NCBI RefSeq assembly: GCF_021869535.1
Contig: NW_026262690.1
Location: forward strand, 117,986,001 to 118,050,000
Reading direction: 5' to 3'
Length of the DNA: 64,000 nt
Source: Mytilus californianus
Taxonomy: Eukaryota
The translations under genes were made by a program, and so were the position numbers. The notes under the pieces are model-generated. The model was not told the origin of the DNA. It searched no databases and saw only the letters and a program-made list of their open reading frames with translations. This document shows positions 1 to 64,000 of this stretch, in pieces. How positions within the stretch are numbered: position 1 is the first letter of the stretch; each line of letters begins with the position of its first letter.

Positions 1-3000
1 TTCATGGAGGAAAATGGCAACTTCGTTACTTTGTAAGCCTAAGAAAACACACCGAAACATTGCAGTATTAGAATGGTAGTCATTTGAGCATTATAGAATT
101 AGTTCTGATAGGTAATTAGGGTCGAGTCTTTGAAAATTGTTCCAGAAATATTAAGCTGTGGTAAATAGGATTTTCCGTGTTGATTCAATAAACTGGGAAC
201 ATGGCCTATAAGGGGACATATTCATTCTTATAAATAAAATATATCAAGAAATTCTTTTTTATTCTATAAAATAAAATGTGTCTGCAAAATAATTTTGAAT
301 GATTTCAATCTCTACGTTATAATATACCAAATCGAAAACTGTAAATTTAGAAATTTTTGCGGTGTTTTATGACGTTTCGGACATGGACCCCCTCTTTTTC
401 TTTTCTGTTCCTTCTTCTTAATGGTACCACTCCACAACGAAATTTGGCATGTAAACGGTCAAACAAAGAGTATATCAGTGGAATTTTTATTAGAACTGTC
501 CAAAGCAGGGAAATTTAAATACAGCGAGGAATTTGCATAAAATGAAAAGGTACTTAAATCTATTAACGACGATTATGGTTGCATGGACGGGTTGGTCGAC
601 GTGGGTCCACATGGGGAAGAGGGGCTCAAGTTACAGAAACAATGTAGAAAGAAAACATATGAATTGTCATGCATATACGAATCAAAAGTTTACCGTCCAA
701 AATTGATATCAAGAAAAACATTTTGTAATAAATGGAAAGGCGAAATAAGTTATTTTATACAACAGACCCATCTTAAAAACAATAGCAAAACATTTGCACA
801 CATAATGAAAGCAAAAAAAACCAAGTTCGTGTTATATTGTTTATACCTTATTATAGTCTATTTTTCAATTATTGTCCTATTAAAACGTTACTTATGCATT
901 AACCTATCCCGATTATCCAAATAAAATTTCATTTGCAATAATTTATTAACCTGTGATTTCAAAGATTGATTTCGTTCTGCAAATAATATTAATTCTTAAT
1001 TTAAAAAAAAATGAAATAACATTGTGTGTGTACCTTCATCAGAAACGCCAAAACCAAAATCTTGTAAGCCATGGATTTATAAATTCTTAAGGAGCTATAT
1101 GACTTCGATGAACCTTGACATAACAACAGAACAAAGTACAACTACTTAAATTTGGAGAACATGATTACGCAAATTCTTAGTAAGATGGCCATCTTTGATT
1201 TCTACTAGAGTGATAGCCTCCTTGCTATAAAATATATTAGATGCAGGTTTTTTTGTGTATGAGGAACAAAGGCTACTGATTTCTTTGTCTAATTTGAAGA
1301 GTATAGGGGTCAGTAGGAAGATGTGGCAGTGACTGTTGGTGATGGACAGAATAGACGAACATACAAGGGGTGGACGATATACAAAGTAATCTTTAAAAAC
1401 CTCAAAAAAGTAAGTGTTATCGATCATGAACTAAATCAAATTCTAACCCTGAATTATTGAATCCGGGTTATCCCTTGTAGGTTTTTATCTTCCGATGCGA
1501 ATAAAAAGATATAAGGTATGGGTCAATAAGACAGCAACCCAATGCCATAAAAAAATAAATCCAGCGACCGAAATACGGCCTTCAAAATGAAAGTGTTTGT
1601 ATAAAATATGACAAGCTTTAAATTATCCCGAATCTGAATACACTGTATACAAAAGCTGTGAATAAATTCAGAAGAAACATTCAAAGATGTTGCACCAACA
1701 CCAATATTGAATTGAATTGTGTTTTTTTAAAATGTATACGAAATGAAAGCAAGTTACCATCACATTTTGCATGAAGCGCTTCTAGCTAAAAGAAGTGATG
1801 GTCACTTTCTTCCATTTAGTATAAATTTGCAAAAACATAGCATTCAGTTTTTATATCTACAGATTTTCGAAATAGAAAAATTATATGTTATTCACATCTG
1901 AATCTGAAAGTAAAACTTTAAACACAAAATTCCGGCAGAAACTGTCTTTTGAGATCAAGGCAGTATCATTCCGCGTGCATCAATTATAATACGTCATGTA
2001 GACGAAATCGATTTCTAAAATCACAGTTAAACGGCATGGATTGCTTTCAAACGGCATGTGTTTCTTTCATACGAAATGAAAGCATATGACGGAATCATAT
2101 GATTCGACTTTCAGCAACGAAAAAAAAAACAGATCAGCATTTCTATGAATTGAACACCTACTGTAAATATTTAAAGCTACATCTTTCAAATATAACTAAC
2201 GAGAACCACCGACGAGGACACTGACTTGGGACAGTGGTTCTCTTAACTTATATTTGACTGTTTTTATCTTAAAACGTACAATTAATATCGGTTCAGAATA
2301 AAAATTTCAGGTAGTCATGATGGGACTGTTCCGACAACTTGGATGACAAACGACAGCGCATGATCGGCAAATTTGGATGCAAAATGCAATTTATTTGTTG
2401 AACTTTACATTTTAGATGTTTGTATATATGCATTTCTCATGGTGTTAATAACGGGTTTTTTTTTACAATTACAGTTTTTGTCTTATTTCTAAATTCTTTA
2501 CATTTTTGAAAATGGGAGACAACTCAGATAATTTAGCTGTATACAGGAATTTACAGTATATCTGTAGCCCATCTTTTCAAATCTTATTTCGAAATGTTAT
2601 CATAATGTTTTCTTTCTATAGTGACTATTACAGGGATACTGAATCATACAAAATGTGAGAATTTTGCACAGCCTACAATTTGAAAAACAAGTTGGTGATT
2701 TACCCTTTTTATTACAATGTATATTATTTACACATTTTTAATATGTTTTTAAAGAAATCAAGGGGTGCCAATATTAAACTATTTTACGTAAAAAAAACAT
2801 CTACTGCGTGCGCTTCTTATAGTATATCTTGACCAGTTGAGTTTTGGTAGCATTACCTCCACGTCATTTATGCAATGTAGTTGTAAAAGTGAAATAGTGA
2901 AAAAAACAACCTAATGGTCCATTTGTCCCGGTAAGGTGAGAAGACCTAACAATATTGAAGAAGCTTCCTTTCTCTACAGTGTCCCAACACGTCTTGGTTT

Positions 3001-3519
3001 GCACAGCAATGGATACGCTACTTATATATATACATATAATTATATATGTGTGTAAGTTTATACTTTGTATGACATTAATTTACGAATAAAGAATAAGAAA
3101 AATATCATATTGATAGTCAAATGAAAATTAAAAAAAAAGAAAATAAATAAATCAACTATAGATGAGTAAATAAATTTTAATATGTACTTTCTTAATTAAA
3201 TGAAAATTTAAAAAAAAGGATAAATTAATTAACTAAAGATAAAAAAAATAGATTTCAAAATGTTCTTTCTATCTCAATTAACTGTCTCTTCGTTCTGCTT
3301 AAGAGTACAGCGACAGTTTGTACGAAGCTTTCATGGACAGGGTAAACAAGGAGACATATGGACATTTCATGTCTAAAACTACAAGCATTTTCTGTTTTCT
3401 TTTGAGGAATTCTAACGGACTTGTTCAAGTGAATATAATGATTCCAATAGTTCAGTTTAGTGTATTTAGTTGGTGCCCCCCGCGGCTACATTGCTATCGC
3501 TAATATTCCATCTGTTCCT

Positions 3520-4150
3520 TAAATCTCTAAATTGAATTGATAATTTGCATCCGGGGCATATTTTCCTTTTCTCTTCCTTTCTTTTTAAAATCATCGCGTG
3601 CATCAACTATGTTTTACTTATTTCGAATTGTTAATTTGTATCGGGGTATATTTCGTTTTTTTTTTTCTTTCTTTACTTCTGTTCCTTTCTCTTTAAAATC
3701 AAGAGTTTGCATGACTTACCTTTTACTAATTTCGAATTCTTAATTTGCATGTAAGGCATATTTGGTTTTTTTTTTAATTTCTCTTCCTTTCCTTTTAAAA
3801 TCATCGCGTGCATCTACTATCTTTTACTTATTTCGAATTCTTAATTTGCATCTAGGTCATATTTGGGTTTTTTTCTTTTCTTCCTTCTTTTTAAAATCAG
3901 TATGTGCGTCCACTTTCTTTTTCTTATTTCGAATTTATAATTTGCATGTAAGGCATATTTGTTTTTTTTCATATCTCTTACTTTCTTTTTAAAATCAGCA
4001 TGTGCATCTACTATCTTTTACTTATTTTGAATTGTTAATTTGCATTGAGGGTAATTTTCTTTTTTGTTATTTTCGTCTGTTCCATCTTTTTAAAAATCAG
4101 CAGGCGGTATTAACTATCTTTTATTTATTTCGAATATATTTTCTGATGAA
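3520..4150. repeat. Degenerate ~100-bp tandem array (~6 copies)
   Basis: AAAATC anchor recurs at about 3587, 3695, 3797, 3893, 3991 and 4093, each followed by CATC(A/T)ACTAT..TTACTTATTTCGAATT-like text. Confidence 0.75.
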
Positions 4151-4313
4151 AGTATTTTCATCGAAATATACGGTTATTTTTCGACGAATATAAATGTTCA
4201 GGGAGTAATGAATATTTGTTTTATTTGTCTGTACCTACAGTTTCACACATTATAATTTGGTATTATTTTTTTTTAAACCCACCGTTAGAAAAGTTAAAAG
4301 ATAGTCCTTAAAT

Positions 4314-4895
4314 ATAAAAATAAGGAGATGTGGTATGATTGCCAATGAGACAACTATTCACCAAAGTTCAAATGAAGTGGATGTAAGCAATTAAAGGCAA
4401 CCATACGGACTTCAACAATGAGATAAACCCATACCGTATGGTCGGCTATAAAAGGCCCAGACATGAAAAATATGAAACAATTCAATTGAGAAAACTAACG
4501 GCCTAATTTATATCAAAACAATTTACGAAAAACAAATATGACAGACATGAACTATCGACAACCACTGAACTACAGGCTTCTGACTTGGGATAGGCACATA
4601 AAAATGTGGCGGGGTTAAACATGGTTGTGAGCGCTCAACCCTCCCCCTAACCTGGGACAGTGGTGTAACAGTACAACAAAAGAACAAACTATAAAAAGCA
4701 GTTGAAAAAGGCTTAACTCATCAGATGGATACAAATCGAAATACATCTAACAAAAACAAAGAGAGGACGTGGACGGGTACTTATACATCCACACAACAGA
4801 AAGACACTAAGTTAAGATCTGAGAGTACTCGCAGTTACTGCCAGCTAGTTCAAAGCCAATAAAAACTAATAAAAAAATCATGTATCTAAGACTAA
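4314..4895 (+). mobile_element. Interspersed repeat family B (GATGTGGTATGATTGCCAATGAGACAACT...)
   Basis: Closely similar copy at 50634-51010; shorter pieces at about 10985-11110, 23665-23770 and 31320-31410 (inverted). Confidence 0.85.
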
Positions 4896-5498
4896 ATTAA
4901 AGCCTTTCTCATGCTTAATTTTCATTTCAAGTGTTTCAACTTTGAACATTTATTATTATATTTTTCATGAAATTATTTCATTAGTGAATCATACTTGAAT
5001 TAAATAAATTCCGGCTTTGAATAATTAAATAAAAAGCGACATATTATTTTCTTATATTCAAAATACAAAATCAGCATGTACGAATTTATTTGCATACACT
5101 GTTTTCAAATGAAAATGATTTTTTTTCTTTAACTAAAAAATATATAAACAGAGATTTAAATTTGCGTTTTTCTTCACGGAAGTCATTGAAAATACACCCG
5201 TTGACGGCAAAAATTTACTGAGGTTGTAAAATTCAAACAATTTGTTTTCAGGAACATTCATTTTAATTTTCACCGTAAATATTTCAATTTAACTTGAGAA
5301 TGACAGAAAAGAAATGCAAAAAATAAACATATTATAAACAAATAAACACGTAAACCATTAAAACAAATAACAAATAAAAACCAAACAAATAAAACCAGAG
5401 ACATATAATACAATTGTATTATATGTCACTGATTAAACCAAACAAACAAATAATAACAAAGAAAAAAAAAAAAAAAAAAATAAACAAATGAAACTTAC

Positions 5499-7968
5499 CT
5501 GTATCCTGGCTTCATTTAATTTGGTAATCCTAGCTAGTTCTTCCCGACAGTATATATCTGGGTAGTGACTTTTGGCAAAAGCGGATTCTAATTCTTGTAG
5601 TTGTTCTTGTGTAAATGTTGTCCGATGTCTCCTCCGTGCGGGGGTCGGGCATGAACTAGGGTTGTGACTACCACTTCCAGATCCTCCGCTTAAAAGTGAA
5701 CTTGACCCGCCATTTCCAGGCTCTGGTTTTATCTTTTTAAAAGCTCCCTCTTGTACTGTAATTACAATATTATATTTACATGTAATAATGAAATATATAT
5801 ATAGTATATAAATATGTAATAATGAATTATATATTATATAAACTAATATTGTACATTATTTGTTTTGATTGTTTTAGTCTGAAATATAAAACAATCCTAA
5901 AAACTTGTTTTTACCGTAGAAATCTGAATCCAATGTATAGTATTCCATATTTTTTAATGAAACTTATTTCTTTGACAAAACCTCCCCCGTTAAGGTGAAA
6001 AATTACAGAAAAGACATATCGGTGGTCAATATCGGAAGTCAAACAATGATGTTTTTACGTAATTTATATTTTATTAATTATTTACAAAATCACATGTTAA
6101 CAAGAAGGTGTCAACAGATGGTCAACTCTGGCCACATCACCGGACAATTTCATTTTAACGCCAGGTATAACAACAATTCGGAATTTCTGTTAGACACCTA
6201 GTTTTGCCACCTTTGACATTTCAGAAAGCTTGTTAAAAGATTGCTATTTTCTTATCTTCTATATTTACACACATTTTAGAATCAACACGCGAACAAAAAT
6301 TTCAATCCGAATTATCACCTTCTTAATCGCTAAGAGTCACGAAAGGGTACCAGCGTATAGTTTGAAAATACATGATATGTATAAGAATTTCCTATAAAAT
6401 TTCATTTAAAATTGTGACATAAAGAAAATTAGACTTTTAAAAAATACATATCTTTTTTTTTAATTTATTTATATGCTTTTTCTTTATTTGGCATGTGAAA
6501 AGCTGTAAGATGCTATTTTGATTCAAGACTTAAAAACAATGTGGGGTCGAATTATACATACGTTTTTTGTTTTTTGTTTTTTGTTTTTATTTTAGCCGAA
6601 AGAAGGCAATATCTGTTTCCATTATATGATGCTGAAAGCGTTCATATAGATATTTTTTGTTTTTGTTTTTTTATTTACCATTATTTTTTTTTTACAATTA
6701 AAGATTAAGAACAATTCCAAGAAAAACATTGCTGACAAAAAGGTAAAACGAGTTTATTAAATTCCGGATAATTCAACTTAGTAGTTTTAGGCGCAGAATA
6801 AATGTCTTTCTCGTTTAATCCCCCAAAATACTTGAAAAATAGTTTCTTAAGTTTGAAATTATTAGAAATTAAGGTTTCAACTCCCTCAGATAAAGTTGAC
6901 CTTAGATGGATTTGGCTATTTTTTTTCGGTCCTTTTTGGTAATATAGCTCTTCAACTTTTCGGTTCTTATACATCCTTGACTTTCAAATATTCGGCTTTG
7001 ATCGTTCCTGATGAAGGTAAATCCATAAAAGCGCTTCGGACGCATAAAATTTATAACGTGTTGTTTTCAATTTTTCTTAAGATTTGCATTTAAGTTCTAT
7101 TTATCCTGAAATACGATGCCGAAAATTCTTAACATGAAGAAGCAAGTAAACTTTAAAAATTAATAATTCAAAGTTTACACAATTTTAATTTTGCTAATTA
7201 GTTAACTTCGACGAACATCAAGATAAATTATTTATTCTTACGGATGTAAACTGAAAACAAATATTATTGAAGAGATAAAGAACTTTTTTTTACTAATAAT
7301 TCTTACCATATATATATGTACAGTGCTCCTGTATTGTTTAATATCACTTCTATATGATTGCCTCTATGTTGCATAAAATAGAATGTTCTTCCTTTATATT
7401 AGGTTTAAGACTGGAGTAATTTAATAGAAGCATCCTTTAATCATATATATTAACTTTATTGCCGCAGACATAACAAATGAAATTTTCCCGGAGTACAAAA
7501 TTTCGTTACCAGAAAACAAAATTACGCTTGTGTAAATTACCTGGAGTTTGATCGAAACATTATCGGCTGTAAATTAGTACAATTGTATGAAGCGTTGGTA
7601 ACATTATTTCATATTCCAAACGTGTCGAACATAAATAGGAATAATATATTTAGTTATTTACGACCATTGTAAACAAAATAGAATTATTGTCCGTATGTAA
7701 TAACATTTCCGATCCCTTCGCATTCCCCTACCTTGATAAATTAATAAATTTTATTCCAATTCTTCAATTATTGGGTAATTGGAAATGAGATTAATTAATA
7801 AAATGAATTATTCGTCGTAATAAATTGAATTTTGTGAATTAGAGACCTACCGGTTGTTTCCGTTAAGTTTCTAGTGCTGCTATCGAGATTGTACAAAGCT
7901 GCAAAATCATCCACTTTTCTTTTTTCAACTCTTTCTTCACTAACTGAAATCCTATTTTCATCAGCCAT
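5499..7968 (-). CDS. Prop: Prop-family paired-class homeobox gene, coding exons 1-2 (3'-partial)
   Basis: Exon 7968-7851 ([21 protein letters not shown]..., donor G|GTAGGT, phase 1) joins exon 5755-5499 (acceptor ttacag). Exon 2 encodes [46 protein letters not shown] and ends CAG|GTAAGT at the classic homeodomain 46/47 intron. The sequence matches invertebrate Prop (Drosophila CG32532 type, from memory). No VWF exon found in 1-5498. Confidence 0.9.
6850..7075 (+). mobile_element. Retrozyme-like repeat, family D, truncated copy with mutated hammerhead
   Basis: Reverse-complement match to 12690-13068. CTGATGA at 7008-7014 and AAAAGCGCTTC-GGACGC at 7027-7043, but core G12 is replaced by T at 7026. 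Confidence 0.75.
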
Positions 7969-8091
7969 TTTTTATCAGAATAAAAGGAGAAAGATATGCC
8001 CGATTCTAAGAAAAATTAAAACTCTATAATGAGATTTACTTTTCGTTTACATTTATATCAAAGCCTAAAGAAGTTTTCGGAATTTTCTTAA

Positions 8092-8173
8092 CCAATCAAA
8101 AGTGTTTTTGATTGGTATTATCTTAAGTTATTTCTACCTTATGTAGTCGCGTGCCAAGACGTTCGCTGATTGG
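8092..8173. promoter_or_regulatory. Putative Prop proximal promoter with three CCAAT boxes
   Basis: CCAAT at 8092-8096, ATTGG at 8111-8115 and 8169-8173, lying 124-205 nt upstream of the Prop ATG. Confidence 0.45.
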
Positions 8174-11100
8174 TCAAAATGATCAATCGTGCCGCGTTTA
8201 ACCACAGAACTACTGCATATCGATAGAGAAACAACCGCAATTTCAATAAAAATAAAAGTTAACGGGTTCTAAATAATATTGTTTACAGATAAGTCTGATG
8301 CTTGACTAGGATTATATCAAATCTACATCACCATGTTTTTACTTCTTAGCATCAGAGACATACTCAGTAATAATTAATGTCTCTGTTGGTATCGCCAAAG
8401 ACATGGTTTTATAAGTCTCTGGTATTGCTTATGCATTACTTTTTATACTCTTAATTCCGTTGCTTTGATAGATTTAAACCTCTCAGTGAAGTGGACAAAT
8501 ATAAAGTCAGCAATACGTAAAAAGCTTATATTTTCTTTAAATTCGTTGACAGAGATGGTTTTAGGGGGAGGGGAGAGCTACGAATTTCCAAAATACGTAA
8601 CAGAAAAAAAACAATAAATGACCTCACTTTAATTTTAATAATATACTTACATATAAACAAAAAGGTCTTTCCTATCCCCCCCCTTTTTTTTTGTCTCTGT
8701 CTCATTTAGTCGGCGTCATACTAGTAAACTGTATAGGTTTTGCCCAAATAAAATTACAATTTTATATCTTTAAGGTTTTGGTGTGTTGTTGTTATAATGT
8801 ATATCCCACGATTTAGTGTTCACAAGGATTTATACGTCTTGCTATATATATCTATAAATCCTTGGTTACAATATTTAAAAAAAAAATGATAATGAAGAAA
8901 ATCTCAAAAGTGAACTTTAAACAAGACAGCAAACATAAAAACGTTTACAAAATAAGTGACCAGATGGCAGTGTAGAAAGTTGCATAGATATCTCTGGTCA
9001 CTCTCGTGCCCCGGGAAGTGGACGTAATGAGCTTTCACAACTATCAATTAGGTAACTACAGAGTAATTAGCCTCGATGAGGGTCTAATGAAAGCGATGCC
9101 ATGACCTTAAGGGGACAATCCTTTCTTTAATGGTCAAAAATAGAATTTAGTTTCATCCTTAAAATTTTCAAACAAAGTTTTGTAATTTTGTATCTCTTTA
9201 CATTTGTTGTTTCTTACTAATCGTTTGAGTTTGAGATGGAGCAATCTGTCACAAAATCTGGCAATCGTGGTCAGTGTTGTTATAAGGTAGATATAGTATA
9301 CATTTAACCTTTAACACCTTAATCAATTAATCAACGATCAAAGACTAATATACCGATAAACAAAAACACCCATATGGTGTTCCTTCAAGTCACCGATAGT
9401 TGTAATTATTCAGTAAAAAAGCGATCAAAACAATTTTAAAATATGAAAAAAGTAAAAAATTAGTATAAACAATATTTTATTTTGAAAACAATTAAATAAT
9501 TATGTATAGCAAAACAATGCATGGATTGTAAACTAGTGACAAGTCACTTATACAAATTCATCTCCTTGTAGAAAAAATGAAAATTATGACTATTTATTTG
9601 TGACGAGCAAACTTTTTTTTCTCTAAATATACATATTTTTCAGTTTTCTAAAATTGACATTTCAAAAATTTGTCTTTTACTGTCTTGAAATATAACAGTG
9701 TTATTATGGGTGCTGGGGGTATAAAAAAAAACTTTGAGCTTGTCTATCCCCTCCCCATTTTACATTTTTCATGGAAATGCCCTCCGCCGAAAGGACACTT
9801 AAAATTGTAACCAGTATAAGAATGTTTGTAAAGAACAAAAAAAAAATCTCATTAGTTAAATTCTGCATTTGCAAAGATGGATATTTTAAAATGTGTCTCT
9901 AAAGTCTCAAAAAACACAACATTAAAGTTATACATGAATTTGATTTAAACCATCCTTACAATGTTGAATGAACGAGTTCTTCTTTATGTTAGCAGGGATT
10001 GTCCAAGCAGCTTCGCGAATGTACAAAATATACTTGACAGTGTATGAATACAAAATGTATAGTTAGGAAATTTGTATGCTTGCGTGATTTTTTAACGCGT
10101 AAGTGTTGTGTAAGGTTGCTTTTCATTAGTTTTTACGTCACATATTCTTTTATTGATATAATCCCTTTCTTTTAACACAGTATTGCATTTGTCGTTTAAA
10201 ATTATTTTGAATAATTTTTCATTAAAATTTCTACTTAAAGGCATAAACATGCGAATTCCTAATGTAGAGGTTACACATGTTTAATTCAAAACATTTTTTC
10301 CCTTCTTAATTCTGATCATTTGTATGAATGGAAACAAAAGCGAGACACATCAAAACTGAAACAAAACAATTTTAACTGGGACAGAATGTTAAAAGTCAAC
10401 AGAAAACTAAAACTCAGCAGGACCAGTCAGAATATTTCAATTACCATTTTTGTATTGTCAATTAAGCTGTATAACAGTTTATTTGTAGAAATTATAGAAA
10501 TATTGCCAACTGAGTGAACAAGTTCTGCTTTATGTCAGCAGAGATCATTCAAGCAATACTCTCTTAAAATTGAATGCAAATGACAGAGAGAAAAACAAAC
10601 CGAAGTTTCGAAATGAAGTTATGATAAGTATGATGAAAATCTGTGATTTGTGAAAATATCAATTTCCCCACAGTCGAAGTTGTAATGATGTTCTCTGACG
10701 AAAGATAATACGATTTGTAACATATTTGAAGAAATGAATAATTTTACAACTAGTCGTAGACCGATCAATTACGGGTTAAAGAAAGTTAAAATATGTTGTC
10801 GTAAATCAAGATACTCTCTAAACAGGTTACGGGAAAAAACAACTTGTAAGAGGTTTGCACTTTCTGGTTTGACTTTATAGCACCTTGATTTTTTTTCAGT
10901 TATAGGTGTCGCGAGAAGCTTAAACGGATAAAAAGTCATCTGTTTTTATGAAAAGTACATATTTTATAGAAATAATAAAAAGCAGATGTGGTATGATTGC
11001 CATCCACATAAGACCAAATGACCAGGAAGTACAGGTCAACGGCCTTTAGCAACGAGCAAAACCCAGACTGTATATTTTTAGCAAGCAAGTCTGAATTGAA

Positions 11101-11781
11101 AACAACGTTCACACCTATGATTGCGTTAGATAAAAACCGCATTTTTTATACGTGTGCATGCAAAACAAATTTCTTGGTAGAGGGGTCTAAATACAGCACA
11201 AAAAACATTTTCCAAAAGACCAAAAAAGTGAAAAATTATATAAAAGCAAACTCACTGTAAATTGTAAAAAGACTAATACTATGGTACTTTGTCATTAGCT
11301 TAAAAGACAAAAAATACACAATTAATATTTGTTTACAGGAGCACTGTTTTAAAACCTGTAAAAGAATTAAGTTGAAATTCTTGTGAAAATTTCACTTATA
11401 ATAAGGAAAAGGTAAACTTAGTGTCATCTGCTTAAGCAACTTAAAACGACACTCGAAGTTATGTTCTCTATTGATAACTGTACAAGTTGTGTGAACGAAC
11501 TGCCAGCATATTCATTTGTTTATTTTATATTATTCTTTGTATAAAATATTAAAAAAATGTTGCACGCATCTAACAAATGTTCAAACAATGCTCCCATGTT
11601 AATATATCCAGTCTATTGAAGGATTAATAATAACTAAAGGTCAGTAAATCATAAAGAGAGTATAGGTATGATTGACAACTATTTGGTCCGTCCAATTTTA
11701 CATATAATTGTGAAATTCTGTTTCTGGATTATATGATAAAAGAAATAATTGTCCGTCGGATAAACTCAACTTTATTGATAA

Positions 11782-11925
11782 TAAACTCATCATACATATA
11801 CCAGGATAAAAATTTGGTACGCCAGACGCGCGTTTCGTTTATAAAAGAAGCTCGAACCAAAAAAGTTTAAAAGGCCAAATAAAGTACGAAGTTTAAGAGC
11901 ATTCAGGACTCAAAATTCCGATAAG
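11782..11925 (-). mobile_element. Hammerhead-bearing repeat family F, decayed copy
   Basis: Minus strand keeps GAAACGCGCGTC-TGGCGT (11819-11836) but the CTGATGA segment is deleted. Homologous to 14559-14673 and 51140-51365. Confidence 0.7.
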
Positions 11926-12689
11926 AGTCCTCCTGGAACAATAGAACATAATAAGTTTTGTAAATACATACTTGGAATAAAGACATGTGCTGTAACATTG
12001 CTTTTAGATATGAATTGTGAAGATTCTCCCTTAACTTTTTATTTCTACAGTCACTTTTGTAAGAAGACCGTCCTTTAACCGAACTTCGGAAGATGCACCG
12101 GCTATACTTAAAAGAGTACTATTCTCAATCGAAGTTCCTTCACGATCAAGGTATATACTCATGGTACTCACACGTGAATCATGGCAGGTCCGTTAATAAT
12201 ATTAGCAGACCCAAAGTTGAATTTAAAATCAAATACATAGTCTGTAAGTATCTCAGAAAACAATACTATAAATTGAGCTTGAGCAAAGATATAAATAAGT
12301 ATATGACAATCACATATCATCTTCTGGTCAAAATTATTGACTCCTATAATTTAAACAAATAAACACTGAATATAAACACAAGTATTATAATTTTACCCAG
12401 AGATCCTGGCTCACTGCGCGACAGCAGACGTACTGACGCGAAGAGGAGGTTTGACCAGGATGCCAGGCTAGTATTATTTGACATGCCCTAATCGTGACAC
12501 CAAAAAACTTATATGCAAAATTGAAATTCTGAGCATCATCACCTTGCTATTGAAAGTATCCCATTTCTTTTTATTTAGAAAAATAAAAAGAAAGAAAAAC
12601 TTGCAAAAATAAATTTTTAATTAAGAAAGTTTTTTTTAAAGACTTAAAACATCAGAATTGTCATGTATGTTGCCCTTGACCTTCATATG

Positions 12690-13068
12690 GATGTAAAAAA
12701 TTGAAAACAACACGTTTAATAATTTCATGCGTCCGAAGCGCTTTTCTAGATTTACCTTCATCAGGAACGCTCAAAGCCAAACATTTGAAATCCGAGGGAT
12801 GTATAAGTACCGAAACAGTTGAAGAGCTATATGACAAAAATACCTAAAACAAATAGCCAAATCCATCTAAGGTCAACTTTGCCTGAGGGAGTTGAAACCT
12901 TAGTTTCTTTATAATTTCAAAATTTATAAACAGGCAATTTTAGAATTTTTTTTTATAAATCATGTCAGTACCGAAGTACTGACTACTGAGCTGATGATAC
13001 CCCCGGGGACTGATAGTCCACCAGCAGAGGTATCGACCCAGTGATGTAAAAAATTGAAAACAACACGT
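12690..13068 (-). mobile_element. Retrozyme-like element, family D, 353-nt unit plus 26-nt terminal redundancy
   Basis: GATGTAAAAAATTGAAAACAACACGT occurs at both 12690-12715 and 13043-13068; hammerhead motif inside. Confidence 0.8.
12729..12770 (-). ncRNA. Minimal type I hammerhead ribozyme motif
   Basis: Minus strand reads GCGTTC-CTGATGA-AGGTAAATCTA-GAAAAGCGCTTC/GGACGC. Helix I is GCGTTC:GGACGC, helix III is the palindrome AAGCGCTT, and predicted cleavage is between 12735 and 12734. Helix II is short and atypical. Confidence 0.65.
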
Positions 13069-14179
13069 GTAATGTGCGCGAAATAGCTGAATAAATAAAA
13101 GGCCCTGGATAACAAAATGTAGAAATATTAACGACAAGTTTTAAGAAAATAGCATTAGGTCCTAAACGAAAAAAATATTGACAAACGACACAATTCAGGG
13201 GCGGATTCAGGCCTCCAGGACAGGGGAGGAGTGTACTTGTCTGTAATGATAAAAATGGCGGCAGAATTTTGAGTTTTTATTTCGATCCCCTACGTACCCC
13301 TAACTTGTCACTGCAAATGTAATCTTAAACGATGTAATATATAAATAATACTAATTTAATTTAAGACATTGTATGAGAGTACTCACACTCTATTCTAGTT
13401 AAAACAGTTTGTACTTAACATATAGAGCGTCGGGAAAAAAAGAACAATTTTAAACTGAATAAGTGACTTGCTGTTGAAAAAGACATTTCCAGGGTATACA
13501 TATATCATTTTCAGTGTTTTAGTTCTATCAACGAACGATCTTTGAATGAAGACTTTCATGTTCTAGCTTTTTCTACAAAATTTCAAATCATAATGGAATC
13601 TGCACTTTCGAAAATATCTGCACTTTCGAAAATATTCCATTTATCTGAGGCCTTGTGCCGTAATACGTAATTTGATTTAAATCCACAAAACCACCATATA
13701 AATCAGGCCATATAGAATACGGAAGTTGCATGTTTCACTTTAGCATTTAAATTTCAATATTTCTTTAATAGTAGTACATTTGTATATTTCTTGTTCAAAT
13801 AAAAAAAATGAATAAGATATCAACTTCTGCAATTTTTTTTAATCAGTTGACGATTGTCTATAAATTTAATACTAGTAGATCATGAGAGCACTATCTAACG
13901 ATTCACAACTGATTACGCAATACGAATTTTGGCTTAAAATTAATTTTAAAGATTTATAAATATTGGTATCAAATAATCTGATTTTGCGTCTCTAAATTAA
14001 GTAAAATTTTCACTCACTGTAAGTTTTAAAGGAATTAAAGTGTAAAGATGCTTTAGCAACGCCACCAGATATATATGGAAGAACACTCTGTTTTATCGCA
14101 TATAGAATGTTCAAAATGAACGCAAAAGCTCCTAAAGAGTCATAGAAATGAATAATACACAATTCATATGATTATAGTG

Positions 14180-14460
14180 CAAATACACTGATCCCTGCTC
14201 GATAGTACGGACTCTAAACAGAGATTGGTCAGGTTCCAAGGACATCGTTGTTCAAACTGTGAGTGAAACATTCGGACGATTTTTTGCATTTTGAAATGAG
14301 GAAGAAGATACCAAAACAAAAAAGTCGAGGAAAAAACATATATCATGTGTAAATTCAGGTGCTCCAAAAGGGTCAACAGTTCCTGGTCCACTAGCAACAC
14401 CTGTCGTGTTACTCTTGCTAAAATACGTTGATGACTCTTTATCTAACCATAATACTCAAG
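14180..14460 (+). pseudogene. Degenerate non-LTR reverse transcriptase fragment
   Basis: SGAPKGSTVPGP and KYVDDS resemble the RT motifs GVPQGSVLGP and (F/Y)xDD; the surrounding frames are broken. Confidence 0.45.
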
Positions 14461-14558
14461 ACATTACTAACTTCATAAATCATCTGTCATTTAAATTCTC
14501 TAATAACCCTAAAACTAAACTGAATATGAATTTCACAGTGTTTTGTCTATCTATTATA

Positions 14559-14673
14559 CTTCGTACTTTATTTGGTCGTTTTAACTTTTTGATTCGAGCG
14601 CCACTGATGAGCCTTATATATACAAAACGCTCCGGCGTACACAAGTTTAATCCTGGTATCTATGATGAGTTTA
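14559..14673 (+). mobile_element. Hammerhead-bearing repeat family F, decayed copy
   Basis: GAGCGCCA-CTGATGA (14604-14610)-G...C-AAAAC; GAAAC core mutated; ends TATCTATGATGAGTTTA like the other copies. Confidence 0.7.
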
Positions 14674-16364
14674 TGATAGTTACCAATACAATATACATAA
14701 ATGCTATAATTCGTCAAAATTGTCTTTCAAGCGCAATTATTTCTCTAAAGGGCCATTTTATGTTTTCTGTCTTAAAAAAAACCACATTTTTGTAGATCTT
14801 GTATTGCTGATCATGTTGACATTTACAGTGTTTTTCTTTCTTTTATAGTTTTCAAATTAATATAGGCAACACTAACTATATGCCCTCCTAATGTCTTTTA
14901 ATTATTTTAGTCGTTAGATTGCTGTCTTATGGGTGTATTCTTTTTATTCACAGCAAAGGAAAATAACTGTTACGGGGATTCATCTGATAATGTAAAAACG
15001 AAAAGTAGGTAGATCTTGACATTCGTAACTTTGTTTGTGTCTGTCAGTTATTCTATATATTTTATATATGCTCTATTAGGGTTTTCAAGCTATAAGACAA
15101 TCAATTATATTTTACTCCTATTTTCTATATATATTTTTAGCAACGGCGGTTAAGTTGGTTAATGGATCTTAGTATAATTCACAAACTTTTATATAGAGAC
15201 CCTAAAGATAAATCATGTAAGGGTTGTTTTGCATAGGTTCGGTAGTTTCGAATAAGAGGTTCGAAAATGTTTAGAACAGACGACGGACGACGACGAGTGC
15301 TACGTTTGTTACGTAAAGCACATCATAGTCTTTTAAATAGATGAGCCTAACAGAGGACTTTAGAAGGGATGACTTCAACTTTACGAGTATTTGTAACCCT
15401 AGCTTGGTTTAATAGTTTCGTAATAAGCAGCAAACCTCTAAAATGGAAACCATGATAGGAAACGCAAGCCTATATTATCGTTTCAAATGTGAGATATTTA
15501 CAACATATGTAGGGACGGCTGGAGTGTTTCTACAGAGAAGTGGAAAGTTACAATGAGAAAATTGAAACACCTTTTTTGTCGTAAAGTTAGTTCTCTACTG
15601 ACTCTCATTATTAGTATCTAGATGTCACAGGCATTGTCTCTTTAATATTAAAGTCTATAGACAACAAAAATTCAGAGACACGTGCCTGTGCTAGATGTGT
15701 GTAAAGATATGACGCATGTGTAGCAACATATCTGTGGTACCATTTGTTTTAAGTCCAATAGGATAGATGCTATCAAATAATTACCTAAGTGGGAATACAT
15801 CATCTATATAGCGGAATAAGTAGTAAAATTAAAATGCCAGCTTCTTCTTCAGAAGCTTTTCTGTACAAATTGTACGAGTAAGGAAACAATTCGACAGAAA
15901 GGCAGAGACATATATGTGGACATAATGAATGAAACAGATATGGTATCAATAAAAAAAAATCCAAGCATCACAGTTTCAGAAAGCATTTTGTTTGAATCAG
16001 TTGGTTTTTACTATGTATGATCTGTCCTTCCCAAAAGAAGATATTGGTTCAGCGTTGGTAATTTCTTTATGAAATAAAGTTGGACTAATTCTTTCAGTCT
16101 TCTTTTAAATTTAGGATAAAACAATATACTAGTGTATAGGGTAAGTGTTTTTGTTATTACAATTGCATTACACGATGAAAGAGGCTTAGATTGTCTGCAG
16201 TCTAACAGATCTTTGACTTTTGTTAGTACTCACATCTTATTAAAATCAAAATATTCAAAACCTGTTGTCACCAAGTGCAAGGGATATATCGAAATCTCAG
16301 CCTATCTGTGCAAGAAGCGTCCTGTTCAGATGTTTTGAATGCCTTTGAGAATATTAATGATACT

Positions 16365-16652
16365 GTACCCCTAATTTTGACATTTTTACCTATTATGTCT
16401 GTTTGTTTTGTTCACACATTGTTGTCAATATGATGGAATTTTTTTACGACTGTCATACAAGTGAGAGGTTTAGCTAGCTATAAAACCAGGTTTTATCCAC
16501 CATTTTCTACATAGGGAAATGTACCAAGTCAGGAAAATGACAGTTGTTTTCCAATCGTTTGATGTGTTTGAGCTTTTAATTTTGCCATTTGATAATGGAC
16601 TTTCTGATTTGAATTTTCCTTGGAGTTCGATATTTTCGTTATTTTACTTTTT
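16365..16652 (+). mobile_element. Interspersed repeat family A (...GCTAGCTATAAAACCAGGTTT...)
   Basis: Further copies at 24480-24682, 61845-62118 and, inverted and partial, 62540-62678. Confidence 0.85.
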
Positions 16653-16881
16653 TGTATTATTGTTGTTGTTATTGTGAGGTAAATAAGTTTGGTCTTCTTA
16701 TTTTTATATTAGAATATCTGTTTGCAAGGTCAATATCACAAAAATGTTCAACTTTACATCTCCAATTCAAATGAAATGTACAAAGTCATGTTAAACTAAG
16801 AACTTTTGAAAGCCTTCTAGGATATTTATGGTGGTGATTAAGTTATGAATGGCTGTCTGTAAGGACAAGTCAATATTTAAG

Positions 16882-17142
16882 ATTTGATTTGATTTTTGGT
16901 GTTTTAACGCCACTTTTAAGCACCGCTTTTGTGCTATTTCGTGGCGGTCAGTTTTTATTGGTGGAGGCAGCCGGAGTGCCCGGAGAAAACCACCGACCTT
17001 CGATAGGAAAACTGACAATCCTAGTCAATTAAGATTGGAGTCGAGTACACCCGCACGAGCGGGGTTCGAACTCACAATCTCAGTGTTGACTGGCTAGTGA
17101 TTACAGTAATAACTACTTAGACCACTCGGCCACCGAGGCCCC
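16882..17142 (-). mobile_element. tRNA-derived SINE with 11-bp target-site duplication
   Basis: Minus-strand head has box A TGGCCGAGTGG and box B GTTCGAACCC; core GGTTTTCTCCGGGCACTCCGG (Meta/MESC-like, from memory); (AAATC)n tail; TSD CAATATTTAAG at 16871-16881 and 17143-17153. Confidence 0.9.
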
Positions 17143-18448
17143 CAATATTTAAGTATATTAAGACTAATACCTGGATCTGGGGTATCATTGTTAGTTTTGC
17201 TGTTTCCTCTAAGTATGACATTGGGGTTAATTTTATCATAAATAGCTTTATTTTTTATTGTAGAAGTAGCAAATAACCATTTATGTTTGGAGATGCCATG
17301 TGCTCTCAGAGTTTCCAACTAGAATTTCATTTTTCCTTGACCTCATTTTCATTTTTGGATGACTTTTACCAGGAAGCTTCTCCATAATAATTGATTGAAA
17401 AAGTTGGTCATGGACCTTTTTCTAAGTTATTATGTAAAGTTTGTATCAGTTTAAGGGAAATCATAATGACAAGTCAATGATTTTTTGTGATAAGGTTAGT
17501 TTAAGAACCACTAATTGTAAGTCAATTTTAAGTCAATAAAATTTGTCTCATTTTCGTGGAGATTTTTTTACCCTGTCCACTTTTCCACCTCAGTCATGAT
17601 CCATTGACGTTTGCTTGGTTTCAAAATATTTTAAAAACAATTACAATTTCTAATTTAATGTAGCTGAGGTGTCTAAATGTTCAATAATAGATTTTTCTTA
17701 AACTTCTAAATCAATGTTCTCTCAAATATCAATATAAAAACTGGGGGTAATAAACCTTGTTTTTATATTGGTTATATAGGGGAAACTTGATGTTTCCTTA
17801 ATAAAGGAAACATTAAACGACAGAATTGGCTAAAATTCAATGAGATAATTGCTTTTTATTAATACTTCTGAAATATCAAATAAAAACAGGGGGTCACAGG
17901 CCTTGTTTTCTTGAAAAAAAAAAAAAAACTCAAATAGTCCTATAAAATTCAGTACATGTATAAAAGGATTTTTTTCTGAAAATTTTAAATATACTTTACG
18001 ACACCTAATTGTTTGATAGTTTAATCTTTAAATTTAAATTTTAGTTATTTTTGTTGTATAATGAACGATACTTGGTAAAATATTTTAAAAACAAAAAAGT
18101 ATGTTTGAAACATGCCCAGAAGGGATGCTCAGAAAAAGACAATCTATCTAGCTTAAACAAAATTTAAATGTCTTTAAGAATACAACTGCAAGGTAGGTAT
18201 GTTGTAGTGGGGTAGCATAAAACATTTAGGAGTAAGAGCAAAGACTAGTTAGTCTGAATAATAGCTTTAGTTATGGCCAGAGGAGAACAGTTAATTACCT
18301 GATGCAGGCCGATTTTCTGTTGAAAAAACATGTTTACCACCCATAAGAAATATATTGTCAGTTAAAACAACAAGCATCTAGACAAAGTCGGTTCCTTGTT
18401 TAAACATAGGTATAGATTATCAGGTTTTTTACCCAATGATATATATAG

Positions 18449-19695
18449 AATAATGGCATTTTTTTTGTTGATACTGATTTTATCAGCAAGAATATCAAGC
18501 TAGCCCGGTAGGGCGAGCTGATATTTGAGCTGATGAAGTCAGTATCAAAAATTAAAATTCCATTATTTTTTTTATCAGCAATTTGTCTTAACTGTATATT
18601 TTTTTAGTTGAGATTATGAAGTAAAATGAAATAATAAGAAAAACTACTTTTACGCGTACAAAATGTTGGGAAGCATTTCATTGATAAATTGATGCGGATG
18701 GACTTGAACATGTGACGTTGCTGCACTGATACATGACGTCATTGCTTAATATTTTCGAGTATCAAGTCCTGTCCATGATCTTAAAAATATTAGGCAGTAA
18801 GATCAAAGGGAAAATGTACAAATTGCCAATAAAGTAAAATAACAGCCACGAGCCACAATGTGAACTGTTTTGTTGAGGGAGCACAGAGAACAAGCAAAAA
18901 AGCTTCACATTGTGTAGAGCGGCTGATATTTAAGATCTCTGAGTAGAAAACCCGATAATCTGTTTAACTTTCTATTACTCACTATTCTTTTCCACCTCTT
19001 TTAAACAGTTTTACGCTTGACAAAAGTAAGCTTGATATCTTCTCACACATTGTGACTTCACTGATAACTTCTACTCACACATTGTGACTTCACTGATAAC
19101 TTCTACTCAGACATTGTGACTTCACTGATAACTTCTGCTCAGACATTGTTACATGGTTGATAATGTCTGCTCATGTCTCAATGTCTTGATACGAGGATTA
19201 CGACTACGCAGGGTGATATAGGCAAATGGGACAATAAAATGATTTATTATATACTTAGTGGTAAATACAGATAAATTGTATGTTTAATACAATCATTGAC
19301 AAACGTGCTGTATCAGCCACCCGTGATGATATCAATATCAGCACGGTTGCAAAGGCTTTATCACACCTTTAATCTGTATGACGTCACGTCATTGATTGCA
19401 GTCACTGTTGCAAAGGCTTTATCAAACCCCTAATCTGTATGACGTCATGTCAAACCTATAATCCGTATGACGTCATTTCAAACCTCCTTACCTGTATGAC
19501 GTCATGTCACATAAAAAACATCTACGTGAGGTATATGTATATAATAAAGTGTATATGATATGGCCTTTTCAATATCACACACCGTATCAACCTTCAACCA
19601 ATATAATCCCTCGAGCAGAGCTCTTGGGATTATATTGGTGTCTCGGGTTGATACGGGTGTGATATTGAAAAAGCCATATGATATTCTCTATTTAT
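18449..19695. mobile_element. Composite element with two long hairpins and internal minisatellites (class uncertain)
   Basis: Imperfect palindromes at 18449-18567 (~58-nt arms) and 19544-19695 (~67-nt arms); 32-bp array at 19042-19170; TGACGTCA repeats at 19379-19504. Confidence 0.5.
19042..19170. repeat. 32-bp tandem repeat, ~4 copies
   Basis: CTCACACATTGTGACTTCACTGATAACTTCTA-type units starting at 19042, 19074, 19106 and 19138 (last copy diverged). Confidence 0.9.
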
Positions 19696-19751
19696 CACTA
19701 TGACTTTAAGTGTAGAATAATAAAACTAAACACACATATTGAAGCAAAGGT

Positions 19752-19757
19752 TTTATT
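19752..19757 (-). terminator. Candidate SETD3 polyadenylation signal
   Basis: AATAAA on the minus strand about 1 kb after the SETD3 stop, just before repeat-derived DNA; not unique in this AT-rich region. Confidence 0.3.
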
Positions 19758-20727
19758 ATACAATTCCTTCATAAAAATTATTGCACAATCATGATAACAA
19801 TCCATCTTGCCACAGTAATGAAATACTTTAATAACACTTTTATTCATGGTTACAATTCATGATTTGTGGAATAAACTCCGATTCCTAAATTCTTCCTGAA
19901 ACTAATCAAAGCAAAATTCACCGTTTGTTGAACATTTTTGTTGTTTTTGAATACAAACATAAAAAAAAAAATTGCACACAAAAGTTTTGATTCAGGAGAT
20001 AGTTTATTTGAAGTCATGCATGGAATCAACTGTTGAAAGACTTTTTGTTAAACTTCTAAATAGTTTTATCAAATCGATATGAAATTACATTTGTACTTGT
20101 ATGAACTAACAAGTTTCTTTAACATAAAAGTTTTTGATTTTGGAAAAAATGGATTAACAAAACTAAATATGAACAAAACCAAAAATAAATTGGCATAGAT
20201 ATCTGATAAGAGATTTAAAAAGACATTTTGTTTTTGGAAGAAGATCTAACAAATTTTCTAGTGAAGTGTACATGTTTTTTCATTCACATTCTGATATACT
20301 ATATTTTTTAAAACTACTGAAACCATAATTTGTACATAATTGTTTTTATCAAGATTTTTGTGCCAACTAATAAAGAACTGCCTTAGATGAGTCCACTTGG
20401 TAAACATAATCACAATCTCTTGATAATATTTATAGCATGTCCTCACCCAAGTGTTCCATTAAGATGGTTTCACTGTACCCTGAAAGTAGTTTACAGGTAA
20501 TTTTTGTGATACAAATTTTCTCAGACTTCGTGGTCATTCAAAACTGCAAATTTTTTAACCCATTGAAATGCATATTCTCTATCAAACTGATTTTTCAATT
20601 AATTTTCCACAAACAATGAAATAAGTAACAACTAATTTAACCACTTCCCAGTGTTTGTATATTTGTAGCTGCTTATCTTGCTATATTAGATTTATTTTAA
20701 AATAAAATACACATTTTATAACGAAAC

Positions 20728-23700
20728 TTAAGTTCCCACATTTTCCTCTTTAGATTCAGTCTCTATGTTGTCCTTTGAATTTTGAATAATGTCACATTTT
20801 TTCTCAGTAGCAAATTTAACAGCGTTCTGCAGAATAATTTTCTCACATCTCCTTAACTGTATTATAAATAGTTTATTGTCTGGTATACCAGATTCCATTA
20901 ACAGATTGGTATCCTCCTGTAATAAAAACAGAATATATAAGACACAGAATAAAGAAAGATGTGTAAGAAACAATATGATACTGTTTCATTTATATCGCTT
21001 CACAATTTGTCATGGAAAATAATTTTACCCTCAATCATAGAAAATAGGTCCAATTTGCCCCTGGATTCCCTCAGGTTTCAGTAAACAAGAGAGGCTGCAC
21101 CATAATGACAGGTCTTGTAATAATAGAGATAAAAATCTGTAATGTTGGACATCAACATGATATCACAGATCAGTTATACAAAATATGTTCTTTTCCTGAA
21201 GTTTTCAGATGAATTAAGAATATCCTAGTATTTCAGCAAACATTTAGTCAATAATGAAAGAAAGTTCATTAACATGATTCTATTCTGTAATAAACAGCTG
21301 CGCCATGAGCGCATGATACGCCCGTCGTCTTGTGTGTGAATTTTTATGCAATAAGCATAAATAGTTTCTGACATACGGCGTGACATGCAAAAACCCCCCT
21401 TTTTTTTTTACAAAAAACTCAATATCTCTAAAATAAAATTTTGAATCAAAACCAAAAAGTATACAGATCTTTAGATTAATATAACTAAGAAGTGTGTAAA
21501 ATTTTAAGCAATAATCATAAATCGTTTTTGAGATATGGCGCGACATGTGAAAACCCCCCCTTTTAAAAAAAAAAAAATCAATATCTCAAAAATAAGATCT
21601 TGTATCAAAACCAAAAAGTATACAGATCTTTAGATTAATATAACTAAGAAGTGTGTAAAATTTTAAGCAATAATCATAAATCGTTTTTGAGATACGGCGC
21701 GACATGTGAAAAACCCCTCCCCCTTTTTTTACAAAATACTCAATAACTCAAAAATAAAATTTTGAATCATCACCAAAAAGTATACAGATCTTAAGGTTAA
21801 TATAACTAAGAAGTGTGTAAAGTTTTAAGCAATAATCATAAACTGTTTTTGAGATACGGCGCGACATGTGAAAAACCCCTCCCCCTTTTTTAACAAAATA
21901 CTCAATATCTCTAAAATAAAATTTTGAATCATCACCAAAAAGTATACAGATCTTAAGATTAATATAACTGAGAAGTGTGTAAAGTTTTAAGCAATAATCA
22001 TTAACTGTTTTTGAGATACGGCGCGACATGTGAACAAAAACACACACCTGTTTTAGTTACTAAGTCCCGTAACTCAAAAAGTTTTAATCTTATTTTCACC
22101 AAAAAGTATACAGATCGTTTGACCATCATAAGAAACAACTATGTTAAGTTTCATGAAATTTGGATAAGTCATTCTCAAGTTACGGTGCGACATGTTAACG
22201 CCAGACAGACAGACGGACGGACCCCGGACATTTGTATACCATAATACGTCCCGTCAAAAATTTGACGGGCGTATAATAAAAAAAAGTTAAAAAATAATAA
22301 CACTATCATACCTCCGCTGTGGTATCATAAGCCCTCAGTAACAATGCCAGTCTTGTTTCTAAAAATTTCCACAATTTTTCTTCATTCTCCACATTAATTG
22401 GTGTGTTGACATCACCCATCTTTTCTAGGTCTTCTTCTGTCATGTTCTCACAGTCATAACAGGAGATTTCATCTACAATAAAGTCAATTACAATAAAGTC
22501 AGCAACACCCTTTAGACATTTTATGGAAAAAATATATTAAATTCTATAGTTACTTTACATTTTCAAAATGTCTGTGCTGTTGAAAACAAAAATAGTTTGA
22601 AATCTTCAGGACATATATCTTTCTTAAATTGCTTTTCTTAATTTCCCTTACCTCACAATACGTAGATATGCTCAAAATCTAATGCAGTATTTTTAATGCC
22701 CAAAATCCAATGCTTGTATTTTTAATGCTCAAAATCTAATACTGTATTATCAAACTAAAAAATACAAGATCAGAACAATATTGAAATAACTTATTACGAA
22801 CGAATACAGCATTATGGATCGAATTCCCCTATATAGATATGTAAAACTTACCTTCCGTCATATTAAATACTCTAAGAAAAGATACAAGGTGTGGATCTAC
22901 AGGGATTTCCCCTGAGTAAATAAAGAACATTCTGGACCTAAAAAATACAAAAATACATATAACAATGTTATTCCTTTGTCAGCATATACAGTGTTTACTT
23001 ACTGTATGCTGTCTTGAGCTTATAGTGAGGTGAAAGCTACCCTGAGATGAAGAACAGCAATAAAAGCTCTGTTCCTTTACTTTTGGTTTCTTTTCTTGTG
23101 TGTGTTTTGATTTTGTGTCATGAATTTATAAACTATATCCTTATTTTCATGACTTACTTAAACCATATCCTGTTTTAAGTGGAGTCATAATGAAGCATGA
23201 AAGCAACCTATAAACCCTGTTCAACTTGACATGTTTCTTCATGAGTACAATTAATAGTAGTTTTGAAAAGTGCTTTTCTGGGGTACTTTATGTTTGCTCC
23301 TCTCTAGGCAATTGAACATATGTACTTCCTATATTCATGAAACCACTCCCCCTTATATAAAAATGTAACTGTCATTATAATCTGTTTAATAAAGTAAAGT
23401 ATATTCTTCATTTTGGGTTAACTATAAACATCTTAATCTTTACTTACGGAGCTAAACCAAGAGCTGTTAATAATTTGGTTTTTTTGTCAATAAGGCTATC
23501 ACTTTTACTAATTCCTGAAAAAAAATCCTTACTTGATTTAATCATAAATTTTAAAGAGGTAAGCTGCTGAATTCACAATAATAACATTTTCATAAATTAA
23601 GTATTTCTACAACATTAGAAGATTACAAAATTATGGTTACATAAGGATAAGTGTAAATATAAAAATAAGAAGATGTGGTATAATTGCCAATGAGACAACT

Positions 23701-26700
23701 CTCCACCAGAGACCAAATAACATAGAAGATAACAACTATAGGTCACTGTATGACCTTCAACATTGAGCAGAACATTAATATAATGGAATATGTAGACAGC
23801 TCTCTCACAAGCAAAAAACCCTAACTGTAAAATATAAGGGCATACACTACAGGTACGGGGACACATTCTACTGCATCCACACAGCATGAGTAACAAACCC
23901 TGTTGTAAATATAAAAATAAGCATTGGATAAATCAGAATTTTTGTCGGGGGAAAAAGATGTCTCTGGATTTTTCATATGAAATATAAAAAAAAACATATA
24001 CTGTGGATTCAGTTATTTTCGTGCTGCCAATTTTCATGGATAGAAGAACATTACATTTTCTTTGATACTAAATTTCATTTTTGTTGTTAAAAAACTTTGG
24101 AAGCTGTCATTGTCAAACACAAAACTTTTAACAGTGTATGTTAACCCTTCATAATTATCATATAAGTTCATATATCATGTATATTATTTAACACTAAATT
24201 ACAACTATTCAACTTTGTTATCCCATAAAATATACCTAATTTAATAGCTGTTCTATCCATATCATTCTCTGGGTAAACAAATCCATTATGTACTAGTAAC
24301 TCAGCATTTGATCTGGCCCCATAAAATATACTGATCTGGAAACCACAAGAGGTATACATAGTTATTCTAATAACACAAAATTCAGTCCATATGAAAATGT
24401 GCTTCATTATAGGAACAAGTCAGAAACTCCTTCACACTGAACTATGTTTATTGACATCAATAAGTACACAATAGCGACAATACACTGTCATACAAGTGAG
24501 AGGTTTAGCTAGCTATAAAACCAGGTTTTATACATAAGGAAATGCCTGTACCAAGTCAGGACTATGATAGTTGTTTTTTTCCATTCGTTTGATGTGTTTG
24601 AGCTTTTGATTTTGTCATTTGATAACGAACTTTTCATTTTTATTTTTCCTTGGAGTTTGGTATTTTTGTTATTTTACTTTTATTATCAATAAGTACACTA
24701 TATAATCAATAAGTACACTATATAATCAATAAGTACACCATGTCATCAATAGATGCACTACACTGTATGACATAAACAAGTACACTATGTCTCCAATTAT
24801 GTAGTAAATTGTAATGAATATAGGATGATATTACAAATTTACAAATGAAATACTTTAAGAACCATGCATAATGGAAGTTCATAATGTACACTTTATAAAT
24901 TGTAACTAGAGAGGGGGAGATACCAAAGGGATATTCAAACTTATAAGTCAAAAAATAAAATGACAAAGCCATGTCAGAAAACGAAAAAAAAAACAAGAAA
25001 AAAACAAGAAAAGACAAATAACAGTCTACAAAACAAAACAGAAAACAATATCTGAGCAACATGAACCCTACCAGAAAGGGTGATCTATAAATGGTAAAAT
25101 GTTCAATACTGTAAATTCAGAAATTATTGTGAATAATGCTATTGGGCGAGTATCGCAATAATAAGAACTCGCATTCTGATATCTGATCCATATATCTTAA
25201 TGGACATTTTCCTGAAATCGCAATAATTAATCTCGCATTTTTGTACATACTTCAAAAATAGCAATAATAAATGCACACAGTAATTTGTGAATTTACAGTA
25301 TTTCATAGATGCCAAGTTTCCAGATATTGGTTGGACCCTCCAAATATTTTTTCCCAACATAAGAACACATGATCATCACATGCTTGTATATTTCACAAAT
25401 AACGTTTTTATCATATTTAACATAGTTGTCCCAGGAAAGTAGAGAACAAAATTTCCATCAAAAATCAAGAAAGTTGATCTAAAATAATCCTGTATAATAT
25501 CATTTCAAAATCAAAATTATGTCATCACCAAGTAAAGTAGCATTTTCATACATTTATTCCATAATGTTGTTAGCACTTGAATATTTTTTAAAAGCCAAAT
25601 CATATTTCCCCACCTGCAAGGGTACAGAGATAATAACAAGCAAGGTAAATAATTTATCATAGTAATTATCAATATGTTGACTGCCATGACAGAAGACATG
25701 TTACTCTAGCATTGTAATGGTATTAGTTGTTCATTGAAGATCTTTAAGAAATACTCTTGAAAAAGAACAGCAATAAAAGGGATATATGTATAGGATAAAA
25801 ACATGTAAGATGTTTGTTTGTTCGTGTTTAAAGCCATTTTCAGCACACTTAGCAATATCATGACATCCAGATTTTATTTGTGGCGGACACCATAATACCC
25901 TAAGAGAACCAACGACCTTTTGCAGGAAAACTAGCAACCCTTGTGAATTAAGAACAGGTTCGAAAAAACAAACTTTTTCTTTTGAACTCACAACCTTAAG
26001 AGTTGACAGGCTAGTGATAACTGTATATGAACAACTGAGACAACTCAGCCACCAAGGCCCCTCAGATAATACCCATGTGCGAGATGATATATCAGTGAAA
26101 CAACAAGCCTACAACACACTTTCATTGCATGTAAATAGATGTGATAGTGTTTAAAAATTATCCAGATAATATTGTCTGATGTATATCCACCCGACATCCC
26201 ATCTTTCTTCCTAAATAGTAAGTTTGCTCACCTGTTCACCTTGTTTAAATTCCTTCAAAGCAAAACAGTCACTGCAGTCTGATTCTAAGTTGTAATCTGT
26301 TGTTATCTGAAAATTGATTGTTAAAACAGTGTTTCATTTATCTAATAAAATAAAATAATAACAAAATATTATTGAGAAACAGTGTAGTCCCATGCAAAAG
26401 AAAATTTCTGAGGTGGCCTTTTAAAATCTATCCCCAAAACAACAATTTTTTTTTCTTGTTTGTCTGTCACATAGATTATTAGAGGGATTTACAGCATCTG
26501 AGCTGAAATTTTTGCCCTCAAAATCCTACATAACCTACTATGCAGAGTAGACATAAAATTATCTATGCATTGAGCTGGTTTAATCCAATCAATATTCATG
26601 TACCTGTACCTGTCCCATAACTGGAACATAAGAAAGTTGTAATCTCTATTAAATTGTTTAAACTATTTAGCCATGTCCCAAGGTTATGCCCCATCCCTAC

Positions 26701-29700
26701 TGTGAAATCCATATATGTACATCTTAGTGGTTGTCATCATAGAGGTTGTCAGCATAGAGGTTGTCAGCATAGAGGTTGTCAGCATAGAGGTTGTCATCAT
26801 CTCTTTATCGTTGATGACTGTTCATTTAATTTAAGGATGTTGTGCTAACATTATCTTTGATTATCTCAGTTGGTTTGTCTCTCAGGTTATACTTTTTCTG
26901 GAGAGTTAAGATATTACTGTACAGTGTGCATGGCTTATTAACATACTAAACCAAAATACATTTTGTACTGAGATCTTCATTTTTTATCTGGATGCTGTTT
27001 CAATTTTCCATGCAGGTTTTTTTTTTTCAAAGCAAGCAACATCCATCAAATTTTATCAGAACTGCTTCATAAGTTCATAATCACCCCCTTTAAATTTTAC
27101 AGAAAGCATTAGGTTGCTACAATCAGTGAAGGAATCTCATTATCAAACTAAAAAATATGTTTACATTACTCTGGAAGTGTTAGGGTTTAGCTATTTGAAT
27201 AAATGAACTTTCAGTAAAACAATAATTCCTGACAAACTTACTGTTCCATTACAGTGATTACACATATCCCACATTGGTATCAGACCAAATGTGATCTTAC
27301 TGCCATCTGGTGTAGGGATCTGATTTTGTCTGGTCATAACTGTAGAAACTGCCCATCTGAAAAAATATTGAAGAAGTGTTTGAAATCATAAATAAATTAC
27401 ACCAAGATTGTGTCATAATTGATAATTTTTTTAACTCCATGAACACAAACTCAAATCTAAAATTTATAACAAAACAGTTATCTCCCCTTTGTAAATATAA
27501 ATAAATGAAATACATACAAAAAACTAAGAGCTATAAGCTTGCATTAATAACATTTTGTTTTTTTAAATCCCATAAAAACTGGACAAAAGTATTATTACAA
27601 CTATGTCTCACCTGTAATCATCAAAAGTAAAGCAGTCTTTTATTGGCAGCTTTGATGTTGTTGGCAAATTCTAAAAGAATCCAAAACAATTAAAGTAATT
27701 TAAAGTGTAACAAGCAATGTTGCTTGCCTAGAAATATTAAATATTCTAAAATGTCTTGGAATCTCCTTGACTAATTACAGAAATAATTATTCTTTACTGG
27801 AAGTTGGAACTGTTAAAACAGTATCTTTATACTTTTGTCAATTGAAGCTCAACATTACATAATAATGGTGATTTTCATGTTTTCTTTTAAAATTTAAATA
27901 GGAAGTCAGATAAAACAAGTGAATCTGTGAGCTACTGCCCACTAATGATACCCCCGTCTCGCTAAAAGTATAAGGTAAACAGGAATTTGTTGAGTGATGA
28001 ATCTGAAATCGCATCACACGGTATAGCTGACTCATATAAACCCTGAAAGCAAATTACAGAAATCCTTGTAAAGTAGTTCCTGAGAAAGATGCGACGAAAA
28101 ATATTCATGAGACGGACGGACTGACGGATGGAAAGTCAGAGGTAAAACAGTATACCCCCACTTTTTTAATGAAAAGTTCTGTTATCAAACCAGGAGGAGG
28201 CAAGTACATTATATGTCATGGTTTGTAGCTGCATCCTTCACCCACAAACCGTTATAAACATCATATCTTTGGAACAGCCAAAAATTGCAATTCAAGATGT
28301 GAGTCAACACAGATTAACTGTAAAGATGACTAAATAACATATTCAAAGAAGCTGCAGTTAGTTACCTGAAATAATCTGTAAAAGTAGGCATACTGTCTTG
28401 CTATGTTTTTTAACTGATTATAACAATCACCTAGAAAAGATATGTATAATAAAACATCATTATACTGAATTTATTATTGTTTTAAGCATGAGAATAAGTG
28501 TCTGTACATTTCAAAATTTGTACAATAACAACCCTGATCTGAAATATAAATAATTATTTATGTTGATCCAGTTTGCAGGTATGGATTCAGAAACTTGGTT
28601 TACAGAACGTAGATGCTTTAAATTGGTTACATGCATACAAAGCAACGCAAAATGGTAATTGCATATTTGGCATGTCTATAATAAAAACATCAGGCATTTC
28701 TTTAAAAGGTATGTAAGAATTTTTACCAAATTTTTCTCTTTCTTTATTGTATACAGTGGAATCATTTTTTGAGGAATATTACTTTATATCCATCTTCTTG
28801 TTCTATCTACACTTTCTCCTTTACTTCAAGTCACCATGGAAACATATCTAGTTTTATAAAAAACAGATGAAATAATGTATTGTTGCCTCAAAGACTGCTA
28901 CATCATATCAATGCTTAAAGAAATTTTCAGAATGATCCCTCAACAAAATGTACGCCAGATTCTTAAAACAAAACAAGGCTTCTGATAACTGGACCTTTGC
29001 ACCAATGGGGATAAACCTACTTATTCCAAGGGAGATAACTTACTTTGTACAGGAGAGCCTTTCAAAAGTTTGATTTCATCCTCTGTAAAGTAGAGTGGTG
29101 TACAATATGAATCTGGTAATACATCTATCATAAGTTAAGGTTATAAATATATAGCCATTTGTCACTCTATGCATTATGTCTCAAGTTGGTAGTAACAACT
29201 TGTATTGGGACTTTGAAGTGTAAGGACCAAAGGGTGGACCTTGGAGTGTAAGGACCAAAGGGTTTTTCCAAAAACTGAGAATCAGGGCTACTATGGTTTT
29301 AAACTTGAGTGTTCTTGGTTAAGCTGATAAACTCCACACTTAACAACAACATAAAAAGAATTAGGTCAACATATCCAAGCAAATTAGGTGAACAATTTCA
29401 ATTTAATTACACTGTTGAAATTCTGTCACTGGTGTCCATCATAAGCCTTGGAATAGGTATTATAAATGCTATACAATGACAATGTATTTTGTTTATTTTC
29501 CACAAGAGTTAAAAAAAAAATCCTACTAGTTTTTATTTTATATAAATTGTAGCTGAAGCCTAAAGTTACATTTTTGTAGCATGGGAAAGGGGAGGTAAGT
29601 CATTGTATTTTAATGAAAAAGTCCATTAAGAGTAGAAAACGGCTTTGTTAATTATGTAGCTTCCAAAATATTACCAGACATCATTGAGTGTATATGTTTG

Positions 29701-32700
29701 AGAAAGATTCTTGAAATAACAAAACGATATAATGCTTTATATGAATAATTGACCATTTGTAAGTCAGTTTCAGCTAAGTGAAAAATATATAAAAGGATAT
29801 CAACATAAGGTTTCCAGAATGATTCAGGTATCTTCTTCTCACAGAGCAGGTGTAGTGCTAGTAGTATACTGGGCATGGCTTGTAACATTTTATCTTGTCC
29901 TATTAATGGCCCTACAAAAAAAAATGCATAAACTGTGGTCTAAAATGGGTTATAATGATTTACGTAATACACATAAACATTTGAATATTGTAAACACTCA
30001 GTAATAAAAATATAAAATATGATTGTCAATATTAAAAAAAATATGCAGATTGTTTCATCGTTTATGATTTCTCTTTCCATTAACTTATTTATAATTAAAA
30101 TATTTTTATTTCCTCAAAAATGAGCTGACATGCACTGTTAATGACATTTTTATTTAACCATTGTTTTAGTTTTTAAATTTCTATGATGAAATGTGATGAT
30201 GAAATGTGAAGCAGATCTACATGTATCATGATTAAAATATTTGCTGTCTGCTGATCACATAATTGGATTACAATATCCCTCACAACCATATTTGGTGCAG
30301 ATGTTTTCAGTTTTTTTTTTAAAACTTGTTGCCTTATATTTGTATTTGGGATTTGCTCTATTGTTGACATATACCCTGTTTCAACATTTAAAAATCTTTT
30401 ACATTCATGATATCTTAATCCATCATTAAATATTAAAGGCTTTTCCATAAAAACATACATAGGACCCAGGGAAGGCACTTAAAGATGTCAACTGAGAGTT
30501 GGTGTTTTTGGACAGTGAAAGTGTAAGAGATATTATAAATTTGCATCTACAGAAGGAGGTAACCCCATTTTCAAAGTGCCTTCCTGGGTACAATGCTTTA
30601 ATGGAACAGCCCTAAATTTTATATATTACCCAATACTGAATCCCTGGCTGTTTGTGTTGTCATCATGACTTTTCTAGGTATGGTTAAAAATGGATCAGCC
30701 TCCTGCAGAAAGAATATATTGTTAATATATATACACATGTATTGCTCCTAAAAATCTAAAGAAAGTGTGTAATCCTAATGTAACTGAGAAAACTCATTTA
30801 ATGGAAGCCATCTTCAAGTTTCAGATTTTTTTTATAGGTTTCCTGAAAAGAGCAAATTTGCCTTAGAGCTATTGTCAAACCTGCTATAAAGGTCATCTCT
30901 GTTAAAAGAAAACCTGTCTTGTGTTGCTGTAGTAATAAATATGCATTTTGAACCTCAATACAAATGTGGTCCAACTTGTGAGGTCAGTTTTATCTGGTCC
31001 TGAGGGTGACCAATATATACATCTATCATACATTGTATTTTTGTTAATAAGATTATCATCCTTGCTAAAAAAAATTATAGCCGACTATACAGTAATTCTG
31101 TATGTGTTCTCCCTAGAATTTTCAAATAGCACCACGGAAATTAACATAGCACTGGTTTTCCAAAAATATAGCACCATGGCCCCTACACATTCTATTATAA
31201 AATCATCCAAGATAGCACCAGGGTAGAAAATATAGCACCAGGGTACCATGGTGCTTTATGGCCCTGGGGAGAACACTGACTACTGTATGGGTTTTTCTTC
31301 TCAATGCTGAAGGCTGTACGGTTGCCTATAATTGCTTACATCCACTTCATTTGAATTTTGGATAGTTGTATCATTGGCAATCATACCACATCTCCTTATT
31401 TTTGTATTGTGTTAATAAAAAGTTATAAAAGCTATCTATTAATAATTATCTGCTAATCAATTAAGCACTAACTTTGAGATCTTTGGTGGCTTGTAAGTCA
31501 TATTGTTAATCAATTTAGCACTAACTTTGAGATCTTTGGTGGCTTGCAAGCCATATCCACATCCAGGGAAGTTCTTTATCTCTACCACACTTGTTTCTAC
31601 CCCATTACTATGTAACCATTCTGTAAAGCCTGGGAAGTTCTTCTCTCTGTCTACTGCAGGAGTACCTAGAACTAGAAATAAAATATGACTCTCAATACTT
31701 CATGACTGGATAAATATTATATATATGTGTCGAGCCATGTTAGTCACTGCTATTACAAAACAATAAGTTGAAAAAAGACAGACAACATGGACAAAACCAT
31801 GCTCAAAAGAAAAAGACAAATGATTGTCCACATACCACTAGTGACTTCACAGAAAATTAAAGACTGAGAAATACTAACAAATCTTAAAGGTCATGTCAGG
31901 AACTATGTAAGGGTAAAAAGTTCATGCGCTACTAGTGGTCCTTTACAAATCTTTATAAATGACTTTGAAACACTACAGTAGTGCATGTTTTGCAAATCAA
32001 GTGTTGAAAATCGGTCAGAAAAAAAACATTTGGTCTGAACAAAGTGAACAGTTATTGCCAGTTAATACATGTACATGTAGATTTAAAGTTATTTGATTTA
32101 TATTAAGTAAAATTAAACCTCTACATTTACGTTTGCTTGTAGAAACACATAAACAATTAATATAGAAGAATTGTCTAATTTATAACTTTTTTTTATCATA
32201 ATAATCTGTGTAGTAGATACAGTGTGGTAACCATTTTAAAAATGATTAAAATGTGTCATTTACCTAATTGTCACAGGTGTTGTTTATATAACAATATAAA
32301 TACTTTCCACTTGCTCAATATGACTTTTATTTGAATTCCACTATCATGAGCAATTGAGTTAAAAAGTCTTGATTTCTAATACTGTCCTTCATGTAGAAAT
32401 AAAGTCTGTATATTTGTTTTTACAAATTGCCCCTGTTCATAAACCTATTATAATTATAGGTTCTTGTATGGTCCTCATTGTCTGAATCATAAAATTGAGA
32501 ATGGAAATGGGGAATGTGTCAAAGAGACAACAACTCGACCAAAGAGCAGAAAACAGGTCAAGGCCACAATGGGGCTTCTACACAGCAAGAAAATACTGCA
32601 CCCTGAGGCTGGCTTTAGCTGGCCCTAAAAAAAATGTATACTGGTTCAGAGAAAATGGATGTCGCACTAAACTCAAAAACATATAAATGAACCAAATAAG

Positions 32701-33853
32701 ATATAAAGGGACAGAGTTTATAGTGACATGCTGGCATAGTTTTTTTCTATAGAAAATTAACAGCCTGATATATATATATATATATATATATTTTAAAAAA
32801 ATAAAAGAAAGAGTTATAAAAGACAGCAACCACTGAAAGTCTCTAGAATACAGGCTTCTGGCTCTGGACAGGAATATTTGAATAAAAATTTGAAATGACA
32901 AATTACAAGGATTCTTGATAAGCATGTTATTATCAGCAAGACCTATTGGTACCATAACAATAATTTAACATGCCCTTTTATATGTACAGTGTATCAACGA
33001 ATCTAGTTATAATATGACATCATAATGAACTAGATAAAAATCACTGCATCTCAAATTACTGGCTAACTGCACCAGACAATTAAACCAACATGTAGTTCAA
33101 ATTAGTGTTGACCACATGATTGGGCATTTTATAACCAATGAGAGAAGATATTTAATTAAACTAACCTGACTGTAAGGTTGAGCATTTCATAACCAATGAG
33201 AGAAGAGATTTAAACTAACCTGACTGTAAAGTTGAACATTTTATAACCAATGAGAGAAGAGATTTAAACTAACCTGACTGTAAAGTTGAACATTTTATAA
33301 CCAATGAGAGAAGAGATTTAAACTAACCTGACTGTAAAGTTGAACATTTTATAACCAATGAGAGAAAAGATTTAAACTAACCTGACTGTAAATTTATCAG
33401 TTTATCAACTAGAGCCTTGATCTTCATATACTCCTCCAACTCTTTTGGACCAGCTGCATTCACAGGATTGGAACAAACTGAAATACATGCGATATTTATG
33501 AAAAGCTTGCTGATTATAATGCAAATATCTAATAGTTTTAGTTTCAGAATGGATGAAAAATTTCTATCACTTTCAACCTTCCTAGATCACCTGATATCAC
33601 CCCCTGGTTTTATGTTTCCAAGTAGTTTAAAGTATTGTGTGTTGTGAACATGTTTCATTGCTTTGAGGTTGGCCAAAAACAATTGCCCTATTAGATATAG
33701 ATATACATCATTTGTACATGTTACTGAATATTTACCTTCTAATAGTTGATTGACTGTATCCAAGACTTCTTTCTTTTCACCTTTTGATAATTCCTTATGT
33801 TCAGGAGAAGCTGCAGCTGGCTTTTCTTTATTCTTTTTACTTTTCTTTCCCAT
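20728..33853 (-). CDS. SETD3: Actin-histidine N-methyltransferase SETD3, 15 coding exons, 511 aa
   Basis: Exons 33853-33736, 33477-33382, 31665-31526, 30702-30630, 29911-29801, 29124-29044, 28430-28366, 27670-27612, 27356-27242, 26306-26232, 24335-24236, 23514-23448, 22937-22852, 22472-22312, 20916-20728. All phases are compatible and sum to 1536 nt. Diagnostic peptides: MGKKS, NIARQYAYFY, WAVSTVMTRQNQIP, LIPMWDMCNH, IFYGARSNAELLVHNGF, ENEEKLWKFLETR. Confidence 0.97.
21293..22276 (-). mobile_element. Non-autonomous Helentron-type (HINE/pearl-like) element with ~160-bp internal array, in the last SETD3 intron
   Basis: Subterminal inverted repeats ATACGCCCGTC/GACGGGCGTAT, (GACA/GACG)n microsatellite near 22200, terminal hairpin TGCGC-TCATG-GCGCA, repeat anchors at 21532, 21691, 21853 and 22015. 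Confidence 0.8.
25830..26062 (-). mobile_element. Degenerate copy of the 16882-17142 SINE
   Basis: Collinear similarity (GGAAAACT..CAA.CCT, GAACTCACAA, TTGAC.GGCTAGTGAT, GCCACC.AGGCCCC). Confidence 0.65.
26729..26800. repeat. 15-bp minisatellite, 4.8 copies
   Basis: GGTTGTCA(G/T)CATAGA tandem inside a SETD3 intron. Confidence 0.95.
29125..29800 (-). other. U12-type intron with AT-AG termini in SETD3
   Basis: 5' end ATATCCTTTT; branch site CCTTAAC (29140-29134) followed by only 9 nt to the terminal TAG; splicing gives in-frame FWKPYV-D-VLPDSYCTPLYF. Confidence 0.9.
30433..30613. mobile_element. Degenerate PIF/Harbinger-type MITE
   Basis: Imperfect TIRs GGCT.TTCCAT.AAA...CCCAGG.AAGGCACTT, related to the intact copy at 55299-55487. 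Confidence 0.55.
31102..31278. mobile_element. hAT-like MITE remnant
   Basis: TIR-like GTGTTCTCCCTAG / CTGGGGAGAACACTG; flanking 8-mers AATTCTGT and ACTACTGT match at 6 of 8 positions. Confidence 0.4.
32494..32705 (+). mobile_element. Interspersed repeat family C (TTGAGAATGGAAATGGGGAATGTGTCAAAGAGACAAC...)
   Basis: Second copy, inverted, at about 35695-35845. Confidence 0.85.
33125..33392. repeat. 54-bp tandem repeat (5 copies) spanning the SETD3 coding exon 2 donor
   Basis: Units start at 33125, 33183, 33237, 33291 and 33345; each contains minus-strand TTACAGTCAG|GTTAGTTTAA. Confidence 0.95.
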
Positions 33854-34828
33854 TATTATTCTCACCTTTCTGAACAAAGAATGTTCATACAATCAAAATA
33901 ACAGTAAACTTATTTGAATCAAATAAATTAAAAAAAACAAGGGTAAAACTTAATGCCCCCTCCGCTACGGCGGGGACATAAAAAAAAACCACATAATAAA
34001 CCATTATTCATTATTTAATTATTTTGTAATGTTTATACTTTTCTTGTAAATATATGGATGGAATCACTTTCAGTTTATTGATATTCTATTGTCGGTTCAT
34101 ATGTATTGTAAAGGCCATCCTTCCAACTGACCATATTGCCTAGTTTAAAGCAGAATCTAAAAGATTTTATTGTCTTTCCAATTTTTTCTTCAAAAAATAA
34201 TGTTTTGAGTTGTTTGAGTGGACTACAAATCTTTTTTTCAAGATTCATAATTGACTTTTGTAATAAGATTGACCAAAATCGAGTGAAAATGTTGTCAAAA
34301 TATTAGAAAATACAAATGTTCAATGTACCATTGTGCAGGCATGAAATAGAGGATGTTTGGACATGTGTAAATTAGGATTTGACTACGAGAAAACATGTTA
34401 TTTTCAGAGTTTTGAAGCTAGGCCTACGTAATATGTGGGTTTTACTGTCGCAAATTGAGTTTTCCTGGTTGTATAAATAAGGTTAGTGTAAACAGAACAG
34501 CAAATTTATGTATTGATTCTTTTGCCCTAAGAGTAGATATACTGTGATTTTACTTGTTGACGATATATAGATCATTTGTGCGTCTTCATATTACATGTAT
34601 TAGACATTTTCTAGTTTTTTTGGGCCTAATTCCTCTTACTATCAAAATAAATAGTACCCTCTCAAATAGCACTGGTAATGCTATCGAAGTCTGGATCTAT
34701 ATTACACATTTTTTAAAAGTCAAATTTTATAGTCTTAAAATTTACCATAAATGGCAATACCCCATCTAAAACTAAAGACTGTGTTGAGTAAAACTAAAAG
34801 ACAGAGACGGTACAAATAGCTGACTTAC

Positions 34829-34990
34829 CAGTGAATGAATTAAGACTGAAAATAGCTATTGGAAAAGTGAAATGCTATAAATATTGTTAAAGGCTTTGAT
34901 AAGTTCTACCACCAGCTGACAATGTGATATTAAATTTCAACAGTGGTATCTTACTAATTCCAACTTCCGCTGTGTTCTACGTCACCATAT
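34829..34990 (-). promoter_or_regulatory. Probable SETD3 non-coding first exon and promoter
   Basis: Strong minus-strand donor CTG|GTAAGT at 34829/34828; ETS-type ACTTCCG at 34963-34969 and half-CRE TACGTCA at 34978-34984. The TSS cannot be fixed from sequence alone. Confidence 0.45.
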
Positions 34991-35845
34991 CTCGTATGTC
35001 GTTAAAGTGTAAAAATATTAAATACAAATAAAACTTAATGCGTATTAACATAATTAAAAAAAATCATTTAAAATTCAATAATATGAAAAACAATTTTTAA
35101 AATACTGAAAAACAAAATGACTTGATATTTCTACGACATGCCAAAAACAAGTCTGAAAAGTTACGTTTGGTATTTTGAAACACTAGAGATTTATCAGTAA
35201 AACAGATTATTCACGTTTCAAAACAGGTATAATAAATTGAACACAGACGGTGTGTAAGCTAGTTTACAATATTTTTCAAGTTATGATCGAATAGGGACAC
35301 AGATTTTCTGAGAAAGCTAGTACTATACATGATTTATCACTGACAAAATAATGTGAATTCATTTTATTTATATCAGTCATCATGTAACTAGAAAACAACA
35401 ACCTATTATTGTTGAATATACAATGTACACTACATACTCAAATGTTAATATCAACAGAAAATATTCTGGCATTAACTGGAGGGACAGTAGAGGGCTTTAG
35501 ATAAGAAAATATACAATTTGGGTTTTCTGGTAATTACAATGTATGTTCATTTATTGAAATGAAAGGACCTATCTGATGAACGAAATAAGTGGACTTCAGT
35601 GTAACAATGATAATATGAGGCAACTGCTGAAATAACTTAGGCATTCATAAGACAACAAATATAACGTGGAACGTACATTGTATATTAAAATCTACCTATA
35701 TTTGTTTAGGGGCCAGCTGAAGGACGCCTCCGGGTGCGGGAGTTTCTCTCGCTGCATTGAAGACCCATTGGTGGCCTTCGGCTGTTGTCTGCTCTATGGT
35801 CGGGTTGTTGTCTCTTTGACACATTCCCCATTTCCATTCTCAATT

Positions 35846-37938
35846 TTAAGAACACATAAAGTAACCAAGGATGTGACGTTACATAAGGAACACCAAAGTG
35901 TAACGTTACGTTATGCGCAATTAAAGTCATTACATTTCTCCATTTCTTCAAAAGTTTTGATCAATCATTTCAAATAAAGTGCTGTTGAATAAATTAATGT
36001 TCAAAATTAAAGTTTAAATTTTACAGTCCATATTTCACTGATGATATCATATTTGATATTTACAGCTGTCTATATTTGAAATCACACTACACAGTCTCTA
36101 AATCTAGCAGGTGGTCTTCTTGTTCGGATTGGCATCTCTCTTCTTCATCCTTGTGCAACCATGTGTTTATCTCCATTCTGTTTAGTGTGCATCAAAATTC
36201 TATCTTGCCACTTATGATTTGAGTTCGGAATGTCAATGTTATTTGCGAGTTTGAAGTGTGAAGAGTCACGAAACACTTTTCTTCCGTCTGACTTTCGTTG
36301 AGCTCCTATGCTTGATCCGGATATTTTGTATACGATATACGGTTCAAGTTCATATGCAGTTGACCATTTATTCCTTTTCTCTTGCTTGAATATGACACGG
36401 TCACTGATTTTAAACGAATGTTCTCTATACCTCCTTTTTGTGAATGTTTATTTAAAACATTTTGTTTGTATTCTTTGTCTCTTTGTTTGATCTTCTTGTT
36501 CGTGTTTTCAGTTTTATTGCTGTTCCTTACGTGGTCTAATTTAGTCCTTGCTGCTTTGTTTTTTATATCTGGTATTTTATGTTCAAATTTTACATTTCCA
36601 CCCTGAATTCCTAATTTATTTAGCTCTTTTAATGTGCCATCTTCTTTTATTTGTAGCATGCCTAATTCAATAAGTGTTTTCTTTCCAATAAGTGGTGGTT
36701 AATTAGTTTTTCCTTTAATCACAATTATTTTTGTTTTTATCCCTCGTGTTGCATTTCTCACTGTTGTAATAAATTCTCCTTTTTCTTTTAAACTGGTTTG
36801 CAAAGTACTCAATTTCGTTTTGCTTTCTAATAATTCAGTTCCATCACTAGTTCTGTTTTTGTATGCTCTGTACTGATACTCGTCCATTACGTTGACGTCG
36901 GCTCCACTATCTGGTTCTACTTCCACTTGTACATCATTCATCATAACTAGTACTGGTTTTGCTTTGTCTCCGATTTTATGTACATTTATTTTCTTAACTG
37001 CTCCCAAATGATTCACTGTACTTCTGAAAAACTCATCATCTGAACATTCTTCTTCGCTTGTGTCTTCCATTGTTTTCCTAACATTCCTACCTTAATTCGT
37101 TCAGTGTGTCATTGATTCCTGAATCGATCATTATCATGGTTTATGGATTGCAATCTCGATTTGCAAACTACAGCAAAATGATTCCTTTTCTGACATTTGT
37201 TATACTGTTTTCCGTAGCTCCTCAATCTTCACGTCGTTCAAACGAATGTGTTTTTCCACAATAATTACAATAATTGTCTGTGTTTTCTCTATATATTGCA
37301 TGCCGTAATTTCTTTGTTTTCCTCCATAATTCGTCACGATTGCAATTTCTCCGGCTCTTGATGCTGTATGTATATCCCTCATGTCATGTATCTGCAATGT
37401 CGTATCTTCTAACTGGTGTACTTCCTGTAACATTTGATCAAGTGTCCAATTTCTGTTAATCGTCTCTTTGATTAGCAATTCATTATCTGTGGTTTGAATA
37501 ATGTGTTCTAAAATTCTGTCATCTTGATTTTCAAACTCACAATCAGCAGCTCTCTCTCATAGTCATGTCGCGTTTGCCACTGTTGACTCTCCATTAATCG
37601 GTCGCATTTTCAGAAATACGCATCTCGCATAATGTTTGTTCTTCTTTGGAGCAAAATGATCATTCAGTTTCTTCTTTATCTTCTCATATACATCCATGCG
37701 TCTGTCTACGGGGTCAGGTGTACTTTTCTCTTATCTTGAAATTTCTTTACCTCCGTAAATTATCATTACGTCCTTTTTGTCCTGGGATCTGTAATGCGAA
37801 AATATCGGAATTCTCTTTCTATTCCTTCTAGCCCCATTCCTCCCACTGACTGCCCGTGGTGAGATGATCCTCCAACGGTGTGAACGGTAAAGTTCTCAAA
37901 TTTCTGTTTCCTGTCACTACTGTAATTCTTTCAGCCAT
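35846..37938 (-). mobile_element. Internally deleted, degenerate Ty3/Gypsy LTR retrotransposon
   Basis: gag from ATG 37938 (QWEEW..IEREFRYF, KLNDHFAPKKNKHYAR, DRILEHIIQT), a CCHC-like knuckle and protease PDSGADVNVM, then a short pol-end-like tail with no RT, RNase H or integrase. Polypurine tract GAAGAAATGGAGAAA (35949-35935) is followed by TG at 35934. Stops and frameshifts present. Confidence 0.85.
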
Positions 37939-38002
37939 TTTTCTTTTTTTTCACTTTTTATGCCTTTAAATCTCTTCTTTCAATTGCTTTTCATTTCATT
38001 TC

Positions 38003-38321
38003 ATACAAATTTATGGGAAATATTATGTTCCTACTACAGTAATCATATACAAATTTGTGGGAAATATTATGTTCCTACTACAGTAATCATATACAAATTT
38101 ATGGGAAATATTATGTTCCTACTTCAGTAATCATATACAAATTTATGGGAAATATTATGTTCCTACTACAGTAATCATATACAAATTTATGGGAAATATT
38201 ATGTTCCTACTTCAGTAATCATATACAAATTTATGGGAAATATTATGTTCCTACTTCAGTAATCACACACAAATTTGTGGGAAATATTATGTTCCTACTA
38301 CAGTAATCATATACAAATTTG
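38003..38321. repeat. 44-bp tandem repeat, 7 full copies plus a partial
   Basis: ATACAAATTT(A/G)TGGGAAATATTATGTTCCTACT(A/T)CAGTAATCAT with period 44. Confidence 0.95.
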
Positions 38322-39345
38322 CACACAATTTTATGCTTCTGTATGATGATTTTTGAAAATTCCCTAAAAAAAAACCTGAAAGAAATTTGCCACCATGTTA
38401 TTAAATCTGCTTAGTATGATAACATGATGATAGTATGATATGAAATATGGCAGGTGTTACATTTGCATTGTTATAATTTTTTCATTAAAGTTGCTTAACT
38501 TTGTTAAATTTACAAAATGTATGTATTTTTTTTATGAGAAACAATGAATTTCATAAACATGATAAACAGAATTTTGAATGAATTTTAATTGACATGATAG
38601 TATTACTTTCTTTTCCTTTTTGCTATAAAAAAGTTTCTTTTTTGTGCTACATGTAGATATTTACATGTAGTTGGAACATGTAGTTTCTGACAAGAGGAAA
38701 CAATATGATTGTGCAACTATAAATGATTATTTAAGACATAAACTGAGACAACTTAAGTTGTACTATCAGGCATTTGTCAGGTATGAATTGAACAATATAA
38801 AAAATTATCAAATAAATAGTATTCATGTGGCTCTTTATATTATGGTAAAAAAAAATATTGTAGCACTGCAAGCGAACAAGCACTTTTCTTTAAAGTCTCA
38901 CCACTTCTTCTCCCTATCAGTTTCAAAAAGAGAAGGTACTTCTCCATATGATTCTGAAGTACATGTAGTGTGAGCCCTGAGACTGCCAAGGATGTTTAGC
39001 AAAAGTTATTTCATTTTGACAAAATTTGCCTTAAAATAAAACAATTTTAATGAAAGATAGTTAAATATGGAATTGCTATTATAAATTTATGCTTTAACTT
39101 ATTAATTTAAACCTTGTCTGGACATGCTGGAAGACTGAAACAATAACAACATGTACAAGAACAATTATATTCAGCGTATGTTACTCTGGGAAATGTTGAA
39201 ATCAGGTAATACCCAATATAAAAGTGATTTTTTAACTGAATGTCAATGTGTTTTCTTTTCTTAATTAAGTTGCATATACAAATTCATATGTTTAAGCTAA
39301 TTTGAATTATTTTCAGCACTAACTTGTATTATTATTATCATAGAT

Positions 39346-42300
39346 ATGCCTTGTTGGTACTTTGATAAGAAAGAGATACGAAACACACCAACCCACAGAG
39401 ATGGGATTGATCCAACAACAGAAGCCAGATACAGAAGGGAAGGGGCAAGATTTATCATTGACGCAGGAACAAAGATGGGACTGTATCCTTGTATAAAAAT
39501 TCACATTTTGTTTTAGTCATACAACATGTACAAATGTACAATAACATGTTAGTAAGTTTTATTTTTGAATAGATCCACCAACTTCCTGTCTCTATAACAT
39601 TCAGGTAGTTCTGACGCACCTTACTAATTGCACAAACCTAGAGTGGGTCTTGGAATTTTACCATAGTAGTGATAAGGGGGCAGATATTGACCATCTACAT
39701 GTACAAAAATATAAACTACATGTATCTACTCGGCCATACATGTATATGTAGACATTTTATTATCATTACTAATTCATATTTGCAGAAGTACAGTAGGTGT
39801 TGGAATCATACAAATGCTGATCTTTTATGGGCTTAAAGACAAATCATTTGATTCTGTCATATGCTTTCTTTTGTATGAAAACAATCCCTGCCATATGAAA
39901 GACCCAAGATTATAGAATTATTATAATTAGCTCGGCCTAATCTACACAATACTTCGTGCAAACGATTATGCTTTTTGAAAAATACCACATTTTATTCATT
40001 TGAAAACAGAAAGAAATGTGATTTACTTTATTTATGTATCTTGTTAATATGGAGTATTGATGAACATAGTAAATTAGTATTATATACATGATATATATGT
40101 CTATATAACGGTATGTGAAAATTAGAAAGACTCAGATGAATCTTTTTTTCTGCTTGCACTGTCAATATTTAAAGATGCCTCTCAGATTTTTATATACAAC
40201 TAGATAACAAAAATGTAACAGAACAACAGAATGGGTTTTAAATAGATTTGACTGACGTTTCTCAAAGCTTACATACATGTACATTGTGTAGTGATAGAAC
40301 GGTAGGCATTATTTAAATCAATTGATTGAATTGAATCATTTGATAGACACAAGTCCTTATTTTGACTTTTCCTTAACCTACCCTCAGGAGATATGATACA
40401 TGTGCCACTGGTGTAGTATATTTTCACAGATTTTATCTTTTCCATTCTTTTAAAGATTTCCACCGATATGTAAGTATTAATGTTTAGAAGTTTTGTAGCT
40501 TATGTCATATGTGTTGCTTTTTTTTCCTTTTCGATACCTTTTGCACTTTTGTGATGTCATCCAAACTTCAAATATTGAATATATTTGTTCCTGAGTACTT
40601 TGCAATTAATTTTACAATACAAACATTTACTCTTTAGGCCAGGCAAAAAGGATTGATTGTTTCCCCTAACCCTGCTGGGTCTGTTTTACCTTGTGGGTCA
40701 GTTCTTTTTTAGCTCACCTGGCCCGAAGGGCCAAGTGAGCTTTTCTCATCACTTGGCGTCCGTCGTCGTCGTTAACTTTTTACATTTTGAACTTCTTCTA
40801 GAGAACCACTGAATGGAATGAAACCAAACATGGCATGAATGTTCCTTATGAGGTTCTGACCAAGTGTTGTTACTTTGTAGCGGATCCATCATCCAAGATG
40901 GCCGCCAGCAGGGGACTTAGTTTAACATAGGACCCTATGGGAAATACATACAAATGTCTTCTTTTAGAGAACCAGTGAATGGAATGAAACAAAACATTGC
41001 AATAATGTTCCTTATGAGGTGCTGACCAAGTGTTGTTACTTTGCAGTCGGTCCATCATCCAAGATGGCCGACAGCGGGGGACTTAGTTTAACATAGGACC
41101 CTATGGGAAATACATACAAATGTCTTCTTTTAGAGAACCAGTGAATGGCATGAAACCAAACATGGCATGAATGTTCCTTATGAAGTGCTGACCAAGTGTT
41201 GTTACTTTGCAGCCGATCCATCATCCAAGATGGCCGCCAGTGGGTGACTTAGTTTAACATAGGACCCTATGGGAAATACATACAAATGTCTTCTTTTAGA
41301 GAACCACCGAATGGAATGAAACCAAACATGGCACGAATGTTCCTTATGAGGTGCTGACCAAATGTTGTTACTTTGCAGCCGATCCATCATCCAAGATGGC
41401 CGCCAGCGGGGGGACTTAGTTTAACATAGGACCCTATGGGAAATACATACAAATGTCTTCTTTTAGAGAACCACTGAATGGAATGGAACCAAACATGGTA
41501 TGAATGTTCCTTATGAGGTGCTGACCAAGTCTTGTTACTTTGCAGTCAGTCCATGATCCAAGATGGCACCCAGGGGGGGACTTAGTTTAATTTAGGACCT
41601 TATGGGAAATACATACAAATGTCTTCTTTTAGAGAACCACTGAAAGGAATGAAACCAAACATGGCACGAATGTTCCTTATGAGGTGTTGACCAAGTGGTG
41701 TTTCTTTGCAGCCGATCCATCATCCAAGATGGCCGCTAGCGGGGGACTTAGTTTAACATAGGACCTTATGGGAAATACATACAAATGTCTTCTTTCAGAG
41801 AACCACTGAATCGAATGAAACCAAACATGGCATGAATGTTCCTTATGAGGTGCTGACCAAGTCTTGTTACTTTGCAGTCAGTCCATGATCCAAGATGGCA
41901 CCCAGGGGGGGACTTAGTTTAATTTAGGACCTTATGGGAAATACATACAAATGTCTTCTTTTAGAGAACCACTGAATTGAATGAAACCAAACATGGCATG
42001 AATGTTCAAGATGGTCAACAGGATATTTTATTAAATAACTGGACCAATATTAAACCAAATTTGGCCTCAATCATTATTTGGGTATATGTTATGATTTTTA
42101 TCTATCTTTACATGATTTCTAAAACCAAAGTAGAGTCAGGTGAGCGACACAGGCTCTTGAGAGCCTCTAGTTTTCTTTTCTTTTTTTTGCAGGTGAAAAA
42201 AAAATGTTGCTTTGGTTTCAATTGACAATTTTCAATAATGCTTTTTAAAATTGTCTGATAATCTCTTTTAAAAAAGTGTTTCATCCTTGCTCAATTGTCA

Positions 42301-45300
42301 TCCCTTTAGTTTCACATACTGTCATGATAGCTTATACCACAATATAGAATGTAAAATAAGAATTTACGATCAGGTTAACAACAACATTCTCACAAATTTT
42401 CACAAAAAAATAAGTAATAAAATAGAATAAAACAAATTTCTGTCTGCCGGACCTTGATAATTTTCTCAAGTTGGGGGAAACTAATATTCATTTTCCATGG
42501 CCTTAGCATACGCAATTACATGATTTGCCCCAGCTCATCTTAAACCATTACTAGTCACAGCCATCTGAAAAAATATTCTGACTTATTTTTGTTGCATGGT
42601 ACAGTTGGTTTTTTTTTGGTTACAGATAACAGCCGCTGGTTGTTTATTTCTGGCTGGTAAAGTAGAGGAAACTCCAAAGAAATGTAAAGACATCGTTAAA
42701 ATAACACAGAGTATCCTGTCTCCACAACTGTTTGCCGTGTTTTCGGATGATCCTAAGGTAAAGTTTTAATTTACTCAGGCTCAAAACATATGATCACTAT
42801 ATACACCAAATTAGTTGTTTAAATTAAGTACATTTGTTTTTTTCATTTTATCAGGCCATTAGAATTTTTAGATTTTCATTTTACAGTTTGTGGAAGAGAC
42901 GTTGAGGTGGTTAATCTTTTATTTTCTTCATTTTATGCCAATTTTTCTATAAAAACTTCTTGCAAAATAGAAAAAAATTGCCAAAAATCAAATCAAATTT
43001 TGTTTGGAGGACAGGGATTGGAATCGAGTATTTTTGTTTATTATAGTTTTATTTAGAATTTTTGAATTCAATTAAAGGAAAAAATGATGTTCTGACATGA
43101 TACTTATTAAGGATCTAATCAGTTTTATACAGACATGATTTGAGCATGTTCAAAATTTTATGAAAGAATCTTCTGGTTACCATGATAACAATAATACTGG
43201 TTTATAGAGTGTCAACACTATAACAAAAGCTAATAATAATATTTTATTATATTTGAACAGAAGTAATAATAATACAGTTAATTGGATAATACAAATGAAC
43301 ATTTTCAAATTAATCCAGCAGATGGCACTGCAAAAGCAAAGTTGCTTCAGGAGACAAACATTTACACCAAATTTCTAAGTTTCAAGTTTTAATTCTGATC
43401 TAAGACAAACTGGCATTGTAAATGCTGCTTCAAAAACAGATACATAAGATTAATTAAGAAGATGACTTTTTATTGCTTGATACACATAACTGAATAGTTG
43501 CTGCAATTATTAAAACTGGTATTTTTATTTTTCAAGGAAGAAATAATGACATTAGAAAGAATACTTCTACAGACAATCAAATTTGATTTACAAGTGGACC
43601 ATCCTTATGCTTGCCTGTTAAAATTTGCCAAACAAGTTAAAAGTAAGTTGCTTTATCACTATGTTCCTGTAGGATTTTCACTGTTTTTGTTTCGCTATTG
43701 TGAAATTATGTGATAAGGCTACACAGGCAAATAAATTGACAGAAAAGTAAAGCTGAAAGTTACAGTGAAGACAGATTCAAAACATGGATTATCATTTTTT
43801 TTAACCACAACTTTCATGACTTTGTCAAACACAATTACCACATACATGCATTATCCTTCATTTCTTGTTTTTCTTGCATGTAGGGGTTTAGACATTGATA
43901 AAATATTAGTCACATTAAATATTTAATCTTAAATGTTTGGAAAATTCCCATGCTGTCGGATGTGACTTGGTAGCAGATTTTCTTCTAATTTTAAATCTTT
44001 TTTCAAAGCATTTATTAATAAAGACATTTAACACAGTCAGGGTAACCATTGGGAGATAGAGACATGGAAAGAGGTTTTATAAGTAGGGAACCAGACTAAC
44101 ATTTTCCAGCTAGGCATTAAACCTGCCACAAAATGAAAGATTAACATTAGCAATGTGGTCCTTTTCAGATATTTAGGGGTCCAGCCAAAAATTTGGCAAT
44201 CTAGTCTACTGGGTCACTGCTAATCTTTTCCTCTGTTAAGAATGGTTGCTCCTCTGTTTCAAAATAACAAGCTTTTTGAAAGACTGATATAAATTGATAG
44301 TATACAAATAACAGAACTTAAAAAGTAAAAAAAAAAAAATGACAGGTCAAGATCTGTGTCCTTGTTTTTGAGATAAAATCAGTTGAAAATTTGGCAGGAA
44401 ATGATTCTCTAGACTTTTCATGCATTTAACATTGACACCTTTTTTCTTTCAAAAACTATGAAAATAAAAGTAGGGGGAAACGGGGAAAATTCTTATTGGC
44501 ACAACATGAATATAACTAGAGAATTCTGAATATCTGACAAAAAGTCAAAAACAAAGATTTGCGAACATCCTTAAGTATTTTATTACTTTATTTTACAGTT
44601 GAAAAGGAGAAATCACAGAAACTTGTACAGATGGCATGGACTTTTATAAATGATAGGTTGGTATAGTAGTAACACAGGAATTTACTGTATACCATAACAA
44701 AAGAGGTTTAAGAAGGAATATGCTCGGAATGCATATTTGAGACAGCAAGCCAACAAAACAAGAAATCTAGAAGTCAACATTCAGTTTTAAATAATATACA
44801 AGTAAAAGGGTATAAATGAAAATAACATTTATTAACTTTGTGTGTGGAGTAAATTTGATAGCTGTTTCACCATGTTTGCTCCTCCTCCTTTTGTGTTGGA
44901 ATTAAACTTTTCATGTTTGTTTACAACATTAATCGTTATATATTTCAGTTTATGTACAACTTTATGTTTACAATGGGAACCTGAGGTCATAGGTATATCA
45001 CTGATGTATCTGGCAACACGTCTGGCAAAGTTTGAGATATCTGACTGGCAAGGCAAGCCACCAGGAAGTAAATTAAAATGGTGGGAAGGGATTGTGGAAG
45101 ATATTACAGTGGAATTAATGGAGGGTAAGATTAAGCTAAGTGTAAATTTTTAGAAACAAAATTGATTTACAGATTAGGTCCACATAGGCATATATTTGGC
45201 CCTAGAATTTGCACTGTACCAGAATCAACCCAATGAAATCTTGAAAGAAATTAGCATTATGCATATTAAGTGTGGTATTCCAATCCAATTTGAAAACTCT

Positions 45301-48092
45301 CATAATAAAAGCACCAGTAATTTAATACAGACCTCTGGGATGTCTTCTGGTTACCATATTTTTGTCATCGGCATGCTGTCTCATAAATGTATACCCCACA
45401 TCTCCTTTTATTCCTACATGTATATTTGTCAAAATAGATTAAATCTATACATGAGGGTGTGGGTGAGGTTTACAGGAAAGAAAATAATGGACAAAAAATA
45501 TAAGGAATAGAGAAAAATGGACCAAAAAAATAAAGAATAGAGAATATTGGGCAAAAAGTATAAAGAATAGAAAAAAATGGCCTAAAAAATTAAAGAATAC
45601 AGAAATGAAGGTCCCCCATCCATACCCTCATACATGTCATCACCTCTTTTAATATTTTACTTAATAGAAAAGGTAATTTAATGAGCCTCTTCATGTCACA
45701 AATTAGGAAAATTTAGATTAAAGTTACCAGGTGTTCTTATGCAGGCTTGATAACAATTTTGATAATTATAAAAAACATTCAGACTCCAAACCAGATTATA
45801 TTTAAAAGTAAAAGTAATGGAAATAAGGATGCAGCCATTCATTGAAACTCTAATTCTGTTATAAAGTTGTTAAAGGATATGTTGTTCTTTGTGTTTTTTG
45901 GGGTATTAAAGGAAAATGTACTTAGGACAGTATGAAAAAAGATAACAACCTAGATTAAGTTCACAATAAGTTCACAATATAAAACATAAACTAACACCAT
46001 ATAGAGAGCTTATAAAGGCTCATACAATTTGGTTCAAAAGAATAGAGAAAAAGCCGAAAATATATTTTTAAACCATAATGGCAAAAATTCAAAATGCTCT
46101 TAAAGAAGTAAGTCATTCAAACTTTACTGAACATCTAAGGTTTTCTGTATTGCTGTTCTTTTGAAACTTAGGCTTTTTGCTTCCTTGAATATATTTAACT
46201 AAAATGTAAATAATTGTACAGGTTTTTTTAATCAATTGTATTTCATAGATGTATAATACTGTAAAAACAAAAATTTTTGCCTACATTTATTTTTGCAACT
46301 GTTGAACAATCGAAACAAATAAGTGTTTAATATTTGCGAATTTAAGAAATACTGGGAACAACAAATGCTATCAAAATTTAAAATGTGAGTTTTTATTTTT
46401 GCGACAATTATCTCATTGCAATTTTCTGAACATATAGTATTTAGAATTATGTATATTTTCTTTATGTTCATTAACATACATTGTATAACCTTTTGTTTTC
46501 AGATATATGTCATAAGGTCTTAGATCTGTACAGCAAAAATCCCCAGCAACATGAAGATTCTCCCCCAGTCACGCCTAGTAAATCCCACAGACAAACACCA
46601 CCACCACCACCCCCACAGAAACGTAGTGTAAGTATGGTGTGTAGGCTCGGATTTCTTTGAAAAGTCATTTATATCATCCTTATAAGGAAGTTAATTTATT
46701 TTTTTGAAATGCTCAATTTTACCTATATTTAAACATTTGTTAAATATATATTGTAATAATTAAATTGTAAGTACCTCAAAATTGCAGAAATGTATTAATG
46801 GAAATGAACTATAAAGTAAAATTAAAATATGAGTTCAGGACACTCAACCAGTTGCATTTTCGGCAGTAATAAATTAAAAATAATAGCAATAATAAATGAA
46901 GCTAAAGTTGCATAAAAGTTTTATTTATTTGTGTACTTATTAAAACCTACCACCTTCTAAAATGATTTAATATGGAAAATGATAACTTGTGGTCTATGGT
47001 TGAATCTAGATCTTTTGGGTTGTGGTTTGGTTGCTGTCTTATATATGAATACCTAACATCTCCTTTTGTTCATTAAAATAGACAGTAGAAGGAAAGAAAA
47101 GTAATAGGAAGTGATTTTTTTTAAGAAACAAAAAACATGGATTTTACCAATCATTATAAAGTATAGTATGTTTTTAACTGACTTCTACTGAAAACTTGAT
47201 TTTAATGCAAAACTTTTTTCTGCAAAGTTGAGGGTCAGCCATAATTATAATATTTGCCCCCTTTCTTGTCCTCCTTTTCCACCAGTTATAAAAATTTAAA
47301 TATGTAGTTTGAATTATGTAATTACAGACCACTCCAGCAGATGGTGCACCAGAGAGTAAATTAGCGAGAGTAGATAGTCGAACAACACCAAAAGTAAAAG
47401 AATCTAGTTCTAGTTCTGATCTGAGACAAACTGCCATGGTAAATGCTGCGTCTAAATCACATTCATCAGATGACTCAAATATACAAACTATACAAACAGT
47501 AGGCGCTGCACAAACAACAGAATTCTCATCGTATAATCCTTATATGTCTCGTAGCATGTACAGTTCATCGTTCTTGTCTGGAGAGGGTAGTAAGTCTATA
47601 CAGAATTTAATGAGTGGGGGTGGTGGAAGCTCGTCAGAGAATTATCCTGCAGGGCAACAAACACCTCAGGGCATGGCCCACTACTCTCAATATCCTCCTG
47701 GCTACCAACAGGCAAATTATGTTCAGGCAGCTCAACAACAGTATTCTGCCCAGGGCCAATATCCTGGCTATCCACAACCATCATATCCTACAACACAACA
47801 GGTTCCCGGTCAACAGCAGGTTTATCCACAAGGTACCAATTATCAGCAGTATCAGCAGGGACAACAACAATACCCAGGTCAATATCCTCCCACCACATCA
47901 GTAGCTCAAAGTCCTTACAACACTGGAGGTCAACAGGGTTATCAACAACAGCAGCAAATGATTAACCAACGTGGCGCCACAGCAAATGTACCGCGTGGCC
48001 CAAGTACGCCACGCACATCAAAGTCACAGACCCAATCATCACAGCAAGGTCAAAATCAAAATTTAGCAATGGTACGAATTACTGGCAGATGA
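39346..48092 (+). CDS. CCNK: Cyclin K, 8 coding exons, 526 aa
   Basis: Exons 39346-39482, 40388-40469, 42626-42757, 43537-43642, 44599-44656, 44949-45124, 46503-46627, 47328-48092 (1581 nt, phases compatible). Peptides: [93 protein letters not shown]. Confidence 0.98.
39483..40387 (+). other. U12-type GT-AG intron in CCNK
   Basis: 5' GTATCCTT; branch site TTTTCCTTAACC at 40367-40378; 3' CAG at 40385-40387 with no real polypyrimidine tract. Confidence 0.93.
40709..42172 (+). mobile_element. Non-autonomous Helentron-type (HINE/pearl-like) element with 166-bp internal array, in CCNK intron 2
   Basis: GCTCACCTG (40712-40720) / CAGGTGAGC (42137-42145) inverted repeats, (GTC)n microsatellite, 3' hairpin AGGCTC-TTGA-GAGCCT, T-rich insertion site; units start at 40801, 40967, 41133, 41299, 41466, 41632, 41798 and 41964 (partial). 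Confidence 0.88.
45453..45629. mobile_element. GAG...CTC-ended MITE
   Basis: TIRs GAGGGTGTGGGTG / CATCCATACCCTC; internal ~30-bp A-rich repeats. Confidence 0.55.
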
Positions 48093-48518
48093 ACAGATAA
48101 TCTCATCTGATATGAAGTGGCATAATTAAAACAAGCACTCAAACAACAATGGAAAAAAGTAAACATTTCTAAAAATGAATTTGTTCCTTTGTGGAAAAGT
48201 TAAATGTGATGATATTTCATGTAATGAAATCAGAACAGTCAATTGAATGTAAAATAAATTTATGAAGTGCTAAAAACAGATGCCGGTACATGTACAACAA
48301 TAATAAGAATGTCTGGATTTTAATCGCAAAACAATCATATTCTTTTTTATAAATGTGAAAACACAATAGATTTAAAACAATGGATTTTTTAAGACTGAAT
48401 TGAAATATGATATACCATTTGTTTTTGTAAAAATGTGATTAATTTTAAGACTAAATGGAAGTATTATACACCTTAAGTTTGTGTGTAAACATAAATCATC
48501 AACTAAAATTTTACCCAA

Positions 48519-48524
48519 AATAAA
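48519..48524 (+). terminator. Candidate CCNK polyadenylation signal
   Basis: AATAAA about 430 nt after the stop, followed by GT-rich sequence; another AATAAA lies near 48254. Confidence 0.35.
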
Positions 48525-48894
48525 GACATTAAGTGTTTTATGTATGGTATTGTTGAAGTTGTTGGAAACACAGTTTTTAAAATTCAGTCAGAACAATCTG
48601 ACCTAGTTTTAGTTGACAAATTGTTTATACTGAATATTGGCTGTCAGTCAATTGTTATATTAAAATTAAAGTTCTTTATATAAAACATAAAAGAAATTTT
48701 GTCAGAATTTTTCTAATGCCAAATTCAAGTTTCCTAAAGAGGATTTATTATTATGTTACAACTACAGCTTCAAGATTGGTTGAATATTTGTAGATTCTAC
48801 CACTAAAATGAGGGTGGTCAGATATTTCTCTACTTAAGACAAGTCAGCTGAATATTTTTAGAGAAATACTGTGGATCTGTCTGTCCATTTTGCC

Positions 48895-49245
48895 TTGTAA
48901 GAGCAACTCCTCCTAATGGATAGTCTGCCTCAGTGATCTTGTGGTAGAGTGTTTGCCTCGAGTCAAACCAAAGATTTTAAAATTGGTATTTGCTGCCTCT
49001 CTGCTTAGCACAAACATTAATGAGTAAGAGCAAAAACTGGTCGGCTCTGAGTCACAATAATGTGTCCGGGTATGGTGACATGTCTTCCTGCAGACTGTTA
49101 CCTTGTGAACTAGCTATAGAGCGCATTAACAATCTTGCTCAGCGTGTTGGTCTTGTAAAAAGCCGGGTTAATATTCATATTACATTAACATGTTCTTGTC
49201 CTGAATATGCATTTAAATTTGCCACTGGACATTAAGCAGCCATCC
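48895..49245 (+). mobile_element. Degenerate tRNA-derived SINE
   Basis: Decayed tRNA-like head (GGTAGAGTGTTTGCCTCGAGT), body TTGGTATTTGCTGC...GAGTAAGAGCAAA, and a 3' tail shared with 62870-63295. Confidence 0.65.
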
Positions 49246-50200
49246 ATCATCCTAATAGATAGATATTGATGAAACAATACAGAGTTGTAAAAATGGTACA
49301 TGAGGATGGGTATACAGGAACATAATCCTGGTCCAACAATGTTAAAGGGGCCATAAGCCAACTTACTTTCTCTGTCTGTCTGCCTACACATGAGCCTTGT
49401 CAGTCAACTAACAGGCTAGAGGGATATTGATAAAACTTTACACACTTGTAGAACACTTCCTGATGATGTGCATACAGGAATATATTGCTGGTCCAATGTG
49501 TTTAAAGGGGGATAATCAATCTTACTAACTCTATCTGCCTGTCTACTTGTGTGAGTTGTCAGCCAATCCTTAAAAACTGGATGATTATTGATGGCACTTG
49601 ACACAGTTGTAGGACAGTACCTGAGGATGTGCATACAGCAATATAATTCTGGTCCTATATGTTAAAGGGGAGATAATCAAACTTACTACATAGGACTTTT
49701 TACCAATGTGCCTTGTTAACCAACTCTTAACAGACTTGTGGCATATTGATGAAACTTTTTACAGGTGTAGAACACTACGTGACAATGGGCATAGAGGAAT
49801 ACAATCACAGCCCTTGTTAAAGGGGAGATATTGAACTTACTTTTTCTGTATTTTAGTCTGTCCATGTGCCTTGTAAACCTTCTGCTTTTTAGTAGACTTA
49901 ATGGACATTGTTAAGACTTAATACAGTTGTAGAAATTTACCCCAAGTACATGCATAAAGGAGTATAATCCCAGTGCTACGTGTTAAAGGGGAGATATTGG
50001 AACCTTTTTTCCTTCAATTTGTGCATAATGGTTTCTTGTAAGTCCAACTCCTTAAAACTGGAGGTGTATTAATGAAACTTTACACAGTTGTAGAACTTTT
50101 TCATAAAGGAATATAATCTTGATCCTACTTGTTAAAGAATATTACCTGAGAATATGCATACAAAAATATAATTCCAGTCCTAAGTGGTAAAAGGGAGATA
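49230..50200. repeat. Old ~160-bp tandem array (5-6 copies)
   Basis: TTAAAGGGG anchor at about 49342, 49502, 49662, 49818 and 49983, with recurring ATTGATGAAACT...TGTAGAAC. Confidence 0.75.
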
Positions 50201-51139
50201 ATTGAATTTGTTTGCTTTATTATTTTAATATGTGGTAATAATCTCTTGTAAGGTGGGGGTATCTTTCTGTCAACAAGAAAAATTGTACAAATGAAAATGA
50301 AAATTACATTCATATCTATGTGATTGTAGACCAGAAGAGAAAATAATTTAAATGCATGGTTCATATGTACACACGAAATAGTTATCCCACGTAAAATAAT
50401 GAATCCACAATATTATTTTGTCAGAATTTGAGATGCAGGGATGCTAATCTAGCACTGACTAGCCTAGAGAGAGATCAAAACTTAAGCTTTATATTACAGA
50501 AGGTAGAAGACCTCAATAATTCATATTTTGTTTCATATACTAAGATGGTAATGTCTGGCATATGTCATTTGTCCAGTGAATTATATTAAACTTTTGAGCC
50601 TTAGCAAACTCCCTAAAAAAAAAAACTATATATAAAAAAGATGTGATATGATTGCCAATGAGACAACTCTCCACAAGAGACAAAATGACACAGAAATTAA
50701 CAACTTTAGGTCACCGTACGGCCTTCAACAATGAGCAAAGCCCATACCGCACAGTCAGCTATAAAAGGCCCGGAAATGACAATGTAAAACAATTCAAACG
50801 AGAAAACTAACGGCCTAATTTATGTACAAAAAATGAACGAAAAACAAATATGTAACACATAAATAAACGACAACCACTGAATTACAGGCTTCTGACTTGG
50901 GACAGGCACATGCATACAGAATGTGGCGGGGTTAAACATGTTAGCGGGATCCCAACCCTCCCCCTAACCTGGGACAGTGGTGTAACAGTACAACATAAGA
51001 ACGAACTTTGAAAAAAAAAATTTTGCTTAAGTTATGAATTTTTCTAGACTTTTTGGCTCATTAAAACCAGTATATTCAATGTTGAATACATCACAAAAAC
51101 AAGTGCATACTCTGAGATGCTTTATCATTACAGTATACA

Positions 51140-51365
51140 TTAACTGTTTACAAAACTAATACTAAGGATTTTCTACGCTAGGAATAGATTACCTTAGCTG
51201 TATTTGGCAAAACATTTTGGAATTTTGGTTCCTCAATGCTCTTAAACTTTGTACTTTATTTGGCACTTTTAACTTTTTCGATTAGAGCGTAACTGATGAG
51301 TCTTTTGTAGACATACATCCGTCTGGCTTATAAAATTTTAAGTCTGGTATCTATGATTAGTTTAT
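51140..51365 (+). mobile_element. Hammerhead-bearing repeat family F, decayed copy
   Basis: GAGCGTAA-CTGATGA (51293-51299)-GTCTTTTGTAGAC keeps helix II, but GAAAC is mutated to ATAC. Confidence 0.7.
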
Positions 51366-51424
51366 TTACTGTTCATGATTGAAATTATTTTAAAAACCTT
51401 TAATATCAAGGTTTTACTACATAT

Positions 51425-53590
51425 ATTAAACGTATTCCAAGGGACTCTAATCTCCAAAACCTTTCAATATCATGATCCTCTCCTTCATGACTTGTTAATA
51501 CATGCATCATGTGTAAATTGCGTTGTTGTCTTGCACATGAAGTAAGTGGTCCAGACAACAAATATCCTATTTTTGAGCTCATCGCTGTCGGTCCGTCGCC
51601 TCGAACTATATTGTCCTTAATTACATCCCAGTAGTTGTCTGCTCCAATGAGTAAAGAAAGGTCAAAGGTATTATCCTCTGACAAGGGGTGGGCTAGTTTA
51701 AGTCCCTTCAAATACTGTAGTTTCTGTGAAATGTACCTGCGATTATTCTGGATCGGCGCTGCTATGGTAGGTACAATCAATACCTGTAAAGGTATTTTCT
51801 CTCCTGAGGCTGCCTCTAAGTATACTGTGGCTTTGTTCATGTGGCGAACATTCTAGTCTGAATCTCCAAAGGCGGATATGTTGATGGTTTCCTTTCTGTC
51901 TGGCTTGACTTTCAACTTGTCGGCTAATTCCTGTGCTATAAAGGATTGTTGAGCTCCTTCGTCAAAAAGTATGTTAGCGTCGGCGCACTGACTCTGTGAC
52001 CATATAAGAGCTATTGTGGTTTTCAAGAAGACGGTGGAATTTTGTTGAATAGCAGCTGAATGCATGATCGGCGTGCTATTTTCTCTATCACTAGTATGCT
52101 TACTCTGTGATTGCTGATCGGACGATTCTTTGCACAAACTTGTGTGGTGCTTACAGTTACATTTACGACAGGTGTTTTTCGATCCACACTCTGATATCTT
52201 ATGGTTACCCAAACAATTGAAACATAGATGTCTCTTCTTTACTATCATCATTCTTAATGTGCTATCTGTGTATTTTTTACAATCTGCAGAGAAATGATGA
52301 TCATTGCAATAAATGCACCTTTTACTTTGGAAATAGTTGTCAGTTTTTGGTATATTTGGGTTCGTTCTCATACTTATTCCTGCATGAAAACTTGCGGTTG
52401 GGATCACATTTTCTGCTGTCTCATTAGTACTGGCTTCTTGAATAGATATTTCTCTTTGTATTGCCTGTCTAAGATTTCCAAGTGTCCAGTCATCGTTTCC
52501 GTTTTCTCTTGTTATGTTACTTTTTACGGTAATAGGGAGCTTACCAAGAATAACTGGGATCAACAGGGAACCATACGTATCTTGGCACTGTCCTAAAGAT
52601 TCCAATCCACAGTTATAGACCTCTGACTTATCAGAAAAATTACGGAGACTATCTAATGTGCATGAGGGTGCTGGCAGATCTAAAAGTGCTTTCATATATG
52701 CGTTCACAATTTTATGTGTTTTCCCAAAGCGATTTACTAATAATTCTACGGCTTTGTGGTAATTTGCACTTGACAAGTTCAAACCATTTATGACATTCAT
52801 AGCGTCTGCATCAAGAAGTGACTGTAGGTAGGTGAATTTCTGTACATCAGTTAGAGTATGATTACTGTGAATGGTGGTTTCAAACGACTCCCAAAAGTAT
52901 TGCCACTCAAGAATATCCCCAGAAAAAGTAGGTAAGGTAAGCTTCGGCAAGTGGTGGTTTTGACTTGACAGTGAACTAGTTTGTGACGAAAATCTTGGGA
53001 TGAATTCTGTGTTCATTACAGGACGGGTTTCGGGATTGACTTCATGTATGTTCATGATTGGGCGTGTGCTTGGGATACTTTCATGAGATAATTCTGTACA
53101 TGTACGTGTAATTTTTTGTGCTTACTTCTTATAACGGCGTAAATGTGTTTCAAGTTCTAAATTATACTCATCTGCATCTGTGATTTCAACTTCTATATCT
53201 TCTTCCGAGGTATTTTCCAAGATCTGTTCATCCAGTTTAAGAATAACACTTTGTTTTTTCACTATAGCATCAATAATTGGACCTGCAATATCAATATCCA
53301 TCTCCGAATCAGTGTTCAACTCATCTAGTTTCTTGAAGAATTTCGTGACGGCGGCTCTATTTCATGCTCGAATAGACTTGATTCTCGTCGAATCCATCTT
53401 TTATCCTGGTCTCGGTACCAATCTCGTGATCGTATAATTGTAGAATGCATTGTGTTATGAAGTGAGAAAAAGACGTCTATACAAATGAATGATTTAATGC
53501 TGGAATACAATGACGTTAACGCATAGCAACCATGACGTTACATATAGATAGCTCTAACGCGTATAAGCACACATATGATTCCCGCCGTAC
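51425..53590 (-). mobile_element. BEL/Pao LTR retrotransposon remnant (LTR stub, PBS, gag, protease)
   Basis: PBS TGGTACCGAGACCAGGAT at 53420-53403; gag ATG at 53397; LPKLTLPTFSGDILEWQYFWESF (DUF1759-like), three Cys/His knuckles, protease ILFDEGAQQSFI, LLIGADNYW and GYLLSGP; two in-frame stops and a frameshift; truncated before RT. Confidence 0.93.
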
Positions 53591-54712
53591 TGTGATAGTC
53601 TCTATTTATCAACGACAGACCAATGAACCATGAAAATTAAGGTCAAGGTCAGATGAACCTTGCCAGACTGACATGTACACCTTACAAACAATTTTTATAC
53701 ACCAAATATAGTTAACCTATTGATTATATTATCTGAGAAACAGACCGTACCATGAAAACTTAAGACTGACCAATGAACCAAGAAAATGAGATCAAGGTCA
53801 GTTGAACCCTGCCAGATAAAATGTAGACCTTACAATAACTTTGTTGGTTTGTATGGCTTTATGCACTTCAGCATCACAAAACTAATAATATTTTATTATA
53901 AAATTTTAAAAATGTTCACACAATACACGTAAATGGACAACAATTTGTATGTTAGCACTAAAACATATAAATAAAATCATGTATATAAAAAAAGTAAAAC
54001 AATACAACCTTTTTTTTTAAATAAAAAACATGTACAACCTGAATTCAATAAGTAAGCAAAATATTCATAAGTCTTTGTCTTATGTTATTGAAAATGCTGC
54101 GTAATTGTAAAGCTTTTCATACATTAAAGTACAAGCTTAACTGCCAAATACAGTGAAAAGCAAAAATATACCTACCACACATGCTGTCAGAAAAAAAAAA
54201 AAAAATAAACTTAACTTTACGTAGTTTCTTTTAGATTATGAAATTCATAACTATTGAATGATGAAACATTCATAAAGGTTCAGAGAACCCGGTTTCTAGT
54301 CTAGCTAGTATTTATCCAGATATTGTTTGTTGATCATGAAGGTTTGACAAAGTTATTGATGGTTAAAAAGAAATTCAACCACAGACTGAACCTAAATTTT
54401 AACACCTTAGACACCAAGGACAGACTGTATGATTACTATGTCTCCCTTCTGTGACAAATTGTTGTATGTTTGACAAAAATGTTTTGAGTTAGTTTCATTT
54501 GTTTACAAAAATTGAATGTTCAAAAACCATTATTAACTTAAGATTTGATCTTGACTACTAAAGTTACTAGACCATGAATCATCTTTCCAGTTGTCTGTCA
54601 CTGGGTTGCTGTCTTTTTGATGTTTACACCACATCTTCTTCTATTCATGATTGAATATGTGTTTCTCATGTTTTCAACTCTTACTTTATATTTTCTAAGC
54701 CCCATTGCTTTT

Positions 54713-57700
54713 TTAGGCAATGCACTGAAACAATTTTTGTCCCTATATCTCTCATTATTTTTTTAAACACATCTTCCATACACTTCTTGTAAAATATTTT
54801 GACATTTTGTGCATATTTAATACTTTTTCATACAGTTCAGCATATATATGAAAATCAAGAGACATTGTTATTTGTCAAAAATTCTAATTTCTAAAATACT
54901 AGAACCTAAAAAAATTCCAAAAATCCAAAAAACAACAAAACAACAAAACAAAAAACAAACACACACACACACCTTTCTTGATTTTTGTTTAATTTTAATG
55001 TATTATACATTAGCTGTTGAAAAAGACTTCATTTTTAAAATGATTAATTTAGAATCTTAGCCCGGAACATCCTTAATCATAAATCTGCTCATTTTATAAA
55101 TCTTTTTAAGTTGAGAGATTGTACTAAAGGCTTTAATATTCATACTGACCTTACTGGAGCCCATCATTTTAGGGCCATCCCAAAATTGTCTGGTTTTGGG
55201 GGCTGGGTACTCAAATTTATCAATTGTGGAGGTAAAATTTTTCTTAGAATTTTTTAAGAATTATTAGTAAAATGGAAATTTTATATTAGGGGTGGTTAGG
55301 GCTATTCCATTAAAATGTATGTGGGAGGGTAGGAAGGGACTTTCAAAATATCCCTACAACCAAGAACCATTTTTTAGATAATTTTGCATAATGGTAATAG
55401 ACGCATACTGAAAAAAGACCCATGACCCACATTCAATAATTAAACTTCCCTTCCTACCCTCCCACATACATTTTAATGGAATAGCCCTTAGGGCCCAAAA
55501 AAAGGTGACTCATATGCCCCCAATGTGTTTAATTCTAGAAGAGCCCTTAGTTAATCTTTTGAATGGTTTTTAGATATTAACTGATAAAATAAGACAAATT
55601 ACAGATGTTTAGATTGAGTTTTGTGAGGATCTTTCAATATAATAACCAACAGCATATTTTGAATACAACATAAAAATGGATCTATTGTTCTGGCAATTTT
55701 GAATTCCTACATACATCAGATATTTTTGCTAAAGCTGCTTTACAACTATTGTCATCTTTGGCACAACAGGAGATAACATGAAGATATGGTGAACTTGGGA
55801 AGTTTGTAGTCTTCTCTATTGCTTCTGCTTTCTCACCTAAAAATATAAATTCTAGAAGAATAAATTTTTAAGAGCTGAATTTTATGGTAAAATTGTGACT
55901 TAATAACATGTGGTCATCATCACAGTTTATTACATAATATAAGAACCAAACGGAACTTCTCGGGAATCCTGCACAGAATGTATGGATAAATGTTTTTGTA
56001 AGAAATCATACACAAAACATAGCTATCGAAACTGATTTTCATAATTATATAGTTTTAATAAAAAGCCATTTTTGATAACCTTATAAAATCCTTGTTATTT
56101 TTTCATAGTTTTTAAAAGAAAAAAGGTGACAATGTTAAATGTATGAAAATTCTAGAGAGAATCATTTCCTGCCAAATTTTTAATGGCTTTATATATCTCA
56201 AAAACAAGGATATGGATTTTTCACTTTTTTCAGCTTTTTTAGTTTCCATTATTTATATACTATCAATTTGTAACCGTTTTTAAAAAAAACTTGTTACAGC
56301 AGCCAGCATGCTTAATTTCATCAAACTGTCAATCACTGAAATCGCCATCTGATTCATAGTAAGGATGAACAAGGTTTGACACATCAAAATAAGGTCTATG
56401 TAGTGTTAAAAGCAATTAAGATTTTTGGCAAAAAATGCACTGAAAGAAAACATTTTCATAACTTTATAAAGTAAATTTTCTTTGAAATTTGGCATATTGC
56501 AAGGTGGTTGAATGTATGTTAAAAACAGCGCTGATTGTTTTTCTTCATCCTTACTAATACTTTCACAAATCAATGAAAGATGTTTGTACTTCACTTTTCT
56601 GTAATGCCTATAACTCAAATTATTAACTTTTGAATTTCCAACAGCTTGGGATCCATCTTTCAAGATTCAAGATTCAAGATTCTTTATTTCTCAAACACTA
56701 TGCATATAGTTACAATGGTACAAAGAAGTTCATCAAAAGTTATAACATAACATAAACACACATGACAAGATGAGAAGAAAAAATAAAATAAAACAAAATA
56801 ACACAGTACTGGCAAAGAGTGGTGATTAACCAGGAAGACTTGCTTGAAAAGTTATAACCCTGATAAATTTGCACAGCTTTTTTAACTTATTTTTTAATTT
56901 TAACTGAAATAGTTTTCCAAACTTTAGTATATTACTTCTGTGCAAGAAAAAAAGTATCCAAATATTGTGCTCGAAAGTTTGTCAAAGAACTACATTGCAA
57001 AATGTAATGTAATTCATCCCCAATCTTTCTGACCTACTGTAATTAATGAAATCTTGGGCATCCAGACTTTGCCTCAACTTCTTAAACAAATTTGTATTGG
57101 ACAGAAGTAGTTAACTCATATAACTTTGATTGCTTTTTATATTTGGTGTTTCAAATGGGCATGATTTACAGTTTCTAATCAATACTCCCATAAAACCATA
57201 TTGAGTTGGCATAAAACTGGTTTATCCCCTCAACATATAAACCTTTTTTAAGCCAGGAATCAAAGCAGTACCAGCTGTTATTTTTATTTTGCGTCCCATT
57301 GAGAATTTGGTGTTGAGATCAGATCTTCAGTTTAATAGTGTTTACTCCATTCACAAATTTCTAGGCTTTGAATGATTGGGTCCTATGACTGCTTACCCTA
57401 TAGTGAAGATTCTTGACAAAATACTTCTAACCATGTAGTGACTATATCACTCATGGTCTATTTTTGGTTTACTTGGGTCGTTGGATAGCTGAATCATTAT
57501 CAAAGTTAATCCAACATTTTTACAGTTATATTTACATTACACATTTGTTGAATTTTTATGCATTCACCTTAATACAAAAACTATTTTTCAAATATAAAAA
57601 AAATTATATTAAATATGATAATAAAAGTGACTTAAAATGATTCAAATTAGTTTGTGTGGTTATAACTACATATATACCTACCAGCTATGTCAGATTTATT

Positions 57701-59996
57701 GAATATAAGTACACATGGAATGTCATCTAAATCCCTTTCCTGTTGAATGGAGGTGACATCTTCCCTCAGTGATCTCATAACGTCTTTGTCACTGCTGTCT
57801 ACAACTATAACTAGCACTGCAAAAAAAGGTGGAGTAAATATGAATTAGATAAGATGTGGGGTATACAGAAATGAGACAGCATCCCAACAATACAAATATT
57901 TTAAATTCAGAAATTAATGTGTCCATTTATTATTGGGAATCACTGATTCATGGTAAAAAAAAATTCTAACTAATGTAATTGCAAAAATATTGTGAAGAAA
58001 AATCACTACTGAAATTATGAATGCAAGATTTATTATTGTGAACCTGATACTGATGCATTTAAATTATAACATAAATAAAAAGGTCACAATAATTTCTGAA
58101 TTAACAGCTACTAAAAGACATCAAGAGGTCAACATATATACCTATATGCCAAGCACTAAATTGTTCAGTCTATAAAATTTGTGAATAAATTAAATAAAAA
58201 TTATCAAAGGTCTGCCATCATACATACATCTAGAGACCGAAAAGCAGTTTTCTTTGTTTCTTGCTTCATGTTGATTGCAGATCTTTAGTATAGGTCTTGT
58301 TAAAATAATTCACAACTTGTCTAGAAAATGTGTGATTTATAGAGTCTGACATATGGTGTATATATATACTAGAACACACCCACGAAATCGTGGGTCTGTG
58401 ACCATGGTGACTGAATTAAAATACCTATGCCTTATTTCTAGCCTGGATTTTTAGTATTGTATTGTCATCTAATAAAATCATACTGATTGTAAGGTGCCCA
58501 GTTTTCTCACCTTTCAAAATCTTTCTGTTTGAACCCGTCCTGGGTAAAATTCTTACTACAATAAACTAAATTTATTTTTTTAACTAAATAACTAAAATTA
58601 ATAGTGGTATTGAGGTGGAAGAATACAGACTTGTTAAATAGTGTACTATAGTGTAACATAGATGAAAAACAACTATTGGAAGAATTTCATGTTCTCCTGA
58701 TAAGAGTTTTTATTATTGCGATACCCATCCAGTCGCATTCACATTAATAAAAACCTGGCAATAATTTCTGAATTTACAGTATAGACACGAGTTAATGATT
58801 GTTATTTTATTTGATGTAGTCCTGATAAACTCATTCTAAACTTGTATAGAATCAATACAAGTTTGAGCATTTCATTTGGTGTAGATGGTATTTTTACATC
58901 TACCAGACAAGAGTTTACTTACAATATATGGTGAACTTGGTCTTTAGATGTCTTTTTTTTTAAAATCTTTTATCATATACATGTAAGAGTACAGTAAGAT
59001 CATGCTCCTTTAAACCAGAAGAAATACATTTACTTCAAATAATAGTATTTGGGTAATGGAAATTCTTCATAGTTGAATTTGATAAAATTTTACACAAAGC
59101 AGCAAAAAATTTTGTTTTAAAATGAGTCCCCTTTGCCTTTGCTACTTAATTCACATTAAAATTCAATGTTATTAAAGAAATAACTAATCTGGTTATTTGT
59201 GAAGTAATGTGTTGTTTCAATCACTCTATGAATATTTTTTTACATTTAAATGTTTGGGATTAGTTGTTCTTTAAATATCAGCATTTATTACAACTCCCCA
59301 ACATCAAGAAATATTATTTTAAGACAAATATCATTGCCGCTATCCCCTCTCATCCTGCAGGCATATAATCAGTGTAAGTATCATTCATTATCAATCATGA
59401 TGTGAATAAATACCATTTGTTCCATGGTAAAACTGTCTCCATCTTGGATGGTAATTGGGAGCACCACTAAGATCCCATATTATGTAGATTTGTCCATTAT
59501 ATTCAATCTTTTCAACATTAAAATCCTCTGTAGGTATTGGTTTAATGACAGAATCACATCCTAGCTTCCAAGCATACAGTAAGCTTGTTTTACCTGTGAA
59601 TAAAAAAAATTATATATTAATATTTATATAAAGTTTTATTATCAAAAATTGATTTCTTTGTGCAAAAATCAATGAATCAACATGCAAACAATTCAAAGAA
59701 CCAAAACTGCAAACTCTCCCATTCAAAGAATCAGTGACAAGTGTTTCTTTTTCCTTGTCTTTGCAGGTTTCTGTCACAGGCACTTGGGTGATTGGACCTC
59801 CCTTTTTCTGCAATTTTTGTGTGTGCGTTTTATTTCTAGTAAATATTTCTTAATAGTTTATCTAACTAAATGTGTTATTGCTCTTATCCATACTATTTTA
59901 CAATAATTTTAGTTTGTGTATGAAACCCCCATATTTTTATTTTCCATGTAAGGAATATCTACTAAAAAAAATAGATATTCCTTACGTGGAAAATAC

Positions 59997-60042
<46 letters not shown>

Positions 60043-60690
60043 GGGCCTGATGGGTTATTTTCGTTCTTCGTGATTGGCACATTTTCACTAGCGTGATCCG
60101 TTTTTCTACAGATTTTTTTTTTTTTTTATATTTTCGTGATCCGTGATCATTGAAATTTATTTTCCATGAATCATGATTGACAAAAAAATCAACTCGTGAA
60201 TCGTGATGAGACCCCCCCATCAGGCCCCTCATATATAATATAAATGCCTAAGAATGTAACTTTAACACATGAATGAGTGTTATAAAAATAGTTTTTATAT
60301 TTTGTATATTCATGCAATATTTCGCTAAACAAATGAGCTTAATAAGGTGTGTGCAGCCGTCCAGGTAAAAACCGGATGCTTTAAAGAAATGTTTGCAGCT
60401 TATTGTACATGTCTTTTAAATATATTTTTGCAGCTTATTGTACATTGCGATTCTTAAATCAAAACAAATAATTGTGTTAGTTAAAAAGCAAGAAGTTCAA
60501 GATTTACTTCTTTGGTTTTGGATAAATCTATATATATATATATATAAAAAGGGGGGTCCTACATGTAGCTCTATAAAGATGACTCATATTAATTTTTCAT
60601 TGTACCTGCACCGCTTTTCCCGAGCAACAATACTTTTTGTGGAAAGTCTATGACATTGTTTATATCAGGTCTTGTGCATGCCAGTCCCAT
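54713..60690 (-). CDS. Divergent ADP-ribosylation factor-like small GTPase (~177 aa)
   Basis: Exons 60690-60606 (MGLAC...LLLGKSGA), 59593-59414 (GKTSLL...PTEDFNVE...WDLSGAP..W), 57816-57682 (VIVVDSSD...LIFNKSD), 55836-55715 (SCCAK). Tentative last exon 54724-54713 (CIA*); alternatively read-through into the intron. Phases are compatible. No orthologue name assigned. Confidence 0.88.
55299..55487. mobile_element. PIF/Harbinger-type MITE with perfect 41-bp TIRs and TTA TSD
   Basis: GGGCTATTCCATTAAAATGTATGTGGGAGGGTAGGAAGGGA at 55299-55339 and its exact reverse complement at 55447-55487; TTA on both flanks. Confidence 0.9.
56660..57300 (-). mobile_element. 5'-truncated LINE 3' end
   Basis: KIGDELHYILQC...FRAQYL C-terminal motif of non-LTR ORF2; AATAAA then a (GAATCTT)n tail at 56690-56660. 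Confidence 0.75.
59999..60039. repeat. (TA)n microsatellite
   Basis: About 20 TA units; a shorter tract lies at about 32768-32791. Confidence 0.95.
60040..60230. mobile_element. GAG...CTC-ended MITE (Sola-like ends)
   Basis: Perfect 15-bp TIRs GAGGGGCCTGATGGG / CCCATCAGGCCCCTC, with ATAT on both flanks. Confidence 0.8.
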
Positions 60691-61214
60691 CTACATTATA
60701 ATGTCACTAAATTTTATATGTTTCCCAAATATTCAACTTCTGATTGTTTATGTTGGAGACGCAAGGGAGATAACCAGGAGATGAAAATATTACTTAAAAC
60801 CCAAAAGGATATTTTTAATAAAGACGAATAGCCACGGTCATGGAAAGTCATGTAAAATCTATGAACAGGTAATTTACCCTTCCGGAGCACCTGAGATCAC
60901 CCCCAGTTTTTGTCTCAGGGCAACATGGGATTTTGGGTACAGTTGTGCAGCTGGGATTTAAAAAACACCCCCCATTCATATATTGAATAATTGTGAAATC
61001 CCTATCTATACATATATTTCACAGCGAAATCATAACCCATTCATATATTTATCAGCTCAAATAGTACCTAAATATAATATCACAATTGGTCAATTTCTAC
61101 CTATTGATATATTTCCTCAATAAAATTGCACCCCATTGATATATTTGACGTATCAAAAAAGGGACCCATTCCAGCGGCACATATGTATATACCTTCATAT
61201 AGGAAGAGACCCCC

Positions 61215-61560
61215 CGTGGCTTCCTCCACCTCATTTTTAGTCTTATACGTCGAATTTGACATAAGCCGTGATCTCAGTATCAGAATCTATGACAAACGAG
61301 ACGATTTTAATTTTGAAATTATCACCTTAGTAGCAATATCCCAACTTCACCTGCATATGGGATATACATTTCCCAACTCATTCGGTATTCAAGAGCTTGC
61401 AGCTGCTACTCAGACTTTATAAAACGTCACCAGTGTCCGAGCAGAAAGTTGATGAACCAGGGTTATGTGAAAGAACGTCTCGTCCTTTTTCTAAAAAAGT
61501 TCATCGGAAGATACCAAGACCTTGTTGATAAATATTCCGCATCAACTCCACAAATAATAC
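61215..61560 (+). pseudogene. Penelope-like retroelement RT C-terminal fragment
   Basis: RIYDKRDDFNFEI, SNIPTSPAYGIYISQLIRYSRAC and KLMNQGY...KKFIGRY across a frameshift/deletion. Confidence 0.7.
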
Positions 61561-62444
61561 ATGATGGTCTTGAGGTATAGATTCTAGGTACTGATGTTGT
61601 TTATCATCTTAATTACGTTTATTTGTCTTTGTAAATTATTAACCTGTTTAGTTCATTTTTGATAATATCCTTTTGGCGTGGCTCGGTACTTATACATCCC
61701 GCCATTGTGTTGTTGTGCTATGGTCATTTTTTGCAATCTTGTCTTTCATTTTTGCTTATGTGCTTTGTCTATATGCCATTTTGTTTTTCTTTTATGACAT
61801 ATTTGTTTGTTTTTATAGTGATTAAGATTATAACACAATTTTGACTGCTGTATCCCTATTTTTGACATTTTTACCTATTATGTCTGTTTGTTTTGTTCAC
61901 ACATTGTTGTCAATATTATCGACTGTCATACAAGTAAGAGGTTTAGCTAGCTATAAAACCAGGTTTAATCCACCATTTTCTACATAAGGAAATGCCTGTA
62001 CCAAGTCAGAAATACGACAGTTGTTTTCCATTCGTTTGATGTGTTTGAGCTTTTAATTTTGACCGTTTCCGTTTTGAATTTTCCATGGAGTTCGGTATTT
62101 TTGTTATTCAGTTACTTTTTATCCGTTTTCAAAAGTGTGAATCAGCTTTTAGGGAAAAAATAAGACTATTTTTAATTCCAAAACAAAAGAAATTATTGTA
62201 GAAAACAGGGATGTTCTTGGAAAAAGTTGTTGAAAGAGCGAAAGGAACGTCAGGGAAGGAAAATTAACACTAGAGAAGAAAGAGTTACAAAAGGGAATAG
62301 TATTAATAAAAAAATGTCCTATTTATCTTCAGATTTTAAGCACTTTTTAAATGTAATTCTTATAATTGTCAAAAATAGAAATAGCAGTTTCATTTAGTAA
62401 TATATTATTTATATTATATATCAAAGTAGTACAAACAGAAGAAG

Positions 62445-63620
62445 CTTAGTATACCCTACTCGACAAGGATGCGTTGGGTATTACGTTTTTGACCCGTCCG
62501 TCAGTCCGTCAATCCTTTTCTTGTCATCGCAACAGCTCTGAAAAAGTAAAATAACAAAAATACCGTACTTCAAGGAAAATTCAAAACGGAAAGTCCTTTA
62601 TCAAACGATAAAATCAAAAGCTCAAACACATTAAACGAATGGAAAACAACTGTCATATTCCTGACTTGGTACAGGCATAACAAAATTTCATGAAACTTTG
62701 TACATAATAAGGACATACTATATAGATGTGCATTTCGACAGGAAATTAGGATTCTATTTTTTTTTATAAGTTATGCCCCTTTGAACTTAGAATTTTGGCC
62801 TAAATATACTACTGCAACAGTTTGTCATCATGCACAACTCCTTTGAAATCACACATTGTAGATAATAAGATTGATTGATTGATTGTTGGTTGCCAAACGT
62901 CCAGTGGCAACTATTTCATGCATGTTCAGGACGAGAACAAATTAACAATACAAACAATAGGAAGGTCCTGTAATAGAGGCCGTTCGGGATGAAGGTTGGG
63001 GAAATTTAGACTGCCACAGGAAAATGAGGGTATATTGAATGTGGACAGAAATTTAGCCTTGCAACAGGCCAACTACGGACCCCTCAAAGAATTGTTACAA
63101 GGGATCTTGACGTACACAGAGCGTGGCACTCTCTCTACACTAGGCATCGAATTTGACATTCCTATTCTTACCGTACGTGGCTGCGTACTTTTATCCCGCA
63201 CAGCCAAACGAACGCCCCACATTGGCAAGGGTTTTGCTGCTGGTCGGAAGAAGACCTGTAGTAACCATATTTCTATTCCCCATTCTACCTTGGGGTGTAG
63301 ATAATAAGGACATACTACCTAGATGTGCATATCGACAGGAAATTAGGATTCAATTCTTTTTCTGGAAGTTATGCCTCTTTGAACTTAGAATTTTGATCTA
63401 AATATAATACTACAACAGTTTGTCATAGCAACTTCTCTGAAACCTACAACAGAATTTCATGAAACTTTGTAGATAATTAGGACATACTATGCAGAAATTA
63501 TGATTCAATGTTTTTTTCTAGGAGTAATGCCCTTTTGAATTTAGAATTTTGGCAATAATATACTACAAACAGTTTGCCATCGCAACCCCTCTGAAACCAC
63601 ACAACAGAATATACAAGCCA
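62445..63620 (+). mobile_element. Helentron-type host element with internal repeats and nested insertions
   Basis: 5' TATACCCTAC...GGGTATTA with (GTCC)n; repeated AGAATTTCATGAAACTTTGT..ATAAGGACATACT..TTTGAACTTAGAATTTT units interrupted at 62540-62678 and 62870-63295. Confidence 0.7.
62870..63295 (-). mobile_element. 5'-truncated SINE-like insertion with 13-bp TSD
   Basis: TGTAGATAATAAG at 62857-62869 and 63296-63308; (CAAT)n tail at the minus-strand 3' end. Confidence 0.88.
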
Positions 63621-64000
63621 AGTGAAAACATTGGGCAACCGCATGAACCCCACAAGAAGAGAAACCGGGTTCGTTGATAGGGTATGCGTCTCCTGCTATG
63701 CTACAGCTAAATTCACCATCCAGCGTCATGCGAATCCAGGCAGCCAAAATATAATGATAGGGACAGGACACAATCGCGCTTAATTTAAAGATCAGACGGC
63801 TATACTAGTATAGTCTTTGAGATATTAGGCAAAACTTTTACCCGTGTTTTATTATTAGCGACAGCGACCTTTTTCTGTTAATGGATTAAATCTCCAGATG
63901 TGCTTTTTAAACTATATTCCCTAATGAACATTCAGGTCAAGTTTGGCAAAGTTGTTTTAGAGAAGATTAAAAAAAAGTTTACTAAGACGGACGAATGACG

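What the first reader, a model, noticed from the sequence alone, without database searches (positions are those of the whole stretch)
29125..29800. Rare AT-AG minor-spliceosome intron in the SETD3 catalytic domain
Seen: the exon ends TAT GTT G, then ATATCCTTTT (U12 donor consensus); CCTTAAC branch site, then 9 nt to a terminal AG rather than AC. This junction restores the conserved FWxPY...LP..Y.TPLYF reading, and the nearby GT (GTTGAT) is out of phase. Known: U12 introns are usually GT-AG or AT-AC; mixed AT-AG ends are rare. Inference: an intermediate in AT-AC to GT-AG subtype switching, probably slow to splice and missed by gene predictors (the ORF track runs into this intron).
Basis: partly seen in the sequence, partly recalled or inferred. 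Interest (0 to 1): 0.8.

Follow-up and report, generated by a model that had tools for sequence, protein, structure and literature searches.

The report
AT-AG minor-spliceosome intron in SETD3
A mollusc copy of the actin-histidine methyltransferase gene SETD3 has a real, cleanly spliced minor-spliceosome (U12-type) intron with the uncommon AT...AG ends, but that intron subtype is already catalogued, so this is a well-supported ordinary example.

Summary
On the minus strand a SETD3 exon ends ...CCTTATGTTG. The intron starts ATATCCTTTT at 29800, carries CCTTAAC at 29140-29134, and ends in AG at 29126-29125.

- **RNA support:** reads and contigs from three studies skip exactly 676 nt here. Of the four equivalent placements of that skip, only AT..AG puts the U12 donor motif in register.
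- **DNA support:** every sampled 31-mer spanning base 29800 occurs in DNA runs of at least seven studies under three species labels, so the 5' A is real and shared. The 3' G rests on the assembly and one independent DNA contig.
- **Neighbours:** the five flanking SETD3 introns are ordinary GT-AG introns with pyrimidine tracts.
- **Splicing efficiency:** no reads lie in the intron, against 13 junction reads. Steady-state retention is therefore below about 4%, and "slow to splice" is not supported.

AT-AG is the commonest non-canonical U12 subtype in human and mouse (Sheth 2006), and that paper already proposed it as a subtype-switching intermediate. SETD3 is not in the MIDB human and mouse minor-intron gene lists, while neighbouring CCNK is. 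I could not obtain orthologous introns, so the switching history is untested.

Verdict: confirmed, a new member of a known kind, low interest.

The parts
29801..29911 (-). SETD3 coding exon upstream of the intron. It encodes ...PLIGQDKMLQAMPSILLALHLLCEKKIPESFWKPYV plus the first base (G) of a split Asp codon.
   Evidence: RNA contigs and reads, boundaries, PDB match to SETD3 residues 142-175 at E=6e-9.
29125..29800 (-). U12-type (minor spliceosome) intron, 676 nt, phase 1, with termini AT...AG.
   Evidence: A joint skipping 676 nt is seen in X21 raw RNA reads (13 reads, 12 starts) and in X1 and X5 contigs. Sequence.
29791..29800 (-). 5' splice site ATATCCTTTT, a perfect match to the U12 A-type donor consensus ATATCCTTT.
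   Evidence: All sampled 31-mers spanning 29800 are held by DNA runs of seven studies under three species labels.
29134..29141 (-). Branch-point sequence ACCTTAAC, matching 7 of 8 positions of TCCTTAAC. The candidate branch adenosines at 29136 and 29135 lie 11 and 10 nt from the 3' end of the intron.
   Evidence: The optimum of 11-13 nt and the use of either A are from PMC3584512.
29125..29126 (-). 3' terminal dinucleotide AG, in the context GATAG|ATGT, with no polypyrimidine tract upstream.
   Evidence: The X19 DNA contig 29072-29295 shows no listed difference here.
29044..29124 (-). SETD3 coding exon downstream of the intron. It supplies (G)AT and then encodes VLPDSYCTPLYFTEDEIKLLKGSPVQ.
   Evidence: RNA contigs, boundaries, PDB match to SETD3 residues 178-198.
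27238..31673 (-). Stretch of the SETD3 gene with RNA-confirmed exons at 31526-31673, 30630-30702, 29801-29911, 29044-29124, 28366-28430, 27612-27670 and 27238-27356. The other five introns are GT-AG with pyrimidine tracts.
   Evidence: Exon 27239-27355 matches SETD3 at E=1e-16.

Best explanation
The intron at 29125-29800 (minus strand) of a mollusc SETD3 orthologue is a genuine U12-dependent intron of the A-type AT-AG subtype.

Inferred mechanism, from established knowledge of the minor spliceosome:
- U11 and later U6atac pair with ATATCCTTT and fix cleavage just 5' of the A at 29800.
- U12 pairs with ACCTTAAC and bulges one of the two adenosines.
- The 3' site is chosen mainly by its distance from the branch point, 10-11 nt, so the first usable dinucleotide (AG) is taken whatever its identity.

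Shown here:
- The product joins G|AT into an Asp codon and restores the conserved SETD3 sequence PYVDVLPDSYCTPLYF.
- The intron is removed efficiently at steady state.
- Its 5' A is fixed in the DNA of several related species labels.
For: - The sequence motifs sit at the exact intron borders.
- A 676-nt skip is seen in RNA of three studies, with no GT-AG placement possible among the four equivalent registers (AT..AT, TA..GA, AT..AG, GA..TA).
- Only the AT..AG register starts with RTATCCTT.
- There is no polypyrimidine tract, unlike the five neighbouring GT-AG introns.
- The alignment to human SETD3 across the junction has no gap, and the frame is open over seven exons.
- The first mates lie on the + strand only, which fits a minus-strand transcript.
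- The 5' A at 29800 is held in DNA runs of seven studies under organisms A, B and C.
- A second U12 intron (CCNK, GT-AG) in the same window fits a working minor spliceosome in this genome.
- Molluscs are reported as relatively rich in minor introns (bioRxiv 10.1101/2022.09.24.509304).
Against: - The register within the 3-nt ambiguity is inferred from the consensus, not observed.
- The 3' terminal G has less independent DNA support than the 5' A: the assembly plus one X19 contig. Some differences in the read laying tables were not shown.
- The branch sequence has A instead of T at its first position.
- A distance of 10-11 nt is at the lower edge of the 11-13 nt optimum.
- Dependence on U11, U12 and U6atac was not tested.
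Confidence: 0.9

Rival explanations
1. The intron is really a canonical AT-AC U12 intron, and the terminal G at 29125 is an assembly error or a minor allele.
For: Spliced RNA cannot distinguish G from C at 29125. The species is very polymorphic: X19 contigs differ from the window by 3-5% in introns. Seventy-six differences in that table were not shown.
Against: The X19 contig covering 29072-29295 lists eight differences, none at 29125 or 29126. The assembly itself reads G.
Confidence: 0.04
2. The true cleavage register is one of the other three equivalent placements (AT..AT, TA..GA or GA..TA), so the intron is not AT-AG.
For: read laying reports 'both = 3', meaning the joint can be shifted by 0 to 3 nt with the same mRNA. 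AT-AT is itself a known non-canonical U12 subtype (PMC1557818).
Against: In the AT..AT register the intron would begin ATCCTTTTAT, two bases out of register with the RTATCCTT motif that U11 and U6atac recognise. The other two registers have termini that do not appear in Sheth's table of non-canonical U12 introns.
Confidence: 0.04
3. A non-canonical intron removed by the major (U2) spliceosome, or a reverse-transcription template-switch artefact at the short GAT/ATA repeat.
For: A 3-nt microhomology flanks the joint.
Against: The joint is the only form listed, in three independent studies, and it preserves the frame and conserved residues. The donor and branch motifs are perfect or near-perfect U12 signals, and there is no pyrimidine tract. 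U2-type AT-AC introns need AC at the 3' end.
Confidence: 0.02

Closest known systems
Human and mouse AT-AG U12-type introns (for example NUP210, USP21, RAPGEFL1, INPP5B, XPO4, ACTR10, SCN10A, CUL4B; Sheth et al. 2006, PMC1557818)
   Same: They share the U12 donor ATATCC..., a U12 branch site close to the 3' end, and a terminal AG instead of AC. AT-AG is the most frequent non-canonical U12 class in that survey: 11 human, 8 mouse, 1 Arabidopsis.
   Different: The host gene and the phylum differ. SETD3 is not in the MIDB human and mouse minor-intron gene lists.
A-type (AT-AN) minor introns as defined by de Wolf et al. 2021 (CENATAC, PMC8280824)
   Same: The 5' A and a variable 3' terminal base place this intron in that class.
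   Different: In human cells A-type introns show raised basal retention. Here no retention is seen at the depth available. CENATAC dependence was not tested.
The CCNK U12-type GT-AG intron in the same window (+ strand, 39483 to about 40386)
   Same: It lies in the same genome and beside SETD3, with a U12 donor GTATCCTTG and a branch site TTCCTTAAC 11 nt from the AG.
   Different: It is the G-type canonical subtype, and it appears to be conserved as a minor intron in human and mouse CCNK, unlike the SETD3 intron.

Membership tests
U12-type (minor spliceosome) intron | 5' splice site matching RTATCCTTT from intron position +1 | tested here: met
   ATATCCTTTT at 29800-29791. This is the only register of the RNA joint that fits.
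U12-type (minor spliceosome) intron | Branch-point sequence like TCCTTRAY lying about 10-15 nt from the 3' splice site | tested here: met
   ACCTTAAC at 29141-29134, with the branch adenosine 10 or 11 nt from 29125. The optimum is 11-13 nt according to PMC3584512.
U12-type (minor spliceosome) intron | No polypyrimidine tract before the 3' splice site | tested here: met
   The last 25 nt read TTATAACCTTAACTTATGATAG, whereas the five neighbouring introns have T-rich tracts.
U12-type (minor spliceosome) intron | The intron is actually removed at these borders in mRNA | tested here: met
   13 junction reads in X21 and contigs in X1 and X5, from three studies.
U12-type (minor spliceosome) intron | Splicing depends on the U11, U12, U4atac and U6atac snRNPs | not testable with these tools
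   This needs knockdown or in vitro splicing.
AT-AG subtype | Terminal dinucleotides AT at the 5' end and AG at the 3' end in genomic DNA | tested here: met
   The 5' A is held in DNA runs of seven studies. The 3' AG is in the assembly and in the X19 contig, with no listed difference. The register is inferred from the donor consensus.
Subtype-switching intermediate (AT-AC to GT-AG) | Orthologous introns in related lineages carry AT-AC and/or GT-AG termini | not tested
The word search with the exon ORF found nothing. Only the 5' site is known to be shared, under three species labels.
SETD3 (actin-histidine N-methyltransferase) orthologue | Best sequence similarity to SETD3 along the SET domain | tested here: met
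   Three exons each hit only SETD3 chains in the PDB, with E = 6e-9, 4e-3 and 1e-16. Enzyme activity was not tested.

The most novel reading that the evidence does not exclude
AT-AG here is not a short-lived, poorly spliced intermediate. It is a stable, efficiently spliced state fixed across several related bivalve species, in a gene whose mammalian orthologue has no minor intron. If the orthologous intron proved to be AT-AG over deep molluscan time, it would argue against the view that mixed termini are disfavoured because they splice badly.
Probability: 0.35. Interest if true: 0.3.

Novelty: new member of a known kind. Interest (0 to 1): 0.2.

Why it matters
The finding gives a correct gene model for SETD3 in this mollusc, because predictors limited to GT-AG and AT-AC introns would break the SET domain here. 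It also adds a transcript-verified invertebrate example of the AT-AG minor-intron subtype.

Two side points follow. SETD3 carries a minor intron in this mollusc although it is absent from the MIDB human and mouse lists. An AT-AG minor intron can also be removed without visible retention. None of this changes current understanding: the subtype, its frequency and the switching-intermediate idea are all already published.

Tried and rejected
- **Homologue word search.** I queried with the 84-aa exon-plus-read-through ORF (window:29655-29906:-), hoping to pick up orthologous genomic ORFs. No candidate was found. All exons are short, so no stop-free reference can reach full-length SETD3 proteins within the tool's length limits.
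- **Paper searches.** 'SETD3' with 'minor intron' gave 0 papers. 'SETD3' with 'U12' gave one irrelevant paper.
- **Supplement searches.** The CENATAC paper has no SETD3, and Bartschat & Samuelsson 2010 has no SETD3 or Lottia.
- **Alternative junctions, by translation.** The GT at 29804 with the same AG breaks the frame. The AC ending at 29116 and the CAG ending at 29113 stay in frame but delete 3 and 4 residues, including the conserved LP. Neither is among the listed joints.
- **Rfam scan of the window.** No matches at gathering thresholds.
- **Pfam on four long minus-strand ORFs at 36148-37556.** No families.
Full report
**What is in the sequence.** The gene lies on the minus strand. Reading that strand, an exon ends ...GAATCATTCTGGAAACCTTATGTTG at 29801. 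The next ten bases are ATATCCTTTT (29800-29791). Near the far end of the interval the sequence reads TTATAACCTTAACTTATGATAG|ATGTATTACCAGATTCATATTGTACACCACTCTACTTT, with CCTTAAC at 29140-29134 and AG at 29126-29125.

**The gene is SETD3.**
- The upstream exon translates to ...IGQDKMLQAMPSILLALHLLCEKKIPESFWKPYV and matches only SETD3 chains in the PDB (E=6e-9, human residues 142-175).
- The downstream exon translates to (V)LPDSYCTPLYFTEDEIKLLKG and matches residues 178-198 of the same chains.
- The split codon G|AT (Asp) and the following Val fill residues 176-177, so the alignment across the junction has no gap.
- A third exon (27239-27355) matches SETD3 at E=1e-16.
- Stop-to-stop translation of the minus strand shows SETD3-like pieces from about 33.9 kb down to about 20.7 kb.

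**RNA evidence.** I laid one raw RNA-seq run of the same species label (X21), two transcript-contig runs from other studies (X1, X5) and one DNA-like run (X19) on 27000-32000.
- All three RNA data sets show a joint from 29122 to 29799 that skips 676 nt. X21 gives 13 reads from 12 start sites, and X1 and X5 give one long contig each.
- Three letters fit on either side of the joint, so four placements give the same mRNA. On the minus strand these are AT..AT, TA..GA, AT..AG and GA..TA.
- None of the four is GT-AG or GC-AG, so the intron is non-canonical under any reading.
- That register is an inference from how U11 and U6atac define the 5' site, not an observation.
- The five other joints in the stretch are all GT..AG on the minus strand, and their introns end in T-rich tracts. 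This intron ends in ...TTATAACCTTAACTTATGATAG.
- The seven RNA-defined exons give an open reading frame.
- First mates lie on the + strand only over the exons, as expected for a minus-strand mRNA in a common stranded library.

**DNA evidence for the terminal letters.**
- I queried the run index with the 61-nt stretch 29770-29830. Every 31-mer in that stretch spans base 29800.
- All three sampled words are held by DNA-like runs of seven studies (P14-P20) under three species labels (A, B, C). Two of the three words are held by X19 and X20.
- At most one of those studies can be the source of the assembly. The A at +1 is therefore neither an assembly error nor a private allele.
- For the 3' end, the X19 contig 29072-29295 differs from the window at eight listed positions, none at 29125-29126. 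This support is weaker, and some differences in that table were not displayed.

**More than chance.** On both strands together, about 128,000 positions, the window holds 7 RTATCCTT and 5 CCTTAAC sites. My rough estimate is 1e-8 for an RNA-defined intron to start with the first motif and to carry the second 10-11 nt from its end. A scan pairing donors with branch sites finds only two convincing pairs in the window: this intron, and one in the neighbouring CCNK gene.

**Mechanism.** By established knowledge of the minor spliceosome (review PMC3584512):
- U12-type introns are defined by the donor and branch sequences, not by their terminal dinucleotides.
- Either adenosine of the branch consensus can be used.
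- The 3' site is chosen largely by distance, with an optimum of 11-13 nt.

Here the adenosines at 29136 and 29135 lie 11 and 10 nt from the intron end, and the first usable dinucleotide at that distance is AG. Two further in-frame sites exist downstream: an AC ending at 29116 (19 nt from the branch point, deleting 3 residues) and a CAG ending at 29113 (deleting 4 residues). Neither appears among the listed joints, and both would remove the conserved Leu-Pro. The intron is phase 1, which fits the known bias of minor introns away from phase 0.

**Splicing efficiency.** In X21 the bins from 29171 to 29671 have zero depth, while the exons stand at roughly 15-20 reads per position and the junction has 13 reads. 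A simple Poisson bound puts steady-state retention below about 4%. The neighbouring U2 introns are equally empty apart from their repeats. Only about 6% of the run was read, and it is a cDNA library of mature RNA, so slow kinetics cannot be excluded. There is no positive sign of it.

**Comparison with what is known.**
- Sheth et al. 2006 (PMC1557818) list AT-AG as the most common non-canonical U12 class: 11 human, 8 mouse and 1 Arabidopsis intron. Several are conserved between human and mouse, and several switch to GT-AG.
[quoted passage not shown] Turunen et al. repeat the idea and add that such intermediates may splice poorly.
- de Wolf et al. 2021 (PMC8280824) group AT-AC, AT-AA, AT-AG and AT-AT as 'A-type' minor introns that depend on CENATAC.
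- Larue and Roy (bioRxiv 10.1101/2022.09.24.509304) catalogue non-canonical minor termini across animals and report molluscs as relatively rich in minor introns.

**SETD3 elsewhere.** The supplementary tables of the MIDB paper (PMC6717393) contain CCNK in both human and mouse but not SETD3. The CENATAC data sets do not contain SETD3 either. So mammalian SETD3 is not listed as a minor-intron gene. Whether mammals lost this intron or converted it to U2-type I could not determine.

**What I could not do.** The orthologous intron in other species is the one test that bears on the 'switching intermediate' reading. The word-based protein search with the exon ORF found nothing. Every exon is too short to reach full-length proteins under the tool's length rule. 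I fetched no human DNA; the only human material was the PDB protein alignments returned by the tool.

**Verdict.** This is a real, transcript-verified U12-type AT-AG intron in a mollusc SETD3 gene, and a new member of a known kind. Interest is low, at 0.2. The earlier first-reader notes on this genome mention other U12 introns, including CCNK next door. I checked the CCNK motifs myself.

Noticed in passing
window 39483-40386 (+): The neighbouring CCNK-like gene has a U12-type GT-AG intron. The exon ...GTKMG ends before GTATCCTTGT, TTCCTTAAC lies 11 nt before CAG|, and the next exon reads [16 protein letters not shown]. The human and mouse CCNK minor-intron donors listed in MIDB have a similar 5' site, so this looks like a deeply conserved minor intron.
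   Followed up: partly
window 27835-28168, 30340-30506, 31175-31508: Very high-copy repeats lie inside SETD3 introns. DNA contig word depth reaches a thousand to over a million, with RNA reads on both strands and many loose ends.
   Followed up: no
window 21332-22034, 33125-33392, 38003-38320, 40792-42007: Four tandem arrays: 162 nt x4.4 inside a SETD3 intron, 54 nt x4.9 near the SETD3 5' exons, 44 nt x7.2, and 166 nt x7.3. The last carries repeated open reading frames on the minus strand.
   Followed up: no
window 36148-37556 (-): Several long ORFs (100-130 aa) lie between SETD3 and CCNK in a stretch with strong AT and GC skew. None has a Pfam match. This may be a decayed mobile element.
   Followed up: partly
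window 1-64000: The Rfam gathering-threshold scan of the whole window found no RNA family, although an earlier first-reader note claims a hammerhead retrozyme at 12690-13068.
   Followed up: no
window 27000-32000: The DNA contigs of run X19 (same species label) differ from the window by about 3-5% in introns, for example 11 differences in 224 nt at 29072-29295. The listed differences leave the last 44 nt and the first 72 nt of the U12 intron unchanged.
   Followed up: no

What the first reader, a model, noticed from the sequence alone, without database searches (positions are those of the whole stretch)
33853..39346. SETD3-CCNK head-to-head pair conserved with human, both members carrying U12 introns
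Seen: SETD3 (minus) and CCNK (plus) diverge with ATGs 5.5 kb apart, and each has one minor intron. Known: human SETD3 and CCNK are adjacent and divergently transcribed on 14q32.2. Inference: linkage retained since the protostome-deuterostome ancestor, probably through a shared bidirectional promoter (candidate near 34960-34990), giving a co-transcribed pair jointly limited by the minor spliceosome. The CCNK TSS is not identifiable from sequence.
Basis: partly seen in the sequence, partly recalled or inferred. Interest (0 to 1): 0.7.

Follow-up and report, generated by a model that had tools for sequence, protein, structure and literature searches.

The report
Ancient SETD3–cyclin K divergent gene pair
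In this mussel genome the SETD3 and cyclin K genes start back to back from one short conserved stretch, an arrangement also found in a lamp shell, a starfish and reportedly humans, so it is a sound but ordinary case of an anciently linked gene pair.

Summary
The window is Mytilus californianus. SETD3 (minus, ATG 33853) and cyclin K (plus, ATG 39346) are true orthologues lying head to head, 5,493 bp between ATGs. Each has one sequence-perfect U12-type intron: CCNK 39483-40387 (GT-AG) and SETD3 29800-29125 (AT-AG).

The 5.5 kb overstates the gap, because both ATG exons follow 5'UTR introns. RNA contigs, probably from M. coruscus, place a non-coding CCNK exon at 35149-35226, spliced to 39344. The 4.1 kb intron between them is mostly repeats.

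A single-copy block (34718-35321) is conserved with M. galloprovincialis. SETD3's first exon, inferred to end at 34829 or 34746, has no RNA support.

The head-to-head pair recurs in M. galloprovincialis, Lingula, Asterias and a mollusc-like metagenome contig. It was not seen within 10 kb in Owenia, Nasonia or Tachypleus. A paper implies the same for human: SETD3 listed in one group, CCNK among genes head-head linked to that group.

This fits the known class of conserved divergent microsyntenic pairs. Joint limitation by the minor spliceosome is untested and needs no special explanation.

The parts
20731..33853 (-). SETD3 (actin-histidine N-methyltransferase) coding region. At least 14 coding exons were seen. 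The 3' end was not delimited.
   Evidence: Exon-bearing ORF pieces; PDB hit to human SETD3 at E 3e-18; Pfam Rubis-subs-bind; exons collinear with M. galloprovincialis and Lingula SETD3.
29125..29800 (-). SETD3 U12-type AT-AG intron, with donor ATATCCTTT and branch site ACCTTAAC 9 nt before the AG.
   Evidence: The same position holds an AT-AA U12 intron in M. galloprovincialis and a GTATCCTT GT-AG intron in metagenome contig L022.
33736..33869 (-). SETD3 ATG exon. The ATG is at 33853 and lies 16 nt downstream of a 3' splice site (ttgttcAG|AAAGG).
   Evidence: The acceptor AG is conserved in M. galloprovincialis.
33870..34828 (-). Inferred SETD3 5'UTR intron. An alternative donor would make it 33870-34745.
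   Evidence: Donor CACTG|GTAAGT at 34828, conserved as GTAGGT in M. galloprovincialis. Alternative donor TATG|GTAAAT at 34745 lies in a conserved patch. No RNA evidence.
34829..34960 (-). Putative non-coding SETD3 exon 1. The 5' end is not known.
   Evidence: Inference from splice sites and conservation. Not shown by RNA.
34917..35008 (.). Conserved core of the shared promoter. It carries duplicated ETS motifs (TTCCaacTTCCg) and a CRE-like motif (TACGTCA).
   Evidence: 83/92 identical to M. galloprovincialis against 64% in the rest of the block, with a peak of 95% at 34955-34994. The block 34718-35321 is single-copy in the 1.65 Gb genome.
35149..35226 (+). CCNK non-coding exon 1, minimal extent. 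The TSS is at or upstream of 35149.
   Evidence: Logan RNA contigs L004-L007 align at 93-94% and splice to 39344. The donor CAG|GTATAA is conserved in M. galloprovincialis.
35227..39343 (+). CCNK 5'UTR intron of 4,117 nt, mostly repeats.
   Evidence: Splice junction from RNA. 36080-37940 is a dispersed repeat with at least 20 copies in the genome. A 44-nt x 7.2 tandem array lies at 38003-38320. The matching interval in M. galloprovincialis is only about 450 nt.
39344..39482 (+). CCNK ATG exon (ATG at 39346).
39483..40387 (+). CCNK U12-type GT-AG intron, with donor GTATCCTTG and branch site TCCTTAAC.
   Evidence: Spliced in RNA contigs. The same position and motifs occur in M. galloprovincialis, Asterias, Owenia, Lingula and turbot. 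The mouse Ccnk U12 intron is documented (PMC6239176, PMC12332006).
39346..48089 (+). CCNK coding region, 8 coding exons, with the stop codon ending at 48089.
   Evidence: tblastn of Mytilus cyclin K proteins and blastn of RNA contigs.

Best explanation
SETD3 and cyclin K in Mytilus californianus are an anciently linked, divergently transcribed pair. Their first, non-coding exons flank one short promoter region of about 34.83-35.23 kb.

The core of that region is a roughly 90-bp element with two adjacent ETS (GGAA) sites and a CRE-like site, in a region without a conserved TATA box. It most likely recruits ETS/GABP-type and ATF/CREB-type factors and fires in both directions. This would give both housekeeping genes a common basal input.

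The 5.5 kb between the ATGs is made of a 0.96 kb SETD3 5'UTR intron and a 4.1 kb repeat-filled CCNK 5'UTR intron.

The arrangement dates at least to the bilaterian ancestor. It was kept because a break inside so short a shared promoter would damage one or both genes, and it was lost in several lineages.

Shown here: the gene identities, the orientation, CCNK exon 1 and its splicing, the conservation peak, the recurrence of the pair across phyla, and the U12 features of both introns. Inferred: the SETD3 first exon and TSS, factor binding, shared regulation, and selection as the cause of retention.
For: - Gene identities.
- RNA contigs L004-L007 place CCNK exon 1 at 35149-35226, spliced to 39344.
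- The SETD3 ATG exon has a conserved acceptor 16 nt upstream of the ATG. Conserved donors lie at 34828 and 34745.
- The block 34718-35321 is the only alignable non-coding stretch between the two ATG exons in the comparison with M. galloprovincialis. It is single-copy and peaks at 95% identity over 34955-34994.
- The pair is head to head in M. galloprovincialis at 3.46 kb, Lingula at 1.15 kb, Asterias rubens at 3.16 kb and metagenome contig L022 at 2.96 kb.
- Human: SETD3 is listed among promoters with duplicated GGAA motifs near the TSS, and CCNK among genes head-head linked to that group; the table does not name the pairs (PMC3101357). Both genes lie in one chr14 region (PMC8082910).
- Asterias also has CTTCCGGTTCC in the most CpG-dense part of its intergenic region.
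- Conserved 5'-5' pairs with short intergenic regions are a described class (PMC3514665).
Against: - There is no RNA or CAGE evidence for the SETD3 first exon, and two candidate donors remain.
- The CCNK RNA contigs come from a congener, not from the window's species, and need not reach the true TSS.
- The promoter motifs are short and common, and nothing shows that they are bound.
- The region is not a CpG island (27% GC).
- The linkage is absent within 10 kb in Owenia, Nasonia and Tachypleus. It was not seen in termite-like or coral-like metagenome contigs, so it is dispensable.
- The turbot locus was inconclusive.
Confidence: 0.75

Rival explanations
1. The two genes are neighbours with separate promoters. 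SETD3 would start just upstream of its ATG exon (about 33.87-33.95 kb), and the conserved island would serve CCNK only. Linkage would then persist by inertia, since short intergenic DNA offers few breakpoints, and not by shared regulation.
For: No RNA evidence for an upstream SETD3 exon was obtained. Conservation with M. galloprovincialis also extends about 80 nt upstream of the SETD3 ATG. The linkage has been lost in several lineages without evident harm.
Against: A strong pyrimidine tract and AG sit 16 nt upstream of the ATG and are conserved in M. galloprovincialis. Conserved donors on the SETD3 strand lie inside the conserved block. The published human listing implies a head-head link with GGAA motifs near the SETD3 TSS. 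Independent retention in four phyla is hard to explain by inertia alone when intergenic DNA varies from 1.15 to 5.5 kb.
Confidence: 0.15
2. This is a functional unit tuned by the minor spliceosome. The pair would be kept together because both transcripts carry a rate-limiting U12 intron, so that one promoter plus one splicing bottleneck sets a fixed SETD3:CCNK output.
For: Both U12 introns are real and old. The CCNK intron sits at the same position in five further species and in coral-like contigs. The SETD3 intron is U12-type in two Mytilus species and in L022. Mouse Ccnk U12 intron retention rises when Rnpc3 is lost (PMC6239176, PMC12332006).
Against: About 700 of roughly 20,000 human genes carry minor introns (PMC12332006). 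A few adjacent pairs with two U12 genes are therefore expected by chance. The homologous Lingula SETD3 intron has GTATTC and a poor branch site even though the pair is retained there. Owenia keeps the CCNK U12 intron without the linkage. No expression data were available.
Confidence: 0.07

Closest known systems
Conserved ancestral microsyntenic pairs (CAMPs) in 5'-5' orientation with bidirectional promoters, e.g. HSPD1-HSPE1 (Irimia et al. 2012, PMC3514665)
   Same: Two unrelated housekeeping genes are divergently transcribed, the promoter-containing gap is short, and the orientation is conserved across phyla.
   Different: I could not check whether SETD3-CCNK is on the published CAMP list, because its supplements are not held. 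Here the ATGs are far apart because both genes have 5'UTR introns. Co-expression was not tested.
Human SETD3 / CCNK head-head promoter with duplicated ETS (GGAA) motifs (Uchiumi et al. 2011, PMC3101357)
   Same: The same two genes are involved: the paper lists SETD3 in its group A and CCNK among the genes head-head linked to group A. Duplicated GGAA motifs lie near the SETD3 start. The mussel island has TTCCaacTTCC and Asterias has CTTCCGGTTCC.
   Different: No human sequence was examined here, so motif homology as opposed to motif class is not shown. The paper's table does not state the pair explicitly.
Vertebrate CCNK U12-type intron (mouse Ccnk; PMC6239176, PMC12332006)
   Same: A GT-AG U12 intron directly follows the exon encoding ...EGARFI.D.GT..GL. 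The published forward primer lies in that exon.
   Different: None of note. The mussel intron is the orthologue of a catalogued minor intron.

Membership tests
Bidirectional-promoter gene pair | Two genes on opposite strands, 5' ends facing | tested here: met
   SETD3 on the minus strand, CCNK on the plus strand
Bidirectional-promoter gene pair | Transcription start sites less than 1 kb apart | tested here: inconclusive
   CCNK exon 1 is shown by RNA from 35149. SETD3 exon 1 is inferred to end at 34829 or 34746, which would put the TSSs less than about 400 bp apart. There is no RNA for SETD3.
Bidirectional-promoter gene pair | Shared cis-elements between the two starts (typically ETS/GABP sites, no conserved TATA) | tested here: met
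   Duplicated ETS and CRE-like motifs lie in the 90%-conserved island. The only TATAAA, at 34876, is not conserved. This is motif-level evidence only.
Bidirectional-promoter gene pair | Correlated expression of the two genes | not testable with these tools
   No expression data were reachable.
Conserved ancestral microsyntenic pair (CAMP) | Orthologues adjacent in several distant animal lineages | tested here: met
   Mollusca (window, L001, L002, probably L022), Brachiopoda (L011) and Echinodermata (L008). Human by implication from the literature.
Conserved ancestral microsyntenic pair (CAMP) | Orientation conserved | tested here: met
   Head to head in every positive case.
U12-type (minor spliceosome) intron: CCNK 39483-40387 | Donor /GTATCCTT, branch site TCCTTAAC 10-15 nt from the 3' splice site, splicing at those sites | tested here: met
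   RNA junction 39482|40388.
U12-type (minor spliceosome) intron: SETD3 29800-29125 | Donor /ATATCCTT, branch site CCTTAAC close to the 3' splice site, frame-preserving junction | tested here: met
The frame is kept (V-D-V-L-P-D).
SETD3 orthologue | SET catalytic motif region and Rubisco-LSMT-type substrate-binding domain, best match to SETD3 | tested here: met
   PDB hit to 3smt and related entries at E 3e-18. PF09273.
Cyclin K orthologue | Cyclin box with the cyclin K-specific N-terminus, best match to cyclin K over cyclin T | tested here: met
   Cyclin K at E 7e-19 against cyclin T1 at 2e-06. Identical to the annotated M. californianus cyclin-K-like protein in the last exon.

The most novel reading that the evidence does not exclude
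The SETD3-CCNK divergent promoter, with its paired ETS sites, would be a single regulatory unit kept for more than 550 million years from the bilaterian ancestor. It might be older, since coral-like contigs already carry the CCNK U12 intron. The two ancient U12 introns would make the pair a co-regulated module whose output is gated by minor-spliceosome activity.
Probability: 0.08. Interest if true: 0.55.

Novelty: new member of a known kind. Interest (0 to 1): 0.3.

Why it matters
This is a clean, RNA-anchored invertebrate example of an ancient divergent gene pair. It pins the likely shared promoter to about 90 bp and shows that the large ATG-to-ATG distance comes from repeat-swollen 5'UTR introns. 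That helps annotation of mussel genomes, where these first exons are easily missed. It also offers a compact element for testing how bidirectional promoters constrain gene order. It does not change what is known about SETD3, cyclin K or minor splicing.

Tried and rejected
- SETD3 5' end by RNA. A word search with the stop-free ORF around SETD3 coding exon 1 found nothing. A search with the exon-3 ORF found only two unspliced genomic ORFs.
- Joined models. A full-length spliced SETD3 or CCNK model was never joined, typed or searched. Exons were searched one by one by reference. SETD3 transcripts therefore could not be looked up by exact protein, and the joined step is left out.
- Pomacea. The isoform used was not on record.
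- M. californianus. Its own record is withheld from the look-up.
- Acropora. The look-up returned only transcript contigs, so there is no cnidarian gene order.
- Turbot. No gene was called and no SETD3 exon was found in the 10 kb upstream, but that locus holds 4,485 N. CCDC85 lies downstream. Inconclusive.
- Metagenome scan. It gave 80 loci, of which only L022 shows the pair. Coral-like contigs have 4.2 kb or less of upstream sequence, so their negative result means little.
- L039. This metagenome contig encodes a mammal/human-identical cyclin K exon. I take it for human or human-like, excluded it and did not analyse it further.
- Own-genome search with PF09273. It gave nothing and its controls were silent, so it is uninformative.
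- Asterias exon 3 against PDB. No hit. Orthology was supported instead by its only own-genome hit being the window's SETD3.
- L006 contig. Its first 30 nt match nothing in the window and were treated as an assembly artefact.
- TE fragment. Pfam found nothing on the ORFs at 36.3-37.5 kb.
- Irimia et al. No supplements are held.
Full report
**What is there.** The window is AT-rich animal DNA (about 30-35% GC, no N). The cyclin K protein of Mytilus californianus (XP_052106832.1) matches the last CCNK exon 254/254. M. galloprovincialis loci are only 71-95% identical. The window is therefore M. californianus, contig C110 of a 1.65 Gb assembly.

**SETD3.** On the minus strand, a series of exon-bearing ORF pieces runs from 33853 down to about 20.7 kb.
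- The piece at 27194-27385 hits human SETD3 structures at E 3e-18.
- The piece at 22309-22536 carries the Rubisco-LSMT substrate-binding domain.

**Cyclin K.** On the plus strand, eight coding exons run from 39346 to 48089.
- The first hits human cyclin K at E 7e-19, against 2e-06 for cyclin T1.

**The minor introns.**
- The CCNK intron at 39483-40387 begins GTATCCTTG and has TCCTTAAC about 10 nt before its AG. RNA contigs join 39482 to 40388.
- The same intron, in the same phase and with the same motifs, is present in M. galloprovincialis, Asterias, Owenia, Lingula and turbot.
- Many genomic ORFs from vertebrates and invertebrates read '...GL-Y-P' through the donor. Coral-like metagenome contigs also carry GTATCCTT there.
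- In insect contigs the intron is absent. In Tachypleus the donor is GTATTC.
- Mouse Ccnk is a documented U12 gene, and the published forward primer lies in this very exon.
- The SETD3 intron at 29800-29125 begins ATATCCTTT and has ACCTTAAC 9 nt before its AG.
- At the same position, M. galloprovincialis has AT-AA ends and contig L022 has a GTATCCTT GT-AG intron. Lingula has an ambiguous GTATTC donor.
- Both minor introns are therefore real and old. No other consensus donor in either gene sits at an exon edge.

**Where transcription starts.** Both ATG exons are preceded by a 3' splice site, so both genes have upstream non-coding exons.
- Four RNA-derived Logan contigs encode a cyclin K that differs from the M. 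coruscus protein at 0-3 of 526 residues. Each carries a 5'UTR that aligns at 93-94% to 35149-35226 and is then spliced to 39344.
- CCNK intron 1 is thus 35227-39343 (4,117 nt).
- Most of it is repeat. 36080-37940 has at least 20 copies in the genome, and 38003-38320 is a 44-nt tandem array.
- In M. galloprovincialis the corresponding interval is only about 450 nt.

For SETD3 I found no RNA.
- On its strand a strong donor (CACTG|GTAAGT, exon end 34829) is conserved in M. galloprovincialis. So is a second donor (TATG|GTAAAT, exon end 34746). The acceptor at 33870 is conserved as well.
- Either donor puts the SETD3 first exon inside the same block.

**The conserved block.** Between the two ATG exons, the only stretch that aligns between the two Mytilus species is 34718-35321. 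It is single-copy in the genome.
- Within it, 34917-35008 is 83/92 identical against 64% elsewhere.
- The peak contains TTCCaacTTCCg, which is two ETS cores, and TACGTCA, which is CRE-like.
- A second conserved stretch is CCNK exon 1 and its donor. A poorly conserved spacer (35050-35127) lies between the two.
- The region is not a CpG island.
- If the SETD3 exon is real, the two first exons lie within about 400 bp of each other.

**Conservation of the pair.**

| Taxon (locus) | Result | ATG-to-ATG distance |
|---|---|---|
| M. galloprovincialis, two assemblies (L001, L002) | head to head | 3.46 kb |
| Lingula anatina (L011) | head to head, nine collinear SETD3 exons | 1.15 kb |
| Asterias rubens (L008) | head to head | 3.16 kb |
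| Metagenome contig L022, nearest CCNK relatives are molluscs | head to head | 2.96 kb |
| Owenia (L009), Nasonia (L010), Tachypleus (L012), termite-like contigs | no SETD3 within 10 kb upstream of CCNK | - |
| Turbot (L013) | inconclusive because of gaps; CCDC85 lies downstream | - |
| Coral-like contigs | too short to judge | - |

- For Asterias, the neighbour's exon 3 peptide hits only the window's SETD3 in the whole mussel genome.
- For human I examined no sequence. One paper lists SETD3 among promoters with duplicated GGAA motifs near the TSS, and CCNK among genes head-head linked to that group, without naming the pairs. A GWAS table puts both genes in one chr14 region.
- Asterias also has CTTCCGGTTCC in the most CpG-dense part of its intergenic DNA. 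This is a hint only.

**Interpretation.** The pair is best read as a conserved ancestral microsyntenic pair in 5'-5' orientation with a shared, ETS-type bidirectional promoter. That class is described in general terms by Irimia et al. 2012.
- The linkage goes back at least to the protostome-deuterostome ancestor and has been lost repeatedly.
- The idea that the pair is 'jointly limited by the minor spliceosome' has no support beyond co-occurrence. With about 700 minor-intron genes per 20,000, a few such neighbour pairs are expected by chance.
- The two features also come apart. Owenia keeps the CCNK U12 intron without the linkage, and Lingula keeps the linkage with a doubtful SETD3 U12 intron.

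**Limits.**
- The SETD3 first exon and TSS are inferred.
- The RNA comes from a congener.
- Factor binding and co-expression are untested.
- This is why SETD3 transcripts could not be retrieved.
- Contig L039, which I take for human or human-like, was excluded and not analysed.

**Verdict.** The finding is an ordinary new member of a known kind.

Noticed in passing
window 29125-29126 versus L002 about 1920: The SETD3 U12 intron ends in AG in M. californianus but in AA in M. galloprovincialis (ttatgatAG against atatgatAA). The donor and branch site are otherwise identical. This is a switch of terminal dinucleotide between congeners.
   Followed up: partly
window 40792-42007: A tandem array of a 166-nt unit (7.3 copies, 91% matches) lies inside the CCNK intron that follows exon 40388-40475. 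It causes the local GC bump and open reading frames that repeat '[11 protein letters not shown]...'.
   Followed up: partly
window 36080-37940 and 38003-38320: A dispersed repeat (at least 20 genomic copies at 85-92% identity, no Pfam domain on its ORFs) and a 44-nt x 7.2 tandem array inflate CCNK intron 1 about ninefold relative to M. galloprovincialis.
   Followed up: yes
loci L062, L067, L069-L072, L074, L075, L077, L078 (metagenome contigs, coral-like CCNK): CCNK exon 1 is followed by GTATCCTT in cnidarian-like contigs, so the CCNK minor intron seems to predate Bilateria. Insect and termite-like contigs (L019, L024-L038) lack the intron. Tachypleus has GTATTC.
   Followed up: partly
L001 5550-9043 (protein P0002) and window 51787-52323 minus strand: The 326-aa M. 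galloprovincialis 'CCNK' model in the older assembly is chimeric. Its residues 133-324 match a minus-strand ORF at 51.8-52.3 kb of the window (41% identity), not cyclin K. This ORF is probably a transposon.
   Followed up: no
L039 (metagenome contig Ga0065711_1034665): This contig encodes a cyclin K exon identical to the mammalian/human peptide. I take it for human or human-like contamination, and excluded it from all comparisons.
   Followed up: no
window 35700-35850: A GC-rich element of about 150 nt, typical of mussel miniature repeats, sits in CCNK intron 1. It gives the highest CpG density of the interval, which could be mistaken for a promoter.
   Followed up: no
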